Of a DNA stretch of 64,000 nucleotides, positions 1 to 64,000 are shown piece by piece. The notes under the pieces were generated by a model. That model was not told the DNA's origin, ran no database searches, and saw nothing but the letters and a program-made list of their open reading frames with translations. Source of the stretch: Candidatus Spongiisociaceae bacterium (GTDB lineage Bacteria; Actinomycetota; Acidimicrobiia; Spongiisociales; Spongiisociaceae); the NCBI GenBank assembly GCA_965262915.1, contig OZ253564.1:2400001-2464000 (forward strand), in the 5' to 3' direction. Positions within the stretch are counted from its first letter, which is position 1. Every line of letters begins with the position of its first letter. Both the position numbers and the translations under genes were made by a program.

Positions 1-327
1 CGCATCGAGGCGCCCCACCGGATATACCTTGGGGCGGGAAGGAACCAGTTCCACCACCGTGGGCCGGCCCTGGGGGTCCCGGGTGGTGCTGATGATTCCC
101 AGCGGCTTGTGAAGTAGGTAGTGCACCAGTCGAGGGTCGACCGGCAGCCGGATCCCGTCGACGAGGACCTCGGCCTTGGCAGGATCGACGATCTGGCCCG
201 GGGAGGCCACCCGCCCGTCGACCGACACCCGGCCGGCCACGACCATCGCGTCGGCGCTCCGGCGCGAGGCCAGGCCGCTGCGGGCGATGACCTTCTGCAG
301 GCGCTCAGCGCCCGGAGTCCGGTGCAC
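1..327 (-). CDS. rluB: 23S rRNA pseudouridine synthase (RluB-type), 5' part; runs off the window
   Basis: Manual translation gives ERLQKVIARSGLASRRSAD (S4 domain)...YLLHKPLGIISTTRDPQGR...VYPVGRLDA (catalytic GRLD). Follows scpB. GTG start at 327 is tentative. Confidence 0.85.
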   Translation of the reverse strand, partial: MHRTPGAERLQKVIARSGLASRRSADAMVVAGRVSVDGRVASPGQIVDPAKAEVLVDGIRLPVDPRLVHYLLHKPLGIISTTRDPQGRPTVVELVPSRPKVYPVGRLDA

Positions 328-883
328 CGGCGGGAGGGGACGGGGGTTGGTCCAGCGACTCGACCCCCTCGGCGGGGGGCATGTGGTCGGCGAGTGGGGG
401 CAGATCGGTCAATAAACCCAGGCCGAGCGCCTCCAGGAGCAGATCGGTGGTTCCGTAGATGACGGGGTTACCCGGAGTGGGGAGGCGTCCCCGTTCCTCC
501 ACCAGCCCCCGGCGGGCCAGAGTCCGCAGGGCGGAGACCGAGTCGACCCCGCGCATCTCGGCGATCTGGCCGCGTGTAACCGGTTGGCGGTACGCCACCA
601 CCGCCAGCACCTCGAGAGCGGCGTTGGAGAGCCGGGACGCCGTGCCGGTGGTGGCGAAACGTTCCAGATAGGGCAGGGCCTCCGGCTTGGAGTAGAGGCG
701 CCACCCTCCGGCCACGTAGCGCAGGACGATGCCCCGTTCCTCCCCCTCCAGCCGCTCCGCCCAGGCGGCCAGTTCCGCCTTGACGGTCGCCAGCGGTATC
801 TCCAGCACCTCGGCCAACTCACCCTCTGGCACCGGGGATTCGGCGACGAAGAGGATGGCTTCGAGGGCTGCCGGGGGGTTCAT
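305..883 (-). CDS. scpB: SMC-Scp complex subunit ScpB
   Basis: ALEAILF, VAGGWRLYS, LSNAALEVLAVVAYRQPVTR, MRGVDS, YGTT motifs. Confidence 0.95.
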   Translation of the reverse strand: MNPPAALEAILFVAESPVPEGELAEVLEIPLATVKAELAAWAERLEGEERGIVLRYVAGGWRLYSKPEALPYLERFATTGTASRLSNAALEVLAVVAYRQPVTRGQIAEMRGVDSVSALRTLARRGLVEERGRLPTPGNPVIYGTTDLLLEALGLGLLTDLPPLADHMPPAEGVESLDQPPSPPAGAPDSGR

Positions 884-1650
884 GAGCCGTCCCCGACGCC
901 CTCGGCCGGACCGGTGTCGGGGCCGTCCGACCGGCGGATCGAGATCCGGGAAGGGTGATGCTGGGCGACCGACAGCACACCCCAGCGGGCCAGCTCCAGC
1001 ACGGCCAGGAAGTAGGCGGCCACCTCGACCCGGCGGGTGCAGTGGGCGACCAGCAACTCGAAGGTGGATTCCAACTCGGCGGTGATGCGGGCCCTGATCT
1101 CCTCGATGGCGTCGCCCACCGAAGGAAGGTCCAGATCGAGGTGGTCCATATCGACGTCGGGCTCCGGCGCCCGGGTCGTCTCCAGCCGGGCGACCACGGC
1201 GGCGAGGCCGGCGGGCGTCACCGAAGCAGGTAGTACGGGGACCGCCGCACCCCCGAGTTCCTGATCGATGCCGACCGAACGCCCCACGTAACGGCCGGCC
1301 CTGGCGAGTCGGTGCCCCAGCACCGTGGCCACGTCCTGGAAGGTGAGGAAGGTCAGCAGGCGGGCCAGCAGCCGGTCCCGCTCGTCCAGTAGCGCCAGCT
1401 CCTCCTCCATGTCGACCGGTTCGTCGTCGGGTAGGAGGAACCGGGCCTTGAGGTGGATGAGCATGGCGGCCATCAGGACGAACCCGGACGCCACATCGAG
1501 GTCCGGGCGGCGTTCTTCGAGCGAGTCGAGGTAGTCGTTGACGATCCCGGTAATGCTCACCTTGGTGACGTCGACATGGTGCCGGCTGACGAGCTGGAGC
1601 AGGAGATCCAACGGGCCCTCGAAGACCGCCGTCCTGACCTCATAGCTCAT
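880..1650 (-). CDS. scpA: Segregation and condensation protein ScpA
   Basis: Likely start MSYEVRTAVFEGPLDLLLQL; C-terminal FLAVLELAR; overlaps the scpB start. Confidence 0.92.
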   Translation of the reverse strand: MSYEVRTAVFEGPLDLLLQLVSRHHVDVTKVSITGIVNDYLDSLEERRPDLDVASGFVLMAAMLIHLKARFLLPDDEPVDMEEELALLDERDRLLARLLTFLTFQDVATVLGHRLARAGRYVGRSVGIDQELGGAAVPVLPASVTPAGLAAVVARLETTRAPEPDVDMDHLDLDLPSVGDAIEEIRARITAELESTFELLVAHCTRRVEVAAYFLAVLELARWGVLSVAQHHPSRISIRRSDGPDTGPAEGVGDGS

Positions 1651-2236
1651 CGTTGGTCGCCTCACCTGCCGGAGATACGCCATCGTACGTACGAGAACGG
1701 GTAGTTCGCGGCCTTTGGAGGCGGCGGATGGGAGCCGGTATGGGGAGCCGGGCCCGGTCGGCCCGCTCGAGCACCTCCCAGTCCTCCGAGGATATGCCGT
1801 CGGGACGCCGCCCGTGGTGGTGGAGGGCATAGGCCACCACCAGCGCCTCCGCGCCGCCGGCGGACAGTTCGCCGGCTGCCGACCTTCCATGGTCCAGGTA
1901 GCCGGCTATGCGAGCGGAGAGCGGGAGACCCATCACGGAGCAGACCGCCACCCAGGAGCGTCCCGGCGCGCCCAGCCGGGCGTGGCGCTTGCCGATGTCG
2001 TGGAGTAGGGCGGCCCGGATCAGGTCACCGCGGTCGGGACACCGGGCGGCAACCGCCCGGGCGGATGCCAGGCCGTGACGCTGGTCGGCTCTCGGCTGCT
2101 CCCAGAACATCGCCCGCTCGGCGGGCGACGCCAGATGCTCCGCCACCTCGGCCTGCTCGCTGGGTGTGAGGCGCCGGGAGAGGACCACATCCACCAGCCG
2201 GGCCGCCAGGTGGGCCAAGCGGGACAGGTGGGCCAT
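1640..2236 (-). CDS. HD-domain phosphohydrolase
   Basis: DQRH...AALLHDIGK...HH...LERAD; likely start MAHLSRL at 2236. Confidence 0.75.
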   Translation of the reverse strand: MAHLSRLAHLAARLVDVVLSRRLTPSEQAEVAEHLASPAERAMFWEQPRADQRHGLASARAVAARCPDRGDLIRAALLHDIGKRHARLGAPGRSWVAVCSVMGLPLSARIAGYLDHGRSAAGELSAGGAEALVVAYALHHHGRRPDGISSEDWEVLERADRARLPIPAPIRRLQRPRTTRSRTYDGVSPAGEATNDEL

Positions 2237-2288
2237 CAGACGCCGGTAGGTGCGGACGGTCCGATCGGCGGGTCTGGTGCCGCTCCGG

Positions 2289-2633
2289 TCAGGACCGCGC
2301 CGATTTGCAGCGTATGCACAATCGGGAGATCGGTCGGGCCTCCATCCTCTCGACCGCGATCGTGTCCGAACACCCGGCACAGGTACCGTATGTCCCGTCT
2401 TCGATCCGGGCCAGGGAGCCGTCAACCTTGTCGACGTGGGTCTTGAGAGTCTCCACGATGCCCAGCACCTCGGTCCGTTCGGCGGTGATGGCCGCCGCGT
2501 CGGCGAAGCCCTCCCTGAAACCCAGGTGCCGGCGCAGGTCGCCGGATTCGGTGGCGCCCAACTCGGCCAGTTGGTGCACGAGCCTCTCCCGCTCCTTCAG
2601 CAGTATCTCGCGGGCTGCTGAGTAGTCGGCCAT
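2289..2633 (-). CDS. TraR/DksA C4 zinc-finger protein
   Basis: LARIEDGTYGTCAGC...I..ERMEARP...LCIRC. Confidence 0.9.
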   Translation of the reverse strand: MADYSAAREILLKERERLVHQLAELGATESGDLRRHLGFREGFADAAAITAERTEVLGIVETLKTHVDKVDGSLARIEDGTYGTCAGCSDTIAVERMEARPISRLCIRCKSARS

Positions 2634-2663
2634 GCGACCTCTTTCCGGCGTTGGACGGTTAGT

Positions 2664-3587
2664 CTATCGCAAGGCTCGCGGATGGGCCTCCACGTACACC
2701 TCGTGCAGATGCTGGAGCGACATTCGGGTGTACACCTGCGTGGTCGAGATACTAGCGTGACCCAGTATTTCCTGTACGGTGCGCAGGTCCGCTCCCCCTT
2801 CCACCATGTGGGTGGCGGCCGAGTGTCGCAGCACATGGGGCGAGATCCGGGACTTGGGGATACCCACCCGCACGGCGTGGTTGCGCACGATGCCGAAGAT
2901 GCCCTGGCGGGTCAGCCGCCCTCCCCTGGCGTTGAGGAACACCGCTCCCGGGTCCTCCCCGGAACGGCATAGCTCCAGCCGGACCGGCAGGTAGGACCGG
3001 ATCGTCTCGGTCGCCGGACGGCCCATCGGTACCAGGCGCTGCTTGTTCCCCTTCCCCGTCACCAGGATGGTGCGGGTGTCCAGATCCAGTTCCGCCAGGT
3101 CGAGCCCCACCAGCTCGCTCACCCGCACCGCGGTCCCGTAGAGGGTCTCCAGCATCGCCCGGTCGCGGATCCCGAGCTTCGTATCGGCCGGGGGCGCCTC
3201 CACCAACCGGATCGCCTCGTCGATATCCAGCGCCTTGGGGAAGCCCATGCGGGTGCGCGGGGTCTCGGTGAACCGGGTCGGGTCCTCGTCCGCCTCGCCC
3301 TCGGCCACCAGGAAGCGATGGAACCCCCGTACCGCCGCCAACTTCCTGGCGATCGTCGCCGGCCGCATACCCCGTTCATACAAAGAGGCCAGGAAGCCGT
3401 CCACCAACTCCGGAGAAAAGGAGTCGTGCCCCAGACGGGCCAGATGCGCCAGATGCGCCAGATAACCCTTCAGGTCTCGCCGGTAGGCCGAGATCGTGTT
3501 GTGGCTCAACCCCCGCTCCACCGCCAGCGCCCACAGGTAACCCTCGACCTGGATGGCCGTCTGATTGGGATCTGCCGTCTGTGCCAT
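2664..3587 (-). CDS. xerD: Tyrosine recombinase XerD, intact copy
   Basis: ERGLSHNTISAYRRDL, RVSEL, GKGNKQR, SPHVLRHSAATH, LGHASISTTQVY; canonical position near scpAB. Confidence 0.92.
   Translation of the reverse strand: MAQTADPNQTAIQVEGYLWALAVERGLSHNTISAYRRDLKGYLAHLAHLARLGHDSFSPELVDGFLASLYERGMRPATIARKLAAVRGFHRFLVAEGEADEDPTRFTETPRTRMGFPKALDIDEAIRLVEAPPADTKLGIRDRAMLETLYGTAVRVSELVGLDLAELDLDTRTILVTGKGNKQRLVPMGRPATETIRSYLPVRLELCRSGEDPGAVFLNARGGRLTRQGIFGIVRNHAVRVGIPKSRISPHVLRHSAATHMVEGGADLRTVQEILGHASISTTQVYTRMSLQHLHEVYVEAHPRALR
2890..3559. repeat. 670-bp direct repeat, copy A (partner 5557-6226)
   Basis: Matches 5557-6226 at a constant offset of 2667 bp, with about 7 substitutions counted by eye. 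Confidence 0.9.
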
Positions 3588-3684
3588 ATACCCCGCGCCT
3601 GGCGGCCCCTCCGATTAGGACTCCCTCATGTTACGGATGAGCGCCCGCGATGGACCAGGTACGGTCGGTGCTACGCTCGCAGGC

Positions 3685-3972
3685 ATGAGACGACACGATG
3701 TTCTCGGCAAACACCGCGAGGCTATCCGCTCTGCAGCGGCCCGACACAACGCCCGCTCGATAGCCCTTGTGGGGTCCGTCGCCCGCGGAGACGACACTGA
3801 CGTCAGTGACTACGACTTCCTGACCGACTTCCTGCCGGGGACGACGCTGTTCGACATAGCGGGGCCGAAAGTGGCTCTCGAAGACCTGCTAGGACGCGAG
3901 GTCGATGTTGTCTGCGCTGCAGACCTCAAGGACAAGTACCGCGGTATGTTGAAGGAAGCTATTCCTTTGTGA
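3685..3972 (+). CDS. MNT (minimal nucleotidyltransferase) antitoxin
   Basis: GSVARGDDTDVSDYD (GS-x10-DxD), LEDLLGREVDVV; overlaps a HEPN gene. Confidence 0.88.
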   Translation: MRRHDVLGKHREAIRSAAARHNARSIALVGSVARGDDTDVSDYDFLTDFLPGTTLFDIAGPKVALEDLLGREVDVVCAADLKDKYRGMLKEAIPL

Positions 3973-4254
3973 GCAGAAGCGACGAGGAACTTGTCGCGGA
4001 CATCTTGGAAGCTTCCCGCAAGTTGTCCGAGATTGTGGCGCTGGGACGAGAGAACTACGACATGAATTGGGTGGTCCGCAGCGCTGTTGAAAGACAGCTA
4101 GAGATCATAGGTGTAGCGGCAGGAAATCTGTCGGAGGATATGGCTCGACGTAGGCCGGATCTGCCCATGCGCACGGCTAAGGCCATGCGCAATCTCATCT
4201 CACATGAGTACTTCAACGTCAGCTGTGACATAGTGTGGGAGACAATTGTGATTA

Positions 4255-5084
4255 GGGCGTGTTCACCTAAAGTTACACTGATGTGATATCATTACGATAT
4301 GACAATAACACAAGAACAATACCAACTCATAGTAGACGTGTTCCCGAAACCCCGCGGTACCGTCAAGGTATCCAACCTCCAAGCCCTCAACGGTATCCTG
4401 TACCTACTCGAGCACGGCTGCAAATGGCGGGTGCTTCCCGAACGGTTCGGGAACTGGCACACCGTTTACATGCGGATGAGCCGCTGGGCGGCCAGCGGCG
4501 TCTTGGACCGGGTGTTCCAGCGTCTACAGCAGGAACAGCTCATCGACCTCGAAGTTCTGGGCCTGGACAGCACGTCGGTCAAGGTTCATCCCGACGGCTG
4601 TGGTGCTCTCCGAAAGCGGGGTCCCCAGGCCATCGGTCGCTCCCGGGGAGGGTTGAACACCAAGATCCACATGGTCGCGGCCAGCGCTTGTAGCGCCGTC
4701 TTATTCGCTCTTTCCCCAGGTCAGGACCATGATGCTCCCCATGGGCGGGAGCTCCTCAAAAAGATGGGCCCACGAAAAAAGGAGCAGGAAGGGGAGCAGC
4801 TAGAGCTGTTCCTGGTAGCGGACCGCGCCTATGAAGGGGACGAAACACGGCAACTGGCCGTCGCTCTGGGCTACACGCCGGTCATCCCACCCCGAAGCAA
4901 CCGCCGCCACCCGTGGGACTACAACCGTCCGATATACAAGCGACGGAACGAGGTCGAACGGCTCTTCCGACGGCTCAAAGGCTACCGGCGTGTCTTCACC
5001 CGCTACGACAAACTCGACGTGATGTTCCTAGCATTCATCACCCTCGCGCTCATACACGACACGCTCAGAAACGTGAACACGCCC
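4255..5084 (+). mobile_element. IS5-family insertion sequence (IS427-like), 830 bp
   Basis: Perfect terminal inverted repeats GGGCGTGTTCAC / GTGAACACGCCC; TA duplicated at 4253-4254 and 5085-5086. Confidence 0.92.
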
Positions 5085-5087
5085 TAG
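4299..5087 (+). CDS. IS5-family DDE transposase (single ORF)
   Basis: GCKWRVLPERFGNWHTVY, LDSTSVKVH, GRSRGGLNTKIH, ADRAYE, YKRRNEVERLFRRLK. Confidence 0.95.
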   Translation: MTITQEQYQLIVDVFPKPRGTVKVSNLQALNGILYLLEHGCKWRVLPERFGNWHTVYMRMSRWAASGVLDRVFQRLQQEQLIDLEVLGLDSTSVKVHPDGCGALRKRGPQAIGRSRGGLNTKIHMVAASACSAVLFALSPGQDHDAPHGRELLKKMGPRKKEQEGEQLELFLVADRAYEGDETRQLAVALGYTPVIPPRSNRRHPWDYNRPIYKRRNEVERLFRRLKGYRRVFTRYDKLDVMFLAFITLALIHDTLRNVNTP

Positions 5088-5236
5088 CGTCCCTGAGTTC
5101 GCTTCCCTGATCTCCGAAGAGATCTGATTGGCAGCGCCGCATCCTCACACGGGCGCTCATCGTTGCCCTTCCAGCATCAATATAGAAGGGAGAGCGGGTA
5201 GGTGTTAGTCGGGGACACCATCGCGTTCGCCGGCCG

Positions 5237-5512
5237 ATGAGATTGGCGGCGATGCTCGTTGGGATAGCGGCAGAGTTGAGCGAGTACTTCCTGCTGTGCC
5301 GAACCCGGCAAAACGCCGCCCTCCTCACCGATCCGCTCAACTCGAAGGCCGCCACCGGCTTCCTCCGCTCCCTCATGTTCTGGGACGCCAAGCGCCCTAT
5401 CAGCGCTCAAGTATTGGTGAACCTCGACCTCGGCCTACCGGCAGAAGAAACCGGAGTCGCCCTACCCGAATGGTCGGCCAACCCCCAATACCTGACTCTC
5501 TTCAGCACCTGA
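5237..5512 (+). pseudogene. Gene fragment resembling the C-terminus of a type II DNA methyltransferase
   Basis: YFLLC...FLRSLMFWDAKRPI...LDL recalls the C-terminus of NspV-like methylases (from memory, unverified). No N-terminal catalytic motifs. Confidence 0.35.
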
Positions 5513-5549
5513 CCGGCACCGCCACGTTGACAAAGACCAGGCTGGGTTC

Positions 5550-6254
5550 CTACGCAATGCCGAAGATGCCCTGGCGGGTCAGCCGCCCTCCCCTGGCGTT
5601 GAGGAATACCGCTCCCGGGTCCTCCCCGGAACGGCATAGCTCCAGCCGGACCGGCAGGTAGGACCGGATCGTCTCGGTCGCCGGACGGCCCATCGGTACC
5701 AGGCGCTGCTTGTTCCCCTTCCCCGTCACCAGGATGGTGCGGGTGTCCAGATCCAGTTCCGCCAGGTCGAGCCCCACCAGCTCGCTCACCCGCACCGCGG
5801 TCCCGTAGAGGGTCTCCAGCATCGCCCGGTCGCGGATCCCGAGCTTCGTATCGGCCGGGGGCGCCTCCACCAACCGGATCGCCTCGTCGATATCGGGCGC
5901 CTTGGGGAAGCCCATGCGGGTGCGCGGGGTCTCGGTGAACCGGGTCGGGTCCTCGTCCGCCTCGCCCTCGGCCACCAGGAAGCGATGGAACCCCCGTACC
6001 GCCGCCAACTTCCTGGCGATCGTCGCCGGCCGCATACCCCGTTCATGCAACGACGCCAGGAAGCCGTCCACCAACTCCGGAGAAAAGGAGTCGTGGCCCA
6101 GACGGGCCAGATGCGCCAGATGCGCCAGATAACCCTTCAGGTCTCGCCGGTAGGCCGAGATCGTGTTGTGGCTCAACCCCCGCTCCACCGCCAGCGCCCA
6201 CAGGTAACCCTCGACCTGGATGGCCGGCCGGTTGGATTCCTCCGGTTGTGTCAT
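5550..6254 (-). pseudogene. xerD: 3'-truncated XerD duplicate lacking HxLRH and the catalytic Tyr
   Basis: Near-identical to 2664-3587 up to QGIFGI, then A-stop; the first ~10 aa differ. Confidence 0.88.
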
Positions 6255-6447
6255 CTACCCATGGGCTCGCTGCCCATCCGATCCGTGTCCCTTATGCTAC
6301 GGCCCGACTGTCGGCGATCAGGCGCGAGTGCTGCAACGGGAGCCCCTCTGGTGGCCCGAGTCGAGCGCGGTCCTTACATGACACAACCTGCCCATAACCT
6401 TGCGAGCGAGGGCTGAGTGGGGGATCATCCCCACCGACCCCTTGGAG

Positions 6448-6831
6448 CTACTTCGTCTCGGCCGGCTGGTCCCGTTCGGGTCGCGCGGTCGGTAGTGGAA
6501 TCGGTAGTCGCGCTGTGTCGAATACGGCTGTCAGCTCGAGTCGACCGCCGAGGCTCTCCACGATGGAACGGATGGTGGAGACGGAGTAGTCGTGGGTGGG
6601 TCCAATTTTAGGGTCGCATCCCCGGGCGTTTTCGAGCCGCCTCGCCATTTCGGCCTGCGTGATTTCACTAATGCGGCGTATCTCCGCCAAGTGGTATTCA
6701 GCAATGTCTTGCCACAGGCCCTCTTCGGCAGCCTCGTCCGCTACGCGCTGCTCCGGGCTCAGGTCGCCGACGACTTCGTCCCAGGTGTGGTAGTTGTGGG
6801 TGCTGGCGGCCTTTCGTTCCTTGGTGGTCAT
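6448..6831 (-). CDS. HigA-like XRE/HTH antitoxin
   Basis: LAEIRRISEITQAEMARRL...STIRSIVESLGGRLELTAVF; directly downstream of a RelE-type toxin. Confidence 0.8.
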   Translation of the reverse strand: MTTKERKAASTHNYHTWDEVVGDLSPEQRVADEAAEEGLWQDIAEYHLAEIRRISEITQAEMARRLENARGCDPKIGPTHDYSVSTIRSIVESLGGRLELTAVFDTARLPIPLPTARPERDQPAETK

Positions 6832-7226
6832 GGTCGTGGTCCCTCAATCGTTCCATCTGTCCATATGTCGTCGTGCGTGGCCAGTCGCCCCTCCACGTAG
6901 GCGGCGTAGAGGGCGTCCGCTTGTGGAATCGCCACCCGATACCACCTCGCCCGGGTGCCTGCCTTGTCACCGCCGATCAACCGAATAGCCCGACGTGTGG
7001 GGTCGAAGACGAACAGGATGCGGACATGTTTGGCGGTTCCCCCGAGTCGAAGCTCTTTGAGGTTGTGATACTGCGAGGTCTCTATCCGCCCCACCAACGG
7101 ACGACGAAGCGCAGGACCGTGACGCGACAGAACCCGCACGGCTCCGCGGACTTGGCGCTGCTGGCTGTGGGGCAACCCGCGGTACCAGTCTCGTACCTGC
7201 GTGGTAGCGATGATCTTCCAAGCCAT
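6828..7226 (-). CDS. HigB/RelE-like (Gp49/DUF891) toxin
   Basis: GPALRRPLVGRI...NLKELR...VRILFVFDPTRRAIRLIGGDK...WY...IPQAD. Confidence 0.88.
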   Translation of the reverse strand: MAWKIIATTQVRDWYRGLPHSQQRQVRGAVRVLSRHGPALRRPLVGRIETSQYHNLKELRLGGTAKHVRILFVFDPTRRAIRLIGGDKAGTRARWYRVAIPQADALYAAYVEGRLATHDDIWTDGTIEGPRP

Positions 7227-7266
7227 TACCTACTATTGTACAGGTAAGTTTAATATTATATAAAGT
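7227..7266 (-). promoter_or_regulatory. higBA promoter/operator
   Basis: TACAAT -10 box (7235-7240, minus strand) 8 nt before the ATG, inside the inverted repeat TACCT...AGGTA; AT-rich upstream. Confidence 0.55.
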
Positions 7267-7347
7267 ATGGTGATGGGGCTGCAATCAGGGATGGTGATAC
7301 GAACCTGTCCGTCAAGTCCTACCCCTGCGCTTGATGGACTGCAACTG

Positions 7348-7668
7348 CTACCGAAGGTTCCTGGCGTCTCGGCCGTTGATGGCAACCAGACCCATCGCCC
7401 GGCGGCCACCCACCGCGACCAGCCCCAACGCGTTCACTCCCCCGATGGCGACGAGGCCGACTGCGTTCACACCCCCTACCGCGACCAAGCCGGCCGCGTT
7501 GGCGCCACCGCACGAGACCAGCCCCAAGGCGTTCAGCCCGCCTAGAGCAGCCAGGCCGAGAGCGTTCAGGCCTCCGGCGGCGGAGAGGCCGATGGCGTTG
7601 CGGGTGCTCACAACGACGGATCCGGTGAAGATCCACCTGTCGAGCCGCTCGGTTAGTCGGGTTGTCAT
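7348..7668 (-). CDS. Small Gly/Ala-rich protein with 11-residue repeats
   Basis: About 7 units of NAxGLxAxGGx; GC-rich third codon positions support coding. Confidence 0.65.
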   Translation of the reverse strand: MTTRLTERLDRWIFTGSVVVSTRNAIGLSAAGGLNALGLAALGGLNALGLVSCGGANAAGLVAVGGVNAVGLVAIGGVNALGLVAVGGRRAMGLVAINGRDARNLR

Positions 7669-7956
7669 CGGGAGAGCGTACCCTCCAGGAGGGAAGGGCG
7701 GAGGGACGGCATTCGGTTCAAGGCGTTGTGGTCGGCCGACTGCGCTCGGCGGCGAGGTGATCTCGGGATGAAGGGGCTGGTCCGGCGGAAGTTGTCGGCA
7801 TAGCCGGGCCCCCGCTCACCGATGGTTCGCTGTTCTGGCAGCCGGCTTCCGTCACCATCCTGAGCCGGCGTTCGGCTAGGTCTTGTGCCGAGGACCCGTT
7901 GTCGGGCTCTCGAGACGCCTGCCAGGGTTCAGGGTGTCGGGCGAGTGGCGGGGCAT

Positions 7957-9240
7957 TCAGCCCTTCGGGGAGGCAGGCGCCGCGGGTGCCTTGTAGGGCT
8001 GGCGGGAGTCGACGGCGACCAGGGCGGCGAGGGTGGTGGTGATCGGGACGGCGGTTACCAGGCCGATCGATCCGCACAGGGTGCGGACGATCTCCACTGC
8101 GACCATCTCGGAGTTGGCCACCATTACCAGGGATTGGCTGGATATGGCGAAGAGCATCAGGAGGGGGATGGCGGCGCCTGCGTAGGCCAGCAGAAGGGTG
8201 TTGACGGTGGAAGCGATGTGTTCCCGGCCCACCCGGATCCCGGATGCGACTAGCTGGCGGACCGTCAGGGCGGGGTTGCGATAATGGAGTTCGGCTACCA
8301 GAGCGGCCTGGGTCACGGTGACGTCGTCCAACGCGCCGAGCGCGCCGATGACCGCTCCGCCCAGGATCAGGGAGGCTACGTCCAGACCTCCGGCGATGAG
8401 GGGCAGGACCAGGGCCTCTTCGGTGGCCAGTCCGGTGAAGCCGGCGAACTCGAAGAAGGCCCACGACAGCGCCAGCGTCAATCCCAGCGCCGACAGCGTA
8501 CCGGCGAGGGCCACGGTCGTGATCGAGTTGAATCCGTGGGCCAGGTACAGGCTCACGAATGCTATGGCTGAGGCGGCGACCACCGCCACCAGCAGCGGAT
8601 CGTTTCCGTCGAGCACCGACGGCGCCAGAAAAGCCACGAGCACGGCCAGCGTGACAGCCATACCCACCAGAGCGAGGACTCCCCGCCGCCGTCCCAGCGC
8701 TATGACGAACACCGCGAAGAGGGCAGTTAGCCAAGCCAGCGGGGTCCGCCGGTCCGTGTCGGCGTAGAAGTAGAAGTCGGTGGCCTGCTCGTAGCCGAGG
8801 ATCACCTTCTGGTCGACCGCCAGTGGAGGCGCCGTTTCGGCAAACGCCAGGTCGAATTCGGGTAGGGCTATGGCCGAGCCTTGGGCGGGACCCTCATCGA
8901 GGACGACCGTGACCGAGCGGCAGTAGAAGGGGTTGTCGTCACTCGAATAGCTGCAGGGACCGTCGCGGATCTCCTGGACAGTGGCACCGAACCGGTCGGT
9001 GACCAATCCGATCCGGTCAGCGTTCGCCATCGCTTCCGCGGTTCCCTCCCCGGTGGGCCACAGGGCCGCTACCGCGACAGCGGTTGCGAGGCCTGTGCAG
9101 ACCACGAAGGCCAGCACCGCCCGCAGGCCACGGTGAGAACTCCACCCCCTCCAGCCGGAGCCCAAGCCTCGTCGACGGTGTGCGTGTTCCACGTAGAGGG
9201 TTTCCCCTTCACCCATTGCCGGATCCGGTGCCTTCACCAT
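7957..9240 (-). CDS. YibE/F family membrane protein
   Basis: IGALGALDDVTVTQ, GREHIASTVNTLLLAYAG, EIVRTLCGSIGL. Confidence 0.9.
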   Translation of the reverse strand: MVKAPDPAMGEGETLYVEHAHRRRGLGSGWRGWSSHRGLRAVLAFVVCTGLATAVAVAALWPTGEGTAEAMANADRIGLVTDRFGATVQEIRDGPCSYSSDDNPFYCRSVTVVLDEGPAQGSAIALPEFDLAFAETAPPLAVDQKVILGYEQATDFYFYADTDRRTPLAWLTALFAVFVIALGRRRGVLALVGMAVTLAVLVAFLAPSVLDGNDPLLVAVVAASAIAFVSLYLAHGFNSITTVALAGTLSALGLTLALSWAFFEFAGFTGLATEEALVLPLIAGGLDVASLILGGAVIGALGALDDVTVTQAALVAELHYRNPALTVRQLVASGIRVGREHIASTVNTLLLAYAGAAIPLLMLFAISSQSLVMVANSEMVAVEIVRTLCGSIGLVTAVPITTTLAALVAVDSRQPYKAPAAPASPKG

Positions 9241-9289
9241 TCACGGTGGGAGCTTAGGAGGCATCCCGGATGGGACCGGATCCGAGCTG

Positions 9290-11014
<1,725 letters not shown>

Positions 11015-11107
11015 CTATCGGCTGCTCGCGACGAGTGGGGAACGGACAGTCGTCGCGGCGGTTGAGACGGAGCTCTCCCAACCGAGGGGTTCCGCTCGGG
11101 TGGCTGC

Positions 11108-11887
11108 TCAGCCGATCGACGCCCCGGCGGCCTCCGAATCGAGCATCAGCGTCGTTCGGGGGTGGGTCTGGAGGATCGAGGCCGGAAGCATCCGGCGCCC
11201 CGGACCCGACACGGCGCCCCGGACCGCCGCCGCCTTGGGGGAACCCACCACTATCATCAGCAGATGGCCGGCCTGCAGGATCGTTCCGAGACCCTGGGTC
11301 ACGGCCTTCCGCGGTACGTTATCGGGGCGGTCGAAGAAGCGGGCGTTGTCGGCCCGCGTCTCCGAGGTGAGATGCACCACCCTGGTACGGGAGTCAAACC
11401 GTGCTCCGGGCTCGTTGAACGCGAGATGGCCGTTGCGTCCCACTCCGAGGATCTGGAGCTCGATCCGGGCCCGGCGGATCCGGCGGTCGTAGCGGGAGCA
11501 CTGCTCCTCGAGGTCGGGTGCGTTCGCGTCGGGCGAGTGCAGGTTGGCGGGGTCGATGTCCACCCGTCCGGTCAGCTCGGTACGGATGAGGTTGCGGTAC
11601 AACTGCGGATGGTCCGGATCGAGTCCTACGTACTCGTCGAGCAGGAAGGCGCGGACCGTGGCAAAGCTGAGGGATTCCTCCCGATGGCGGCGGACCAGTT
11701 CACTGTAGAGGGGCTGCACCGATGCACCGGTTGCCAGGCCCAGCACGGGTGTGGGAGTGGAACATACGAAGTCCTGGACGAGGTCGGCGGCGGCGACGGC
11801 CAACCTGTCGATGTTCTCGACGACCATCACCTTCACGTACGGGTCCAACCTTGGTGGGGGATTAAGGGACTGGGGGCGGCCGTCCAC
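11108..11887 (-). CDS. nagB: Glucosamine-6-phosphate deaminase (true start probably near 11830)
   Basis: LGLATG, LDEYVGL, QILGVGRNGHLAFNEPG, PASILQTH. Confidence 0.9.
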   Translation of the reverse strand: MDGRPQSLNPPPRLDPYVKVMVVENIDRLAVAAADLVQDFVCSTPTPVLGLATGASVQPLYSELVRRHREESLSFATVRAFLLDEYVGLDPDHPQLYRNLIRTELTGRVDIDPANLHSPDANAPDLEEQCSRYDRRIRRARIELQILGVGRNGHLAFNEPGARFDSRTRVVHLTSETRADNARFFDRPDNVPRKAVTQGLGTILQAGHLLMIVVGSPKAAAVRGAVSGPGRRMLPASILQTHPRTTLMLDSEAAGASIG

Positions 11888-11980
11888 GCCACATGCCTGC
11901 GACCAAGTTGTATCCCCGGCCGCTGAACCGCCCGGACCGGCCGCCGCCTGCCTGCGCCGGCTCGGGCTCGCCGGATGCTG

Positions 11981-12706
11981 TCATGCAGGTGACTCGGTGG
12001 TCCTGGCGCCGGTGATGAAGGCCACGAGATCGTCCTGGGTCACCTCGCTGACCTGAACCTCGGCGGTCTTGCGGCCCTGCCGCAGAACGACGGCGGTGTC
12101 GCACACCGCCGTGACTCTGTCCATGTTGTGGGTGATCAGCAGGACCGCCACGTTCGAGTCCCGCAGTGCCCTGATCAGGTCCAGAACCCTCCCCGCCTGT
12201 TCGACGCCCAGTGCCGCGGCCGGTTCGTCCAGGAGAACGATCCGCTGTCCCCCTGACAGCAGACCGACCGGCCTCCGCAGCGACGGGATGGCGATGTCGA
12301 GGCGCGCTAGGGTCGTCCGGCACTCGGCGTGCATCCGTTTCTTGTTGAGGAGCCCGAGTCGTGACCCGAACCGGCCGCCCCGGGTGTACTCCCGGTTCAG
12401 AAAGAGGTTCTCGACCACGTCCAGGGTGTCGATCAGCGACAGGTTCTGGTGCACGGCTTCCACGCCCAGCGTGCGGGCCACATGGGGCGAGGAGATCCGG
12501 TGGTCGGTGCCGTCGATGCTCATGGTTCCCGAGTCGGGCTGGTAGATGCCGGAGATGCACTTCACCAGGGTCGACTTGCCGGCCCCGTTGTCGCCCAGCA
12601 GCGCCGTCACCCGTCCCCGGTGCAGATCGAGGGAAACAGCGTCGAGGGCCTTCACCGCCCGGAATGCCTTGGACAGGTCGCGGATCTCCAGAGCGGGCGG
12701 GGTCAT
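11981..12706 (-). CDS. Sugar ABC transporter ATPase with an apparent internal deletion
   Basis: GDNGAGKST; LSGGQR is joined directly to IVLLDEP, so the usual ~14-aa helix between them is missing. Confidence 0.8.
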   Translation of the reverse strand: MTPPALEIRDLSKAFRAVKALDAVSLDLHRGRVTALLGDNGAGKSTLVKCISGIYQPDSGTMSIDGTDHRISSPHVARTLGVEAVHQNLSLIDTLDVVENLFLNREYTRGGRFGSRLGLLNKKRMHAECRTTLARLDIAIPSLRRPVGLLSGGQRIVLLDEPAAALGVEQAGRVLDLIRALRDSNVAVLLITHNMDRVTAVCDTAVVLRQGRKTAEVQVSEVTQDDLVAFITGARTTESPA

Positions 12707-13908
12707 CGGTGCTCCTCCCCCACCGGGTCGCCCAGCACATTCCAGATGCCTGTCACGGCAGGATCGCCCGTTCCGGCACCCGTCACTCCCACGACATATG
12801 CACGGGTCACGAAGGCCTGGACACGGAACCCGCAGACGACCGTATCGCCCTCCTCGACGGTGCGGGATGCCGGGGGATGCAGCCGGGCGTAGTAGTCGAT
12901 ACCGGCCGGATCGGGCATGTCGAGCGGGATCGGGTCCGTGGACGCATCCTCCGGGGCGGCTGCCACCAGCGCCCGCGTGTCATAGGGATCGAAGACCGGA
13001 TCCACGTAGAACCCTCCACCGAAGCAGAGAGGAACGCCCTGATGAACGTGAGCGACCTCGGTCAGGTACAGGACGGCGGGCTGCTCGGGCAGGTCCTCCA
13101 CGGCGTGCAGGGGGGTCGAACCGGTGAGACCATGGCCGGGTTCCACCTGGGTGGCGCCGATGTCCGCCAGCATATCGAGGACCGCGGTGGAGGTCGTACC
13201 GGGGGCGTTGACCTCGATAGGGGTGTCGGTTCCGAGCGTGGCGGCAGCCACCTCCACGCCCCTGGCCAGGGTCTCGACGTTGGGGGTGGGAGCCACCTGC
13301 TTGGAATCCTTGTCGTACAGCAGGGCGGGGAACGTGGTGAGGCCGGCAAAGCTCAGCCCATCCAGACCGTTGACGAACTCGATGGCAGCGGGGAGTTCGT
13401 CAACCCTGAACCCCCCTTCGTGTCCCGGGTAGAACACGTCGCCGTCGTTCCATATCCGGAGGAGCACCTTCTGGGTGCGTCCGAGGCGAGCGGCCGCCCG
13501 TGACGCCTGCGATGCCTTGGTGGCGGAGAAGATGGTCCAGTACTCGGGGGCGAGACCGGCGGCTTCCGGCGCCTCCGCTCGTGGTACCTGGACCAGATGC
13601 CCGAGGTTGCCCAGAGCGTGCCCGCCGGCCACGATCGGTCGGGCACAGGCCATGTCGACCGCCACGTACCCGTCGGCGCCGCCGCGGGTTATCGCATCCA
13701 GCGCACCCCCGGCACGCCCCAGTTGCTTGCTCATCGCGTACACGGTCAGCCCGCGGCGATGCGCCTCATGGGAGAAGTGGCGCGTGTTGTGCTCGAGCGC
13801 ATCGAGATCCAGTACGTAACTGTTGACGGGGATCATCCCTGCCTGATGGAGTTGGATGGCAGATTCCACGAAAGGCCGGTTGCGGGTCAGAAGTGCTCCA
13901 AGGAACAT
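12703..13908 (-). CDS. YhfX-like PLP-dependent alanine-racemase-fold protein
   Basis: YAMSKQLGR (PLP Lys), HLVQVP, FYPGHEGG, TTFPALL, NAPGTTS, EPGHGLTG, CFGGGFY. Confidence 0.85.
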   Translation of the reverse strand: MFLGALLTRNRPFVESAIQLHQAGMIPVNSYVLDLDALEHNTRHFSHEAHRRGLTVYAMSKQLGRAGGALDAITRGGADGYVAVDMACARPIVAGGHALGNLGHLVQVPRAEAPEAAGLAPEYWTIFSATKASQASRAAARLGRTQKVLLRIWNDGDVFYPGHEGGFRVDELPAAIEFVNGLDGLSFAGLTTFPALLYDKDSKQVAPTPNVETLARGVEVAAATLGTDTPIEVNAPGTTSTAVLDMLADIGATQVEPGHGLTGSTPLHAVEDLPEQPAVLYLTEVAHVHQGVPLCFGGGFYVDPVFDPYDTRALVAAAPEDASTDPIPLDMPDPAGIDYYARLHPPASRTVEEGDTVVCGFRVQAFVTRAYVVGVTGAGTGDPAVTGIWNVLGDPVGEEHR

Positions 13909-13914
13909 GGTCGC

Positions 13915-14913
13915 TCAACTTTCGGTAGGTGCTCGCATGCTGAGCGCCACCGCCAGGACGATGATCACGCCGCGGGCTATCAACTGGTCCGCCACCTCCA
14001 GTCCCATCAGGATCAGCCCGTTGTTGAGCATCGCCATGATGACCGCTCCGGTCACCGCGCCGGCGATCGAGGCGCGTCCTCCGAACAGGCTGGTGCCACC
14101 GATCACGACGGCCGCGATGACGGTCAGCAGATCGTTCTCGCCAAGATCGTGGCGACCGATGGCCAGCCGTCCGGCCAGAAGGATCCCGGCGAAGGCGGCG
14201 GTGGTGGCGCTCACCACCAAGGCGCCGGCTCTTATCCGGTCGGTGTTGAGACCGGCGGCCTTGGCCGATTCCCTGTTCGCGCCCGTCGCGATGACATGGC
14301 GTCCCCAGCGCAGGTGGTGAAGCACGAAGTGTCCCAGGGCACACACGATGATCGTCCAGATCACCAGGGATGAGACCGGGCCCAGTGACCCGGCGCCGAA
14401 GAGAGCCGAGAACGTGTCGTTGCGGATCGGCATCGACTGGAGGTTGTTCATGTTGCGGGCCACTCCGCTGATGATCCCGAGCGTGCCCAGGGTGACCAGG
14501 AACGAGGGGATCCGTATCTTCACGGTGATGAGGCCGTTGACCAGCCCGATCAGGACACCGGTGGCCACCGCGGCGAGGGCGCCGAGCAGGAACCCGTGAT
14601 CGGCGACGACCGCCGCCGCCACCAGCGACGAGAGGGCCACGGTGGATCCGACGGACAGGTCGATCTCCGCCGATGCCAGAGCGAAGGCCATCCCTACGGC
14701 CATCACCGCGATGGGCGCCGCCTGCCGACCGATGTTCAAGATGTTCGAGCCGCTGAGAAACCCGTCGTCCCAGAGGAACAGGGCGAAGACGGCGAGGATC
14801 GAGACGAAGGCCACGTAGACGACGTATTGCCGGAACCCGGCCTCGTCGCCCTGCCGTGCCCGCAGCCGTATCGATCGGGTTACGGCTCGTACCGGTTTAC
14901 GGACCGCCTTCAC
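13915..14913 (-). CDS. Sugar ABC transporter permease (RbsC-like)
   Basis: IDLSVGS, IPSFLVTLG, IAAVVIGGTSLFGG. Confidence 0.93.
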   Translation of the reverse strand: MKAVRKPVRAVTRSIRLRARQGDEAGFRQYVVYVAFVSILAVFALFLWDDGFLSGSNILNIGRQAAPIAVMAVGMAFALASAEIDLSVGSTVALSSLVAAAVVADHGFLLGALAAVATGVLIGLVNGLITVKIRIPSFLVTLGTLGIISGVARNMNNLQSMPIRNDTFSALFGAGSLGPVSSLVIWTIIVCALGHFVLHHLRWGRHVIATGANRESAKAAGLNTDRIRAGALVVSATTAAFAGILLAGRLAIGRHDLGENDLLTVIAAVVIGGTSLFGGRASIAGAVTGAVIMAMLNNGLILMGLEVADQLIARGVIIVLAVALSMRAPTES

Positions 14914-14950
14914 TTCCGACAGTTCCTTCGGGCGCTCGGGTTCTCACAGC

Positions 14951-16126
14951 TTATCCGCCGAGGGCTTGCATGACTTCGGTTGGTGGGTCGGTTGCGAGGG
15001 ATTGGCGGTAGGCGTCGATGATGTTGTCGGCGGTGACTCCGATGGCGGGGACGACGACGAAGGGTGGGGCTGGTTTGCCGACCAGTCCGTAGGCTCCTTC
15101 GAGGGCCATGGTGCGGCCCAGCGCGTAGGCTTCGTCGGCGGCGATCCCCACGATGTTGCCTCCTTCGACCAGATCGAGGGAGACGTTGGTGTCGAGGTCG
15201 AGGGTTACCACGGCTACGTCGGAGGCGCCGGCTGCTCGCAGAGCGGCGAGGACTCCGTCGGCGGGCCCAGCCGACCAGGGGGCGTAGATGCCGTTGAGGT
15301 CGGGGTTGCGGGTCAGCAGCGACGCGGCGATCTGCTCGGCGGCGGCGGGGTCGGCGAGGCCTTGTTCGTCGACGATCTCGATGCCGGGATACGCGGCCTC
15401 GATCCAGGCTTTGAACGCCTGGTCCCTCTGGTTGGTGACGTAGTAGGCGGCGTCGTGGAAGATGAAACCTACCTTGCCCTGGCCTCCCAGCGCGTCGGCC
15501 AGCAGGTCGGCGGCTGCCACTCCCATGGCTGCGAGGTCGTCGGTGACCACCCCGACGTAGTCGGTTCCGTGGACGTATCCCTCGGGCACGTTGCTGAGGA
15601 ACACCAGCTGGACGCCTGCCTCGACGGCGGGACGGAACGCTTCGGCGCCCGATACCGGGTCGAGGACCAGACTGATGATTATGTCGGGGTTCTGGGCCAT
15701 TACGGTTTCGACGTCGTTGGCTTGCTGGGCCGCGTCGAACTGGGCGTTGGTCTCGGCGATTACCTCGATGCCCAACTCGGCGAAGGCGTCCTTGGCGCCC
15801 TGGCTCACCGCGTCGGTGAAGGCTCCGGCGGTGTGCCACAGCAGGGCGGCTGTGTAACCACCCGCCTTCACCTGGGATATCTCGTCACTGGTGAGGCTGA
15901 TCTCGCTCGACGGCGTCGCCGGCTCACCTCCCGGCCCCTGAGTAACCGGCATCACCGGAGCCGACGGCGCTGCCGTGGTCGCCGGGGCCTGGGTAGTGGT
16001 GGCTGCCCGGGTGGTGGTGGTTTCCTCGGCGACCTCCTCGCCGCCACAGGCTACGGCCAGCAGGCCGAACATCGCCATCATGGCCATGAATACCAGCCGC
16101 TTCGGTGTCCTTGCTCTTGTCTTCAT
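14951..16126 (-). CDS. Sugar ABC substrate-binding lipoprotein
   Basis: RBS AGAGGAGG, then MKTRART...LLAVACG lipobox, Thr-rich linker and periplasmic-binding-protein fold. Confidence 0.9.
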   Translation of the reverse strand: MKTRARTPKRLVFMAMMAMFGLLAVACGGEEVAEETTTTRAATTTQAPATTAAPSAPVMPVTQGPGGEPATPSSEISLTSDEISQVKAGGYTAALLWHTAGAFTDAVSQGAKDAFAELGIEVIAETNAQFDAAQQANDVETVMAQNPDIIISLVLDPVSGAEAFRPAVEAGVQLVFLSNVPEGYVHGTDYVGVVTDDLAAMGVAAADLLADALGGQGKVGFIFHDAAYYVTNQRDQAFKAWIEAAYPGIEIVDEQGLADPAAAEQIAASLLTRNPDLNGIYAPWSAGPADGVLAALRAAGASDVAVVTLDLDTNVSLDLVEGGNIVGIAADEAYALGRTMALEGAYGLVGKPAPPFVVVPAIGVTADNIIDAYRQSLATDPPTEVMQALGG

Positions 16127-16140
16127 GATTCCTCCTCTGG

Positions 16141-17395
16141 TCACCCTTTCCCGGTTTTCTCCACTCCGCACCACGACGCCACGAAGTGCGCCAGGGTGCG
16201 GGTCGCGGAGGTCAACTCCTGGATCGGGAGCCGTTCGAACGGGGTGTGACAGGTCGCTATGTCTCCGGGGGCGAAGTAGACGCCGGGAATCCCCGCCGCC
16301 CCCAGGAGTGGTTTCTCGGACCAGTAGGGGGCGCCCTCGATCCGGGCCGGCCTCCCCGTGGTCCGTTCTATCGAGTTCATCAGTGCGGAGACGCCCGGAT
16401 GGTCCGGCGGAACCTCGTCCGGCATCCCCCCACGGCGTGATCCCTGGGTGCTGAGAAGACCACCTCGGCGGAGACTCCGTGGTCTTCGGACACCCTTGCC
16501 GCGATCGTGCGCAACGCGGCGGCTTGGTAGTCGAGGTCGTCGCCGGGCAGAAGTTTCTGGATGAGCGACAGTCGGAACTCGCCGGGAACCGCGATGTTGC
16601 CCCCGCCTCGACCGAGGTGACCAGCAGGAAGCGTCTGCCCAGGAGATCGTGGGGCGGGCCCTCCTGCAGCCTCGCGTTGTGATCCCAGAGTTCGCCGAGC
16701 AGGGAGTGACCCGCCCGCAGCGCGTCAACTCCGAGTTCGGGTGTCCCGAAGTAGGCCGAGCGGCCGGCCAGCGTGATGTCGGCGATCAGGAACCCCATCT
16801 GGGCGGTGTAGATGGCCCCGGTGGTCGGCACGGTGTAGATCGCGAACTCGGGAACCGGCCCGGGGCTGTCGAACAGGTGCGAGACAGCGGCGCGCATGCC
16901 TACGGAGAGGCCGCTGCCGGGCTGCCCGGACTCCTCGTCGCACACGAGTACCCCCGTGAGCGGGCCGGCCAGGCGGTAGCCCGTCCGGTCGACCGCCCTG
17001 ACCGCCTCGATGATCGAACAGACCCCCGCCTTCTGGTCGGTGGCTCCCCGGGCCCATATCTCGCCGTCGACGATGTGTCCGGCGAAGGGGTCGGCCCGGT
17101 CGGTCCCGGACCACTCGCGGTCCCAGTCATCGGCGTGCACGGTGTCCAGATGCCCGGCCAGCACCAGGGACCGTCCTCCGGCTCCTCCCGTCCCGGCGTA
17201 GACGTTGGGCCGTCCGGGTTCCGCTTCGACCAGGCGGACCCGGTTCTAGGCTCCCTCCTCGAGCTGCGTCCTGGCCCATTCGGCGAAAGCCATCTCGCCG
17301 GGCGTGACGCTGGGGATCCGCACTGCTTCCAGCACCAGCCCGACCAGTGCCTCCTGGTCGACGACGGCGGCAACCTCGTCGGGGGGCGAACTCAT
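16141..17395 (-). pseudogene. M20 (ArgE/DapE-like) deacylase pseudogene
   Basis: GHLDTV, GATDQK, DEE and PGD...H motifs. In-frame TAG at 17246-17248, single-base losses in C-runs near 16602 and 16428, and EPT metal ligand read as VPT. Confidence 0.85.
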
Positions 17396-18597
17396 GATCT
17401 GTCCGCCCGGCCCAGGCGGCCGCGCACGAAGGTGGTCCTTACCGAGGCGCGAGCGGCGGAGACCGCGCCCAGGAAGGCGGCCCGGTTGCCCAGCGCCGAG
17501 GGGACCACTTCCGGCGTTTCGTCCAGGTGGCGATCCAGCTTGGAGCGGACCGCGTCGACGAAGATGGGATTGGAACCCACCCCACCCCCGAAGACGACCC
17601 GGGCCGGATCGGTGATCCAGCACAGGGAGGCCACCGCCGCTGCCATCGCCTCGGCGGCGATGCCGAGAGCCTTGGACGCGGCATCGTCCCCGAGAGACGC
17701 CGCGAGGAGGAGCTCCGAGACCTCGGCATCGCGCTCGAGACGGGATGGGCGCCCGGCGTCCAGCGACTGCCTGAAACGCTTGCGGATAGCCGGTGCGGAG
17801 GCGACGTCCTCGAGCGTGAGGCGCGGTCGCTCCTGGTGGGCGGCTCCCGAGATGTGGACCGATCCGAGCTCTCCGGCGGCTCCATGGCCTCCCCGGTAGA
17901 GTCTCCCGTCCATGACCAGGCCGGCGCCGATTCCCGTGCCGACCGAGATAGCTACGAAGTCGAGCCCGCCCCGGTCGTCCATCTCCTCCGCTTCCGCCAC
18001 GGCGGCCAGGTTGACGTCGTTCTCGATGGTGACCGGTACGCCGAGCCGCTGGGTCAGCTCCGTCCGGATAGGCAGGTCGGCAAACACGGGCAGGTTGGGC
18101 GACATCTCGACCCGATCCGATGCGGGCCGGTAGACGCCGGGCACACCCACGCAGCCGGATTCCAGGAGGTGCCCCCTCTCCCCCAGGTCCCCGAGCAGGC
18201 GGGTGGTGGTTTCCACTACGGCTTCCACCGCGGCCCGGGCATCGGAAGCGGTCCCGATACGGTCCTCCGCCAGGACCCGTCCGAGCAGATCGGCGATACC
18301 CACGATGATCTTGGTGGCGCCCATGTCCACGCCCACCACCAGCGCGGCATCCGGAACCAGCGCGTACGGCGTGGCGGGCCGCCCGATCCGACCTTGCGAA
18401 CGTTCCTGCGGGTTGACGCTTACCACGCCGGCGTGCTCGAGGTCGGAGACCAGCGCGGACACGGTCGGCTTCGACAGCCCGGTCCGGCGGGCCAGCGTGG
18501 CGCGTGAGATCGGGAAAGGGGCAGCTTCCATGAACTCGTCGAAGACCGCCTGGCCGTTGCGGAGGCGAAGCGCCCAGGGCCCGGATCCGTCGATCAC
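17392..18597 (-). CDS. ROK family transcriptional repressor
   Basis: HTH SRATLARRTGLSKPTVS, GRP motif, ENDVNLAAVAE, GTGIGAG, GAAGELG. Confidence 0.92.
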   Translation of the reverse strand: MIDGSGPWALRLRNGQAVFDEFMEAAPFPISRATLARRTGLSKPTVSALVSDLEHAGVVSVNPQERSQGRIGRPATPYALVPDAALVVGVDMGATKIIVGIADLLGRVLAEDRIGTASDARAAVEAVVETTTRLLGDLGERGHLLESGCVGVPGVYRPASDRVEMSPNLPVFADLPIRTELTQRLGVPVTIENDVNLAAVAEAEEMDDRGGLDFVAISVGTGIGAGLVMDGRLYRGGHGAAGELGSVHISGAAHQERPRLTLEDVASAPAIRKRFRQSLDAGRPSRLERDAEVSELLLAASLGDDAASKALGIAAEAMAAAVASLCWITDPARVVFGGGVGSNPIFVDAVRSKLDRHLDETPEVVPSALGNRAAFLGAVSAARASVRTTFVRGRLGRADRS

Positions 18598-18778
18598 TTG
18601 TCGAGGGGCTCCGGGTGACGGTGCTGGGCGTCATGCCATGCAGGAGTCCGTATGCCCCGGCCGGCCCGCCGGCACCGGGAGATATGGGTGTCAGACGTCA
18701 TTCGCATCCTCGTGATCCATCAGAAGCGCGGCCGCGTTGTTCGAGCACGGGGCTGGCGCTTGCCGATTCCCGAGGCGT

Positions 18779-18821
18779 ATTCTCACCCCATGTGAGTTAG
18801 TTTGTCAAGTTGCCTTACTAA
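18779..18821 (-). promoter_or_regulatory. Promoter with overlapping ROK operator
   Basis: TTGACA (18803-18808, minus strand) and GAGAAT 18 nt downstream; 25-bp imperfect palindrome TTAGTTTGTCAAGTTGCCTTACTAA (18797-18821). Confidence 0.65.
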
Positions 18822-19049
18822 TCGAACCCGGATCGCATCGCTGAGGACGCGACAGCGGGTTGGAGAGCGCGGACAGGGTGTCTCGGTAGCGGACCGAGCG
18901 GTACGTGGGCGGTGTACGACGCCGAGACCGCCCTAGCCAAACTCGAGGATGCGGGACCCGGGTAGCGTTCGTCTTCTCATAGCCGGCGGACGTGGACCGG
19001 AGGCCCCCCGGCGATCAGGTCGTGTGACGGTGACCGCGTGCCACGGCAA

Positions 19050-19505
19050 CTACAGGTTCCGATAGTACGTGAAGTTCACTGCTGCGCTCTTCTCCATCGC
19101 CGCCGCGTACAATTCCAGATCTACAGTCAGCAATGGAGTTTCCGGTCCGACAGCCTCGAGCAGCGCCGCGTCACCGAGTCCGAGCCGTACGAACCGGTCA
19201 TTGCGGGAGGCTTGGACACTGGCAATGACAACCTCCCTGCTATCAGAAATAAGTGATCCAAGGCCGCGTATGAATGCGGAACGCTCCGGGTCCCGGTGTT
19301 GCGCGAGAAGATTAGATGTTTCCGTCAGCGTATTTGGTGTCACGAATACACACTTCACGCTCTCCAACATCTCATAGAGTATAGTGTAGTCCTCTTCGGA
19401 GAACTCTTGCAGGCGGCGGTGCTTACGTATTAGGAACTTATTCACACTGCCTACGACGAACAACGTGAGCAGGTTAGCATCTATGAAGTACCCTACTGGA
19501 GGCAC
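19050..19505 (-). CDS. PIN-domain protein
   Basis: FIDANLL...TPNTLTETSNL...LGLGDAALL...LLTVDLELY; lower GC. Confidence 0.85.
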   Translation of the reverse strand: MPPVGYFIDANLLTLFVVGSVNKFLIRKHRRLQEFSEEDYTILYEMLESVKCVFVTPNTLTETSNLLAQHRDPERSAFIRGLGSLISDSREVVIASVQASRNDRFVRLGLGDAALLEAVGPETPLLTVDLELYAAAMEKSAAVNFTYYRNL

Positions 19506-19510
19506 TACGT

Positions 19511-19789
19511 CTAACTTGTAGGCGTGGGTAGAACGCGGTCGGTCAGCGATATAACCTTACCTAGTTGATCAATAGTTACAACTTTGTATGTTCGTTTCTT
19601 AGCAGCTTCGAACATAGTTAGTACAGGCCTAGCCTGCTCCCATTCCCTCGAGAAACCAATTGTTATTAACCAGTTTTGGGACACGATATCGAACTTGACT
19701 TCTTCAAGGCCTATGTCCCATATCTTTTCGTCATCGAAGAGATAGATGACATGTTGTTTCGCCGCCTTTACGGCTTCCTTGATGTCCAT
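19511..19789 (-). CDS. Small acidic partner of the PIN protein
   Basis: RBS GGAGG before MDIKEAVKAAK...GLEEV...WLITIGFSR; TACAAT -10 box at 19825-19830. Confidence 0.7.
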   Translation of the reverse strand: MDIKEAVKAAKQHVIYLFDDEKIWDIGLEEVKFDIVSQNWLITIGFSREWEQARPVLTMFEAAKKRTYKVVTIDQLGKVISLTDRVLPTPTS

Positions 19790-19906
19790 TCTCCCTCCAT
19801 AGTGTTCGGGCGTCCCACCTACCAATTGTACATCCTCGGACCATCGTGGGGAAGATGGGCAACATCGCAGCTCGGATCCGTCTGTGGAGCCGAGCGCTCT
19901 TGACGC

Positions 19907-21505
19907 TTAGGTCGGTAGGGAGAGGGACTGTGCAACCTCTCGGAGTTCTCGGGCGTGGCGGTAGCCGCGGTCGGAGTCTGGCAGGCCGGACAGCATCCGG
20001 GACAGTTCCCGGAGTCGTTCCTCCTCGTCGAGGGTCCGGGCGGTGGCTTTGGGTCCGTCCCGCTCGACGACGATATGGGTCTCGGCGTAGGCGGCCACCT
20101 GCGGGAGGTGGCTCACGCACAACGCTTGGCGGTCCGCGGCGAGACGTGCCAGCTTCGCCCCCATCGCCAGAGCGGTGGCGCCGCCCACACCGGCGTCGAT
20201 CTCGTCGAAGGCCACCAAGCGGGCGTCGCCCGACCCCGACGCGAGGCGGAGGGAGAGTACCAGGCGGCTCAATTCCCCCCCGGATGCGACCTTCGCGACC
20301 GGTCCCACCGGCAGCCGGGAGTCGGAGGAGAACAGCAGGTCCAGGGTGTCGGCGCCGGTGGCCCGGGGCGGTGCCTCCCCGACCTCGATACGGATCACAG
20401 GGTCGCCGAAGCCGAGCTCGCGCAGGTGGGCGGTGGCCTCCCCGACTATCCGAGTTGCGGCCTCCTGCCGGGCGGTGCGCAGGGTGCTTCCCGACGCCTC
20501 CAAGTGCCGGGAAGCGGTTGCGCGGTCGGCGTCGATCGTGGCCGCTCGTTCGAGTAGGCCTTCCACTTCGGCGTGCCGACCGCGTGCGTTGTCCCGGAAA
20601 GTCAGGATCTCCGCGATCCCTGCTCCGTACTTGCGGCGTAGGTCCCCCAGCAGGGCGAGGCGTTCGTTGACCGATGCGAGGGCTCGGGGATCGGCATCTA
20701 TGTCCTCCCACGCCTCACGGGTGACGGTCATGGCCTCGGTGATCGTGGCGTCGAGACCCTCCAGCATCTCCAGCAGGCCGTCCTGGGAGGGATCGAGGTC
20801 GTATACCCGCCGGACCGCTCCGACCGCGGGTCCGACCCGGTCCCGCGCCGCGGCCAGATCCCGACGTGTTCCGGCCAGCAACTCCCGTATTTCCTCGGCG
20901 TTCCCGAGGCGGTTGGCGAGCTGTTCGAGCTCCTCGTCCTCTCCGATCCGGAATCCGGCCTGCTCTATCTCACGTATCTGGTAGGTCAGAAGGTCCATCT
21001 CGCGTTCCAGGGCCCGAAGGTCGCCTCCGAGGCTCGCCGCGGCCGATTCCAGTTCCCTGGCCCGGTTCCAAGCCGAGCGGTAGGCCACCAGGTGGTCGGG
21101 TGACTCGAGTCGGAGATCTATCAGGTTCCGGAGCGATCTGGGGCGGGTCAGCGACAGCGGATCGTGCTGTCCCACGATCTCTACGGATCCCTCCAGGCGC
21201 TCGGAGAGGACCCGGGCCGGGACCATCCCTCCGTTGATGTACGACCGGCTCCCGCGGCCATGGATCCGCCGGGAGACGATCAGCTCCTTGCCATCCACCA
21301 GGAACCTCCCCTCGACGGTCGCCTCGGTTCCGTGCGGTCCGATGAGGCCCGAGCGGGCCGGCGCCCCCATCAGCAGCCTGAGGGCGCCCAGGAGGAGTGT
21401 CTTGCCGGCGCCGGTCTCGCCGCTCACCACCACCATGCCGGGACCCGGTTCGATCCGGGCCGACGCGATGATGCCGAGGTTGGTCACCGACAGCTCGTCA
21501 AGCAT
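19907..21505 (-). CDS. recN: DNA repair protein RecN
   Basis: GETGAGKT, ASGGELSR, FDEIDAGVGG, SHLPQVAA. Confidence 0.96.
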   Translation of the reverse strand: MLDELSVTNLGIIASARIEPGPGMVVVSGETGAGKTLLLGALRLLMGAPARSGLIGPHGTEATVEGRFLVDGKELIVSRRIHGRGSRSYINGGMVPARVLSERLEGSVEIVGQHDPLSLTRPRSLRNLIDLRLESPDHLVAYRSAWNRARELESAAASLGGDLRALEREMDLLTYQIREIEQAGFRIGEDEELEQLANRLGNAEEIRELLAGTRRDLAAARDRVGPAVGAVRRVYDLDPSQDGLLEMLEGLDATITEAMTVTREAWEDIDADPRALASVNERLALLGDLRRKYGAGIAEILTFRDNARGRHAEVEGLLERAATIDADRATASRHLEASGSTLRTARQEAATRIVGEATAHLRELGFGDPVIRIEVGEAPPRATGADTLDLLFSSDSRLPVGPVAKVASGGELSRLVLSLRLASGSGDARLVAFDEIDAGVGGATALAMGAKLARLAADRQALCVSHLPQVAAYAETHIVVERDGPKATARTLDEEERLRELSRMLSGLPDSDRGYRHARELREVAQSLSLPT

Positions 21506-21508
21506 CGG

Positions 21509-22330
21509 TCACGCCAGCGAGAACTTCTGCTTGACCGTGGTGGGGAAGGATCGGTCGGTGAGCCTCACGAAGGCGACCCGTCCGGCGCCCTCCACCTCGA
21601 CAGCTCCGCCGGGCTGCACGGTGGCGATCTCGATGCCGTCCACTCCCACCGCCACCGAGCGGTCCTCGACTACCTCGAAGCGGAGCCGTCGACCGGGTGG
21701 GAAGACCATGGCGCGGGCGAACAGGGAGTGGGGAGCGACGGGGGTCATGACCAGCGCGTCGAGGGTGGGATCGACCAGGGGTCCGCCTGCCGACAGGTTG
21801 TACGCGGTCGAACCGGTAGGGGTCGCGATGACCACCCCGTCCGCCCGGTAGGTGATGAAGGGTTCGCCGTCTATGGACACGGCCAGCTGCACGGTGCGCT
21901 GGTTCTGCACCTTCTCGATCACCACGTCGTTGAGCCCCATGATCGGCGGTGATCCATCCACCGAGGCGGCCAGCAGCATCCGTTCGGACGTGTACCACCT
22001 ACCGGAGGTCAGCTGTTCGAGGATGATGGGCAGGTCGTGGGGGGCGCCCTCGGCCAGGAATCCCAGCCGGCCGTCGTTGATACCGAAGATCGGGGCGCCG
22101 CTCCCCCGGCCGATCCGCACCGCTTTCAGGACCGTCCCGTCCCCTCCGATCGCCACCACCAGGTCGAGACCCGCCTCGGGCTCGAAGCCGGTCGGCGCCA
22201 CCCCGATGTCGGGGGCGGCATCCGATGACGCCACGATCTCGACCCCGTGGTCCCGGGCCTCGGCGGCCAGGTCACGAGCGAGGTTCATGGAGTGCTGCCG
22301 GCCGATGTGGGGGACGAGCGCGATCCTCAC
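21509..22330 (-). CDS. nadK: NAD kinase
   Basis: GGDGT, GRLGFL, LNDVV, DGVVIATPTGSTAYNLSAGGP; GTG start overlaps the tlyA stop. Confidence 0.95.
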   Translation of the reverse strand: MRIALVPHIGRQHSMNLARDLAAEARDHGVEIVASSDAAPDIGVAPTGFEPEAGLDLVVAIGGDGTVLKAVRIGRGSGAPIFGINDGRLGFLAEGAPHDLPIILEQLTSGRWYTSERMLLAASVDGSPPIMGLNDVVIEKVQNQRTVQLAVSIDGEPFITYRADGVVIATPTGSTAYNLSAGGPLVDPTLDALVMTPVAPHSLFARAMVFPPGRRLRFEVVEDRSVAVGVDGIEIATVQPGGAVEVEGAGRVAFVRLTDRSFPTTVKQKFSLA

Positions 22331-23100
22331 CGGGCGGCCTCCCGCACCTGTTCGAGGTCGGCGAGATTGGGTCCGTGCCGGAACAGCCCGAGCACCTCGC
22401 GGTTCCCGTTGGCGCCTTTCAGGGGCGACCGCATCACGGCGACGGCGCCCAGGTCCGATCCGTCCAGACCGGTGATCGTGTCCAGGACCGCCTGCACACG
22501 TGTCTCGTCGTCCCTCAGCACGCCGCGACGGTCCACCGCTCCGCGCCCCGCCTCGAACTGGGGCTTGATGAGCAGCACGTAGTCGGTGCGGTGATCCCCC
22601 AGATCGACCAGCACCCGGGCGATGGTACGGAGCGAGATGAACGAGACGTCGGTGACCACCAGATCGAAGGGTGCCCCCAGACCGCCCGGATCGGCGTAGC
22701 GGATGTTGGTACGTTCCACGACGGTGACCCGCGGGTCGTTCCGCAATCGCAAATGCAGCTGCCCGTACCCGACATCGACCGCCACCACCCGGCTCGCGCC
22801 GTGCTTGAGCAGGCAGTCCGTGAAGCCGCCGGTGGAGGCGCCCACGTCGATGGCTCGGCACCCCTCCACCCTGATCCCGAAGTCCCGGAGGGCCGCCTCA
22901 AGCTTGAGGCCGCCCCGGCTCACGTAGCGGGGGCCGTGAGCGACCATGCGCACCGCGGTTCCCGCCTCGACCAGCGTGGCCGGCTTGGGGAGGGGGGTTC
23001 CCGCCACCACCACCTTGCCGGCCCGGATGGCGTGGGCCGCGGCGGTACGCGACTCGACCAGGCGGCGCCGGACCATCTCCACATCGAGCCTCCGCCTCAA
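22327..23100 (-). CDS. tlyA: TlyA rRNA 2'-O-methyltransferase
   Basis: YVSRGGLKL, DVGASTGGFTDCLL, DVSFISL, LIKPQFE. Confidence 0.96.
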   Translation of the reverse strand: MRRRLDVEMVRRRLVESRTAAAHAIRAGKVVVAGTPLPKPATLVEAGTAVRMVAHGPRYVSRGGLKLEAALRDFGIRVEGCRAIDVGASTGGFTDCLLKHGASRVVAVDVGYGQLHLRLRNDPRVTVVERTNIRYADPGGLGAPFDLVVTDVSFISLRTIARVLVDLGDHRTDYVLLIKPQFEAGRGAVDRRGVLRDDETRVQAVLDTITGLDGSDLGAVAVMRSPLKGANGNREVLGLFRHGPNLADLEQVREAAR

Positions 23101-23342
23101 GGCGAACCCCCCTCGGCGGGGCCGTCTGCGGCACGGACCAGCGAGTCGAGCAACTCCTGCGCCGCGGGCGCGCGGGTACCGTCCAGCCGGGCAGCCAGCA
23201 ACTCGGCCAGGGCGGCAGCCGGAGCGGGTGCGTCCGCCGCGTCGCCCTGCTCGATGGCGGCCAGGTAGGAGACGTGGGGCTCTTCGGCCACGCCGTCGCC
23301 CTCGCCGCCCGTTCGGCGTGAGGTCTCGTCTTGTGGGTTCAT
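23097..23342 (-). CDS. Small hypothetical protein
   Basis: MNPQDETS... acidic 81-aa ORF overlapping the tlyA start. Confidence 0.45.
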   Translation of the reverse strand: MNPQDETSRRTGGEGDGVAEEPHVSYLAAIEQGDAADAPAPAAALAELLAARLDGTRAPAAQELLDSLVRAADGPAEGGSP

Positions 23343-23461
23343 GGTCGCATTATTGCGCGCCATTCCGGGTTGTCTACCCTCGGCAGGGATCGATCCTCCC
23401 CCATGGCCTCGACGGTAGCGCTCCATAGGCGGTCCGCTCCCGTATGATCGGTGGGGAACTA

Positions 23462-23624
23462 GTGGTCTGTCTGTGAAATGGCTGCGGGGTATGCGCCGGC
23501 AGCGGCGTTCCTCGCAAGGCCCGCCGACGAAGGCGTACCCACAGCGGTATGTCGAGGAGGTGGAACGCAGCGAGGGGCGTCGATGGCTGCCAGAGCACGC
23601 CAAGTTGTTTTGCAGACAGACCAC
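23462..23624. mobile_element. 163-bp MITE-like element, copy 1
   Basis: TIRs GTGGTCTGTCTG / CAGACAGACCAC with TA on both sides; homologous to 48358-48684. Confidence 0.85.
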
Positions 23625-23673
23625 TAAAGACGCCGAGACCCCATCCGAATCCGAGAGCCGCCGGACACATCCC

Positions 23674-24426
23674 ATGATCCCCCTTCGAGACATCAACCCG
23701 TCGTTGAGAACCCCGGTCGTGACGTTCCTGCTCGTGGTGGCGTCGGTGGGTGTGTACCTGTTCGTCCAGCCGGCCGATCCGGCGGACGAGCTGGACTTCC
23801 TGTACCGCCAGGCCGCCATAGCCTGCGAGCTGACCACCGCCGAGGCGCTGTCCCCCGACGAGATCCAACGGGGCGACTGTGAGGACGGTGGGAGCGCACC
23901 GCTCCATCCCGACAAGCCCCTCGAGCTGAGCGTGATCGTCTCGATGTTCCTGCACGGAGGTCTGATTCATCTGATCGGCAACATGTGGAGCCTTTTCCTG
24001 TTCGGCAACAACGTCGAGGACGCCTACGGGCGGCTCGGTTACCTGATCTTCTACCTGGTCTCGGGAGTGGTGGCCACCTTCGGGTTCGTCCTGCTCAACC
24101 CCGGCACCACCGTGCCTCTCGTGGGAGCTTCGGGCGCCATCGCCGGGGTGATGGGTGCCTACCTGGTGCTGTTCCCGCACGCCCGGGTGGTGAGCGTGTT
24201 CCCGCTGCTGTTCTTCATCCCGTTCACCATCTCGGCCGGGTGGTTCCTGCTGGTGTGGTTCGCCGGCCAGTTCGCCCTCACCGCCGTCGAGACCGGTATC
24301 GCCTGGGAGGCGCACGTGGCGGGTTTCCTGTTCGGGATGCTGATCACCCTGGTGGCCCGCCGACCACTGCTGCAGCGCATAGCCAGGCTCGAGCGGAAGC
24401 GCATGGCCCGTCTCGGCTACGGGTGA
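23674..24426 (+). CDS. Rhomboid intramembrane serine protease
   Basis: MIPLRDINP, SMFLHGG..HLIGNM, VGASGAIAG, AWEAHVAG. Confidence 0.95.
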   Translation: MIPLRDINPSLRTPVVTFLLVVASVGVYLFVQPADPADELDFLYRQAAIACELTTAEALSPDEIQRGDCEDGGSAPLHPDKPLELSVIVSMFLHGGLIHLIGNMWSLFLFGNNVEDAYGRLGYLIFYLVSGVVATFGFVLLNPGTTVPLVGASGAIAGVMGAYLVLFPHARVVSVFPLLFFIPFTISAGWFLLVWFAGQFALTAVETGIAWEAHVAGFLFGMLITLVARRPLLQRIARLERKRMARLGYG

Positions 24427-24452
24427 GCGAGTTTCCGAGCGTTGATCGGCGG

Positions 24453-27400
24453 CTAAAGCACTGGTCCTTCTCGGTCTTTCTCATCCTCCGTGGGGGGTTG
24501 GATGCTGTCGGACGATGGCTCCGCCACGTCGTGGTGGAACAGATCTTCCGGAACGTAGGGTCCGGCCAGGTCATGGCGGACCGACATGATGGCGAGGTCG
24601 CCGTCGGTCAGGTTGCAGACCCGCGACGCCTTGACGTTGAGGTCACCGGGAGGCGCGATCAGGGTCGAGGGCCACCAAACGCCGGGAGTCAACGCGCGGT
24701 CCGCGTCCTTCAGCGCCTCCGGTTGGAAGTAAGAGTGCGAGACATCGGACGCGGACCGAGGTGCGACCGACCCGAGGAAGTCGTCCAGCGGTTCGCCGCC
24801 CAACTCCGAGGCCTGGAGCGTCCCCTGCTGGCGATACACCCACTCGGCGGCGGCCGCCTGATCGGATTCGACCAGGGCCCGGCCCAGTTCCCGGTCGTAG
24901 GTCCCGAGGCTCATGTCTCGGAGGAAGCGCCAGCGTCCGCTCACCTGGGCGCGCCGGTCGGACTCGACACTGGACACCTCCCGAGGATCCTGGTCGGGAC
25001 GCAGGATTCCTGACGGATCGGAGCCCACCTCGATGGCCCGTAGGTGGCGGTAGGCGTCTATAGCCACGTCGTGACGCTTGCGCAACCATCCCGGTCGGGC
25101 GAGCCCGCTCATCATGCGGGCCCGCATGGCGGTGGCGCCGAGGCTCGTCACGCGGAAGGCGCGGTTCTCAGCCTTCCCCACACCCAGCACGCGGTCGTGG
25201 CCGGACCGTTCCTCGTCTGCCGCCTGGGAGCCGAACGGCCTCCACAGCACGGCCGCCCACGCGCCCGCCGAGGCTACGAACTGTTCGAACGCCTCGGCGG
25301 CGCGCCACGACGCATCAAAGGCCGCAAGGATCCCCCGTTCGAGATCGGCCACCTTGGCCCTCTCCCTGTGGTCGCGGCGGAAACCGTCGATACCCATGGC
25401 CATGAGCAGCAGGAGGATGACGAAGAGGATCCCCGCCTCGTACCACCAGAGGTCTCCGAACCCCTCTCGACGACGGAGCCCGTACCAACCGCCGTCACGG
25501 GCCAGAAGCCCGATCAGTCCGAAGACGCCGTAGATCATCGTGAAGAAGAGCAGCATCCGGACCTGCCGGAAGCTCTCCATCGAGCGGATCGACGGACGAT
25601 CGAGCCGAACAGCCAGTATCACGGCATAGAGGACCAGCGCTACGGACAATCCGAACGCAGGGGCGTCACCACCGGCCCCGACGGCGGCTGCGATCAGCCC
25701 GGCGACCAGCCCGACTACGGCGGACCACACGGCGATGGTCCTCAGACGTGGGATCTCGGAGGAGGGACCGGCGGGAGGCTGTACCGGCGGAGCCTCCGAC
25801 TCCTCGGGCCGATCCGGGACAGCGGTGCTCGATGTCTCCTTGGTGGATGTCGTATCGGTGTCCTCGCCGTCCAGTTCGCCCGCGCTCGTCCCGGACCGAG
25901 GCTCGGTCCGCTTCCGGGATGTGCTTGGACCGCCGAAACGTAAGGCCACCGCACGCGAGATGATCGCCAGCGCGGCAGCATAACCCGCAGTGACCAGGAA
26001 CCAGGCCCAGGAACGGCCCGTGGAGGAGAGCGCTGTTATCCCGACTACCTCGACCAGCCTCGATAGGACGAACAATCCGGTCATCGCCAGCACAACGAGC
26101 CCGGACGTGACGATCCCGGTGGCGGTGAGTGCAGGGAGTTCATCGACATCGAACACGCGACGGGCACGGTCCACGAGGCGTCGGAACTCGGCCCTGTTAC
26201 GAAGCTCAGCGTCACGCAGAAAGGCGCCGATCCGGCCCAGCAAGGTCGTGGGCACACTCCTTGACGCGTCCGCACGGATCTCATCGGCGAGGGCGTCGAT
26301 ATCGGCGGGCGCGATCAGGCCGATGTCGGTGATCACCACGTTGCGTCCCTTGAGTTGTGGTGGCGCCATGTCGCCCGGGGCCTTGTCGCCGTCGACGAGC
26401 GAGAAGACCGCGGTCCCCAGGTCCGACCACAGTTGCTGGTCGATCTCCACACCGCCTATCAGGGCCCGGTGTTGCCTCACCGCCGCGATCACGCTGTCGG
26501 GATCGTCCGGAGTCCGGTCGTCATCGGAGGGCATGCCCCGCCATATGACCCGCAGGATCGAGTCCTGCCCGGCCGCGTCCTGCAGTATCCGGCCGGTGGC
26601 GTCGCGCAGCGCCGCAGACACGTCGCTGAACATGGCGAACGTATATCGGAGGCCGCTCAGTATCCCGGCGCCCATCAGGCGTAGGGTGTCCCCGAAACCC
26701 ATCCGACGCCGGTATTGCTCGGGTTTGAACTCGAACAGAAGACTGTCGAGGTGGGAGACCATCCGCTGCCGTACGTCGGTGAGTGTCTCACGGGGGTAGG
26801 GCGCCTCGTAGCAGCCTCTGGGCACCGGCGCCGTGCCTCCGTGGTTGGCGGCGGCGGCGAGGGTGACTGCCGGGATCTCCGCGACCCGGACAAACGAGCG
26901 GGTCAGGTGTACCTTGGCCTGGCCGAAGCCTATGGGACCTCTGCCCAGGGATTCCACGGGTGCCTCGTCCATGCCCGACCACATTCCCAGCGCGGTGGCC
27001 ACCTCGGCCGCGACGTGGGAGGCGAATGCGTCGGAGTGCGGATCGGTGAGGGGGACGCCGAGCGTCGCCTCGGTGCGACGGTCCTCGGGAATGATGACCA
27101 GGTTGGCGTCTACCCGGGGTGTGAAGAACCCATCGGGTGCCGAGAGGACGCCATCAACCCTCGGATCGCGTCGTGGCGACCAGATCCGTGCCTCGACGAC
27201 CTGCATTCCCTTGGGCTTGAGTGCCTCGATCTGGTCCGCGAGACGCTCGGCAGTCTCCGATACGTAGGCGGCGCTCTCGATGTCGGGGCCGACGACAGCC
27301 ACCACATGGAGCAAATCGAGTTCCTCACGCGCCAGGGTCTCGAACAGTGGGCGTTGCTCCACTCCTGCGCGACCGATATCCATGTCGGGTCCATCGTCGG

Positions 27401-27515
27401 TGCAGGCGACGAAGGGTTTCACCAGACCCGCCCGAGCCCATTCGGTGAGCCGCCGCACTGCCGCAGTCGTGGCCTTGTCGTTGGCGACTACGAGGACGCT
27501 GCGGCGGGCGGTCAT
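24453..27515 (-). CDS. 1020-aa multi-pass membrane protein of the tubulin-like operon
   Basis: Long ORF with a 4-bp overlap to the tubulin gene; about 6 central hydrophobic segments between large soluble domains. Confidence 0.8.
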   Translation of the reverse strand: MTARRSVLVVANDKATTAAVRRLTEWARAGLVKPFVACTDDGPDMDIGRAGVEQRPLFETLAREELDLLHVVAVVGPDIESAAYVSETAERLADQIEALKPKGMQVVEARIWSPRRDPRVDGVLSAPDGFFTPRVDANLVIIPEDRRTEATLGVPLTDPHSDAFASHVAAEVATALGMWSGMDEAPVESLGRGPIGFGQAKVHLTRSFVRVAEIPAVTLAAAANHGGTAPVPRGCYEAPYPRETLTDVRQRMVSHLDSLLFEFKPEQYRRRMGFGDTLRLMGAGILSGLRYTFAMFSDVSAALRDATGRILQDAAGQDSILRVIWRGMPSDDDRTPDDPDSVIAAVRQHRALIGGVEIDQQLWSDLGTAVFSLVDGDKAPGDMAPPQLKGRNVVITDIGLIAPADIDALADEIRADASRSVPTTLLGRIGAFLRDAELRNRAEFRRLVDRARRVFDVDELPALTATGIVTSGLVVLAMTGLFVLSRLVEVVGITALSSTGRSWAWFLVTAGYAAALAIISRAVALRFGGPSTSRKRTEPRSGTSAGELDGEDTDTTSTKETSSTAVPDRPEESEAPPVQPPAGPSSEIPRLRTIAVWSAVVGLVAGLIAAAVGAGGDAPAFGLSVALVLYAVILAVRLDRPSIRSMESFRQVRMLLFFTMIYGVFGLIGLLARDGGWYGLRRREGFGDLWWYEAGILFVILLLLMAMGIDGFRRDHRERAKVADLERGILAAFDASWRAAEAFEQFVASAGAWAAVLWRPFGSQAADEERSGHDRVLGVGKAENRAFRVTSLGATAMRARMMSGLARPGWLRKRHDVAIDAYRHLRAIEVGSDPSGILRPDQDPREVSSVESDRRAQVSGRWRFLRDMSLGTYDRELGRALVESDQAAAAEWVYRQQGTLQASELGGEPLDDFLGSVAPRSASDVSHSYFQPEALKDADRALTPGVWWPSTLIAPPGDLNVKASRVCNLTDGDLAIMSVRHDLAGPYVPEDLFHHDVAEPSSDSIQPPTEDEKDREGPVL

Positions 27516-30500
27516 AGCGAGGGCCTTCTGCCCGAGGCATCAGCCCTCAGACAACGCACGATGTTGGCGATCTCCTCGGTGATGAGGTCGGCGATGCCTA
27601 GCCATGCATTCCGGGCACTGTTGTCGCTGCGGCGATCTTCTTCGGCTTGCCGGCGATACAACCCGATCTGTTGCTCCAATAGTTCGGTTGCCTCCTGTCT
27701 TCGGGATGGAGGATCCATACCCGTAACCACCGCTTCCCTTCCAGATGGCGTCGTTCCCGTCCTGAGCCACGTCGAAAGTACCGGGCTGGGGTGTGGGAAC
27801 ACCTTGAGGTCCGGACCGACCGCGCCATGCGAACGGCCCCACTCCAGCAGCTGTGAGTAGGGACCCAGAAAGCGTTCGGCGTCCTTGCGATCAGCGGCCG
27901 CCGGCAGAGCAAGGCACAGCCCCTCTATCAGGGAGGCGAGGACGGCCCAGGGCTGTCCGCGTAACGGGAGCATGGGCTCGAACCTGGACACTCCACGTTC
28001 GGTTGCGAGCGCCACGGTGTTGACTTCGAGTTCGACCAATCCGAGCATCCTGCCGATGAACCATCCTCTGATCAGGGCGCGCAACATGGGCCGTGGAATC
28101 GGCGTGGCCCTCGACAGGGCACGCGATCGGCGGGCGTTCCAGAAACTGACCAGGTTGGACGTGTCCTTCTCCTTTCGCCATGCGTCGGTGATGGGCTTTG
28201 TCAGCGAGTCGAAGCACATGGGATGGAGAGCACCGCCGAGCGAGGTGTAGATCGCCACTCTGGTCTCCCGTTCGGACTGGTTGAGTGTCTGCTCCACCAT
28301 CTCGGCATCTCTGTCAAGCCGTGAGAGGAGGTATTCACGGACGAGCGGTTCGACGGGGAGGCCGGCGACCGGGATCGGGCTGGTTACGGGCCGGATGCGC
28401 AGATCCAAGCCAGAATGTACCTGTTGAACCAATTCGCGGTCGACCGATACCAACGGTTCGGCCGCTTCAAAGGCCTTTTCGAGCGACTTCCGGAACCGTT
28501 GTTCTCTGGGGGCCCGCACCGCAGGAGGTAACGAGTCCGAGAGATATCCCCGCAGCCCCAGCGTTAGAGACTCCTTCCAGGCTGAGCCGTCGGTTCGCAA
28601 CCAGGCACGTGCCCGCGCGAGCAGGTCGTCTCGGCTGATGCGTACGGTGAACGAAGCGCGGCGCGGGGCAGCGTCGCCGACCGTGAGCCACTCCGGGGCG
28701 GACCATCTGGAGTTGGTCAGTATCCAAGGCTCCATAGTGCTCTGCTCGCTCTCGCCGGTGATCACGGTTCGCCGGACCTGAATCCAGGCCTCCTCGAGTC
28801 CCTCCGCTCCGGTCGAGTCCATGGTGTGTTTTTCGAACAGCCGAGGGAAATCGGCCGGATCGATGACCAGCATGGTGCTGGCGCCGGGCTCGAGCGCCTC
28901 GGGAACTAATCGGTCGGACGCGGGATGGTGGCGGGGCCAATCATCGATCGGCGTTGAACCTGCTTCACTCCTATCGGCTTCCACCGCTTGACGCAAGGCG
29001 TCGTATCCTCGCTCGATCGTATCGCGGAGCGGCTGGACAACTCCGTCGCGCAAGTCTGCGACCAGCCGAGAGGCAATGAGACGATGCGCAGCGTTGTAGG
29101 GATGTACCAGGCCGGTCTGGATCGCCTTGCTGATGGCGTTGCGGACTCCCTCGTGATCGGCCGGTAGAGCACCCAGACCCATCCCGATGGCGTCCAGAAC
29201 ATCGGATCGGAGGTGTCCTGCCCATGCAAGCTCTTCCTGGCGCTCGGACTCGAGTTCTTCGGCCACATTTGCCATCTCCGCGTCGGCCTTGGCAAGGAGT
29301 CGCAGAGCTATCTGCGCTCCATAGTCGGCTAGGTTCGTGCCGACTACCTGCACGATCCGGTCGGTGATCCGCTCCACCCACTTCAAGGCCTCGTCCCGCA
29401 GCCGATCATCCAGCTTCTTCAGAACTCCGGCGCGTCGGACCTCCACCCCCTCCACGATGCAGTCCGCCCATCGCTGGGTCCTGGCTTTCGAACCGACTTC
29501 CTCAGACGCTTCGTAGCGGACCCGGTCCGCCACATCCCTGAAGATCGCGTCGAGTTCTACATCGGGGAGTCCGATGGAATCGAGAACCTGGTTGTTGTCG
29601 CGTCCCCGCTCGTTGATGCCGGAGGTCTTCAGAAACCGAGTGAAGGCGTCCTCAGCGAGATCCTCGACGATCTCCTCGGTGGTTTGGTTCTCGTAGCGCG
29701 GCCGTTTCCTGGCGGCCTTGACGTAGGCACCGCGCAGGAACTCGACTGCGTCACGCGTGAACCGCTGCTCGGCATAGGTGCCGAGTCGGCCCACGCCGAG
29801 GTCCACCTCGGCGAACCCGAGCGCCTGGATGGCGCCGAAGTACTTCGGCGGATCGGGCAACATCAATGTCTCAGCGCCGTGGGTGGGGAAACTGCCCGCA
29901 GAAGATTGCCAGTTGGCTTTCATGTAGACCGTGAAGTCGTCCTGCATACGCCGGTCCGTCATCACCGCGGCCAGGCAGCGCGCCATGAAGCGATAGGCGG
30001 CAAGCTGGTCGCCGAAGCTCACGCCCTTGGTATTGGTATGTCCTACCAGATAGGGGAAAGCAGGGCCGGAGCGCTGCTGGACCTGGCCGCCACCCGGCGG
30101 GATGAACCCCCCATCTCCGTAGTAGCCGTGCAGTATCTCCGCCAACGCCGCGGCCGTGTTGGGATAGACGCCACGGCTCGCAGCCTCGGAGAGGTCGACG
30201 AACACGTCAGCCGAATAGAGGATGCCGATCGATTCGTCCATCCACGAATCGCCCTCGGCCCTGAGGATGTCGCACACATCCATCACGATGCCTGCGCCGG
30301 TCCCGCCCGCCAGAGAAGACACCACGATCGCCGCGGGCGTCGCCGCGGACTCGCTGGCCAGAGATAGGCCGGAGGCCCGCTCGGCGAGTTGCCGGAGCTG
30401 AGCCATGGCGCCTGCGCTCAGGAGAGCCTGCTTCTTCATCCTTATTCGCCTCTGGATCTCGTCAGCGTGGAAGAGGCCGAGCACGCGGCCCACCGCTCGG

Positions 30501-30844
30501 TACTGGCCGGCGCCCGCCTCGATGGGAATGCGCATGTAATCGGAGTCGAACAGCCAACCGCCGAAGTCGCGTCCCCTGCGTTCGAGGCTGTCCACCATCG
30601 CCGCCAAATCGATACCGGGCCGAGCGAGTCCCAAGTATTCATCGGCCTCGAGCAGATCCGGGGCTCCCGGGAGGACCGGGGAGTCCTGCTGGACGGGGGT
30701 GTCGATGTGGAGTAGCTGCCAACCGTCGGGCATGCCCTCCTCCCAGCCGATCTCGCGGAACCTCTCCTCAAGGGCTTGTTTCAGGTAGCGCAGGGTCTTG
30801 CCACCTGAGCCGCCGAGGCCGATGATCAGGAACTGTTGCAGCAC
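27512..30844 (-). CDS. Tubulin/FtsZ-like GTPase (Tubulin_2/FtsZl1 type) with long C-terminal extension
   Basis: IIGLGGSGGK, HIDTP, GAGQYRAVGR and the tubulin-signature variant SSLAGGTGAG. Confidence 0.88.
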   Translation of the reverse strand: MLQQFLIIGLGGSGGKTLRYLKQALEERFREIGWEEGMPDGWQLLHIDTPVQQDSPVLPGAPDLLEADEYLGLARPGIDLAAMVDSLERRGRDFGGWLFDSDYMRIPIEAGAGQYRAVGRVLGLFHADEIQRRIRMKKQALLSAGAMAQLRQLAERASGLSLASESAATPAAIVVSSLAGGTGAGIVMDVCDILRAEGDSWMDESIGILYSADVFVDLSEAASRGVYPNTAAALAEILHGYYGDGGFIPPGGGQVQQRSGPAFPYLVGHTNTKGVSFGDQLAAYRFMARCLAAVMTDRRMQDDFTVYMKANWQSSAGSFPTHGAETLMLPDPPKYFGAIQALGFAEVDLGVGRLGTYAEQRFTRDAVEFLRGAYVKAARKRPRYENQTTEEIVEDLAEDAFTRFLKTSGINERGRDNNQVLDSIGLPDVELDAIFRDVADRVRYEASEEVGSKARTQRWADCIVEGVEVRRAGVLKKLDDRLRDEALKWVERITDRIVQVVGTNLADYGAQIALRLLAKADAEMANVAEELESERQEELAWAGHLRSDVLDAIGMGLGALPADHEGVRNAISKAIQTGLVHPYNAAHRLIASRLVADLRDGVVQPLRDTIERGYDALRQAVEADRSEAGSTPIDDWPRHHPASDRLVPEALEPGASTMLVIDPADFPRLFEKHTMDSTGAEGLEEAWIQVRRTVITGESEQSTMEPWILTNSRWSAPEWLTVGDAAPRRASFTVRISRDDLLARARAWLRTDGSAWKESLTLGLRGYLSDSLPPAVRAPREQRFRKSLEKAFEAAEPLVSVDRELVQQVHSGLDLRIRPVTSPIPVAGLPVEPLVREYLLSRLDRDAEMVEQTLNQSERETRVAIYTSLGGALHPMCFDSLTKPITDAWRKEKDTSNLVSFWNARRSRALSRATPIPRPMLRALIRGWFIGRMLGLVELEVNTVALATERGVSRFEPMLPLRGQPWAVLASLIEGLCLALPAAADRKDAERFLGPYSQLLEWGRSHGAVGPDLKVFPHPSPVLSTWLRTGTTPSGREAVVTGMDPPSRRQEATELLEQQIGLYRRQAEEDRRSDNSARNAWLGIADLITEEIANIVRCLRADASGRRPSL

Positions 30845-30904
30845 GATGCCTCTCCTTGGTCGGGACCGAAGATCCGGGACGCCCTTAACCGGGCGCAGGT
30901 TGTT

Positions 30905-33292
30905 TCACTCATCGAGCCCCATCTCTTCGGGTGCCGGGATACTCGAGAGTGCCTCCCTGATGTACCCGGCGAGCTGGTCCTCGGTAGGGGTGGACGGGTC
31001 AACCGGCGCCATCACCACCCCGGGATGCGGCATTCCTCCCGACACGTCTATCACGACGATGGGTTCATGGAGACGTCTTTCCGAGCGCAGGTCGTGTGTT
31101 CGCCCTGCGACGTTCGTGGCTTCGTGCCCCGAGCCGACCATCCCGACGAAGCGCCGCCCTGACAGGGATAGCCGGACGTAGGGAGGCCGCCACGGTCGCC
31201 ACGGCGTCTTCCGTACCGCCCGCAGGTCGCCGGCCTGGAGGCGGGCCGGGGAATGGCGGGGTCTGCGAAAGTCCGCTCCGGCCAGGTCGGACACCAGGGT
31301 CCAGTCGTCTCCGACCCGGAAGGTTGCGTACCTGCCGCGCCGCGGTCGCCGTATCCGGCCGGCGATCCGGTTGATTCCGTACAGCCATCCCCAGATGAAC
31401 GCCAGGAGCAGAGCGAGCATCGCCCCGATCAGGATCGCCTCGAGGGTCTGGTTGCGGGGATGGTCGATGTCGACGGAGACCTCGAACGATATCTCTCGCG
31501 TCTCGCCTGCCGGGTCGGCCGGATCGCTCACGTAGGCGAAGCGGAGGATGTGGTCGTCGGGGGTCTGGACCGAGTTGTCGAGGCGCACATGCAGTTCTAC
31601 GGGCTCGGAATCGCCGGAGACCCACGCGGCTGCTCCGTCCGGGAACGCCAACTCGACGCCGACCTCGGTTCCGTCGGTGCCCACGATGGAATCGGCCGGA
31701 AGCAGCCGTATCTCCCCCTCTCGACCGTCGTCCTCGATGACGATCGGGATGGCGAAATCGGTGGCCTCGACAGAACCCAGCCTGGACTCGGTGACCCGGA
31801 GAATTGGCCCGTCGGGCAGATCGGCCACGGTGAAAGTGGTCGATGCGGAGGCAGGATCGGCATGATCGGAGAGGAGGCGGACCCGGTACGTGTGGTCCCC
31901 TGCGGTGAGCGGCGATGACCGGAAACGCCCGTGTCCGAGGCGTTTGGGCGTGACCGGGCCTCCGTCGAGCACTACCTCAAGGAAGGGCTCGTCGGCCTGG
32001 TTGAGCGGCGCCCCGTTGGCGTGCAGCGAGAAGTCGACGGGCGTGTCGGGGAAGATCGGACTCGTGTGCACCCGGATAGTCAGGGCAGGAGTGCGGAGGA
32101 CCAACGCACCGCAGACCTCATCGACCCCTTCGCCACGGACCTCGGCCGGGGTGAACGGCGCTTCCGGGTAGTCGAGGGTTATCCGGCGGGCGCGGTCGGC
32201 GTCATCCAGACGGAATGCAGGGTGGTTGGTCGACAGTTCCGCATCGTCGCCTTCGGCCACGACCACCACCGAACGGACGAACGACGGGGGGATACCGTCG
32301 GGCAGCTTCCCGTCCCACAGGACACCGTCCCGGGCACTTACGGTGAGCCACGGCCCGGAGAGGTTCTCGCACGCGCGGGAAGGGGGGATAGTGGTGGTGG
32401 TAGGGATAGTGGTGGTGGTAGTGGTCGGGATAGTAGTGGTTGTAGAGGTCGTGGGAGGTGGCGGAGGCTCGACGAATCTGAACTCCGGATGCGTGGTCGT
32501 TTCCAAAGCGATGTGATCGCCACAACCCCCCGTCTCCATCATGTTGAGAAGGTTCTTGGTGTCACCTGACGGAGGGTCTCCTACGTAGAAGAGGCGGACA
32601 TCGAGCCGAGTACCGAGTTGGGCGAGACGATCCGACAGGTCACCGTAGCCCGCTGCGACTTCCTCTTCCTGCGACTCGTCGCCGCACACCGCGGGGATCA
32701 GGAGATCTGCTACCGCGTTGCCGACCCGCCGACTGGTGAGCCGACGCTGAAGGCCGTCGTACGCACGGGGGCTCCGGTCGCCCCGATAGGCGTCGCCAAG
32801 GTCGTGACGCCCGTCGGTCAACCAGACCACCCGGTGGCAGTCGGCCGACCACTCGAGATCCAGCAGGCCGTACAGGGCGGCCACGTAGTCCGTGTTCAGG
32901 TCGTGGTCGCCGAACTGTTCGATCGTGGACAGCAGGTCCTCGTTGCCGTTGGCCTGCAGGTCCGTGAAGTCGCGCCGCAACTCGAAGTCGGTACCGAAGG
33001 CCGCCAGGGCGAGGCGTACCCGCAGGCCTGCCCGGACGGACCTCTCGAGGGACGCTACGTAACGTTTCGCGGCGGCGATTCGCTCGCCGTCGGGGTCGTT
33101 GCGGCGCAGCGACTGGGACTCGTCCATGAGGATCAACACGTCCCACGACCGCGCCTCAGGCGGGCAGAATACGTCCGCATCCACAGGATCCTGACCCCGG
33201 GCCGGAACTACGACGATGGCGACGCCGGTTAGGGCAATGAGAACGGATATGGATATGACCGATCGGCGACCGCGACCCGTGGTTCGGGTCAT
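30905..33292 (-). CDS. Membrane-anchored vWA-domain protein
   Basis: Signal peptide; MIDAS DESQS...TDY...WLTDG; Pro/Thr linker; C-terminal TM ILIGAMLALLLAFIWGWLY; basic tail. Confidence 0.85.
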   Translation of the reverse strand: MTRTTGRGRRSVISISVLIALTGVAIVVVPARGQDPVDADVFCPPEARSWDVLILMDESQSLRRNDPDGERIAAAKRYVASLERSVRAGLRVRLALAAFGTDFELRRDFTDLQANGNEDLLSTIEQFGDHDLNTDYVAALYGLLDLEWSADCHRVVWLTDGRHDLGDAYRGDRSPRAYDGLQRRLTSRRVGNAVADLLIPAVCGDESQEEEVAAGYGDLSDRLAQLGTRLDVRLFYVGDPPSGDTKNLLNMMETGGCGDHIALETTTHPEFRFVEPPPPPTTSTTTTIPTTTTTTIPTTTTIPPSRACENLSGPWLTVSARDGVLWDGKLPDGIPPSFVRSVVVVAEGDDAELSTNHPAFRLDDADRARRITLDYPEAPFTPAEVRGEGVDEVCGALVLRTPALTIRVHTSPIFPDTPVDFSLHANGAPLNQADEPFLEVVLDGGPVTPKRLGHGRFRSSPLTAGDHTYRVRLLSDHADPASASTTFTVADLPDGPILRVTESRLGSVEATDFAIPIVIEDDGREGEIRLLPADSIVGTDGTEVGVELAFPDGAAAWVSGDSEPVELHVRLDNSVQTPDDHILRFAYVSDPADPAGETREISFEVSVDIDHPRNQTLEAILIGAMLALLLAFIWGWLYGINRIAGRIRRPRRGRYATFRVGDDWTLVSDLAGADFRRPRHSPARLQAGDLRAVRKTPWRPWRPPYVRLSLSGRRFVGMVGSGHEATNVAGRTHDLRSERRLHEPIVVIDVSGGMPHPGVVMAPVDPSTPTEDQLAGYIREALSSIPAPEEMGLDE

Positions 33293-33711
33293 ACCGGCCA
33301 CTCGCGGGCGATGCGGACAGCGATCAGGTAACCGCACCAGAGAGCTGCGCCGACGGAGGCGAGCAGCGACAGCCTGGCCAGAATGGTGGGTCTCCACCAC
33401 CGCTCCCGCCAGCTCGTCCGCTCGCGGGACCTTCCCAACTGGAATAGGGCGAAGCCGGGAAGCGACAGGACCAGTACGCCCAGGATTCCGCCGACTGCCC
33501 GTTGGAATCCCGGGTCACCGATGGCCCGCACCTCGTGGGCGATCAGAGCCGCCGTCACCGCGAGAGAGGTGCCGAGCAGTGCGACGGCCAGCCACCAGGC
33601 CCATGGGATGACATGCAACCCCGGTGGTCGGCGCCGAGCAGGCCGCCGCGAAACTCTTCTTCCTCTGTCGCTCCCGGAGGATCGCGGATCTAACTCGAAC
33701 TCGTAACCCAT
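33289..33711 (-). CDS. Small 3-TM membrane protein, first gene of the tubulin-like operon
   Basis: Three hydrophobic helices; 4-bp overlap with the vWA gene. Confidence 0.7.
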   Translation of the reverse strand: MGYEFELDPRSSGSDRGRRVSRRPARRRPPGLHVIPWAWWLAVALLGTSLAVTAALIAHEVRAIGDPGFQRAVGGILGVLVLSLPGFALFQLGRSRERTSWRERWWRPTILARLSLLASVGAALWCGYLIAVRIAREWPV

Positions 33712-33839
33712 GGAACGCCTGTCGTTACTCCGCCCGCCGCATGCCGAAACGGATCTCCTCTACATATAGGGAACGATTCGGACAATAGCAATATCGGGGC
33801 TGATCCTTGCCCTGTGATTTGTCGTCGGAGGTGGTTGGG

Positions 33840-35204
33840 CTATCCGTTTGCCCGATACGGCAGGCGTCGGATGATCCGGCTCAGGAGCTCGGCGGTGAGT
33901 CCGAGCGAACCCACGCCGATGCGCTCGTCGTTGCCGTGGAACATCCCCAAGAAGTCGCTCAACGGGACCCGGTCGTCGAAGAGGCCCACGCCGTATGCTT
34001 TGATCCCTTTGGCGCGGAAGAAGCGGGCGTCGGTGGTCGCCGGGGTCATGGCCGGTACGATCCTGCGGCTCCCGGTCATGGATTCGTAGGCGTCGCCGAT
34101 GGCTTCCCAGAGCGGTCCGTCGGCGGCGGACGAGTTGGCCGGATAGTCGATCACAGACTCGATATCGATCTCGTCGTAGAGGGGTCCCAGGACTTTGCGG
34201 AGATGGTCGTCGATCGTCTGGTCCGTCTGGCCGGGAAGGACCCGGATGTCGAGAGCCGTGTCGGCCCGGTCGGCCACCGTATTGGCTTTGGTTCCCCCGC
34301 TCACCAGGTTGGGGCTGAGGGTCAGGTGGGTGCAGGCATGCGCCCAGCGGGCCAGCAGCGGGTCTTCGGTGGCCATGAGTTCGATCTCGGCATCTACCAG
34401 GTCCGGGTCGAGGAGGGCGGCCGCACGGGCGGGTTCCCAGCCCACCCCTCCCACGAAGCTTCGCCACTCGGGGGTGATCTCGACGGGGCTTCCCGAACGG
34501 GCGATAGCGACGATGGCCTCCGCCACCTTGACCACCGCGTTGTCGGTTCCGTAGGGCTGGCTGCCGTGTGACGGTACGCCGGAGCCTCTGACGATCCTCC
34601 AAGACGGACCCTTCTCGGCCACTTTGACCGGGTAGACCGGCGGCCGGCCCGGGCTGCGGATGGCCGGGGAGGCGACCTCGGTGAGCACGTAGTCGCATTC
34701 GATCAACTCGGGCCGGTGGTCCATGAGCCATCCGGCGCCCAGACCTCCCCCCTCCTCCTCGTCGGCCACGGCGAGATAGACCAGGTCACCCGGCGGAGGG
34801 GGCGACTCCCCCGTCAGGTAGGGCTTGAAGACGACCGCCATCGCGGCGGTCAGGTTGAGCATGTCCACCGCCCCCCGGCCCCATACCATCCCGTCGATGA
34901 CCTCGGCGCCGAACGGGTCCACCGACCACCCTTCCTCGGTGACCGGCACCACGTCCAGATGGCCCATCAACAGCAGGCAGGGTGCGGCCGGGTCGCTCCC
35001 CGGAATCCGGTACACCACGCTCTGGCGGTCCGGCGCCGGTTCCACCACCTCCCCCGATGCACCGAAGTAGGCCTCGAGGGTCGTCACCGATCGGGCCTCG
35101 TGACCCGAGGCCGGCGACCCGTCGTTGACGCAGCGGTTCCGGATGAGTGCTTGGAGGAGCTCGAGCACCTCTCCCTCGGTATGGGTGACGGGTCGGTCGC
35201 TCAT
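33840..35204 (-). CDS. M20/M25/M40 metallo-hydrolase
   Basis: GHLDVVP, WGRGAVDM, ADEE, HGS, TDARF, HGNDE. Confidence 0.92.
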   Translation of the reverse strand: MSDRPVTHTEGEVLELLQALIRNRCVNDGSPASGHEARSVTTLEAYFGASGEVVEPAPDRQSVVYRIPGSDPAAPCLLLMGHLDVVPVTEEGWSVDPFGAEVIDGMVWGRGAVDMLNLTAAMAVVFKPYLTGESPPPPGDLVYLAVADEEEGGGLGAGWLMDHRPELIECDYVLTEVASPAIRSPGRPPVYPVKVAEKGPSWRIVRGSGVPSHGSQPYGTDNAVVKVAEAIVAIARSGSPVEITPEWRSFVGGVGWEPARAAALLDPDLVDAEIELMATEDPLLARWAHACTHLTLSPNLVSGGTKANTVADRADTALDIRVLPGQTDQTIDDHLRKVLGPLYDEIDIESVIDYPANSSAADGPLWEAIGDAYESMTGSRRIVPAMTPATTDARFFRAKGIKAYGVGLFDDRVPLSDFLGMFHGNDERIGVGSLGLTAELLSRIIRRLPYRANG

Positions 35205-35608
35205 ATCCCCAGTTTCTCCAGCAGGTTGTACATCGTGGGAGTGAGGGGGAGGGAACGCAGCTCCTCGAGGGGCACGAAGGCGGCCGCGCTCGCGTCGTCC
35301 CCCGCTGCCAGCTCACCGCCGGTCACCCTACCGGCGTAGTCGACCAGCACCACGTGGTGTTCGGGTGGGTCGCCCTCTCCCAACGCCTCCCCTACCCAGA
35401 CCACGTTTCCGAGCGCAACCTCCAAGCCGGTCTCCTCCTGTATTTCCCGCACCGCGGCGTCGGTGAGGCGCTCGCCGTAGCGGACCTTCCCGCCCGGTAT
35501 TGCCCAGGAGCCCACGAGGGGGCCGCTCCCCCTCTCCACCAGCAGCATCCTCCCCTGGTCGATGACCACCACCCCGACTCCCACCAGCGGGCGTTCCTTG
35601 CCGGTCAC
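35201..35608 (-). CDS. NUDIX hydrolase
   Basis: PGGKVRYGERLTDAAVREIQEETGL Nudix box. Confidence 0.93.
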   Translation of the reverse strand: MTGKERPLVGVGVVVIDQGRMLLVERGSGPLVGSWAIPGGKVRYGERLTDAAVREIQEETGLEVALGNVVWVGEALGEGDPPEHHVVLVDYAGRVTGGELAAGDDASAAAFVPLEELRSLPLTPTMYNLLEKLGI

Positions 35609-36123
35609 GGGCGGTAGGCCTCCCTTATGCGGCGACCCCCGTCGGGGCGGTCGCTGTGGTGCATGACGATCGTACGGGCCGAGAAGCCCCCGGCCTCGAA
35701 GAAGTTCTTGGCCAGACGGTGGCCCGGCAGTACGTGGGCATCGAAAAGGTGGTGTCCCATGGCGCGATAATCGTCCATGAGGGTATCCCTCATGATCTCA
35801 CCCACCCCCACGCCCCGGGCGGGTTCCTCCACGAACACCAGGTGGATGGCCGCTACCGGAGTGCCCTCCTCGTGGGCCAGCAGGGACTCGGTGCGCCCGT
35901 AGATGAAACCGAGTGGGTAGCCGTCCACCTCGCCGATGTACACCCGCGACCCCGCGTCGGCGATCCGGTCCCGGAACGACTCGTCGACCGGTTCGTCGAG
36001 GCCGTCGGCTCGGGGCCACATCGGATGTATCGCAACCATCTCGGCCTCCAGCTTGCGGTACAGATCGACCAGGATGCCCACATCCTCGGTTCCGGCAAGC
36101 CGGGTGGTGACCGAGATACCCAT
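35605..36123 (-). CDS. GNAT acetyltransferase
   Basis: VFVEEPARGVGVG; AKNFFEAGGF. Confidence 0.85.
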   Translation of the reverse strand: MGISVTTRLAGTEDVGILVDLYRKLEAEMVAIHPMWPRADGLDEPVDESFRDRIADAGSRVYIGEVDGYPLGFIYGRTESLLAHEEGTPVAAIHLVFVEEPARGVGVGEIMRDTLMDDYRAMGHHLFDAHVLPGHRLAKNFFEAGGFSARTIVMHHSDRPDGGRRIREAYRP

Positions 36124-36186
36124 CTTGGGGGGTGAGGGTAGCGGTATGCGCCCTGAACCCCGCTATCCGCCGATCCGCTGCGGCAA

Positions 36187-36543
36187 TCAGGCGCAATCGA
36201 AGCAGAGCGTGTTCCGGCGGTCGGCCAGCTGCACGTTCTTGAGTACCAGGAAACAGGAGCGGCACACGAACTCGTCGCCGCGGCGATCCTGTGAACCGGC
36301 ATCGAGGGCCATCTCCTGGCGGCGTATCGCCATGATCTCGGATGCCTCGTCGACCAGGATGGTGGCGGACTCGTTGGTCTCTACTGTCTGGAGTTCCTCC
36401 GCTTCGAGAGCGTCGAGGGTGCCGGTGCCGTCCTGTTCCTCGTCGTCATCGTCGTCGTCCACCAGGTCGAAGTCGTCGCGGTCGACCTCTTCGTTGTGAT
36501 TCTCGGCGTCGTCCCCGAACGGATCCTGGCTTACGGTTACCAA
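36187..36543 (-). CDS. DUF4193-like acidic zinc-ribbon protein
   Basis: Acidic N-terminus; EFVCRSCFLV...QL...CFDC. Confidence 0.75.
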   Translation of the reverse strand: MVTVSQDPFGDDAENHNEEVDRDDFDLVDDDDDDEEQDGTGTLDALEAEELQTVETNESATILVDEASEIMAIRRQEMALDAGSQDRRGDEFVCRSCFLVLKNVQLADRRNTLCFDCA

Positions 36544-36622
36544 CCCACTCCCTTACGCGGCGGCGAGTATAGACGGCTCATCCGCGGGCGGGTCACCAGT
36601 TCGCCCCTGCGGCCCGGCCCCA

Positions 36623-37507
36623 TCATACTTTCAGCACCACGCGGCCGGCTTGGAGCCGGACCACGAGGGGCGTCTCGCCGATCGGGTCGCCGTCCACTTC
36701 CACCGGCCACCGCTCAGTGGCCTCGACCCGTACCTCGGGCGCCACGTACCGCCGGACCGCCGGGTCCGAGAGGTGGTTGCCTCCCCGGGCCTTGGACATC
36801 AGCCTCCCCACTTCCCGCTTGCGGGCGGTTATGACCTGGATGTCGAGCAGTTGGTCGACCATCGAGGCGCGGGGGGCTATGTTGAAGCCACCGCCGAAGA
36901 ACTGGCCGTTGGCGACTATCACCCCCAGCGACTTTCCTTCGAAGCGCCGTCCACCGGCTTCGAGCACGATGTCGGATCTGCGGAACCCGGGCAGCGAAGC
37001 GGCGACCCCTCCCACGTAGCGGAAGGTTCCCAGCCATCCGGGTAGGCGGAGGGCGGCGACCGCCGCCGCGGCCGTTGCGCCGGTGGCGGCCACGTTGAGG
37101 AAGAAGCGCCGTCCCCACTCACCGATCGCCAGGCCCACATCGACCGGGTAGGTCGTGTCCCCGGCGAGGCGGTCGGCGGCGTCGCCGATCCGGTTGCCGA
37201 TCCCGAAGGTGCGGAGCAGGTCGCAGCCGGTCCCGGCGGGCAGCACGCCGAGGACGGGGGGCGTGTCCCATGGGTGGCCCAGCACGGCGTTGAGCACCGC
37301 GTTGACGGTCCCGTCCCCGCCTACCGCCACGAACCGGTCCCTGCCGTCGGCGACGGCCCGGCTGACCGCGTCACTCAAGGCTGGGATGCCGTCCACTACG
37401 ACAACGTCGGCCGGCACCTGCCGCGAACGCAGCGCGGTTTCGGCTCGCGCCTCCGCGTGGCGGCCCCGGCCGGCATAGGGGTTGACGAGGGCCAACCACC
37501 GTGTCAT
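36623..37507 (-). CDS. Diacylglycerol kinase family lipid kinase
   Basis: VNPYAG, GGDGT, PAGTGCD, NGQFFGGG, VDGD. Confidence 0.92.
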   Translation of the reverse strand: MTRWLALVNPYAGRGRHAEARAETALRSRQVPADVVVVDGIPALSDAVSRAVADGRDRFVAVGGDGTVNAVLNAVLGHPWDTPPVLGVLPAGTGCDLLRTFGIGNRIGDAADRLAGDTTYPVDVGLAIGEWGRRFFLNVAATGATAAAAVAALRLPGWLGTFRYVGGVAASLPGFRRSDIVLEAGGRRFEGKSLGVIVANGQFFGGGFNIAPRASMVDQLLDIQVITARKREVGRLMSKARGGNHLSDPAVRRYVAPEVRVEATERWPVEVDGDPIGETPLVVRLQAGRVVLKV

Positions 37508-39546
37508 GTGACGCCACCTGCCGCGACGACCCCCCTGTCCACGGCGGCCTGGACCCTGGCGACCACCCGGCCCAGGTCCTCGATTCCCAGCGCCTCGGCC
37601 ACATCCCGGAGCTGGCGCAGCACGTCGAGCACCTGGCGGGCGGTGCGCACGAAGTCCCCCGGATCCAAGGTGGTGTCCTCCAGGAGATCCTCCAGGTCAC
37701 GGTTGCGCGCCCAGGCATAGGCGAGATAGCCGAAGCCCGTCTGGGGCGGGCGGGTGATGGGCAGCCGGTGGGCCCGCTCGCCGGTGGTGTGGTGGTCCCA
37801 CAGGTCGACCACCCGTTCCCAGCGCTGGTCGAGGGGCTCGGTGGGCCACCCCTCGTCGGTGTCAGCGTCGCGCCGTGGCTCGTACACGAAGGCAGAGACC
37901 AGGGCAGCTAGCTCCGCCGGGGCCAGGCCCGAGAAACACCCGGCCCGTACGGCCTCCACGAGGAGGAAGTCCATGTCGTTGTAGACCATGCGTAGCGCCT
38001 GGCCGGGTGCCTCCAGCGTCCATCCTGTGAGAAATCCGCGTTCTTCCAGCAGCTCCCGTGCCCGGTGGAATTGGTTCACCAGGCTGCCCCGCTCGTCCGG
38101 GGACCTCCGGCCGGACCGGCGGCGGCCGCTCGGGCCCCGCCTCCCCCCGCGCCGCTGGAACTCGGCGAAGGAGGCTTCCAGCAGGCGCTCCGCCCGGCGG
38201 CGGGGGTAGTTGGCGATCAGGTTGACGACCATGTTGTAGGTGGGCCGGAAGCTGGACCGGAGCGGGTGGCTGCCCAGGTCGGCGATCGACACCATCCGTT
38301 CGAACGGCACGTATGGCGAGTGGAGCACCACGCCGTGGCCCACCGTGTCGATACCCCTCCGGCCCGCCCGTCCCGTGAGCTGGGTGAACTCGCCGGGCAG
38401 CATCAGCTCGTGGCCCTCGCCGGTGAACTTGCTCAGCCGGTCGAGCACCACGGTGCGGGCGGGCATGTTGATGCCCAGGGCCAGCGTCTCGGTGGCGAAC
38501 ACCAGCTTGACCAGACCGTCGCAGAAGAGCTGCTCGGTCACCTCCTTGAAGGCCGGTACCAGCCCGGCGTGATGGGCGGCAACCCCCCTCTCGAGGCCCG
38601 CCAGCCACCGGTCGTAGCCGAGCGCCCGCAGGTCGGACCACTCCAGGTGGGCGGTACCCTCCTCCGCCCGGCGCCGGATCTCCTCCCGCTCCCCGTCGTC
38701 GGTGAGCCGGACGCCGGCGTCGGCCACCCGGGCCGCGGACTCGTCGCAGCCGATCCGCGAGAAGACGAAGTAGATGGCCGGCAGCATGTCCAGGAAGGCC
38801 AGGTGCTCCACCACCCTCAGCCGTCTCGGGGTGCCGAACCTCTTCCGGCGCCCGCCCCGGCGGGCCAGGATCCGGGGAATGGAGCCGTTCGGTCTGAGAC
38901 CACGGGCGGTGTCGATGAACAGGGGCAACAGGTGGACCCCGTTGTCGTGGCGGTCCCAGACCGACCACCACCTCTCCAGTCGCACCGGCCGGTGGTCCTC
39001 GATGATCAACTCGGTGGGGCCGCGCCTGGATCGGAGCCAGTCGGTGAACTCGTCGGCGTTGGCCACGGTGGCCGAGAGGCATATCAGACCGATATGGCGG
39101 GGAGCGTGGATGATCACCTCCTCCCACACCGCTCCCCGGAACCGGTCCTGGAGGTAATGGACCTCGTCGAGGACCACGGTGTCGACCATCCGCAGGTCGG
39201 TGCCGGCGTAGATCATGTTCCTGAGGACCTCGGTGGTCATCACGACGATGGGCGCCCCGCCGTTGACGGTGTTGTCCCCGGTGAGCAGTCCCACCCGGTC
39301 GGGCCCGTATACGCGGGTGAAGTCACGAAACTTCTGGTTTGAGAGGGCCTTCAACGGGGTGGTGTAGAACACTCGGCGACCCCTCTCGAGACTCAGGTGC
39401 GCCGCCGCCTCGGCCACTAGCGTCTTGCCGGCCCCGGTAGGCGCCGTCACCACCACCGACCCCCCGCGCTCCACCGCCTCGGCGGCCACGACCTGGAAGG
39501 GATCGGGCTCGAAGGGTAGGGACTCGAAGAATCCGTCGATCCTCAC
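37504..39546 (-). CDS. helY: Ski2-like DEAD/H RNA helicase HelY
   Basis: APTGAGKT, DEVH, LSAT, HHAG, ATETLALGINMPA, QLTGRAGRRG; GTG start overlaps tatC. Confidence 0.92.
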   Translation of the reverse strand: MRIDGFFESLPFEPDPFQVVAAEAVERGGSVVVTAPTGAGKTLVAEAAAHLSLERGRRVFYTTPLKALSNQKFRDFTRVYGPDRVGLLTGDNTVNGGAPIVVMTTEVLRNMIYAGTDLRMVDTVVLDEVHYLQDRFRGAVWEEVIIHAPRHIGLICLSATVANADEFTDWLRSRRGPTELIIEDHRPVRLERWWSVWDRHDNGVHLLPLFIDTARGLRPNGSIPRILARRGGRRKRFGTPRRLRVVEHLAFLDMLPAIYFVFSRIGCDESAARVADAGVRLTDDGEREEIRRRAEEGTAHLEWSDLRALGYDRWLAGLERGVAAHHAGLVPAFKEVTEQLFCDGLVKLVFATETLALGINMPARTVVLDRLSKFTGEGHELMLPGEFTQLTGRAGRRGIDTVGHGVVLHSPYVPFERMVSIADLGSHPLRSSFRPTYNMVVNLIANYPRRRAERLLEASFAEFQRRGGRRGPSGRRRSGRRSPDERGSLVNQFHRARELLEERGFLTGWTLEAPGQALRMVYNDMDFLLVEAVRAGCFSGLAPAELAALVSAFVYEPRRDADTDEGWPTEPLDQRWERVVDLWDHHTTGERAHRLPITRPPQTGFGYLAYAWARNRDLEDLLEDTTLDPGDFVRTARQVLDVLRQLRDVAEALGIEDLGRVVARVQAAVDRGVVAAGGVT

Positions 39547-40262
39547 TTCTTGAGGGTCCACCGGATGATCCAGATGGTGGCCTCGTAGAACACGTAGAGG
39601 GGGGTGGCGAGTAATAACAGGGTGAGAGGATCGCCGGTGGGGCTCACCACCGCCCCGACGACCACGATGATGAGCACCGCCCAGCGGCGGCCGGCGGCCA
39701 GCTTGTCGGACGTCACCGCTCCCGCGGCGGCCGCTCCGAACAGGAATACCGGGAACTGGAACGAGATGCCGAACAGCAGCAGGTAGCGGATCACGAACCG
39801 GGTGAAGTACTCGACGGTCCATAGGTTCTCGAGCTGGTCGAAGATCGATCCCAGAACACCGACGACGCGGGGAAGCGTCCAGTAGGCGAACCCGACACCG
39901 AAGCAGAAGAGCACGACGAGAGCCCCCACGACGGGGAAGGCCCACTTGCGCTCCTTGGTGGTGAGGCCGGGGTTTACGAAGGACCATGCCTGGTAGCAGA
40001 TGACCGGACTGGCCAGCATCGCCCCTCCGAAGAGGGCCATGCGCATGGCGATCGAGAACTGGTCGGTCGGGCCCGTGACTACCAGGTCCCGGCCGGCCAC
40101 TTCGCTGTAGGAGCGTTGTATCAGGTCGAGCAGGAGGTTACGGAAGAAGAAGGCCACCACTGCACCCACCGCGATCGCGGACAGCGTCTTGATCAACCTC
40201 GACCGCAGCTCGGTCAGGTGACCCATCAAGGGCTGGCTCGACGAATCGGTCACATCGGTCAT
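39543..40262 (-). CDS. tatC: Twin-arginine translocase TatC
   Basis: HLTELRSRL, PGLTTKE, FQFP, SPTGDP..L. Confidence 0.95.
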   Translation of the reverse strand: MTDVTDSSSQPLMGHLTELRSRLIKTLSAIAVGAVVAFFFRNLLLDLIQRSYSEVAGRDLVVTGPTDQFSIAMRMALFGGAMLASPVICYQAWSFVNPGLTTKERKWAFPVVGALVVLFCFGVGFAYWTLPRVVGVLGSIFDQLENLWTVEYFTRFVIRYLLLFGISFQFPVFLFGAAAAGAVTSDKLAAGRRWAVLIIVVVGAVVSPTGDPLTLLLLATPLYVFYEATIWIIRWTLKK

Positions 40263-40948
40263 GAACCGTCCTGCTCCGCCACGCTGTCCTCCGGTGGGGT
40301 CTCGTCCGCTCCGTCGCTCGCCTGCCCGGCGCCCTCTCCGTCAGGCGGAGGGTCGGCGGGAGGCGGTGGATGTACGGATTCGGGCATCGGGTCCCCCATG
40401 CCTTCCCATACATCGCTCGGGGACACCCCGGTGGGCGGATCCGGAGCTATCCACCGTGCCTGGGGGGTCTTGGCGCCGGTGGCGGCCGTTTCCGTGGCGC
40501 TGGCAGCCTGCTTACTAGCGGTGGTTTGTGGTGGGGTTCCGCCGGTCGCGGCGGCCGCTCCTGTGGCGCTGGCAGCCTGCTTACTAGCGGTGGTTTGTGG
40601 TGGGGTTCCGCCGGTCGCGGCGGCCGCTCCTGTGGCGCCGGCCAGCGGACCCTTGGCCGAACGCCTGATGTCCCGCTCGGCCGACTTGGCCACATCGGCG
40701 GTCTCGGTCAATGTGCGGCGCACATCGGAGACGGGTTTGGACAGGTCCTCTTTGATCTCCTTGATGGGGTCGCGGAGGGGACCGATCTCCTGCTCGATGC
40801 CCTGTCGCAGGTCGGTCACCGCCGCCTTCAACTCGCGCAGGTGCCTCCCGATCGTGCGGGCGATGTCCGGAAGGCGGCCCGGTCCGAACACCACCAGAGC
40901 GATCACCGCGATGGTGAGGATCTCGGCACCGCTCAGGGACTCGAACAT
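40259..40948 (-). CDS. tatB: TatA/TatB family subunit with long low-complexity tail
   Basis: MFESLSGAEILTIAVIALVVFGPGRLPDIAR; amphipathic helix; immediately upstream of tatC. Confidence 0.75.
   Translation of the reverse strand: MFESLSGAEILTIAVIALVVFGPGRLPDIARTIGRHLRELKAAVTDLRQGIEQEIGPLRDPIKEIKEDLSKPVSDVRRTLTETADVAKSAERDIRRSAKGPLAGATGAAAATGGTPPQTTASKQAASATGAAAATGGTPPQTTASKQAASATETAATGAKTPQARWIAPDPPTGVSPSDVWEGMGDPMPESVHPPPPADPPPDGEGAGQASDGADETPPEDSVAEQDGS
40494..40638. repeat. 69-bp perfect in-frame tandem duplication in tatB
   Basis: Units begin at 40494 and 40563 and encode ATGAAAATGGTPPQTTASKQAAS. Confidence 0.9.
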
Positions 40949-40995
40949 GGGGCAATGGTACAGCCGTCCCCGGGGCGTGATGCTACCGGCCCGGG

Positions 40996-41170
40996 GACCT
41001 TCCCGCGTCACCTGCCCGAGCGCTCCGGAGGGTCGGCCCGCGCCCTCACGATCCCCGGTGTGGACCCCGCCGGTGGTGTCTCCCGCCACCTCCCGAACCG
41101 ACCGGTCGACCGTGTCGGGGGATCTCGCCGGTCGCGGCGGGCGCTTCGGCAGGCACGGCCGGGTCAGGAC
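40996..41170 (-). ncRNA. Candidate 6S-like structured RNA (strand tentative)
   Basis: Nested complementary segments form a rod with a central bubble; intergenic; TACAAC -10-like box 6 nt upstream. Confidence 0.4.
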
Positions 41171-41521
41171 AAGAGGGTTGTACGTGTCACAGATCTGGTG
41201 CGCACTGAAGGTGCCGCAAGCACAAACATCACCGCCGGTCCGGATGCGGTGATCATCGTCGAGCACCGGTTGGGTTACGTAAGAGGATCCGCGTCGGGCC
41301 GTGTACGAATCGAGGCCGGGTATCGGGCGTTTTTCGCGGGTTGGGTCGGCCCCTCAGAGCACGGGGCGGCGTCTGCCTGGTGCAGGTCACCCGGATGTCG
41401 GCCGTCTCGCGCGGGATAAAGACATCGGTCGGCCCTCGCTGCCGACCGGCGGCGTCGGGACTTCGCCGTCCCGCCCACGTCGGAAGCGGATGGCGCTCTC
41501 GATCCGGTCACTACGGCCGGT

Positions 41522-42460
41522 TCAGGTCTCCCCGTACCTGGCCAGAATGGCGCTGCGGAGCCGCTTCGTCTCCCGGGCTACCTCGTCCCCTTCCAGCAAG
41601 CGGGCCTGGCTCCCGAGGCGGACCAGGAGTCGGGCCGCCACCCGGGCGTCGGACATGGCGAAGCGAACCACCAGTTCGTTGCGTCCGTCCCGGATCACAT
41701 CGACCGGGAAGTACTCGGCTACCCAGCGCGCCGTCCGACCGAGCGCCAGTATGGCGTAGATGGCGTCCGCGGACGGCGTGAACTCCACCACGGGGGGCTC
41801 GGTGTCCGGAGGCGGGGCGAAGGACTCATCGAGTTCGGTGAGCGACCTGATCCGGTCAACCCGGAAGGTGCGCCGGTCGGCGGCGAGCCGGCACCGGGCC
41901 GAGAGGTACCACCGACCCATGGCCGCGTACACCATCAGGGGCTCTACCTCACGGGTCGTGGTCCGGTTGGCCCCCACCGACAGGTAGGTGATCCGGATCG
42001 CCCGGGCGTCGCCCGCCGCCTGCCTGAGGGTCTCCAGGTGCTCCGGTTCGGGGGGCAACTCGGCGCCTATGACATCCGACGCCTCGGGGAATACGGCCGA
42101 CACGAGCTTGTCGACCGCCCGGGCCAGGGCCGGGTTGCCCTGGTTGGTGCCGGCCACCGCCATACCCGCGCTGAGCAGTCCGAGTGCCTCGGGAGGGGTG
42201 AGCCTGAGCGGTCGGGAGAAGTATTCGGCCATGTCCAGCACCACCAGATCGTCGGCGATGAAGGCCACCATCAGGTCACCCGGTCCGTAGCCGGGGACAC
42301 CGCACACGAACAGCAGGGACAGATCCTTGGCCAGGTCGTTCTCGGTCCGGTAGCCGAAACGTTCCATCACCTCGGAGACCCGCGGGTACGGGTTGGCGAG
42401 GACCCACGGGACCATGGCCAGGATCCGGATCAGGCGTCGCTGCGTCGAGGCGGCGGTCAT
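41522..42460 (-). CDS. pafC: WYL regulator PafC
   Basis: DLSLLFVCGVPGYGPGDL, PLRLTPPEA, WYL, RTFRVDRI. Confidence 0.92.
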   Translation of the reverse strand: MTAASTQRRLIRILAMVPWVLANPYPRVSEVMERFGYRTENDLAKDLSLLFVCGVPGYGPGDLMVAFIADDLVVLDMAEYFSRPLRLTPPEALGLLSAGMAVAGTNQGNPALARAVDKLVSAVFPEASDVIGAELPPEPEHLETLRQAAGDARAIRITYLSVGANRTTTREVEPLMVYAAMGRWYLSARCRLAADRRTFRVDRIRSLTELDESFAPPPDTEPPVVEFTPSADAIYAILALGRTARWVAEYFPVDVIRDGRNELVVRFAMSDARVAARLLVRLGSQARLLEGDEVARETKRLRSAILARYGET

Positions 42461-42472
42461 ACCCCACTCCTG

Positions 42473-42541
42473 GTGGTCGGTCTCCGAGATGGCGGCACGG
42501 CATGCGAGCAGGACACGGCGATCATTTTGCAGACAGACCCC
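42473..42541. mobile_element. Internally deleted, diverged copy of the 163-bp element
   Basis: Left 34 nt match copy 1 at 26/34 positions; right end TTTTGCAGACAGACC is identical. Confidence 0.7.
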
Positions 42542-43457
42542 TGACCCGCCGGATCAACTCGGCCCGCAGATCGGAGGGAGCCAGGATGACCGCGGCATCG
42601 TCCAGGTCGAGGATCATGTCGATGAAGGCGCCCTCCGCCGAGTAGGGGATGTCCATCACCGTCGAGCCGTCCTCGTCCCGTTCCACCACCTCCGCTCCGG
42701 GGAAGCGGCTCTCCGCCCACCACGCCACGTCGGCATCCCAGCGCACGCGGGCCGTCGAGTCCTCGGCGCCCTTCTCCCAGGGGAGGGACGAGAGTATTTC
42801 GCGGGCCGAAAAGGCCCGGGGACGTTCGAACGCTCCGGCCGGACCGACGATCTCCAGGTCCTCGGTCCGGTCCAGCCGGTAGGTGCGGGTGCCGTTGGGA
42901 TGAGCCGGCTCCGCGCCCGCGAAGTACCAGTGTCCCCGGCGGTGGTACATCCCGTACGGGTCGAGGGTCCGCGGGCGGCCCCTGTACACGAAGCACAGCC
43001 TGCGCCGTTCGAGAACGGCTTGGAAGACCAGGCCGAGCCGGGCGCTCCCGAGATCGAGGTTGGCGCCCACCGGCGTGCCGGATTCGACCAGCCGGGCCCC
43101 TCCCAGCTTGAGCAGGGCATCGGATCCGGCCGGCCAGCCACCCGTCCGCACCATGTGCACCGCCAGCGCCAGAGCCGTTCGTTCCTCCTCGGTGAACCTA
43201 GGGTCGATTGTCCGGTAGGTCTCCTCGGGGATCACGTAACCCCACTCGACCTCCCACACGTCGGTGGCTTGCAGTTCCAGCACGATGCCCAGCTGCCGTA
43301 GGCTGTCCTTGTCCCGCTCGAACATCCGATGGAAGGCCTGGTCGGACGATTGGCCGTATCCGGCGACGGTCTCCCGGATCTCCCGCGCGGTCACCGGTTG
43401 GTCGCGGTCGAGGAGGAAGGCCAGCAGGTTGATCAGACGTTCGACGACCACGCTCAT
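42522..43457 (-). CDS. pafB: WYL regulator PafB
   Basis: ERLINL, AFHRMFERDKDSLR, WYF, RTYRLDR. Confidence 0.92.
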   Translation of the reverse strand: MSVVVERLINLLAFLLDRDQPVTAREIRETVAGYGQSSDQAFHRMFERDKDSLRQLGIVLELQATDVWEVEWGYVIPEETYRTIDPRFTEEERTALALAVHMVRTGGWPAGSDALLKLGGARLVESGTPVGANLDLGSARLGLVFQAVLERRRLCFVYRGRPRTLDPYGMYHRRGHWYFAGAEPAHPNGTRTYRLDRTEDLEIVGPAGAFERPRAFSAREILSSLPWEKGAEDSTARVRWDADVAWWAESRFPGAEVVERDEDGSTVMDIPYSAEGAFIDMILDLDDAAVILAPSDLRAELIRRVRGLSAK

Positions 43458-43588
43458 GCACTACCGGATTCTAAAAGAGCAGCGAGCGTGGGTAGTGGTG
43501 CGGTCGGATTCACCGGCCGGCGCCGAGAGCCCTCTCCACCTGTTCGTATGACACCTCGCCGATTCCCCACCCGACCACGGACTACCGA

Positions 43589-44944
43589 TCACAAACCCGC
43601 GATGAGGCGCTCGACCCGCTCGTCGGCCGACTTGAAGGGGTCCTTGCACAGCACGGTCCGCTGTGCCTGGTCGTTCAGCTTGAGGTGTACCCAGTCCACG
43701 GTGAAGTCCCGCTTGTGAGCCTTGGCGGCCGATATGAACCGGCCTCGCAGGCGGGCTCTGGTGGTCTGGGGCGGCTTGTTGACCGCCGAGGCGATGGCCG
43801 CGTCCGTCACCAGGCGGTCGATCAACCCCCTCTGGGCCAGCAGGTAGTAGAGGCCCCGTTCTTCGGTGACGTCGTGGTAGCTGAGGTCCAGGAGCATGAC
43901 GCGGGCGTCCGAGAGGGAAAGGCCGAACTTGAGCCGGTATCGCTCGATCAGTTGGTATTTGGTGACCCAGTCGACCTGGCGGTGGAGCGACAGGGGATCC
44001 TTCTCCAGTTCGGTGAGCAGGTGTTCCCACATGTCGACCGCCTTCTGGACCGGCGGCGAGAAACCCGGGCTCCGCGCGTACCTCATGATCCGCTCGAGGT
44101 ATTCCCACTGGATGTCCAGAGCTGAGAGTTCCCGCCCGTTGGCGAGGCGCACGGTCCGGCGGCAGGTCGGGTCCTGGCTGATCTCCCGGATGGCGCGGAT
44201 CGGATTGGCGAGGGTCATGTCCCGGAACACGACCTTGGCCTCGATCATCTCGAGGAGCGCGGTGGTGGCCCCGACCTTGACGTAGGTGGCGTACTCGCTC
44301 ATGTTCGAATCCCCGGCGATCACATGGAGCCGCCGGTAACGTTCGGCGTCGGCATGGGGCTCGTCCCTCGTGTTGATGATCGGGCGGGACCTCGTGGTGG
44401 CCGACGATACGCCCTCCCAGATGTGGTCGGCCCGCTGGGAGATCGAGAACACCGGTCCCCGGGCCGTCTGGAGCAGCTTCCCGGCGCCGGCGTAGATCTG
44501 GCGTGTCACCAGGAAAGGGATGAGGATGTCCAGCATCTTCTGGAAATCCTCCTTCCGCCCCACCAGGTAGTTCTCGTGGCATCCGTAGGAGTTACCGGCC
44601 GAGTCGGTGTTGTTCTTGTAGAGGAATATGTCGCCGCGGATCCCCTCCTCCCGCAGCCGCTGCTCCGCGGCGCGCTGGAGGTTCTCCAGGACCCGCTCCC
44701 CCGCCTTGTCATGGGCGACCAGGTCGTGGAGGTTGTCGCATTCGGGGGTGGCGTATTCGGGGTGGCTGCCGACATCGAGGTAGAGGCGGGCGCCGTTCTC
44801 GAGGAACACGTTGGAGGACCGGCCCCATGAGACGACGCTGCGGAACAGGTAACGGGCCACCTCGTCGGGACTGAGGCGGCGCTGACCGCGCAAGGTGCAT
44901 GTGATGCCGAACTCGTTCTCGAGCCCGAATATCCGCCGTTTCAT
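43589..44944 (-). CDS. pafA: Pup--protein ligase
   Basis: [51 protein letters not shown]. Confidence 0.97.
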
Positions 44945-45083
44945 AGCCGTAGGCTAGTGGTGGTTAGTCAGTGGTCCGTGACGTGCCAGTCCTCGATAAT
45001 GGGTTCTGTGGCCACCGACGGGACGGACAGGTCACCAACCTAGCTCAAAGACACCGAGGATCCTTCAGTCCCGCCAGTCACCG

Positions 45084-45147
45084 CTGGCACCTGGCACCCG
45101 GCACCTGGCTGGCACCCGGCACCTGGCTGGCACCTGACACCTGACAC
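45084..45147. repeat. Heptamer tandem repeat C(T/C)G(G/A)CAC
   Basis: 8 full and 2 partial units abutting the prcA stop codon. Confidence 0.85.
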
Positions 45148-45816
45148 CTAGACCTCGGCCAGCTCCTCCTTGGTCAGGCGACGGAACCGGCGTTTGCTGC
45201 GGCTCCGATCGAGCAGGGCCCCCTCCCAGCCGTGGATCTGCCGCTCCTCGACGTGGCGGAAGGCCTCGGCGGCCTGGCGGAGGGCTTCCGCGACGGTGGG
45301 GGTCCCGTCGTAGTTCTCTCCCAGCCGGTCCGACAGGGCATCCGACTGGCCACCGATGGCGGTGTAGCCGAGCTTGTCGTAAAGGGTGCCGTCGTAGGTG
45401 ACCTTGAAGAGACGGTCCTCGGAGGACGACCGGCCCACCTCGGCGATCAGTACCTCGACCTCGAAAGGCTTGGGTCCCTGGACGAAGATGTTGCCCAGAG
45501 TCTGGGAGAAGGCCGACGCCAGGCTCTTGGCCGTCACGTCCTCCCTCCCGTACTGGTAGCCCTTCACATCGGCGTAGCGGATCCCCGCCACCCGTAACGA
45601 CTCGAACTCGTTGTACTTGCCCACCCCGGCGAACGCGATACGGTCGTAGATCTCCGAGACCTTGGTGAGGGTGCGGCTGGGGTTCTCGGCCAGGATCACC
45701 ACCCCCTCCTCCGCCTCGAGCGCCACGATCGACCGCCCCCTGGCGATTCCCTTCCGGGCATACTCGGCCCGGTCCTTGACCAGCTGCTCCGGGGGGACGT
45801 AGAAAGGCAGCGTCAA
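45148..45816 (-). CDS. prcA: Proteasome alpha subunit
   Basis: PFYVPPEQLVKDRAEYARKGIARGRS, KVSEIYDRI. Confidence 0.96.
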   Translation of the reverse strand: MTLPFYVPPEQLVKDRAEYARKGIARGRSIVALEAEEGVVILAENPSRTLTKVSEIYDRIAFAGVGKYNEFESLRVAGIRYADVKGYQYGREDVTAKSLASAFSQTLGNIFVQGPKPFEVEVLIAEVGRSSSEDRLFKVTYDGTLYDKLGYTAIGGQSDALSDRLGENYDGTPTVAEALRQAAEAFRHVEERQIHGWEGALLDRSRSKRRFRRLTKEELAEV

Positions 45817-46604
45817 CGCACCACCTCGATGGCTCGTCGGGCGGCCGCCTCCACCGTGGCCTCGTCCACGTGTGCCAAGCCGTCGCCGGTGACCGTCACC
45901 ACGTTCGGGTAGATACCCCTCCTGAGGTCGGGACCGCCCGTGGCCAGATCCTGGGCGGCCGCCGCCACCAGGGCCTCCATGGCATGGTCGATCGCCCTCG
46001 CCCGGTCGGAATCCTGCCGGTAGACGGTGCGAAGATACGCTCTCGCCTCCCGGCTCCCCGACCCGGCCGCCCCGAAGTCACTCTCCTCGTAGCGGCCCCC
46101 CACCGCATCGAACGTGAACACGTGTCCGGTTCCGGTAAGGGGCTCGACCCCGCAGAAGATCGGCACGACCACAAAGCCCTGCAGCGCCAGCGGTAGCTGC
46201 ATGCGCACCATGCGGGCCAGGTAGGTGGCCTTTCCGTCGAGGCTGAGGCGCACCCCTTCCAGCTTCTCGTAGTGCTCGAGCTCGGTCTGGAACAGCCTGA
46301 CCATCTCGATGGCCAGCCCCGCGGTGCCGGAGATGGCCACCGCCGAGTACGAGTCGGCGGCGAAGACCTTCTGGATCCGCTGATGCGCCACGTCGTAGCC
46401 GGCCGTCGCTTGGCGGTCTCCCACCATCGCCACTCCCCCCTCGTACCGGAGGGCCAGCACCGTGGTGGCGTCGGGAGCGGGGATGGCGGACGGGTTGATC
46501 TCCGAGGGCACCGCCCAGTTCGGGGCGAGATCCAGGGAGCGGACGAGTTCGGTGAAGCTGGCGCCCGGGAGCGGCGCGCTGAGCGGGAGCAGCGTCTCGC
46601 TCAC
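45813..46604 (-). CDS. prcB: Proteasome beta subunit
   Basis: Propeptide then TTVLA; DRQAT; [10 protein letters not shown]; GSGS; D..TGG. Confidence 0.95.
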
Positions 46605-46789
46605 TCGCCGCCCTTCTGGACGTAGTTCTTCACGAACTCCTCCGCGTTCTCCTCGAGAACCGAGTCGATCTCGTCCAGCAGATCATCTATCTTGCTCACC
46701 CCCGCGGTCTCGGGACCGCGGGGCATCGAAGTACCCTGGGCCGGCTTCTCGCGCTGGCCGCGTTCTCTCTGCCGACGTTCCTGAGCCAT
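46601..46789 (-). CDS. pup: Prokaryotic ubiquitin-like protein Pup
   Basis: [29 protein letters not shown]; RBS AGGAG. Confidence 0.97.
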
Positions 46790-46873
46790 TATCTCCTCCT
46801 AGCACAGACCCGTGCCCGATAGTTGGTTCATCGTAGGGAGGTTCCACGTCCCTATGCCAAACCCTCCACCATC

Positions 46874-48352
46874 TCAACCGCCTCCCAGAGCCCCGAGGAG
46901 GTCGGAGGCTTCCGATGAGGCATCCAGCAACTTCCCCACCAACGCCTTGTTCCCCCGCAGGGGCTCCATCATGGGTACCCGCTTGAGCGGTTCCTCACCC
47001 GTGTCGAACACCAGCGAGTCCCAGTTGGCGGCTACCAGGGACTCCGAGAACTGCTCCACGCACCGTCCGCGGAAGTACGCGCGGGTCTCGACGGGCGGGT
47101 CGTTGGTGGCTTGCTCCAGCTCCGCATCGGTGAACAGGCGGCGGAGCACCCCGCGTTCCTGCAGGCGGTAGGCCAGGCCCTTGAGCGGGTCGGTGTCGTG
47201 GTACTGGAGGGCCGCCATGGCCAGTTTGGGGTTGCGCCAGTCCAGGTCGTCCCGCCGGCGGAACCCGTTCAGCATGCGGAGCTTGGCGACCCAGTCGAGG
47301 CGGTCGGCGGTGCATGCGAAGTCGGTCTCCAGGTCGTGGAGGACCGCGCCCCACTCCCGGATCACATCGGACCAGACCGGTTGGGGGAACGCCCGGTCGG
47401 CGTAGCGCGACAGCCACTCGAAATACCGGAACTGCAGCTCGAGGGCGGTGGCGGACGAACCGTCGGCTAGGAGCAGGGGCCGCTTGAGGGAAAGGTCGTG
47501 GCTGGTCCGCCACGTAGCCTCCACCGGGTCGGCCAGAGTCAGCGCGTCGGGAATGGCCCGGTCCTCGACGGCGGACAGGAGCAGGGCGGTGGCGCCGAGC
47601 TTGATGAAGGTCTGTACATCGGACATGTTGGCGTCGCCGATGATGACGTGGAAGCGGCGGTACTTGCTGGGTTCCCCGTGAGGCTCGTCCCGGGTGTTGA
47701 TGATGGGCCGCTTGAGCGTCGTCTCGAGCCCGACCTCCTCCTCGAAGAAGTCGGCTCTCTGGGTGATCTGGTACCCGACACCGGGGCGGCCGTTCTCGGA
47801 GCCGAGCTTTCCGGAGCCCGTGTAGATCTGGCGGGTCACCAACCACGTGGTGGCGTAGTGGATCAGGTCGGCGAAAGGGACCATCCGCGACACCAGGTAG
47901 TTCTCGTGGTAACCATAGGAGTTGCCCTTGCCGTCGCTGTTGTTCTTGTGCACGTACAGGTTCTCACCGGGGCGGAGCAGGCGCCGTACCGACGCCACCG
48001 CGGCCGACAGTACCTTCTCCCCGGCCTTGTCGTAGAGGGTCGCCTGCAGGGGATCCGCGCACTCGGGGCTCGAGTACTCGGGGTGGGCATGGTCGACGTA
48101 GAACCGGGCGCCGTTGGACAGCACCACGTTGACGAGGCCGCTGTCCGCCTCGGCGAGCCCGTAGGCCTCATGGCCGAGGCCGCGGGCATCCCGCCCCGGG
48201 GATTCCTCGTCGAACGACCACTGGACCCGCGCCCGGCCCCCCTGGTACGAGTTCACCACCAGGGACGAGGCGATGGTCGGGTTGAAGTCCGGTTGGTTGC
48301 GGACGGTGATGCCGTATTCCGTTTCCGTCCCTATGACGCTGGGAATCGCCAT
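46874..48352 (-). CDS. dop: Depupylase/deamidase Dop
   Basis: [55 protein letters not shown]. Confidence 0.96.
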   Translation of the reverse strand: MAIPSVIGTETEYGITVRNQPDFNPTIASSLVVNSYQGGRARVQWSFDEESPGRDARGLGHEAYGLAEADSGLVNVVLSNGARFYVDHAHPEYSSPECADPLQATLYDKAGEKVLSAAVASVRRLLRPGENLYVHKNNSDGKGNSYGYHENYLVSRMVPFADLIHYATTWLVTRQIYTGSGKLGSENGRPGVGYQITQRADFFEEEVGLETTLKRPIINTRDEPHGEPSKYRRFHVIIGDANMSDVQTFIKLGATALLLSAVEDRAIPDALTLADPVEATWRTSHDLSLKRPLLLADGSSATALELQFRYFEWLSRYADRAFPQPVWSDVIREWGAVLHDLETDFACTADRLDWVAKLRMLNGFRRRDDLDWRNPKLAMAALQYHDTDPLKGLAYRLQERGVLRRLFTDAELEQATNDPPVETRAYFRGRCVEQFSESLVAANWDSLVFDTGEEPLKRVPMMEPLRGNKALVGKLLDASSEASDLLGALGGG

Positions 48353-48357
48353 ACCTA

Positions 48358-48684
48358 GTGGTCTGTCTTTGAAATGGCTGCGTGGTATGCGCCGGCAGCG
48401 GCATTCCTCGCAAGGCCCGCTGACGAGGGCATACCCGCAGCGTACGTCGAGGAGGCGGAACGCAGTAAGGGGCGTCGCTGGCTGCCAGAGCACGACAAGT
48501 TGTTTTGCAGAGGGGACCACAGTGGTCTGTTTGTGGAATGGCTGCGTGGTATGCGCCGGCAGCGGCGTTCCTCGCAAGGCCCGCTGACGAAGGCATACCC
48601 GCAGTGGTACGTTGAGGAGGCGGAACGCAGTGAGGGGCGTCGCTGGCAAGTAGAGCACGACAAGTTGTTTTGCAGACAGACCAC
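48358..48684. mobile_element. Two tandem copies of the 163-bp element (48358-48520, 48522-48684)
   Basis: Same TIRs and body as 23462-23624; TA at 48356-48357 and 48685-48686. Confidence 0.88.
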
Positions 48685-50423
48685 TACAGGTACTGGCCTG
48701 TTCCAACCGCCTCTATGGTCCTCGACTCGTCCTGTCCTTTGATCAGGGTGCGCACGTAGACGATGCGTTCCCCCTTCTTGCCCGAGATCTTCGCCCAGTC
48801 ATCCGGATTGGTGGTGTTGGGAAGGTCCTCGTGTTCCCGGAACTCCTGCTTGATGGCCACCAGGAGGTCGTTCAGCTTGATGCCGCCCGACTCGCCGGCT
48901 ATCCGGCGCTTGATGGCGGTTTTCTTGGCCCTGCGCACGATGTTCTCGATCATCGCCCCGGAGGCGAAGTCCCGGAAGTACAGGACTTCCCGGTCGCCGT
49001 TCTGGTAGGTGACCTCGAGGAAACGGTTCTCGTCCCTCCCGGCGTACATCATCTCGACCACGCGCCCGACCATCTTCCGGACGAGGGTCACCCGGTCGCC
49101 GTCCGCCCTGTCGAGGGCCTCCTGGTCGTAGGGCAGATCCGGATCCAGGTATATCTCGAAGATCTGCCGGGCGGCTACGGCGTCCGGACGGGCGATCTTG
49201 ATCTTGACGTCGAGGCGCCCCGGACGGAGGATGGCCGGGTCGATGAGGTCCTCCCGGTTGGAGGCGCCGATGACTATGACGTTCTTGAGCAGTTCCACCC
49301 CGTCCAGTTCGGAGAGGAGCTGGGGAACGATGGTCGACTCGACATCGGACGAGATGCCGCTGCCCCGGGTACGGAACAGCGAGTCCATCTCGTCGAAGAA
49401 GACGATGACCGGCACCCCTTCGTCGGCCTTCTCCTTGGCTCGCTGGAAGATCAGCCTGATCTGGCGTTCGGTCTCGCCCACGTACTTGTTGAGCAGTTCC
49501 GGGCCTTTGATGTTGAGGAAGTAGGAGCGGGCGTCCTCCTGCTCCGTGCGGTCGGCCACCGCCTCGGCCAGGCTGTTGGCCACCGCCTTGGCTATGAGGG
49601 TTTTGCCACAACCGGGTGGACCGTAGAGAAGGACCCCCTTGGGGGCGACCAGTCCGTACTCCTCGAACAGGTCCCGGTACACGTAGGGAAGCTCTACCGC
49701 ATCCCGGATAGCCTCGATCTGGTCCCGGAGCCCCCCCACCTGCTCGTAGGTGACATCCGGTACCTCCTCGAGCACCAGTTCCTCGACCTCGGGGCGGATG
49801 AGCTTCTCGTAGGCCAGACCCGTGCGGGAGTCGATGCGCACGTGGTCTCCGGCCCGGAGGTGGACCCCCAGGAGGGGTCCGGCCAGCCCCACCACCCGTT
49901 CCTCGTCGGCATGGGCCAGCACCAGGAGGCGGTCGTCGGCCAGCAGCTCCTTGATGGACACCACTTGGCCCAAGCGGTCGAAGTCCCGGACCTCGACGAT
50001 GTTCATGGAGTCGTTGACCAGAACCTGCTGGCCCCGCTGGAGCTGCTTGATCTCGATGGAGGGCTGGGCGTTGACCCGCATCTTGCGTCCCCCGCTCATC
50101 ACGTCCACCGTGCTGTCGCTGTTGATGCCCAGCACGGTGGCGAACGGGTTGGGGGCCGTGGTGAGCTTCTCGACCTCCTCGCGCAGCATGCTGAGCTGCT
50201 CGCGGGCTTCTTCGAGCACCGCGCTGAGCTTCTCGTTCTTCTGGGCGGCCTGCAGCAGTCGACTCTTGGTCTCGGCGAGGCGCGCCTCCAGCATCCGCAC
50301 CCGGCGGGGTGCGTCCTGGAGACGGCGGCGCAGCACCAGTACCTCTTCCTCCAAGGCGTGGACGGTGCCCCGCAGAGCGCCCAACTGGCGTTCGTATTCG
50401 TATCGTTCCCGGTTATCCGGCAT
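48684..50423 (-). CDS. arc: Proteasome AAA ATPase ARC/Mpa
   Basis: N-terminal coiled coil, [15 protein letters not shown]-terminal GQYL. Confidence 0.97.
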
Positions 50424-50525
50424 GTGACCACCCGGCTCGCACCCAGTCCAGTATACGGGGGTAGGGCGGCTTGGAAGCGGCGTTTGGGCGCAGCGTTTCG
50501 TCCGGTCCCGGGGGCTTCCGATCGG

Positions 50526-51317
50526 TCAGGAGGGTTGGATGCACCGGGCTGTGGTCACGAAGCCCGTATGACCCACCATGCCGTGATTCGGACGGACCGA
50601 GCGCCCGCTCACGTTCCAGGTCCGTATCAGCACCTCGAACGTCTCCACGTCCACGAACGTCCCGGCGGCTTCGAGCGCCTTGTGGAGCTGTTCCAGCTGG
50701 GGAACGGTGGGCAGGTAGCTGCAGACGATGCCCCCGGTCCGCAAGCGCTCGATCGCGGCGGGGATCACCTGCCAAGGCTCGGGGAGGTCCAGCAGCAGGC
50801 GGTCGTGTTCCAGTTCCGCAACGGTGTCTATGACATCACCCACGCGGAGTTCGAGCCACCCCGGCACGTCCCCGAAGTGGCGAACGATCGTGGCCCGGCC
50901 GCGGGCGGCGTGATCCTCCCTCAACTCGCAGGACACGACCCGACCCGTGGGTCCCACCGTTCGGGTGAGGGCCATGGTTAGCGCGCCCGAACCGGTGCCG
51001 GCCTCGATGACGCAGAGGCCGGGGTGGATGTCGGCATACATGAGGATGGCGCCCAGGTCCTTGGGATACACCACCTGTGGTCCCCGGCGCATCTTGAGGA
51101 TGTAATCCCCGAGCCGGGGGCGGAGGGCGATGAGCGGAGCGCCTTTGGAGGAGAGGAACCTGGAGCCGTCCGGACTGCCGATCAGGTCCGCATGGGCCAG
51201 GATGCCCCTGTGGTACTGGAAGACGCTCGCAGCCCGGAGATGGAGCAGGTACTTGCGGCCCTTGTCGTCGAGCAGCAGCGCCGGTTCACCCTCGGCGAAG
51301 GGGCGCCCCCCTACCAC
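50526..51317 (-). CDS. trmI: tRNA m1A58 methyltransferase
   Basis: MRRGPQVVYPKD, EAGTGSGALT, LDLPEPW, HTGF. Confidence 0.95.
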   Translation of the reverse strand: MVGGRPFAEGEPALLLDDKGRKYLLHLRAASVFQYHRGILAHADLIGSPDGSRFLSSKGAPLIALRPRLGDYILKMRRGPQVVYPKDLGAILMYADIHPGLCVIEAGTGSGALTMALTRTVGPTGRVVSCELREDHAARGRATIVRHFGDVPGWLELRVGDVIDTVAELEHDRLLLDLPEPWQVIPAAIERLRTGGIVCSYLPTVPQLEQLHKALEAAGTFVDVETFEVLIRTWNVSGRSVRPNHGMVGHTGFVTTARCIQPS

Positions 51318-51321
51318 GGCC

Positions 51322-51423
51322 TCAGGTCAACCCGATCGACAGCACGCCTGCCAGCAACGTGAGGATCATGCCGGCAACGGTCAGCCAGACGACCACCTGT
51401 ACCCATTTCCGTTTCCGCCTCAT
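51322..51423 (-). CDS. 33-aa single-TM small protein (DUF4044-like), absent from the ORF track
   Basis: MRRKRKWVQVVVWLTVAGMILTLLAGVLSIGLT*; TAGAGT -10 box 8 nt upstream. Confidence 0.6.
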   Translation of the reverse strand: MRRKRKWVQVVVWLTVAGMILTLLAGVLSIGLT

Positions 51424-51538
51424 ATGGCCTTACTCTAGGAGAGTACTGAGAAGCCCCCGTTGGCCCTCGTGACCGCACCTCGGACAGCGGTATTGCCTCC
51501 GAGCCGGCGGTCCAGGCTCGCCGGTCTAGGCTGAGTGG

Positions 51539-51769
51539 ATGGGATACGGGTTCAGAGGCGGCCGCTACGTGCTGCGCGGGCTGCGCGAAGGCAGGATGTC
51601 GCTGGTGGCCTTCGGGATTCTGATGGTCGTGGGTCGCATGGCGCTGCGGTGGAGGCGCCGAGATAGGAAGGTCGCCGGGGTGCGCCTGGAACCGGGAAGC
51701 AGCGTGGCGTTGCGGGTCAGCCGGCCCGGGGAGGATCCGGTCACCTTCCGCGTCGATGCGGACCGCTGA
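51539..51769 (+). CDS. Small membrane protein
   Basis: One TM and a basic tail; TAGGCT -10 box just upstream. Confidence 0.5.
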   Translation: MGYGFRGGRYVLRGLREGRMSLVAFGILMVVGRMALRWRRRDRKVAGVRLEPGSSVALRVSRPGEDPVTFRVDADR

Positions 51770-51961
51770 TCAGAGGCGGTGGATCTCGATCCGTGCGCCC
51801 TTGCGCCTACCTCTTCTCCGGCCGGCCAGGAAGGAGAACACGACCGCCCCCACCATGCCGGCCGCGCTCATCATGGCCTTCGAGCGGATGGTTCCTCCGG
51901 CCTCGTTGAGAGCCTCCTCCAGCTCGCGAGCCTTCGCTTCGATAGCGTCGCGCTCGATCAT
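51770..51961 (-). CDS. Small tail-anchored membrane protein
   Basis: MIERDAIEAKARELE...TM...GRRRGRRK; 4-bp overlap with the upstream gene. Confidence 0.65.
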   Translation of the reverse strand: MIERDAIEAKARELEEALNEAGGTIRSKAMMSAAGMVGAVVFSFLAGRRRGRRKGARIEIHRL

Positions 51962-52287
51962 GGCGCAACCTTGGAGCGGACGGCGGCCCACACGATGGTC
52001 GCGGCCAGCCCCAGTGCGAGGAGCGCGCCGATCAGGTAGGCCAGGACACTCCACAGCGGCGTGTCCGGCAGGAGGTCCAGGGCCAGCCGCAGGCCTGCGA
52101 TCACCAGTAGCAGCCAACCCAGCGCGAACAGGACACCGCCGAGCAGGCTGAAACCGGCATACCGGGCGGTTCGCCGGAGGGGCGCGACCGCCTCCTGCTC
52201 GAGGTAGCCCTTCGACAACTCGAACAGTTCGGAGACCAGGCGGGGTATCTCGGCTTTATTCAATAGATCACCATGGGTGGCCAACAA
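51958..52287 (-). CDS. Holin-like (DUF1469-type) 2-TM membrane protein
   Basis: LVSELFELSKGYLEQE..PL followed by two TM helices. Confidence 0.6.
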   Translation of the reverse strand: MLATHGDLLNKAEIPRLVSELFELSKGYLEQEAVAPLRRTARYAGFSLLGGVLFALGWLLLVIAGLRLALDLLPDTPLWSVLAYLIGALLALGLAATIVWAAVRSKVAP

Positions 52288-52423
52288 GCGCGTTCCCGAT
52301 TCTAGGAGAATGCCGGAAAACGGTTAAAACGGCTGCCCCGTCGTCCGCTGACGTGGCATTTCGTCATCGACCGGCGGGCCAACGGGGGGTTTCCCAGCAG
52401 TCTCCGAGCGGCTGGGGCCCGCG

Positions 52424-53731
52424 TCAGAGGGCGGGGACATCGAAGATGACGCCCCCGAAGAGCAGCGAGGAGATCAGAGGCGTCCAGACGATGTTGGCGC
52501 CCTGGCCCAACAGGAAGGCGATGGCGGGACGGCCCTGCTCCATCGATACCAGGTTGCGGAAACGGGTCTCGAGGCCGATGGATACGAAGGCCAGAGCGAA
52601 CCACCAGGATCGCAGGCCTCTCATCAGGTCCCGGGTCGAGTCGACGAACTCGCTGCTCAGCACGAATGAGAACAGCAGGGAGGCGACGACGAAACCTAGG
52701 ACGAACTTGGGAAACCGCTCCCAGATCACCGAGACGGTGGGGCGCTCCCCGTTCCGGGAGTCGTTGCGGAAGGCCCACCACAGGGATATGGCGAAGGCCA
52801 CCAAGCCCAGCAGGGCGTTCTGGGAGAACTTGACGATCACCGCCGCGTTCAGTGCCGACTCGCCGAGGATCTCGCCGGCGGCCACCACCGCGCCGGAGGT
52901 GTCGATGGGTGATGGTACCGCCCAGCCACGCTCCCCCCACGATGGTGGACATGCCCGCACGTTCTACCACCCAGGGCATGAGGATGGTCATCGGGACGGC
53001 GACGACTAGAACAAGCGAGGTGACGTAGGAGAGTTCCCTGCGGTCTCCCGAGATGGCGCCGCATGCGGCGATCGCCGCGGAGACCCCGCAGATCGAGACC
53101 GCCGAGGCCAGCATGACCGAGAACTCGTCGTCCACCCGCAGCCGCCTCGATATCCGGAAGCAGAGGTACCAGACGACCAGGACGACCGCCAGGGCCTGGA
53201 CCACACCCAGCAGGCCCGCCCGGAGGATCTCCCCGAAGAGGACGTTGGTCCCGAGGATGACGAGCCCGGTCTTGATGTAGTACTCGGTCCGGATCGCCTC
53301 GCGCATCCGGGCGGGCACGCCCAACGCGTTGGAGATGAGGAGCCCGACGAGCAGCGCCACGATGACGTAGGTGATCGCCATTGCTTGAGGACCGCGTTGC
53401 CTGCGACGAACCGGCTCGTCCAGGCGAGCAGGAACACCGCCGGAAAACCGGCCGCGTAAGCCCCGACGCTGCGTCCCATCAGACGCACCCCACCAGCCGA
53501 GCCGACCATCAACAGGATCCCCACCAGCAGCACCGCCGCCACGCTCCCCGTGAACACGTCTCCGGGGCCTGCGGGGCCCCAGGAGAACGCCGGCATCACC
53601 GGCCGGACCCCGATCAGGACCAGGACTACGAGGGCGGCGCCCAGCCACACCGCCAACCAATCTTCGGAAGCACGCTTCCCGAGGCCGTTCGGGAGGCTGG
53701 TCAACGAGTCATCCCTCTCTCTCGCGTCCAT
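52424..53731 (-). pseudogene. YeiH/UPF0324 putative sulfate exporter, frameshifted
   Basis: SEDWLAV, EYYIKTGLV, SICGVSAAIA, IDTSGAV, RFPKFVLGF. Frameshifts near 53378 (-1) and near 52908 (7-nt duplication). Confidence 0.85.
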
Positions 53732-53780
53732 GCACTCGTCGCTCGCCGCGTCCGGTGCGGAGGCTACCCTCGTCCTCTCG

Positions 53781-54704
53781 ATGTCGTACTCTCCCGGCCG
53801 GCCGGGCCGGCCACCCATCTTCTCCACGGCTGTGGGAACCCAGAGGGGACCGTTCGGGTGGCTGGAGTGGGTGCTGCTGACCGGAGTAGCCCTCATATGG
53901 GGTTCTTCGTACCTCCTCATCGACATCGGGCTCGACGCTCTGGCGCCTCCGGTCATCACGTGGATGCGGGTGACGCTCGGATTCGCGGTCCTGGTGGGTT
54001 TCCCGGCCGCCCGCCGCCCGGTGGACCGGTCGGACCGGCGACGGATCGTGGCCCTCGGGGTTGTCTGGACCACCGTCCCGTTCCTGCTCGGTCCCATCTC
54101 CCAGCAACACATCGACTCGGCTCTGGCGGGAATGCTCAACGGTCTCGTACCTATCTTCAGCGCCGCCATCGCCATGCTGCTGTTGCGGGCGCTGCCGGGA
54201 GTACGGCAGGTAGCGGGAATCCTCATCGGACTCGTCGGCGCGGTCAGCCTCGGGTTCCCCGTCGGAAGGGAGTCCCAGGCGGCCGCATGGGGGATCCTCC
54301 TGGCCGTGGTGGCTGCGATCCTCTACGGATTGGCGCTCAACATGGCCGTACCGTTGCAGCAGCGTTACGGGGCGCCGGCGGTGATGATGAGGGTCTTGGG
54401 GGTGGCGGCGGTGACCACCGCACCCTTCGGGATCGCCGGTCTGGGCCACTCGGCGTGGGAAGTCGCTCCCGTGGTGGCGGTGACGGTGCTGGGGATCCTC
54501 AACACGGGCGCCGCGTTCGTGATCATGACAGTCTTCGTCGGGCGCGTGGGCCCCACCCGTGGGGGCGTGGCCATCTACTTCCTGCCGATCGTCGCCATGG
54601 TGCTGGGCGTGGTGTTCCGGTCCGAGGTCGTGCTGCCGCTGCAATGGGCCGGGACCGGCCTGGTGCTCGTCGGAGCCTTCCTGACGAGCAGGCGCGAAAC
54701 CTGA
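53781..54704 (+). CDS. EamA/DMT transporter, paralogue 1
   Basis: IWGSSY, QQHIDSALAGMLN, LQQRYG; about 10 TM segments. Confidence 0.9.
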   Translation: MSYSPGRPGRPPIFSTAVGTQRGPFGWLEWVLLTGVALIWGSSYLLIDIGLDALAPPVITWMRVTLGFAVLVGFPAARRPVDRSDRRRIVALGVVWTTVPFLLGPISQQHIDSALAGMLNGLVPIFSAAIAMLLLRALPGVRQVAGILIGLVGAVSLGFPVGRESQAAAWGILLAVVAAILYGLALNMAVPLQQRYGAPAVMMRVLGVAAVTTAPFGIAGLGHSAWEVAPVVAVTVLGILNTGAAFVIMTVFVGRVGPTRGGVAIYFLPIVAMVLGVVFRSEVVLPLQWAGTGLVLVGAFLTSRRET

Positions 54705-54817
54705 CCGGGGCGACCGTGATGGGCAGTCCGGTTCTGCTACTGCCACCACCGGGACATGTTCAGCCTTGTTCTGAACCGTGTCGGGCGCCTACGGCCCCGG
54801 CTACTCTCGTCCCTCTG

Positions 54818-55742
54818 ATGTCCCAGGCTTCCCGCCGCTCCGGCCGCAGACCCATATTCTCCACTGCTCCCGGAACGCACCTCGGACCTTTCGGGTTGGT
54901 CGAATGGGCTCTGTTCTCCCGGCGTGGCGCTCATCTGGGGTTCCTCCTACCTGCTTATCGACATCAGCCTGGAAGCCCTTGCCCCATGGGCTATTACCTG
55001 GGTGAGGGTGATGTTCGGCCTCGTGGTCCTGGCGGCGTTTCCGATTGCCCGCCGCCCGGTGGACCGGGCCGACTGGTGGCGGATCGGGGTGCTGGCGATG
55101 ACCTGGAACGCCGTTCCGTTCATCCTTTTCCCTATCGCCCAGCAGCACATCGACTCGGCGCTCGCCGGTATGTTGAACGCACCGATACCGATCTACAGCG
55201 CAGCCATCGCGGTCGTGCTGCTGCGCAGGCTCCCACGGTTGCGCCAGACGGTAGGTATCGCTCTCGGACTGCTGGGAGCGATCGGTATCGGCCTTCCCGC
55301 TGTCCGGGACTCGGCCGCCGGCTCTTTCGGCGTGCTGCTCGTAGTTACTGCGACCCTGCTGTACGGTCTGTCGATCAACCTGGCGGTTCCGCTCCAGCAG
55401 CGCTACGGAGCTCCGGCGGTGATCATGCGGGCCCTGGCCGTGACGGCGGTTGTCACCATGCCGCTCGGGATGATCGGCCTGGCCGGATCGGAATGGAAGA
55501 CCGGCTCGATCGTGGCTGTGACCCTGCTCGGCATCGTCAATACCGGCATGGCGTACGTGATCATGGCCTCGTTGGTGGGACGGGTGGGCTCCACCCGAGG
55601 GAGCGTGGCGGTGTACTTCCTTCCGATCGTCGCCATGGTCCTCGGGGTTGTGTTCCGAGACGAGATCATCCTGCCCTTGCAGATAGCCGGAACCGGTCTG
55701 GTCTTCCTGGGTGCCTGGCTGACCAGCCGGCGCGAGGAGTAA
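54818..55742 (+). pseudogene. EamA/DMT paralogue 2, +1 frameshift near 54920
   Basis: Extra C in TTCTCCCGGC separates the conserved N-terminus from the body. Confidence 0.8.
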
Positions 55743-55933
55743 CTGATCTTCAGCGCGGCCATGGCGATGGTGCTCTTGCGCGACCTGGCGGGCTTTTCTT
55801 CTTCATCCGGCCGGAGTCCTGACCGGCGTCGGTCGGGGTGGGCGGTCCGGTCGGCTACTGCTTCCCCTGGGGTGTGCTTCAGCTGTTCGGGACCGGCGTA
55901 GGGAGACGAACCGCGGCTACTCTCGTCCTTCCG

Positions 55934-56857
55934 ATGTCTCACACCTCCCCTCGCTCCGCCCGCAGACCTTTGTTCTCCACGGCCCAGGGATCGCAGCTCG
56001 GGCCGTTCAGGCTGGTCGAATGGGCACTGCTCTCCGGCGTGGGGCTCATCTGGGGGTCTTCGTTCCTGCTCATCGAGATCGGCCTGGCGTCGCTGGCACC
56101 CCCCACCATTACCTGGGTGAGGGTCACGCTGGGTTTCCTGGTCCTGACGGCCTTTCCGGCAGCCCGCAGGTCGGTGGAACGGGCCGACTACCGGCGTATC
56201 GCACTGCTGGGAATCACCTGGGTCTTCGTGCCGTTCCTCATGTTCCCCATAGCCCAGCAACACATCGACTCGGCCCTGGCCGGGATGCTGAACGCCATGG
56301 TTCCGATCTTCAGCACGTCGATCGCGATAGTGCTGATGCGCTCCCTACCCCGGCTCCGCCCAGCCGTCGGCATAGTGCTCGGCTTCGCCGGGGCGATCAG
56401 CATCGGTCTCCCGGCCGCCCGCGATTCGCCCGCTGCTGCATGGGGGGTGTTGCTCTTGGTTCTGGCAACCCTCTTCTACGGCCTTTCCCTCAACCTGGCG
56501 GTCCCCCTCCAGCAGCGGTACGGGGCTCCCGTCGTGATGATGAGGGCGATCGGGGTGGCCGCTGTCGCCACCGCTCCCTTCGGCCTCGCCGGCCTGGCCG
56601 ATTCCCAATGGAGCCTCGGTCCGGTCCTGGCGGTGATCGTGCTGGGAGTCATCAACACCGGCGCCGCGTTCGTGATCATGACGGCTTTCCTAGGCAGAGT
56701 CGGCCCCACTCGTGGAGGTGCGGCCGTGTACTTAATCCCCATCGTTGCGATGGTGCTGGGGGTGGCGTTCCGTTCGGAGGTCATTCTGCCCCTGCAGTGG
56801 GCCGGAACCGGAGTCGTCCTTTTCGGAGCCTGGCTCACAAGCCGCCGCGACTCTTGA
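55934..56857 (+). CDS. EamA/DMT paralogue 3
   Basis: 924-nt ORF collinear with the other copies. Confidence 0.9.
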   Translation: MSHTSPRSARRPLFSTAQGSQLGPFRLVEWALLSGVGLIWGSSFLLIEIGLASLAPPTITWVRVTLGFLVLTAFPAARRSVERADYRRIALLGITWVFVPFLMFPIAQQHIDSALAGMLNAMVPIFSTSIAIVLMRSLPRLRPAVGIVLGFAGAISIGLPAARDSPAAAWGVLLLVLATLFYGLSLNLAVPLQQRYGAPVVMMRAIGVAAVATAPFGLAGLADSQWSLGPVLAVIVLGVINTGAAFVIMTAFLGRVGPTRGGAAVYLIPIVAMVLGVAFRSEVILPLQWAGTGVVLFGAWLTSRRDS

Positions 56858-57160
56858 TGGGTGTGTTGAGAGATGTGACGCGTCGGCAAATCCACAACAC
56901 CACCAGCCGATCCCCTTTGGACCGCTCCGGCCCCACATTTCGGCCGGGGCAAACGGGAACGGACCACCACGCAAGCAGATACCCGTCCCCGGGGTTGCCG
57001 GATCCCGACAGTTCAGCATCGCTCAGATCCACCAGCGGCTCGCAGAGCCGACCTCTCCCCACCTTTTTGGGCGACGGCTCAACTATCGTGGTGTGACAAC
57101 CGGAGGGGCCCAGGCAGGCGGACGGCGTAACCGGATGTCGGCCGGGAAGCTAGGTGCAAG

Positions 57161-58537
57161 ATGCTCATTGCCTTATACGTAAAGAACTTCAAGAGTATCA
57201 AGGAGGCCCGCGTTCGGTTTGGACCGTTCACTTGCTTTATCGGTCACAATGGGGTCGGCAAGAGTAATATGTTTGATGCGGTTTACTTTCTCAGTGAGCT
57301 TGCCGAGCGAGATATATCTGAGGCGGCGGTCAGAGTCAGGCGTACAAGTGGTGGTGGGCACTCTCCTCTGGATCTCGTCTTCGGACGAGAGCCTAATCAT
57401 ATGATTGAGCTTTGTGCCGATATGATAGTTCCATCCGAGGTAACTGACGACTTCGACGAACCGTCCAAGCCTAGTACTACCCTTCTCAAATATACGGTGA
57501 AGCTACGCTATGCGCCGGACTCTGATCGTCTTCTTGTTGAATACGAAAGCCTGACACATGTGAAACTAGGGGATTACAAGAACTTTGTCGCATTTCCATC
57601 GTCGCCAAGCTTCAAGGGTTCGGTTGCTTTAGGGTCTAGAAGGGGTGGACCATTGATCTCTACCAAGAGTGATCGCATCATGCTCCACGGTGACGGCGGA
57701 AGCCGCGGACGCCCGGCACCGGTGGGTAGATCGCCTCTCACGGTTGTAGGAGGCACCAATACATCCGACTACCCGACCGTGCTCGCTGCTAAGCGGGAGA
57801 TGTCGTCGTGGCGCGTGCTACACCTCGAGCCGAGTGCGATGAGAAGTCCTGACACACGGTGGGCACGACCTCAACACGTATCCGCCTCAGGCGGTCGCAT
57901 CCCCGCCACACTTCATGCTCTCATAAAGCGGGACCCTGATTCGAGCTCAGAAATCGTCTACCGACTGAGACAACTCAACTCGGACATAGAGGAACTGGGA
58001 GTCTACATCGACGAAGCAGGAGATCAGATCGCGCTCCGGGCGCGAATCATGGGGGTCGACAATTGGCTCTATGCTCGTTCCCTGTCCGATGGTACTCTTC
58101 GCTACATAGCGCTGGCTTTGATGTTGGTCGATGTTCGGGATCGAGCTGTCTTGTGCATTGAAGAACCTGAGAACGGTATCCATCCGTCACGAATACCAAA
58201 CCTCGTTGAGTTACTTCGCGACTACGCGGTTGATACCCAAGGGATGGTTGCTTCCGACAATCCCCTCCGCCAGATCATAGTTAATTCTCATTCTCCAGAA
58301 GTGGCTAGACAACTCTCATTCAGCGACATCGTGTTCGTCGAGCGGGCACTCACGAGCATGGGTGGCCCGATCAGTGTCTTCCGGCCGGTCATGGACACTT
58401 GGCGTGTAGGCCTACCAAACGGGAAGGAGACAACGGCACTACCGATCAGTAGGAAGGCTGTTGCAGACTTCATCGGTGGATCACCCGTCGGCCACGAGAT
58501 AGGCCAGTTGAGGCTAGCGTTCGGTACCGCCAGGTGA
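57161..58537 (+). CDS. ABC-type (AAA_15/AAA_21-like) ATPase
   Basis: KNFKS, GHNGVGKSN, LSDGT, CIEEPENGIHP, NSHS; markedly lower GC. Confidence 0.9.
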   Translation: MLIALYVKNFKSIKEARVRFGPFTCFIGHNGVGKSNMFDAVYFLSELAERDISEAAVRVRRTSGGGHSPLDLVFGREPNHMIELCADMIVPSEVTDDFDEPSKPSTTLLKYTVKLRYAPDSDRLLVEYESLTHVKLGDYKNFVAFPSSPSFKGSVALGSRRGGPLISTKSDRIMLHGDGGSRGRPAPVGRSPLTVVGGTNTSDYPTVLAAKREMSSWRVLHLEPSAMRSPDTRWARPQHVSASGGRIPATLHALIKRDPDSSSEIVYRLRQLNSDIEELGVYIDEAGDQIALRARIMGVDNWLYARSLSDGTLRYIALALMLVDVRDRAVLCIEEPENGIHPSRIPNLVELLRDYAVDTQGMVASDNPLRQIIVNSHSPEVARQLSFSDIVFVERALTSMGGPISVFRPVMDTWRVGLPNGKETTALPISRKAVADFIGGSPVGHEIGQLRLAFGTAR

Positions 58538-59150
58538 GTCGCCAGTTAACATTTCCGTTGTAGCTGACGGTGGTATCGATCGGTTTCTCGTACCAATAAT
58601 CCAATGGGCGATTCATCGGCTTGATCCTCAAGTTGAGATCCTCGAGCCGGAGTTCTTGAAACGATCCGGAAGTGTCAAGGAGTTCTTGAATAGCTACGAC
58701 CCAGATGTGATGCTCATATTCGTTCACCGAGATTCAGAGAACCTCACGCTCGAGGAATGTATGACGGAGTTCGAATCGGTCAATAGGTCCAACCGTGTTC
58801 CTGTAATCTCCGTTCGTATGTCTGAAGCTTGGATACTATTCAGTGGAATCACGATCGCCCGGGCTGCCGGTTCATCCGCTTCATCCGCGTACGCAGTATC
58901 CACACCCAGAATCTCCGATATCGAGACTATTTCGAATCCGAAGAGGCGCTTGGATACGCTTCTCCTTGAGGCGGCAGGATCTCCATCAGGTCGCCGTGGG
59001 AGAAACTTCAAACGGTCCATCATTGAGCGCCGTGTAAGCGTTGGCTCATTCATATTCGATTACAGTCCTCTAGAAAACTTAGAGGCATTTCTTTCTTTTC
59101 AAGATCACCTCCAACGCTACTATCCCTACAAGCATGTGATCGGCCCGTAA
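58534..59150 (+). pseudogene. DUF4276/TOPRIM-like partner of the ATPase, -1 frameshift near 58553
   Basis: GTG overlaps the ATPase stop; adding one T gives VSRQLTFSVVADGGIDRFL...FVHRDSE...MSEAWIL...NPK. Confidence 0.65.
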
Positions 59151-59441
59151 CCACCGGGGCGTCGCCTTGGAATCTTGCGGACGGCTCACGCGCTCAACTG
59201 AAACGCCCGAGACGCTGTACGAAGCACGACTTCATGGTGCAGGGCCGTCGAGAGGTCCGTATCCTCTACCCGCTCAAGCGTGGGGGTGTCGGGAACCTGA
59301 TCATGTAACTCTCTACAGATGCTCATGTGCGGCATCGACGCCTCCTGTGCTACCGGTCTGAAGGTCACGCTCGCTTGGCCACATCACCGACGAGAGGGAA
59401 CCCGGCCGTCCTGGGTGTGCTAGCGGGAGCCACCTTGATAG

Positions 59442-60152
59442 TTAGGGGCGTCGGCTCCGAGCGTGGGCGCGCTTCCGGGTTGGTTTCCAAGGAACTACGA
59501 ACTCTTTCCCGTCGTCAGTGTCCGCGACTGTGAGTGCGGGCATGTTCGGATGTCGCCATTTGGAGACTTCGGGTGGGTTGCCTTTGCGTCTGTTGCAGTA
59601 GGTGTGGGCGGCTTGTAGGTTGTCAAGTTTGTGGAGGCGGCTCTTGTAGCGGGTTCCCTCTACGGCCTTGCCTCCCTTGCGGATGTCGAACACGGCGAAG
59701 ACCTTGGGGACTATGTGCTCGATGTGGGCGCCTTTGAGCTTCATCTCCCCCGCGCAGAGCCCGCATCGGCGGCCATCCCGCTTGAATACGTAGTGGAGCA
59801 CTTTGTCGCGATGCTCCGGGTTCCAACGTCCGGTCACGTCGGGTTCATCCGACTCCAGCTGCCAGCGTTGAACCTTGTCGACGGTCTCGACCACCGTGCC
59901 GACCGCTGTGAGAACCCTGTCCCGCCATCCACGGGACTCGCCTCCATTAACGGAAGGTTCGTCGTCCGGCAGGATCGGGGCAGGGCGCTCCCCAACGTCG
60001 CTTTCGGGATGGTCGGGTGGCGGGTCGGACACGATGCCGCGGCATTTCGGGAAGTTCGGACAGCCCCAGAACTCGCTTCCCTGGTGTTGGCCTCGGCGGG
60101 CGGTCCGCCGGACCATCGGGCTGTCACAGCGCGGGCACGAAGGCGGAGACAT
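59442..60152 (-). CDS. Topoisomerase-type C4 zinc ribbon fused to an HNH endonuclease
   Basis: CPRCDSPMV...FWGCPNFPKC; RDGRRCGLC...HIEHIVP...NLQAAHTYCNRRK. Confidence 0.82.
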   Translation of the reverse strand: MSPPSCPRCDSPMVRRTARRGQHQGSEFWGCPNFPKCRGIVSDPPPDHPESDVGERPAPILPDDEPSVNGGESRGWRDRVLTAVGTVVETVDKVQRWQLESDEPDVTGRWNPEHRDKVLHYVFKRDGRRCGLCAGEMKLKGAHIEHIVPKVFAVFDIRKGGKAVEGTRYKSRLHKLDNLQAAHTYCNRRKGNPPEVSKWRHPNMPALTVADTDDGKEFVVPWKPTRKRAHARSRRP

Positions 60153-60309
60153 AGGCGTATTGATGACAAATCCTTGCGAGACACTCGGAGTCCTACAAGA
60201 GCAACTCTCGGCACTGTTTGTCAAGACGAAAGCCTCGGTACCCATCGACCACCTTCGGCCGCGTGGGGCCGTAACGGGGGTTCGATCCCCGGCTACTGTC
60301 GTCCCTCTG

Positions 60310-60436
60310 ATATCCCAGGCTGGCCGATCCGGCCGCAGAACCATATTCTCCACTGCTCCCGGAACGCAGCTCGGGCCGTTCGGGTTGATCGAATGGGCTT
60401 TGTTCGCCGGCGTGGCACTCATATGGGGTTCTTCTC
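60310..60436 (+). pseudogene. 5' fragment of an EamA/DMT paralogue (start mutated to ATA)
   Basis: SQAGRSGRRTIFSTAPGTQLGPFGLIEWALFAGVALIWGSS, then homology ends. Confidence 0.8.
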
Positions 60437-60519
60437 GGACGCTGACCCCCATTGGGACGGGTCCACCTGTCCTAGGTCGGCATTGGGTGTAGACCGGCAC
60501 GGCTACTCTCGTTTCTCTT

Positions 60520-61443
60520 ATGTCCCAGGGTTCCCGCCTCTCCGGCCGCCGTCGAGTACTTTCCACCGCCCAGGGATCTAAGCTCGGGCCCTTCGGGCTG
60601 GTTGAGTGGGCGTTGCTCTCCGGTGTCGCGCTCCTCTGGGGTTCGGCGTTTCTCCTCATCGAGATAGGCCTGGAGTCGCTGGCCCCCCCGACGATCACCT
60701 GGATCAGGGTTACGCTGGGATTCCTGGTCCTGACGGCTTTTCCGGCAGCTCGTAAGAAGGTCGACCGGAGCGACTATCCCCGCGTGGCGTTGCTTGGGAT
60801 CACCTGGGTCGGCGTGCCGTTCCTGTTGTTCCCGATAGCGCAGCAGCACATCGATTCGGCGCTGGCCGGGATGTTGAACGGCATGGTCCCGATCTTCAGC
60901 GCTTCGATAGCGATGGTTCTGATGCGCTCGCTCCCCAGGATCCCCCAAGCGGTCGGCATCACGCTCGGAGTCGCCGGGGCGATCAGCATCAGCCTCCCGG
61001 TCGTCCGTGAGTCGGCCGCCGGCGCGTGGGGAGTGCTCCTCATAGTCATAGCAAACCTCCTCTACGGCGTCTCCCACAACCTGGTGGTCCCGCTCCAGCA
61101 ACGCTATGGAGCCCCCGCGGTGATGATGAGAGCGATCGGGGTGGCGGTTGTCGCCACCGCTCCCTTCGGCCTGGCCGGCCTAGCCGACTCGCAATGGAGC
61201 ATCGGTCCGGTCATGGCGGTAGTCATGATGGGAGTCATCCAAACCGGCGCCGCCTTCGTGTTCATGACAGCGCTCGTCGGAAGGGTCGGCGCGACGCGAG
61301 GCGGTGTGGCCATCTACTTCATTCCCATCGTCGCCATGGTCCTCGGCGTCGTGTTCCGTTCCGAGACCGTGCTCGCCGTCCAGTGGGCCGGAACCGCAGT
61401 AGTGCTGGTCGGCGCATGGCTGACCAGCCGCCGCGAGGCCTGA
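60520..61443 (+). CDS. EamA/DMT paralogue 4
   Basis: 307 aa, collinear with the other copies. Confidence 0.9.
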   Translation: MSQGSRLSGRRRVLSTAQGSKLGPFGLVEWALLSGVALLWGSAFLLIEIGLESLAPPTITWIRVTLGFLVLTAFPAARKKVDRSDYPRVALLGITWVGVPFLLFPIAQQHIDSALAGMLNGMVPIFSASIAMVLMRSLPRIPQAVGITLGVAGAISISLPVVRESAAGAWGVLLIVIANLLYGVSHNLVVPLQQRYGAPAVMMRAIGVAVVATAPFGLAGLADSQWSIGPVMAVVMMGVIQTGAAFVFMTALVGRVGATRGGVAIYFIPIVAMVLGVVFRSETVLAVQWAGTAVVLVGAWLTSRREA

Positions 61444-61553
61444 GCGGTTGCAACCGAGAGCAGTCAAGTTGCTCTAGAGCCATCCCCCGGTCGCGTTCCG
61501 CTTGTCGGGGCCGGCAAATGACGTCGGTTAGCCCGGCTACCGTGCGCTCTCCC

Positions 61554-62478
61554 ATGCCCCCCCAACGCTCGTCGAGCACCGGCCGACGACCCCTGCCTAC
61601 CGCCGCCCAGGGATCGAAACTCGGACCGTTCGGCCTGCCCGAATGGGCCTTGCTCACCGGCGTCGCCCTTATCTGGGGGTCCTCCTTCCTCCTTATCGAG
61701 ATCGGCCTCGAGTCACTGGAACCCCCTGTGATCACCTGGGTCAGGGTCACTCTCGGTTTCCTGGTGCTCGCGGCCTTTCCGGCAGCCCGCAGGCCGGTAG
61801 ACCGGGCCGACTACCCGCGCATCGTGTTCCTGGGCGTCACCTGGGTGGTAGTGCCGTTCATCGCATTCCCCGTCGCCCAACAGCACATCGACTCGGCGCT
61901 GGCGGGGATGCTGAACGCCCTGGTCCCCATCTACAGCACCGCGATCACCATGGTGCTGGCCCGCACTCCCCCGCGTTCGCCAAGCCGCAGGAATCCTGGT
62001 CGGATTCGCCGGAGCGATCAGCATCAGCCTCCCGGCCGTCCGGGACTCGGCCGCCAGCGCCTGGGGCGTGTTTCTGGTGGTACTCGCGACCTTCATGTAC
62101 GGGGTTTCCATCAACGTTGCCGGTCCGCTCCAGCAACGCTATGGAGCCCCCGCCGTGATGATGAGAGCGATCGGTGTGGCGACCGTGCTCACCGCCCCGT
62201 TCGGCTTGGCCGCTCTACCCGGCTCCGAATGGAGCGCCGGCCCTGCCCTGGCCGTGGTACTGCTGGGTGTCATCAACACCGGCGCCGCCTTCGTGATCTT
62301 GGCAGCTTTCGTGGGCAGGGTGGGCCCGACCCGCGGGAGCGTGGCCGTCTATTTCATTCCTATCGTTGCCATGGTCCTCGGCGTGGCGTTCCGTTCCGAG
62401 GTCGTGCTCCCCGTCCAGTGGGCCGGAACCGTAGTGGTGCTGTTCGGCGCGTGGCTCACCAGCCGCCGCGAGTCCTGA
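61554..62478 (+). pseudogene. EamA/DMT paralogue 5, frameshift near 61977
   Basis: Frame is lost after ARTPPR (2-nt deficit) and resumes as RQAAGILVGF. Confidence 0.8.
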
Positions 62479-62585
62479 GCAGCAAGATCGAACGGTGAGT
62501 TCCGCTACGGCTAACGCTCGGTCAGTTTCGACCTGTCCCGGACCGGCGTTGGACGTCGGTCAGCCCGGCTACGCTCCTTCGCCTG

Positions 62586-63509
62586 ATGTCCCATCCCTCC
62601 GCTACCCCAGGCCGTCGACCCGTGCTGTCCACGGCCAAGGGATCGCGGCTCGGGACCTTCGGGCCGGTCGAGTGGGCGTTGCTCGTTGCTTCGGCGCTCA
62701 CCTGGGGCTCGTCGTTTCTTCTCATCGAGATCAGCCTGGAGTCGCTGGCGCCGCCGACGATCACCTGGGTGAGGATCACGCTCGGTTTCCTGGTCTTGAC
62801 CCTCGTCCCGGCAGCCCGAAGGCCGGTGGACCGGGCCGACTACCTGCGCGTGGGGCTGCTGGGGTTCACCTGGCTGGTAGTGCCGTTCCTCATCTTTCCC
62901 ATAGCCCAGCAACACATCGACTCGGCGCTGGCGGGGATGCTGATCGCCACCGTGCCGATCTTCAGCACTTCCATCGCCATAGTGCTCATGCGGTCACTCC
63001 CCCGGCTCCGCCAAGCGGTCGGCATAGCGCTGGGCTTCGCCGGTGCGGTCAGCATCGGCCTCCCGGCCGCTCGTGGTTCGTCCGCCGCTGCTTGGGGCGT
63101 GATGTTGGTGGTACTGGCGACCTTCTTCCACGGCATCTCTCTCAACCTGGCGGTCCCCCTCCAGCAGCGCTACGGGGCTCCCGCCGTGATGGTGCGGGCG
63201 ATCGGCGTAGCGGCCCTCGCCACCGCGCCCTTCGGCCTGGTTGGACTGGCCGGCTCGCAGTGGGGCACCGGACCGGTCCTTGCGATGATCGTGCTGGGAG
63301 TGAGCAATACCGGTGCCGCTTTCGTGCTCATGACTGCCTTCCTGGGCAGGGTGGGTTCTACCCGTGGCGGTGTCGCCGTGTATCTCGTTCCTATCATCGC
63401 CATGGTGCTGGGGGTGGTGTTCCGTTCGGAGGTCATCCTGCCCTTGCAGTGGGCCGGAACTGCAGTCGTGCTGTTGGGGGCATGGCTCACCAGCCGCCGC
63501 GAGGCCTGA
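62586..63509 (+). CDS. EamA/DMT paralogue 6
   Basis: 307 aa, collinear with the other copies. Confidence 0.9.
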   Translation: MSHPSATPGRRPVLSTAKGSRLGTFGPVEWALLVASALTWGSSFLLIEISLESLAPPTITWVRITLGFLVLTLVPAARRPVDRADYLRVGLLGFTWLVVPFLIFPIAQQHIDSALAGMLIATVPIFSTSIAIVLMRSLPRLRQAVGIALGFAGAVSIGLPAARGSSAAAWGVMLVVLATFFHGISLNLAVPLQQRYGAPAVMVRAIGVAALATAPFGLVGLAGSQWGTGPVLAMIVLGVSNTGAAFVLMTAFLGRVGSTRGGVAVYLVPIIAMVLGVVFRSEVILPLQWAGTAVVLLGAWLTSRREA

Positions 63510-63700
63510 CGGGGTCTTCAGAGAAGGGACCACCCCGAATGGTCACCGCCTCCACGGCTAGCTCGCGGACCTGCCGGTTGCCGGACGACTTGCCGGCTCG
63601 CCTTGTCCGCAGCATCAGTGTCGGGATTCATAGTGAACTCTGTAATGGTCGGCACTGTTTAGAGATTGTATGTGTCACAAGGCCGTGATACAACTACACC

Positions 63701-64000
63701 ATGAGAACCGAAGAGATGTTCGTGCACCTCGGTCATGCGGATATGGAGATGTCTGAAGGGTCTGGGTGCCCCTTACCTTCGGACAATGCAGTAGATGACC
63801 GGATCGCGGCTCTGCTGAGTGAGCTGGACCGTATCGAGATAAGCCCGATGTCCCGACCTCGAGCGGACCGCACGCTCGATCTCCTGGGTCGCATGAAGAC
63901 TCGGGTGGCATCGTTGATGTGTGATGTCAGCCGGACAGTGGCGGCGACGGACACCGACTCAGATCCGGCGGAGATCCTGCGTACGAAAGCCCGTCTCCCC
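63701..64000 (+). CDS. Partial ORF, possibly a DUF222/HNH family N-terminus
   Basis: Open frame MRTEEMF...DPAEILRTKARLP to the window end; family guessed from its helical pattern only. Confidence 0.4.
   Translation, partial: MRTEEMFVHLGHADMEMSEGSGCPLPSDNAVDDRIAALLSELDRIEISPMSRPRADRTLDLLGRMKTRVASLMCDVSRTVAATDTDSDPAEILRTKARLP

Follow-up and report, generated by a model that had tools for sequence, protein, structure and literature searches.

As judged from sequence comparison, the window (the whole 64,000-nucleotide stretch of DNA analysed here) harbours a conserved, sparsely distributed actinobacterial four-gene module, which belongs to a class of FtsZl1-vWA operons that Makarova and Koonin (2010) (PMC2875224) predicted computationally. 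The C-terminal tails of two of its proteins, C and D, co-vary across loci, a feature that appears to be new. We tentatively propose, with a probability of about 45%, that the module encodes a surface-triggered, membrane-anchored GTPase assembly serving an accessory conflict-type or envelope-surveillance response.

The cassette consists of genes A, B, C and D, all on the minus strand and in the same direction, and translation of each open reading frame revealed no internal stop (Table 1). The first-pass annotation had described four co-oriented genes with two 4-bp stop/start overlaps, placed between a rhomboid and an M20 gene. All of this is confirmed: the operon is real and intact, with the overlaps at the A/B (ATGA) and C/D (27512-27515) junctions, and the gene arrangement is not due to chance. 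The listing of open reading frames gives B as 831 aa (33400..30905), and its start is most likely the ATG at 33292, overlapping the A stop as ATGA and yielding a protein of 795 aa with the N-terminus MTRTTGRGRR followed by a hydrophobic signal/anchor segment. The spacer upstream of A may be the site of the cassette's own promoter, or else of read-through from M20; within its 128 nt, a consensus scan detected neither a sigma-70-type promoter nor a terminator on the minus strand. Contigs of three public DNA runs showed no reported indel in the cassette, and none of the 40 variants listed of 80 makes a stop. In one public run, contigs break or pile up at the linker repeat of B. Comparison with genome G002 gave dN/dS values of 0.14-0.29 for the four cassette genes and 0.14-0.39 for six flanking genes (dS 0.67-0.80 and 0.47-0.87, respectively), indicating that all four genes are under purifying selection, as are their neighbours.

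Table 1. Features of the four-gene cassette and its flanks, in positions of the window.
Feature	Position	Strand	Description and basis
Rhomboid flank	23473..24426	+	E 3.9e-30
Gene D	24453..27515	-	1020 aa, ATG start; polytopic membrane protein; ORF
Last three codons of D	24456..24464	-	P-V-L; one half of the shared C-terminal peptide
Gene C	27512..30844	-	1110 aa, GTG start; cytosolic FtsZl1/Tubulin_2 protein; ORF and Pfam
Last three codons of C	27515..27523	-	P-S-L; other half of the shared C-terminal peptide
C candidate second (activation) domain	27845..28474	-	residues ~791-1000; inferred from secondary-structure order and aligned ranges
C helical (coiled-coil-like) insertion and mixed region	28475..29704	-	residues ~381-790; model, boundaries approximate and inferred
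C nucleotide-binding domain	29744..30829	-	residues 6-367; Pfam envelope and invariant columns
B-C spacer	30845..30904	-	60 nt; ribosome-binding site GGAGAGG a few bases 5' of the GTG of C
Gene B	30905..33292	-	795 aa; type-I membrane vWA protein; ATGA overlap with A stop
Tandem repeat, 24 nt, 2.5 copies	32391..32449	.	encodes the Thr/Pro linker of B; Tandem Repeats Finder
Gene A	33289..33711	-	140 aa, ATG start; small membrane protein; ORF and translation
Spacer, M20 stop to A start	33712..33839	-	128 nt
M20 peptidase flank	33840..35204	-	E 6.8e-28

The assignment of C to the Tubulin_2/FtsZl1 type, made on the first pass, holds. The protein matches the Pfam profile PF13809 (Tubulin_2) over residues 6-367 (E 5.9e-43, 147.9 bits, cut-off 27), and a hydropathy scan revealed no segment with TM-like behaviour. 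Across 45 homologues of 28-61% identity, GLGGSGGKT (9-17), GAGQxR (111-116), SSLAGGTGAG (176-185), N229 and E236 are invariant, including the T1, T3-like and T4 motifs, and C retains every nucleotide-binding motif of the tubulin/FtsZ superfamily. The AlphaFold2 model is confident (pLDDT 90.1, pTM 0.81) and has a tubulin fold; the best structural matches are CetZ, FtsZ, TubZ and tubulins, and all five Foldseek matches at E <= 1e-3 are CetZ or FtsZ. Structural alignment by VIA-align gave a Z of 23.6 and an rmsd of 3.6 against CetZ 3zid_B (301/342 residues, model 2..899), Z of 19-21 against tubulins spanning model residues 2..987, and 274/315 aligned residues for FtsZ 2vaw_A (model 1..873), compared with a Z of about 7 for unrelated Rossmann folds. 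Whole CetZ, FtsZ and tubulin chains align to model residues 2 to ~873-987, and DSSP places helices at 389-408, 428-450, 456-508, 510-542 and 565-623. The model suggests that C is a whole tubulin/FtsZ fold split by a helical insertion of about 400 residues, which appears new. The end-residue alignment and the order of secondary structures further suggest that the insertion is followed by the second domain of the tubulin fold, with a T7-like loop. The candidate T7 loop, PLVSVD (797-802), has invariant P797 and L798, whereas at position 802 the 45 homologues divide into 38 with D, 6 with N and 1 with E; the loop resembles GLINVDFADV in the canonical FtsZ encoded elsewhere in the same genome.

Gene C had also been linked to an exported vWA protein, and the profile match, topology and MIDAS of B bear this out. 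B matches VWA_2 (Pfam, E 2e-8, 35.3 bits, cut-off 27), and the hydropathy scan revealed an N-terminal hydrophobic segment (9-34) and one TM (614-640). The order is signal/anchor, vWA, Pro/Thr linker, a beta-rich region of ~300 aa, TM and a tail of ~155 aa, with the vWA domain predicted to be extracytoplasmic and the tail cytosolic. The MIDAS motif is intact (DESQS, residues 57-61), and an alignment of 85 sequences shows conservation of D.S.S, TDY and W.TDG. The small protein A begins with MGYEFEL, has an Arg-rich N-terminus placed in the cytosol and contains three hydrophobic segments in the hydropathy scan (38-59, 71-94 and 114-135). Of 60 loci with room, 23 carry a homologue of A. A positional analogue, counted where a small ORF with two or more hydrophobic segments stands at the start of B, was seen in 33 of 40 additional loci, compared with 2 of 109 control positions.

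Animal integrins combine an extracellular MIDAS/vWA-type domain, a single membrane pass and a short cytosolic tail coupled to a cytoskeletal NTPase polymer. By analogy alone, since integrins belong to another lineage and use actin whereas the cassette has a tubulin-type family, the vWA domain of B might bind a host or substrate ligand while its tail is tied to a tubulin-family scaffold, forming an adhesion device for life in sponges. Such a device would suit the intact MIDAS and the conserved extracellular cysteines of B homologues, the single-pass topology with a cytosolic tail, and the closest loci, whose MAGs bear the labels Candidatus Spongiisociaceae, Candidatus Poriferisodalis or Acidimicrobiia. 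However, genomes with the labels Leifsonia, Cellulosimicrobium, Georgenia, Occultella, Amycolatopsis, Aquihabitans and Planktophila contain the B-C-D module too, so it is not tied to sponges, and the cytosolic tail of B shows poor conservation, being no more than a Pro-rich stretch in many lineages. We consider this reading improbable.

Protein D contains about six TMs (within 462-525 and 591-714). Residues 1-460 form a cytosolic alpha/beta N-domain, residues 461-715 hold the TMs, grouped 2 + 4, and a loop that is acidic and disordered, and residues 716-985 form a cytosolic C-domain; the tail is likewise acidic and disordered. Neither A nor D matched Pfam (E <= 0.1), NCBIfam, PADLOC or PHROGs. 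The D family is sizeable, with 450 representative clusters at E <= 1e-3, and by comparison with these databases it is unnamed and appears to be new; it might coincide with one of the families B1-B9 of Makarova and Koonin. A polar cluster (P143, D145, H167 and W179) is conserved at 89-99% in 98 sequences. A reviewer of Makarova and Koonin 2010 (PMC2875224) raised the alternative that proteins like C act as a GTP-dependent switch, not as a polymer, within a signalling or transport complex. The six TMs, large conserved cytosolic domains and polar cluster of D fit that published comment, as does the fact that the filament-forming elements of FtsZl1 were not identified by those authors (PMC2875224). 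Nevertheless, the model of C suggests that a second domain and T7-like loop are present, and D, besides matching no transporter family in Pfam or NCBIfam, has no transporter among its best structural matches (model pLDDT 60.6). We consider a switch unlikely.

C and D share a C-terminal peptide. The final residue is the same in both proteins in 50 of 61 loci, compared with 10.8 +- 2.6 for shuffled pairings, and none of 10,000 shuffles reached this value. Dereplication at 45% C identity left 22 matches in 28 loci (shuffled 3.3 +- 1.6). Over the last three residues, 55 of 84 positions agree between C and D (10.8 +- 3.5 with shuffled pairings), whereas the control comparison of B with C gave 8 of 84. 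Only 20 of 51 identical residue pairs, from 20 diverse loci, share the same codon, so the match is kept at the protein level. D ends hydrophobic after an acidic or Pro-rich stretch in 53 of 65 diverse representatives. The matching tails look like a docking code. In phage TubZ/PhuZ the C-terminal tail rests on the adjacent subunit, and in Bacillus/Clostridium TubZ it recruits a cofactor (PMC3678025); these contacts are a precedent for a tail-docking site.

Based on these features, we propose the following scheme for a surface-triggered, membrane-anchored assembly. B, a single-pass membrane protein, presents a metal-dependent (MIDAS) vWA binding domain outside and a tail inside the cell. C, a two-domain tubulin fold broken by a helical stalk in the model, might hydrolyse GTP on self-association, as the complete fold and T7-like loop make possible, and D, which has six TMs and large cytosolic N- and C-terminal domains, would anchor C to the membrane. 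The tail tripeptides of C and D would dock in one common cassette-encoded pocket, most simply on C, resembling the tail-to-neighbour contact of phage TubZ/PhuZ; alternatively, the receptor may be part of D or even be encoded elsewhere than in the cassette. Binding of an outside ligand by the vWA domain would alter the assembly via the TM and tail of B, and via A. The least certain step is the purpose, for which our best guess is an accessory, conflict-type or envelope-surveillance function and not a housekeeping cytoskeleton. Several observations speak against defence: PADLOC has no model that matches A, B, C or D, the neighbours in the window are housekeeping genes, the dN/dS of the vWA domain is only 0.15 and not elevated, defence-like genes downstream of D are few, and the cassette was found in no phage record and in hardly any plasmid record.

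The four genes co-occur elsewhere as a unit. The A-B-C-D order is present in 9 genomes of 41 relatives searched and in 8/8 fetched related-genome loci carrying the C-D pair, and B-C-D recurs throughout 80 public loci, with B upstream of C in 68/68 and D downstream of C in 61/61 of those with room. Among 300 other Actinomycetota genomes that were sampled, the C type was found in one. Of the 41 genes scanned directly 3' of D, few are defence-like and most are ordinary. These genes vary (Trypsin_2 10, Beta_propel 4, GmrSD_C 3, UvrD 2, and Type ISP, CHAT and HRDC 1 each). Extracytoplasmic hydrolases occur as extra modules in some relatives, and this copy is without them. A physiological function in a specific niche would fit the sparse distribution as well.

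Rhomboid and M20, between which the cassette forms a clean 9.3-kb indel, adjoin each other in 4/4 congeners fetched (spacers 172-1031 bp, no remnants). Three of these four hold a cassette at another site, with C only ~58% identical, compared with 69-79% for their flanking genes. In G004 and G005, two of the seven congeners, no cassette was found. Makarova and Koonin 2010 (PMC2875224) originally proposed a housekeeping cytoskeleton for membrane remodelling or vesicles, in which C would polymerise on the inner face of the membrane with B and D as structural partners. This reading accounts for the membrane location of all partners, the helical stalk and full tubulin-type fold in the model of C, the purifying selection shared with neighbours and the housekeeping surroundings in the window. 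It is rather unlikely for a type so sparsely distributed, present as a clean indel, not found in two congeners and represented in others by a different lineage at another site; moreover, bending a membrane from inside needs no exported MIDAS domain. An indel carrying a tubulin-superfamily protein, with TubZ and PhuZ as structural matches, also recalls segregation of a mobile element's DNA. We regard this as very unlikely: no DNA-binding adaptor, integrase or replication gene was found in the four genes and nine flanking ORFs, no tRNA gene lies within 15-45 kb of the window, PHROGs gave no match, all partners are membrane or exported proteins, and matches were found in 0 of 50,697 phage records and 3 of 72,556 plasmid records, at 24-28% identity.

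The cassette resembles the other FtsZl1-vWA operons (PMC2875224) in having a divergent tubulin/FtsZ with a coiled coil beside a vWA protein that has a signal peptide or TM as well as an intact MIDAS, additional membrane proteins specific to the lineage, and a canonical FtsZ elsewhere in the genome; Actinobacteria form their own FtsZl1 clade (PMC2875224). It differs in lacking their P-loop GTPase, kinase and OmpA partners. Makarova and Koonin (PMC2875224) did not find T6-H7 and the C-terminal tubulin domain in FtsZl1, whereas our model suggests both past the insertion, and the available portions of that paper make no mention of a C/D tail match. Literature searches revealed no experimental function for this kind of operon, in agreement with the first-pass annotation. 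TubZ and PhuZ share the tubulin/FtsZ fold (Z 16-22) and a C-terminal tail that contacts a neighbour or recruits a cofactor, but they are 300-400 aa without insertion and work with DNA-binding adaptors on mobile replicons (PMC3678025). In the cassette, by contrast, the partners belong to the membrane, and a second copy of the tail sits on another protein. Esr, an NTPase-driven MoxR-vWA pathway of oral Actinomycetota shown experimentally to sense a surface threat (bioRxiv 10.64898/2026.09.08.750141), offers a functional analogy for what a vWA and NTPase pair may do; we claim no core homology, and its MoxR AAA+ ATPase, cytosolic vWA, kinase/phosphatase pair, FHA and beta-propeller sensors are absent from the cassette.

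The earlier interpretation is partly supported as a whole. Its account of prior knowledge rightly named Makarova and Koonin 2010 and was understated in leaving out Kaur et al. 2020 (PMC7159879), who described actinobacterial neighbourhoods of tubulin and membrane-vWA genes within DO-GTPase conflict systems. The actinobacterial versions of their GAP1-N2-type systems likewise contain a single tubulin gene, extended at the C-terminus by an alpha-helical region, and a membrane-bound vWA protein with a domain rich in beta-strands, both of these extra regions being uncharacterised; they are placed near the membrane and form mobile neighbourhoods with variable add-ons (PMC7159879). They differ in their core DO-GTPase and GAP1 pair and HRDC-FNIII protein, both absent here, and D is not among the components described (PMC7159879). 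Neither PF19993 nor PF20013 gave a match in this genome, with a positive control in Corynebacterium glutamicum; PF19975 gave no match either, although its control matched nowhere. PF20013 (GAP1-N2) was found in 0 of 37 genomes carrying this cassette type, and the nine flanking ORFs scanned contain no GTPase, kinase or FHA gene, as had been noted. Since no DO-GTPase, GAP1-N2, kinase or FHA partner was found, "minimal version" is a fair description. With the neighbourhoods described by Kaur et al. (PMC7159879), systems of this kind are thus already catalogued, and only the present variant is new.

The cassette (24453-33711) consists of four minus-strand genes, A to D, encoding a three-transmembrane (TM) protein, an exported vWA protein, a Tubulin_2/FtsZl1 protein and a six-TM protein, respectively. 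The longest frame of B begins at a GTG at position 33400; the ATG at 33292 forms an ATGA with the stop codon of A and precedes a typical signal/anchor segment. The rhomboid and M20 genes named as neighbors by the first-pass annotation are both present, the former convergent with D at a distance of 26 nt and the latter upstream of the cassette on the same strand. Farther out in the window lie genes for a GNAT protein, a YegS-type lipid kinase, a DSHCT helicase, NAD kinase and RecN. A consensus scan found neither a minus-strand terminator between the four genes nor a sigma-70-type promoter in the spacer upstream of A, actinobacterial promoter types lying outside its coverage. The host genome is a single 5.06-Mb contig (completeness 96%, contamination 5.9%) with one Tubulin_2 copy, gene C, and a canonical FtsZ gene (FtsZ_C match, E 2.6e-31) about 0.3 Mb from the cassette. 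Outside the cassette, the window holds two tandem repeats, and a stretch of unusual composition (52001-60000) may be foreign or otherwise unusual DNA.

Features of the cassette, its flanks and other parts of the window (window coordinates)
Feature	Position	Strand	Length	Remarks
Rhomboid gene	23473..24426	plus		flank, convergent with D
Gene D	27515..24453	minus	1020 aa	intact; 4-bp overlap with C stop
Gene C	30844..27512	minus	1110 aa	GTG start, GGAGAGG just upstream
Gene B	33292..30905	minus	795 aa	intact ORF on translation
Tandem repeat unit in B linker	32391-32449		24 nt	encodes Thr/Pro linker
B linker repeat region	32350-32683			depth spike (178 versus about 14) and contig ends in one run
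Gene A	33711..33289	minus	140 aa	intact ORF on translation
M20 peptidase gene	35204..33840	minus		flank
Tandem repeat	40481-40642		69 nt x 2.3	95% matches
Tandem repeat	48357-48676		164 nt x 1.9	91% matches
Skewed region	52-56 kb			AT skew swing, +0.17 then -0.27
Low-G+C region	56-60 kb			G+C 0.56-0.61 versus about 0.67 elsewhere

Searches of 41 related genomes, this one included, found C in ten and D in ten, with the two genes adjacent in nine. The unpaired cases are a C-like gene of only 28% identity in G017 and a weak 50-residue match to D in G004. The order A-B-C-D is kept in all eight loci fetched from the other eight genomes with an adjacent pair. Among these eight, only G002 and G007 share the flanks of the window, and their C proteins are 85-86% identical to that of the window. 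In G001, G003 and G006, of the same genus, and in G010, G015 and G018, of another genus, the cassette lies in a different genomic context and shows about 58% identity in C and 44-51% in A, B and D. In addition, the rhomboid and M20 genes adjoin each other without the cassette in G001, G003, G005 and G006, with spacers of 329, 172, 1031 and 407 bp, respectively, and flanking genes 61-80% identical to those of the window. Therefore, based on the empty sites and the cassettes in other context, the cassette represents a clean indel of 9.3 kb; two lineages of it exist in the genus, each at its own site, and every genome has, as far as could be seen, a single cassette. Comparison of the filled site against the four empty sites revealed no cassette remnants, alignable borders or target-site duplications, and the indel may reflect either a gain or a loss.

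In a comparison of this genome with G002, dN/dS is 0.14-0.29 (dS 0.67-0.80) for the four genes and 0.14-0.39 (dS 0.47-0.87) for six flanking genes. The similarity of the cassette to its flanks in both measures indicates vertical descent since the common ancestor with G002, together with purifying selection. The complete operon is present in contigs from three public DNA runs, which differ from it by substitutions alone, and no stop codon is created by any of the 40 listed differences out of 80. From a further run, guessed to be RNA, came just four contigs (150-180 nt), of which three are chimeric. The four genes are intact, evolve under purifying selection and are passed on together, and we put the probability of the identity of the cassette, and of its four genes forming a unit, at roughly 0.85-0.9.

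Several variants were observed among strains and close relatives. The 40 listed differences out of 80 fall mostly in D (25, of which 15 are synonymous and 10 are not), followed by B (9, of which 3 are synonymous and 6 are not), C (2) and A (1), so that C is far less variable than D in this listed half. In the closest relative, G007, the C gene (L035, G007:C38:13385-16622) lies in two frames matching residues 1-719 and 725-1107, with a break near residue 720-727, and a truncated C of 775 aa with 86% identity (protein cluster P0053) occurs on 3 contigs. The G007 break could be a real population frameshift or a recurrent assembly error. G006 carries, beside its own A-B-C-D cassette, a far more diverged additional Tubulin_2 locus (L034, G006:C1:2538000-2557900), with 30-31% identity to C in two pieces and a weak vWA-like match upstream, so that two FtsZl1 systems share one genome.

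Beyond these relatives, a pattern scan of one genome per species yielded 153 loci with relatives of C, of which the best 80 were fetched and their neighborhoods analyzed by ORF calling and iterative HMM searches seeded by the proteins of the window. Among these 80, the nearest loci come from metagenome-assembled genomes labelled Candidatus Spongiisociaceae or Acidimicrobiia, and others are labelled Occultella, Cellulosimicrobium, Georgenia, Leifsonia, Amycolatopsis, Aquihabitans, Planktophila and so on. A complete C frame is present in 73 of the 80. The first-pass annotation had read the block as one operon, and its genes do recur together: in all 68 loci that leave 2.5 kb or more, B is found upstream of C and on its strand, and in all 61 that leave 2.8 kb or more, D is found downstream of C, figures that denote consistent adjacency rather than independent detection, as the B and D profiles derive from the same loci. 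A homologue of A is detectable in 23 of 60 loci. In 33 of 40 further loci, a positional analogue of A (a same-strand ORF of at most 250 aa with at least two hydrophobic segments) occupies the start of B; starts of other genes passed this test in 2 of 109 cases. The distribution is sparse: the C type (E <= 1e-10) occurs in 1 of 300 other genomes evenly sampling the phylum, in 3 of 72,556 plasmid records (24-28% identity) and in none of 50,697 phage records.

The tubulin-like assignment of C and the vWA assignment of B, both made at first pass, are borne out by profiles and, for C, by a predicted structure. C matches PF13809 (Tubulin_2) at 147.9 bits (cut-off 27; E 5.9e-43), with residues 6-367 covering profile positions 1-355 of 356, and has no TM segment by hydropathy. 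The motifs GLGGSGGKT (9-17), GAGQxR (111-116) and SSLAGGTGAG (176-185), together with N229 and E236, are invariant in 45 homologues of 28-61% identity. They include the Gly-rich T1 and T4 signature; the FtsZ of this genome, by comparison, contains GGGTGTG. The AlphaFold2 model, built from the 45-homologue alignment, has a pLDDT of 90.1 and a pTM of 0.81. Foldseek against the PDB gave five matches at E <= 1e-3, all CetZ or FtsZ (best E 2.6e-4), with tubulins and TubZ ranking just under this set. VIA-align against 48,161 representative chains placed CetZ 3zid_B at Z 23.6 (rmsd 3.6, 301 of 342 residues), followed among the top matches by CetZ2, TubZ, BtubA and Asgard and eukaryotic tubulins (tubulins at Z 19-21) and FtsZ 2vaw_A (Z 18.4, 274 of 315 residues), and unrelated Rossmann folds at Z about 7. 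C is therefore predicted to adopt the tubulin/FtsZ fold. Profile searches of PDB sequences for solved relatives of C or D returned chance-level rows only (best E 0.088 and 0.13).

The structural alignments cover nearly the whole of the two-domain targets while spanning model residues 2 to 873-987, which would place the second (activation) domain after residue about 790. Residues ~380-790 would then be an insertion, of approximate boundaries, that splits the tubulin fold. In the model, this region contains long helices at 389-408, 428-450, 456-508, 510-542 and 565-623 plus a mixed region. Past residue 797 the model shows a loop, a short helix, a strand, helices, a strand, a helix and three strands, an order that appears to fit T7-H8-S7-H9-S8-H10-S9/S10. 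The loop itself, PLVSVD (797-802), resembles GLINVDFADV of the FtsZ of this genome; P797 and L798 are invariant, and residue 802 is Asp in 38, Asn in 6 and Glu in 1 of the 45 sequences. We consider PLVSVD a putative T7 loop with D802 as the candidate catalytic aspartate, and the fold of C probably complete but split. This matters because, in the accessible text of Makarova and Koonin (PMC2875224), T6-H7 and the C-terminal domain were not located in FtsZl1, and the capacity to form filaments was left open.

The two upstream genes encode membrane-associated proteins. A has an Arg-rich N-terminus and three hydrophobic segments by hydropathy. B matches VWA_2 (Pfam E 2e-8), and its hydropathy indicates an N-terminal signal/anchor, the vWA domain, a Thr/Pro linker, a ~300-residue beta-rich region, one TM segment and a cytosolic tail of ~155 residues. 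B is the only cassette protein with a sizeable extracellular domain. Its metal-binding site (MIDAS) is intact, with DESQS at 57-61 (D57, S59 and S61), T134 and D160 of the 795-aa protein; these residues are kept at >=70% in an 85-sequence alignment, and the motifs DESQS, TDY and TDG are present. By its DxSxS...T...D residues, the vWA domain has a MIDAS-type site predicted to coordinate metal. No FNIII match, which would recall the FNIII-repeat protein of DO-GTPase/GAP1-N2 systems, was found in B with Pfam; the beta-rich extracellular region may hold diverged repeats. The Thr/Pro linker is the product of the 24-nt tandem repeat, and the depth spike and contig ends seen there in one run are typical of a low-complexity, length-variable stretch.

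D belongs to a real family without a name. By hydropathy it has an N-terminal part of ~460 residues, two TM segments, an acidic disordered loop, four TM segments and a C-terminal part of ~300 residues; given the even number of TM segments, both large parts should face the cytoplasm. A word-based search found 35 relatives; searching 1.84 billion representatives by profile raised this to 450 at E <= 1e-3, with 251 at E <= 1e-10 and 112 at E <= 1e-30, mostly of 900-1300 aa and matching at both ends. In the Protein Atlas, D falls into unnamed Actinomycetota clusters only, and neither A nor D has a Pfam match; NCBIfam and PHROGs gave no match for any of the four proteins. Across 98 diverse members, the N-domain contains a polar cluster (P143 89%, D145 98%, H167 95% and W179 99%) and no Gly-rich loops. 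The AlphaFold2 model of D is weak (pLDDT 60.6), with its first ~115 residues at 77-90. In VIA-align, this weak model retrieved eight tubulin-family chains at the top (Z 8.4-10.2, 231-247 residues aligned), FtsZ at Z 7.8 on residues 1-213 and generic Rossmann folds at about 7. Foldseek of the same model against the PDB gave no match (best E 0.22), and hhalign gave a probability of 0.2-0.4 for homology of C and D in every pairing, comprising the full alignments, the D N-domain (98 sequences) against that of C, and all four pairings of deeper N- and C-terminal profiles. The reading of D as a motif-less tubulin relative is therefore no more than a lead.

C and D of one locus share a short C-terminal peptide, which varies between lineages. 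In the window, C ends in ...RRPSL and D in ...EGPVL; pairs elsewhere are ...EREFL and ...DREFL, ...KKSGI and ...ANSGI, ...EPEPLM and ...VAEPLM, ...DSGLR and ...DDGLR, ...KGDFN and ...AADFN, and ...DDDGD and ...DDEGD. The two proteins agree in their last residue in 50 of 61 loci, compared with 10.8 ± 2.6 in shuffled pairings (0 of 10,000 reached 50). With one locus per 45% C-identity cluster, the figure is 22 of 28 (shuffled 3.3 ± 1.6), and 55 of 84 positions in the last three residues are identical (shuffled 10.8 ± 3.5); positions -4 and -5 add little. The same comparison between B and C as a control gave 8 of 84. The codon is the same for only 20 of the 51 identical tail residue pairs in 20 diverse loci, which excludes gene conversion or an assembly artefact as the origin of the match and argues that it is kept on the protein. 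Exceptions are mostly loci with a truncated D or C (e.g. L100, L118 and L123). Among 65 diverse representatives of D, 53 end in L, M, F, V, I, W or Y past an acidic/Pro-rich disordered stretch. We give even odds to the two tails using a common docking pocket.

Downstream of D, 54 of 61 loci have room for a further gene, and 41 of these 54 carry a same-strand ORF of at least 150 aa starting no more than 300 nt past D. Pfam matches among the 41 are Trypsin_2 (10), Beta_propel (4), GmrSD_C (3) and UvrD-type helicase (2), with Type ISP restriction, CHAT and HRDC at single loci and ordinary enzymes as the rest; some of these ORFs may be shadows of opposite-strand genes. The window cassette has no fifth gene because D ends so close to the convergent rhomboid gene. 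The trypsin-like fifth proteins, presumably extracytoplasmic, have an Arg-rich N-terminus, one TM segment, a Pro/Ala linker and then the peptidase. The idea of one fifth-gene family was dropped, as its cluster is a mix of Trypsin_2 and GmrSD_C proteins, probably held together by similar N-terminal anchor/linker regions. In the ~58%-identity cassettes of the same and a sister genus (L047-L052), the fifth gene encodes a membrane-anchored Trypsin_2 protein (e.g. L047:16510-17556), and both it and A begin with F-E-F-[E/D]-Y (FEFEY/FEFDY) in 6 of 6 loci. The A protein of the window, where no Trypsin_2 gene belongs to the cassette, begins with MGYEFEL, and that of another clade with NVPIPG, a motif absent from its partners. 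In loci labelled Occultella or Cellulosimicrobium (L076:5728-6663, L081:16069-17316 and similar), a membrane-anchored GmrSD_C (HNH-type nuclease) protein adjoins the cassette.

Based on these features, we propose a working scheme. C would bind GTP and hydrolyze it on self-association through the T7-like loop, and D would tether C to the membrane. The tails of C and D would compete for, or share, one cassette-encoded pocket, most simply on C, and D would then nucleate, cap or anchor the C assembly. A ligand on the outside vWA domain would pass a signal inward through B and A. The docking would resemble the contacts described, in the accessible text of PMC3678025, for phage TubZ/PhuZ, in which the tail lies on a neighboring subunit, and for TubZ tails that recruit a cofactor. 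The fullest form of this scheme, in which D is a membrane-inserted tubulin relative lacking nucleotide motifs that pairs with the active GTPase C, both carry the same lineage-specific tripeptide for one docking pocket, D nucleates or caps the C assembly, and the MIDAS adhesin B and A exert control from outside, we hold to be unlikely. If true, it would provide a bacterial outside-in link from a surface receptor to a tubulin-family polymer, and a programmable peptide code that keeps co-resident systems apart.

As for its purpose, a conflict-type or surveillance accessory role is conceivable, at somewhat less than an even chance. It is suggested by a distribution that is both sparse and patchy, by the clean nature of the indel, by the presence of two cassette lineages in one genus and by the variable extracytoplasmic hydrolases, in line with Kaur et al., and a tested MoxR-vWA pathway of Actinomycetota, as far as its available text describes it (bioRxiv 10.64898/2026.09.08.750141), gives a functional precedent. 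However, PADLOC-DB 2.0 (2023 library, described systems only) returned 0 families for all four proteins at E <= 0.1, the neighbors here are housekeeping genes, and B showed no diversifying selection by domain-level dN/dS.

Few members of the tubulin/FtsZ superfamily have diverged as far as the FtsZl1 proteins; a prediction of 2010 has them build an unknown membrane machine, and no functional test was found in the literature. The cassette is a stripped-down form, with four genes and no DO-GTPase, GAP1 or kinase layer, and cultured, harmless actinomycete carriers (labelled Cellulosimicrobium, Georgenia, Leifsonia, Occultella, Amycolatopsis and Aquihabitans) offer a practical experimental entry point. 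The predicted 'missing' filament-forming half of the tubulin fold and its candidate catalytic Asp make that prediction testable, and the co-varying tails of C and D are a specific, swappable handle on binding partners. Should the tail code prove real, it would represent a new wiring of a tubulin-family protein to a membrane partner. The locus gains value from a testable handle on a question standing since 2010.

Systems of this kind were already catalogued in 2010 and 2020, and the cassette is not a new class. The text found in the literature holds neither a split complete FtsZl1 fold nor a C/D tail code; a DO-GTPase-less four-gene module as a coherent family, and the D family, are likewise absent, and the supplements of the 2010 and 2020 papers may list either. 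Type III TubZ/TubR partition systems and phage PhuZ employ a DNA-binding adaptor and a plasmid or phage site, whereas the cassette is chromosomal and has no adaptor gene in or beside it. Similar to the FtsZl1-vWA operon of Makarova and Koonin, it combines an adjacent MIDAS-vWA gene with membrane partners and coexists with a conventional FtsZ. However, the partners of that operon, a diverged P-loop GTPase, a Ser/Thr kinase and an OmpA-like protein, are absent from the four genes and nine flanking ORFs, in agreement with the first-pass remark that no extra GTPase or kinase gene is visible; in the accessible text (PMC2875224) these partners are frequent, not obligatory. The actinobacterial neighborhoods of Kaur et al. 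(2020), as described in the accessible text (PMC7159879), combine a single tubulin gene, extended by a fused alpha-helical region at the C-terminus, with a vWA membrane protein that has a beta-rich domain, and they sit in GAP1-N2-type DO-GTPase systems with a DO-GTPase-GAP1 pair as core. PF19993 (DO-GTPase) and PF20013 (GAP1-N2) are both absent from the whole host genome (96% complete), with positive controls in Corynebacterium glutamicum, and PF20013 occurs in 0 of 37 genomes with this cassette type; PF19975 (DO-GTPase) had no match in the host genome, but its control matched nowhere. As this core was not found, the A-B-C-D module represents a separate, simpler branch of the FtsZl1-vWA theme.
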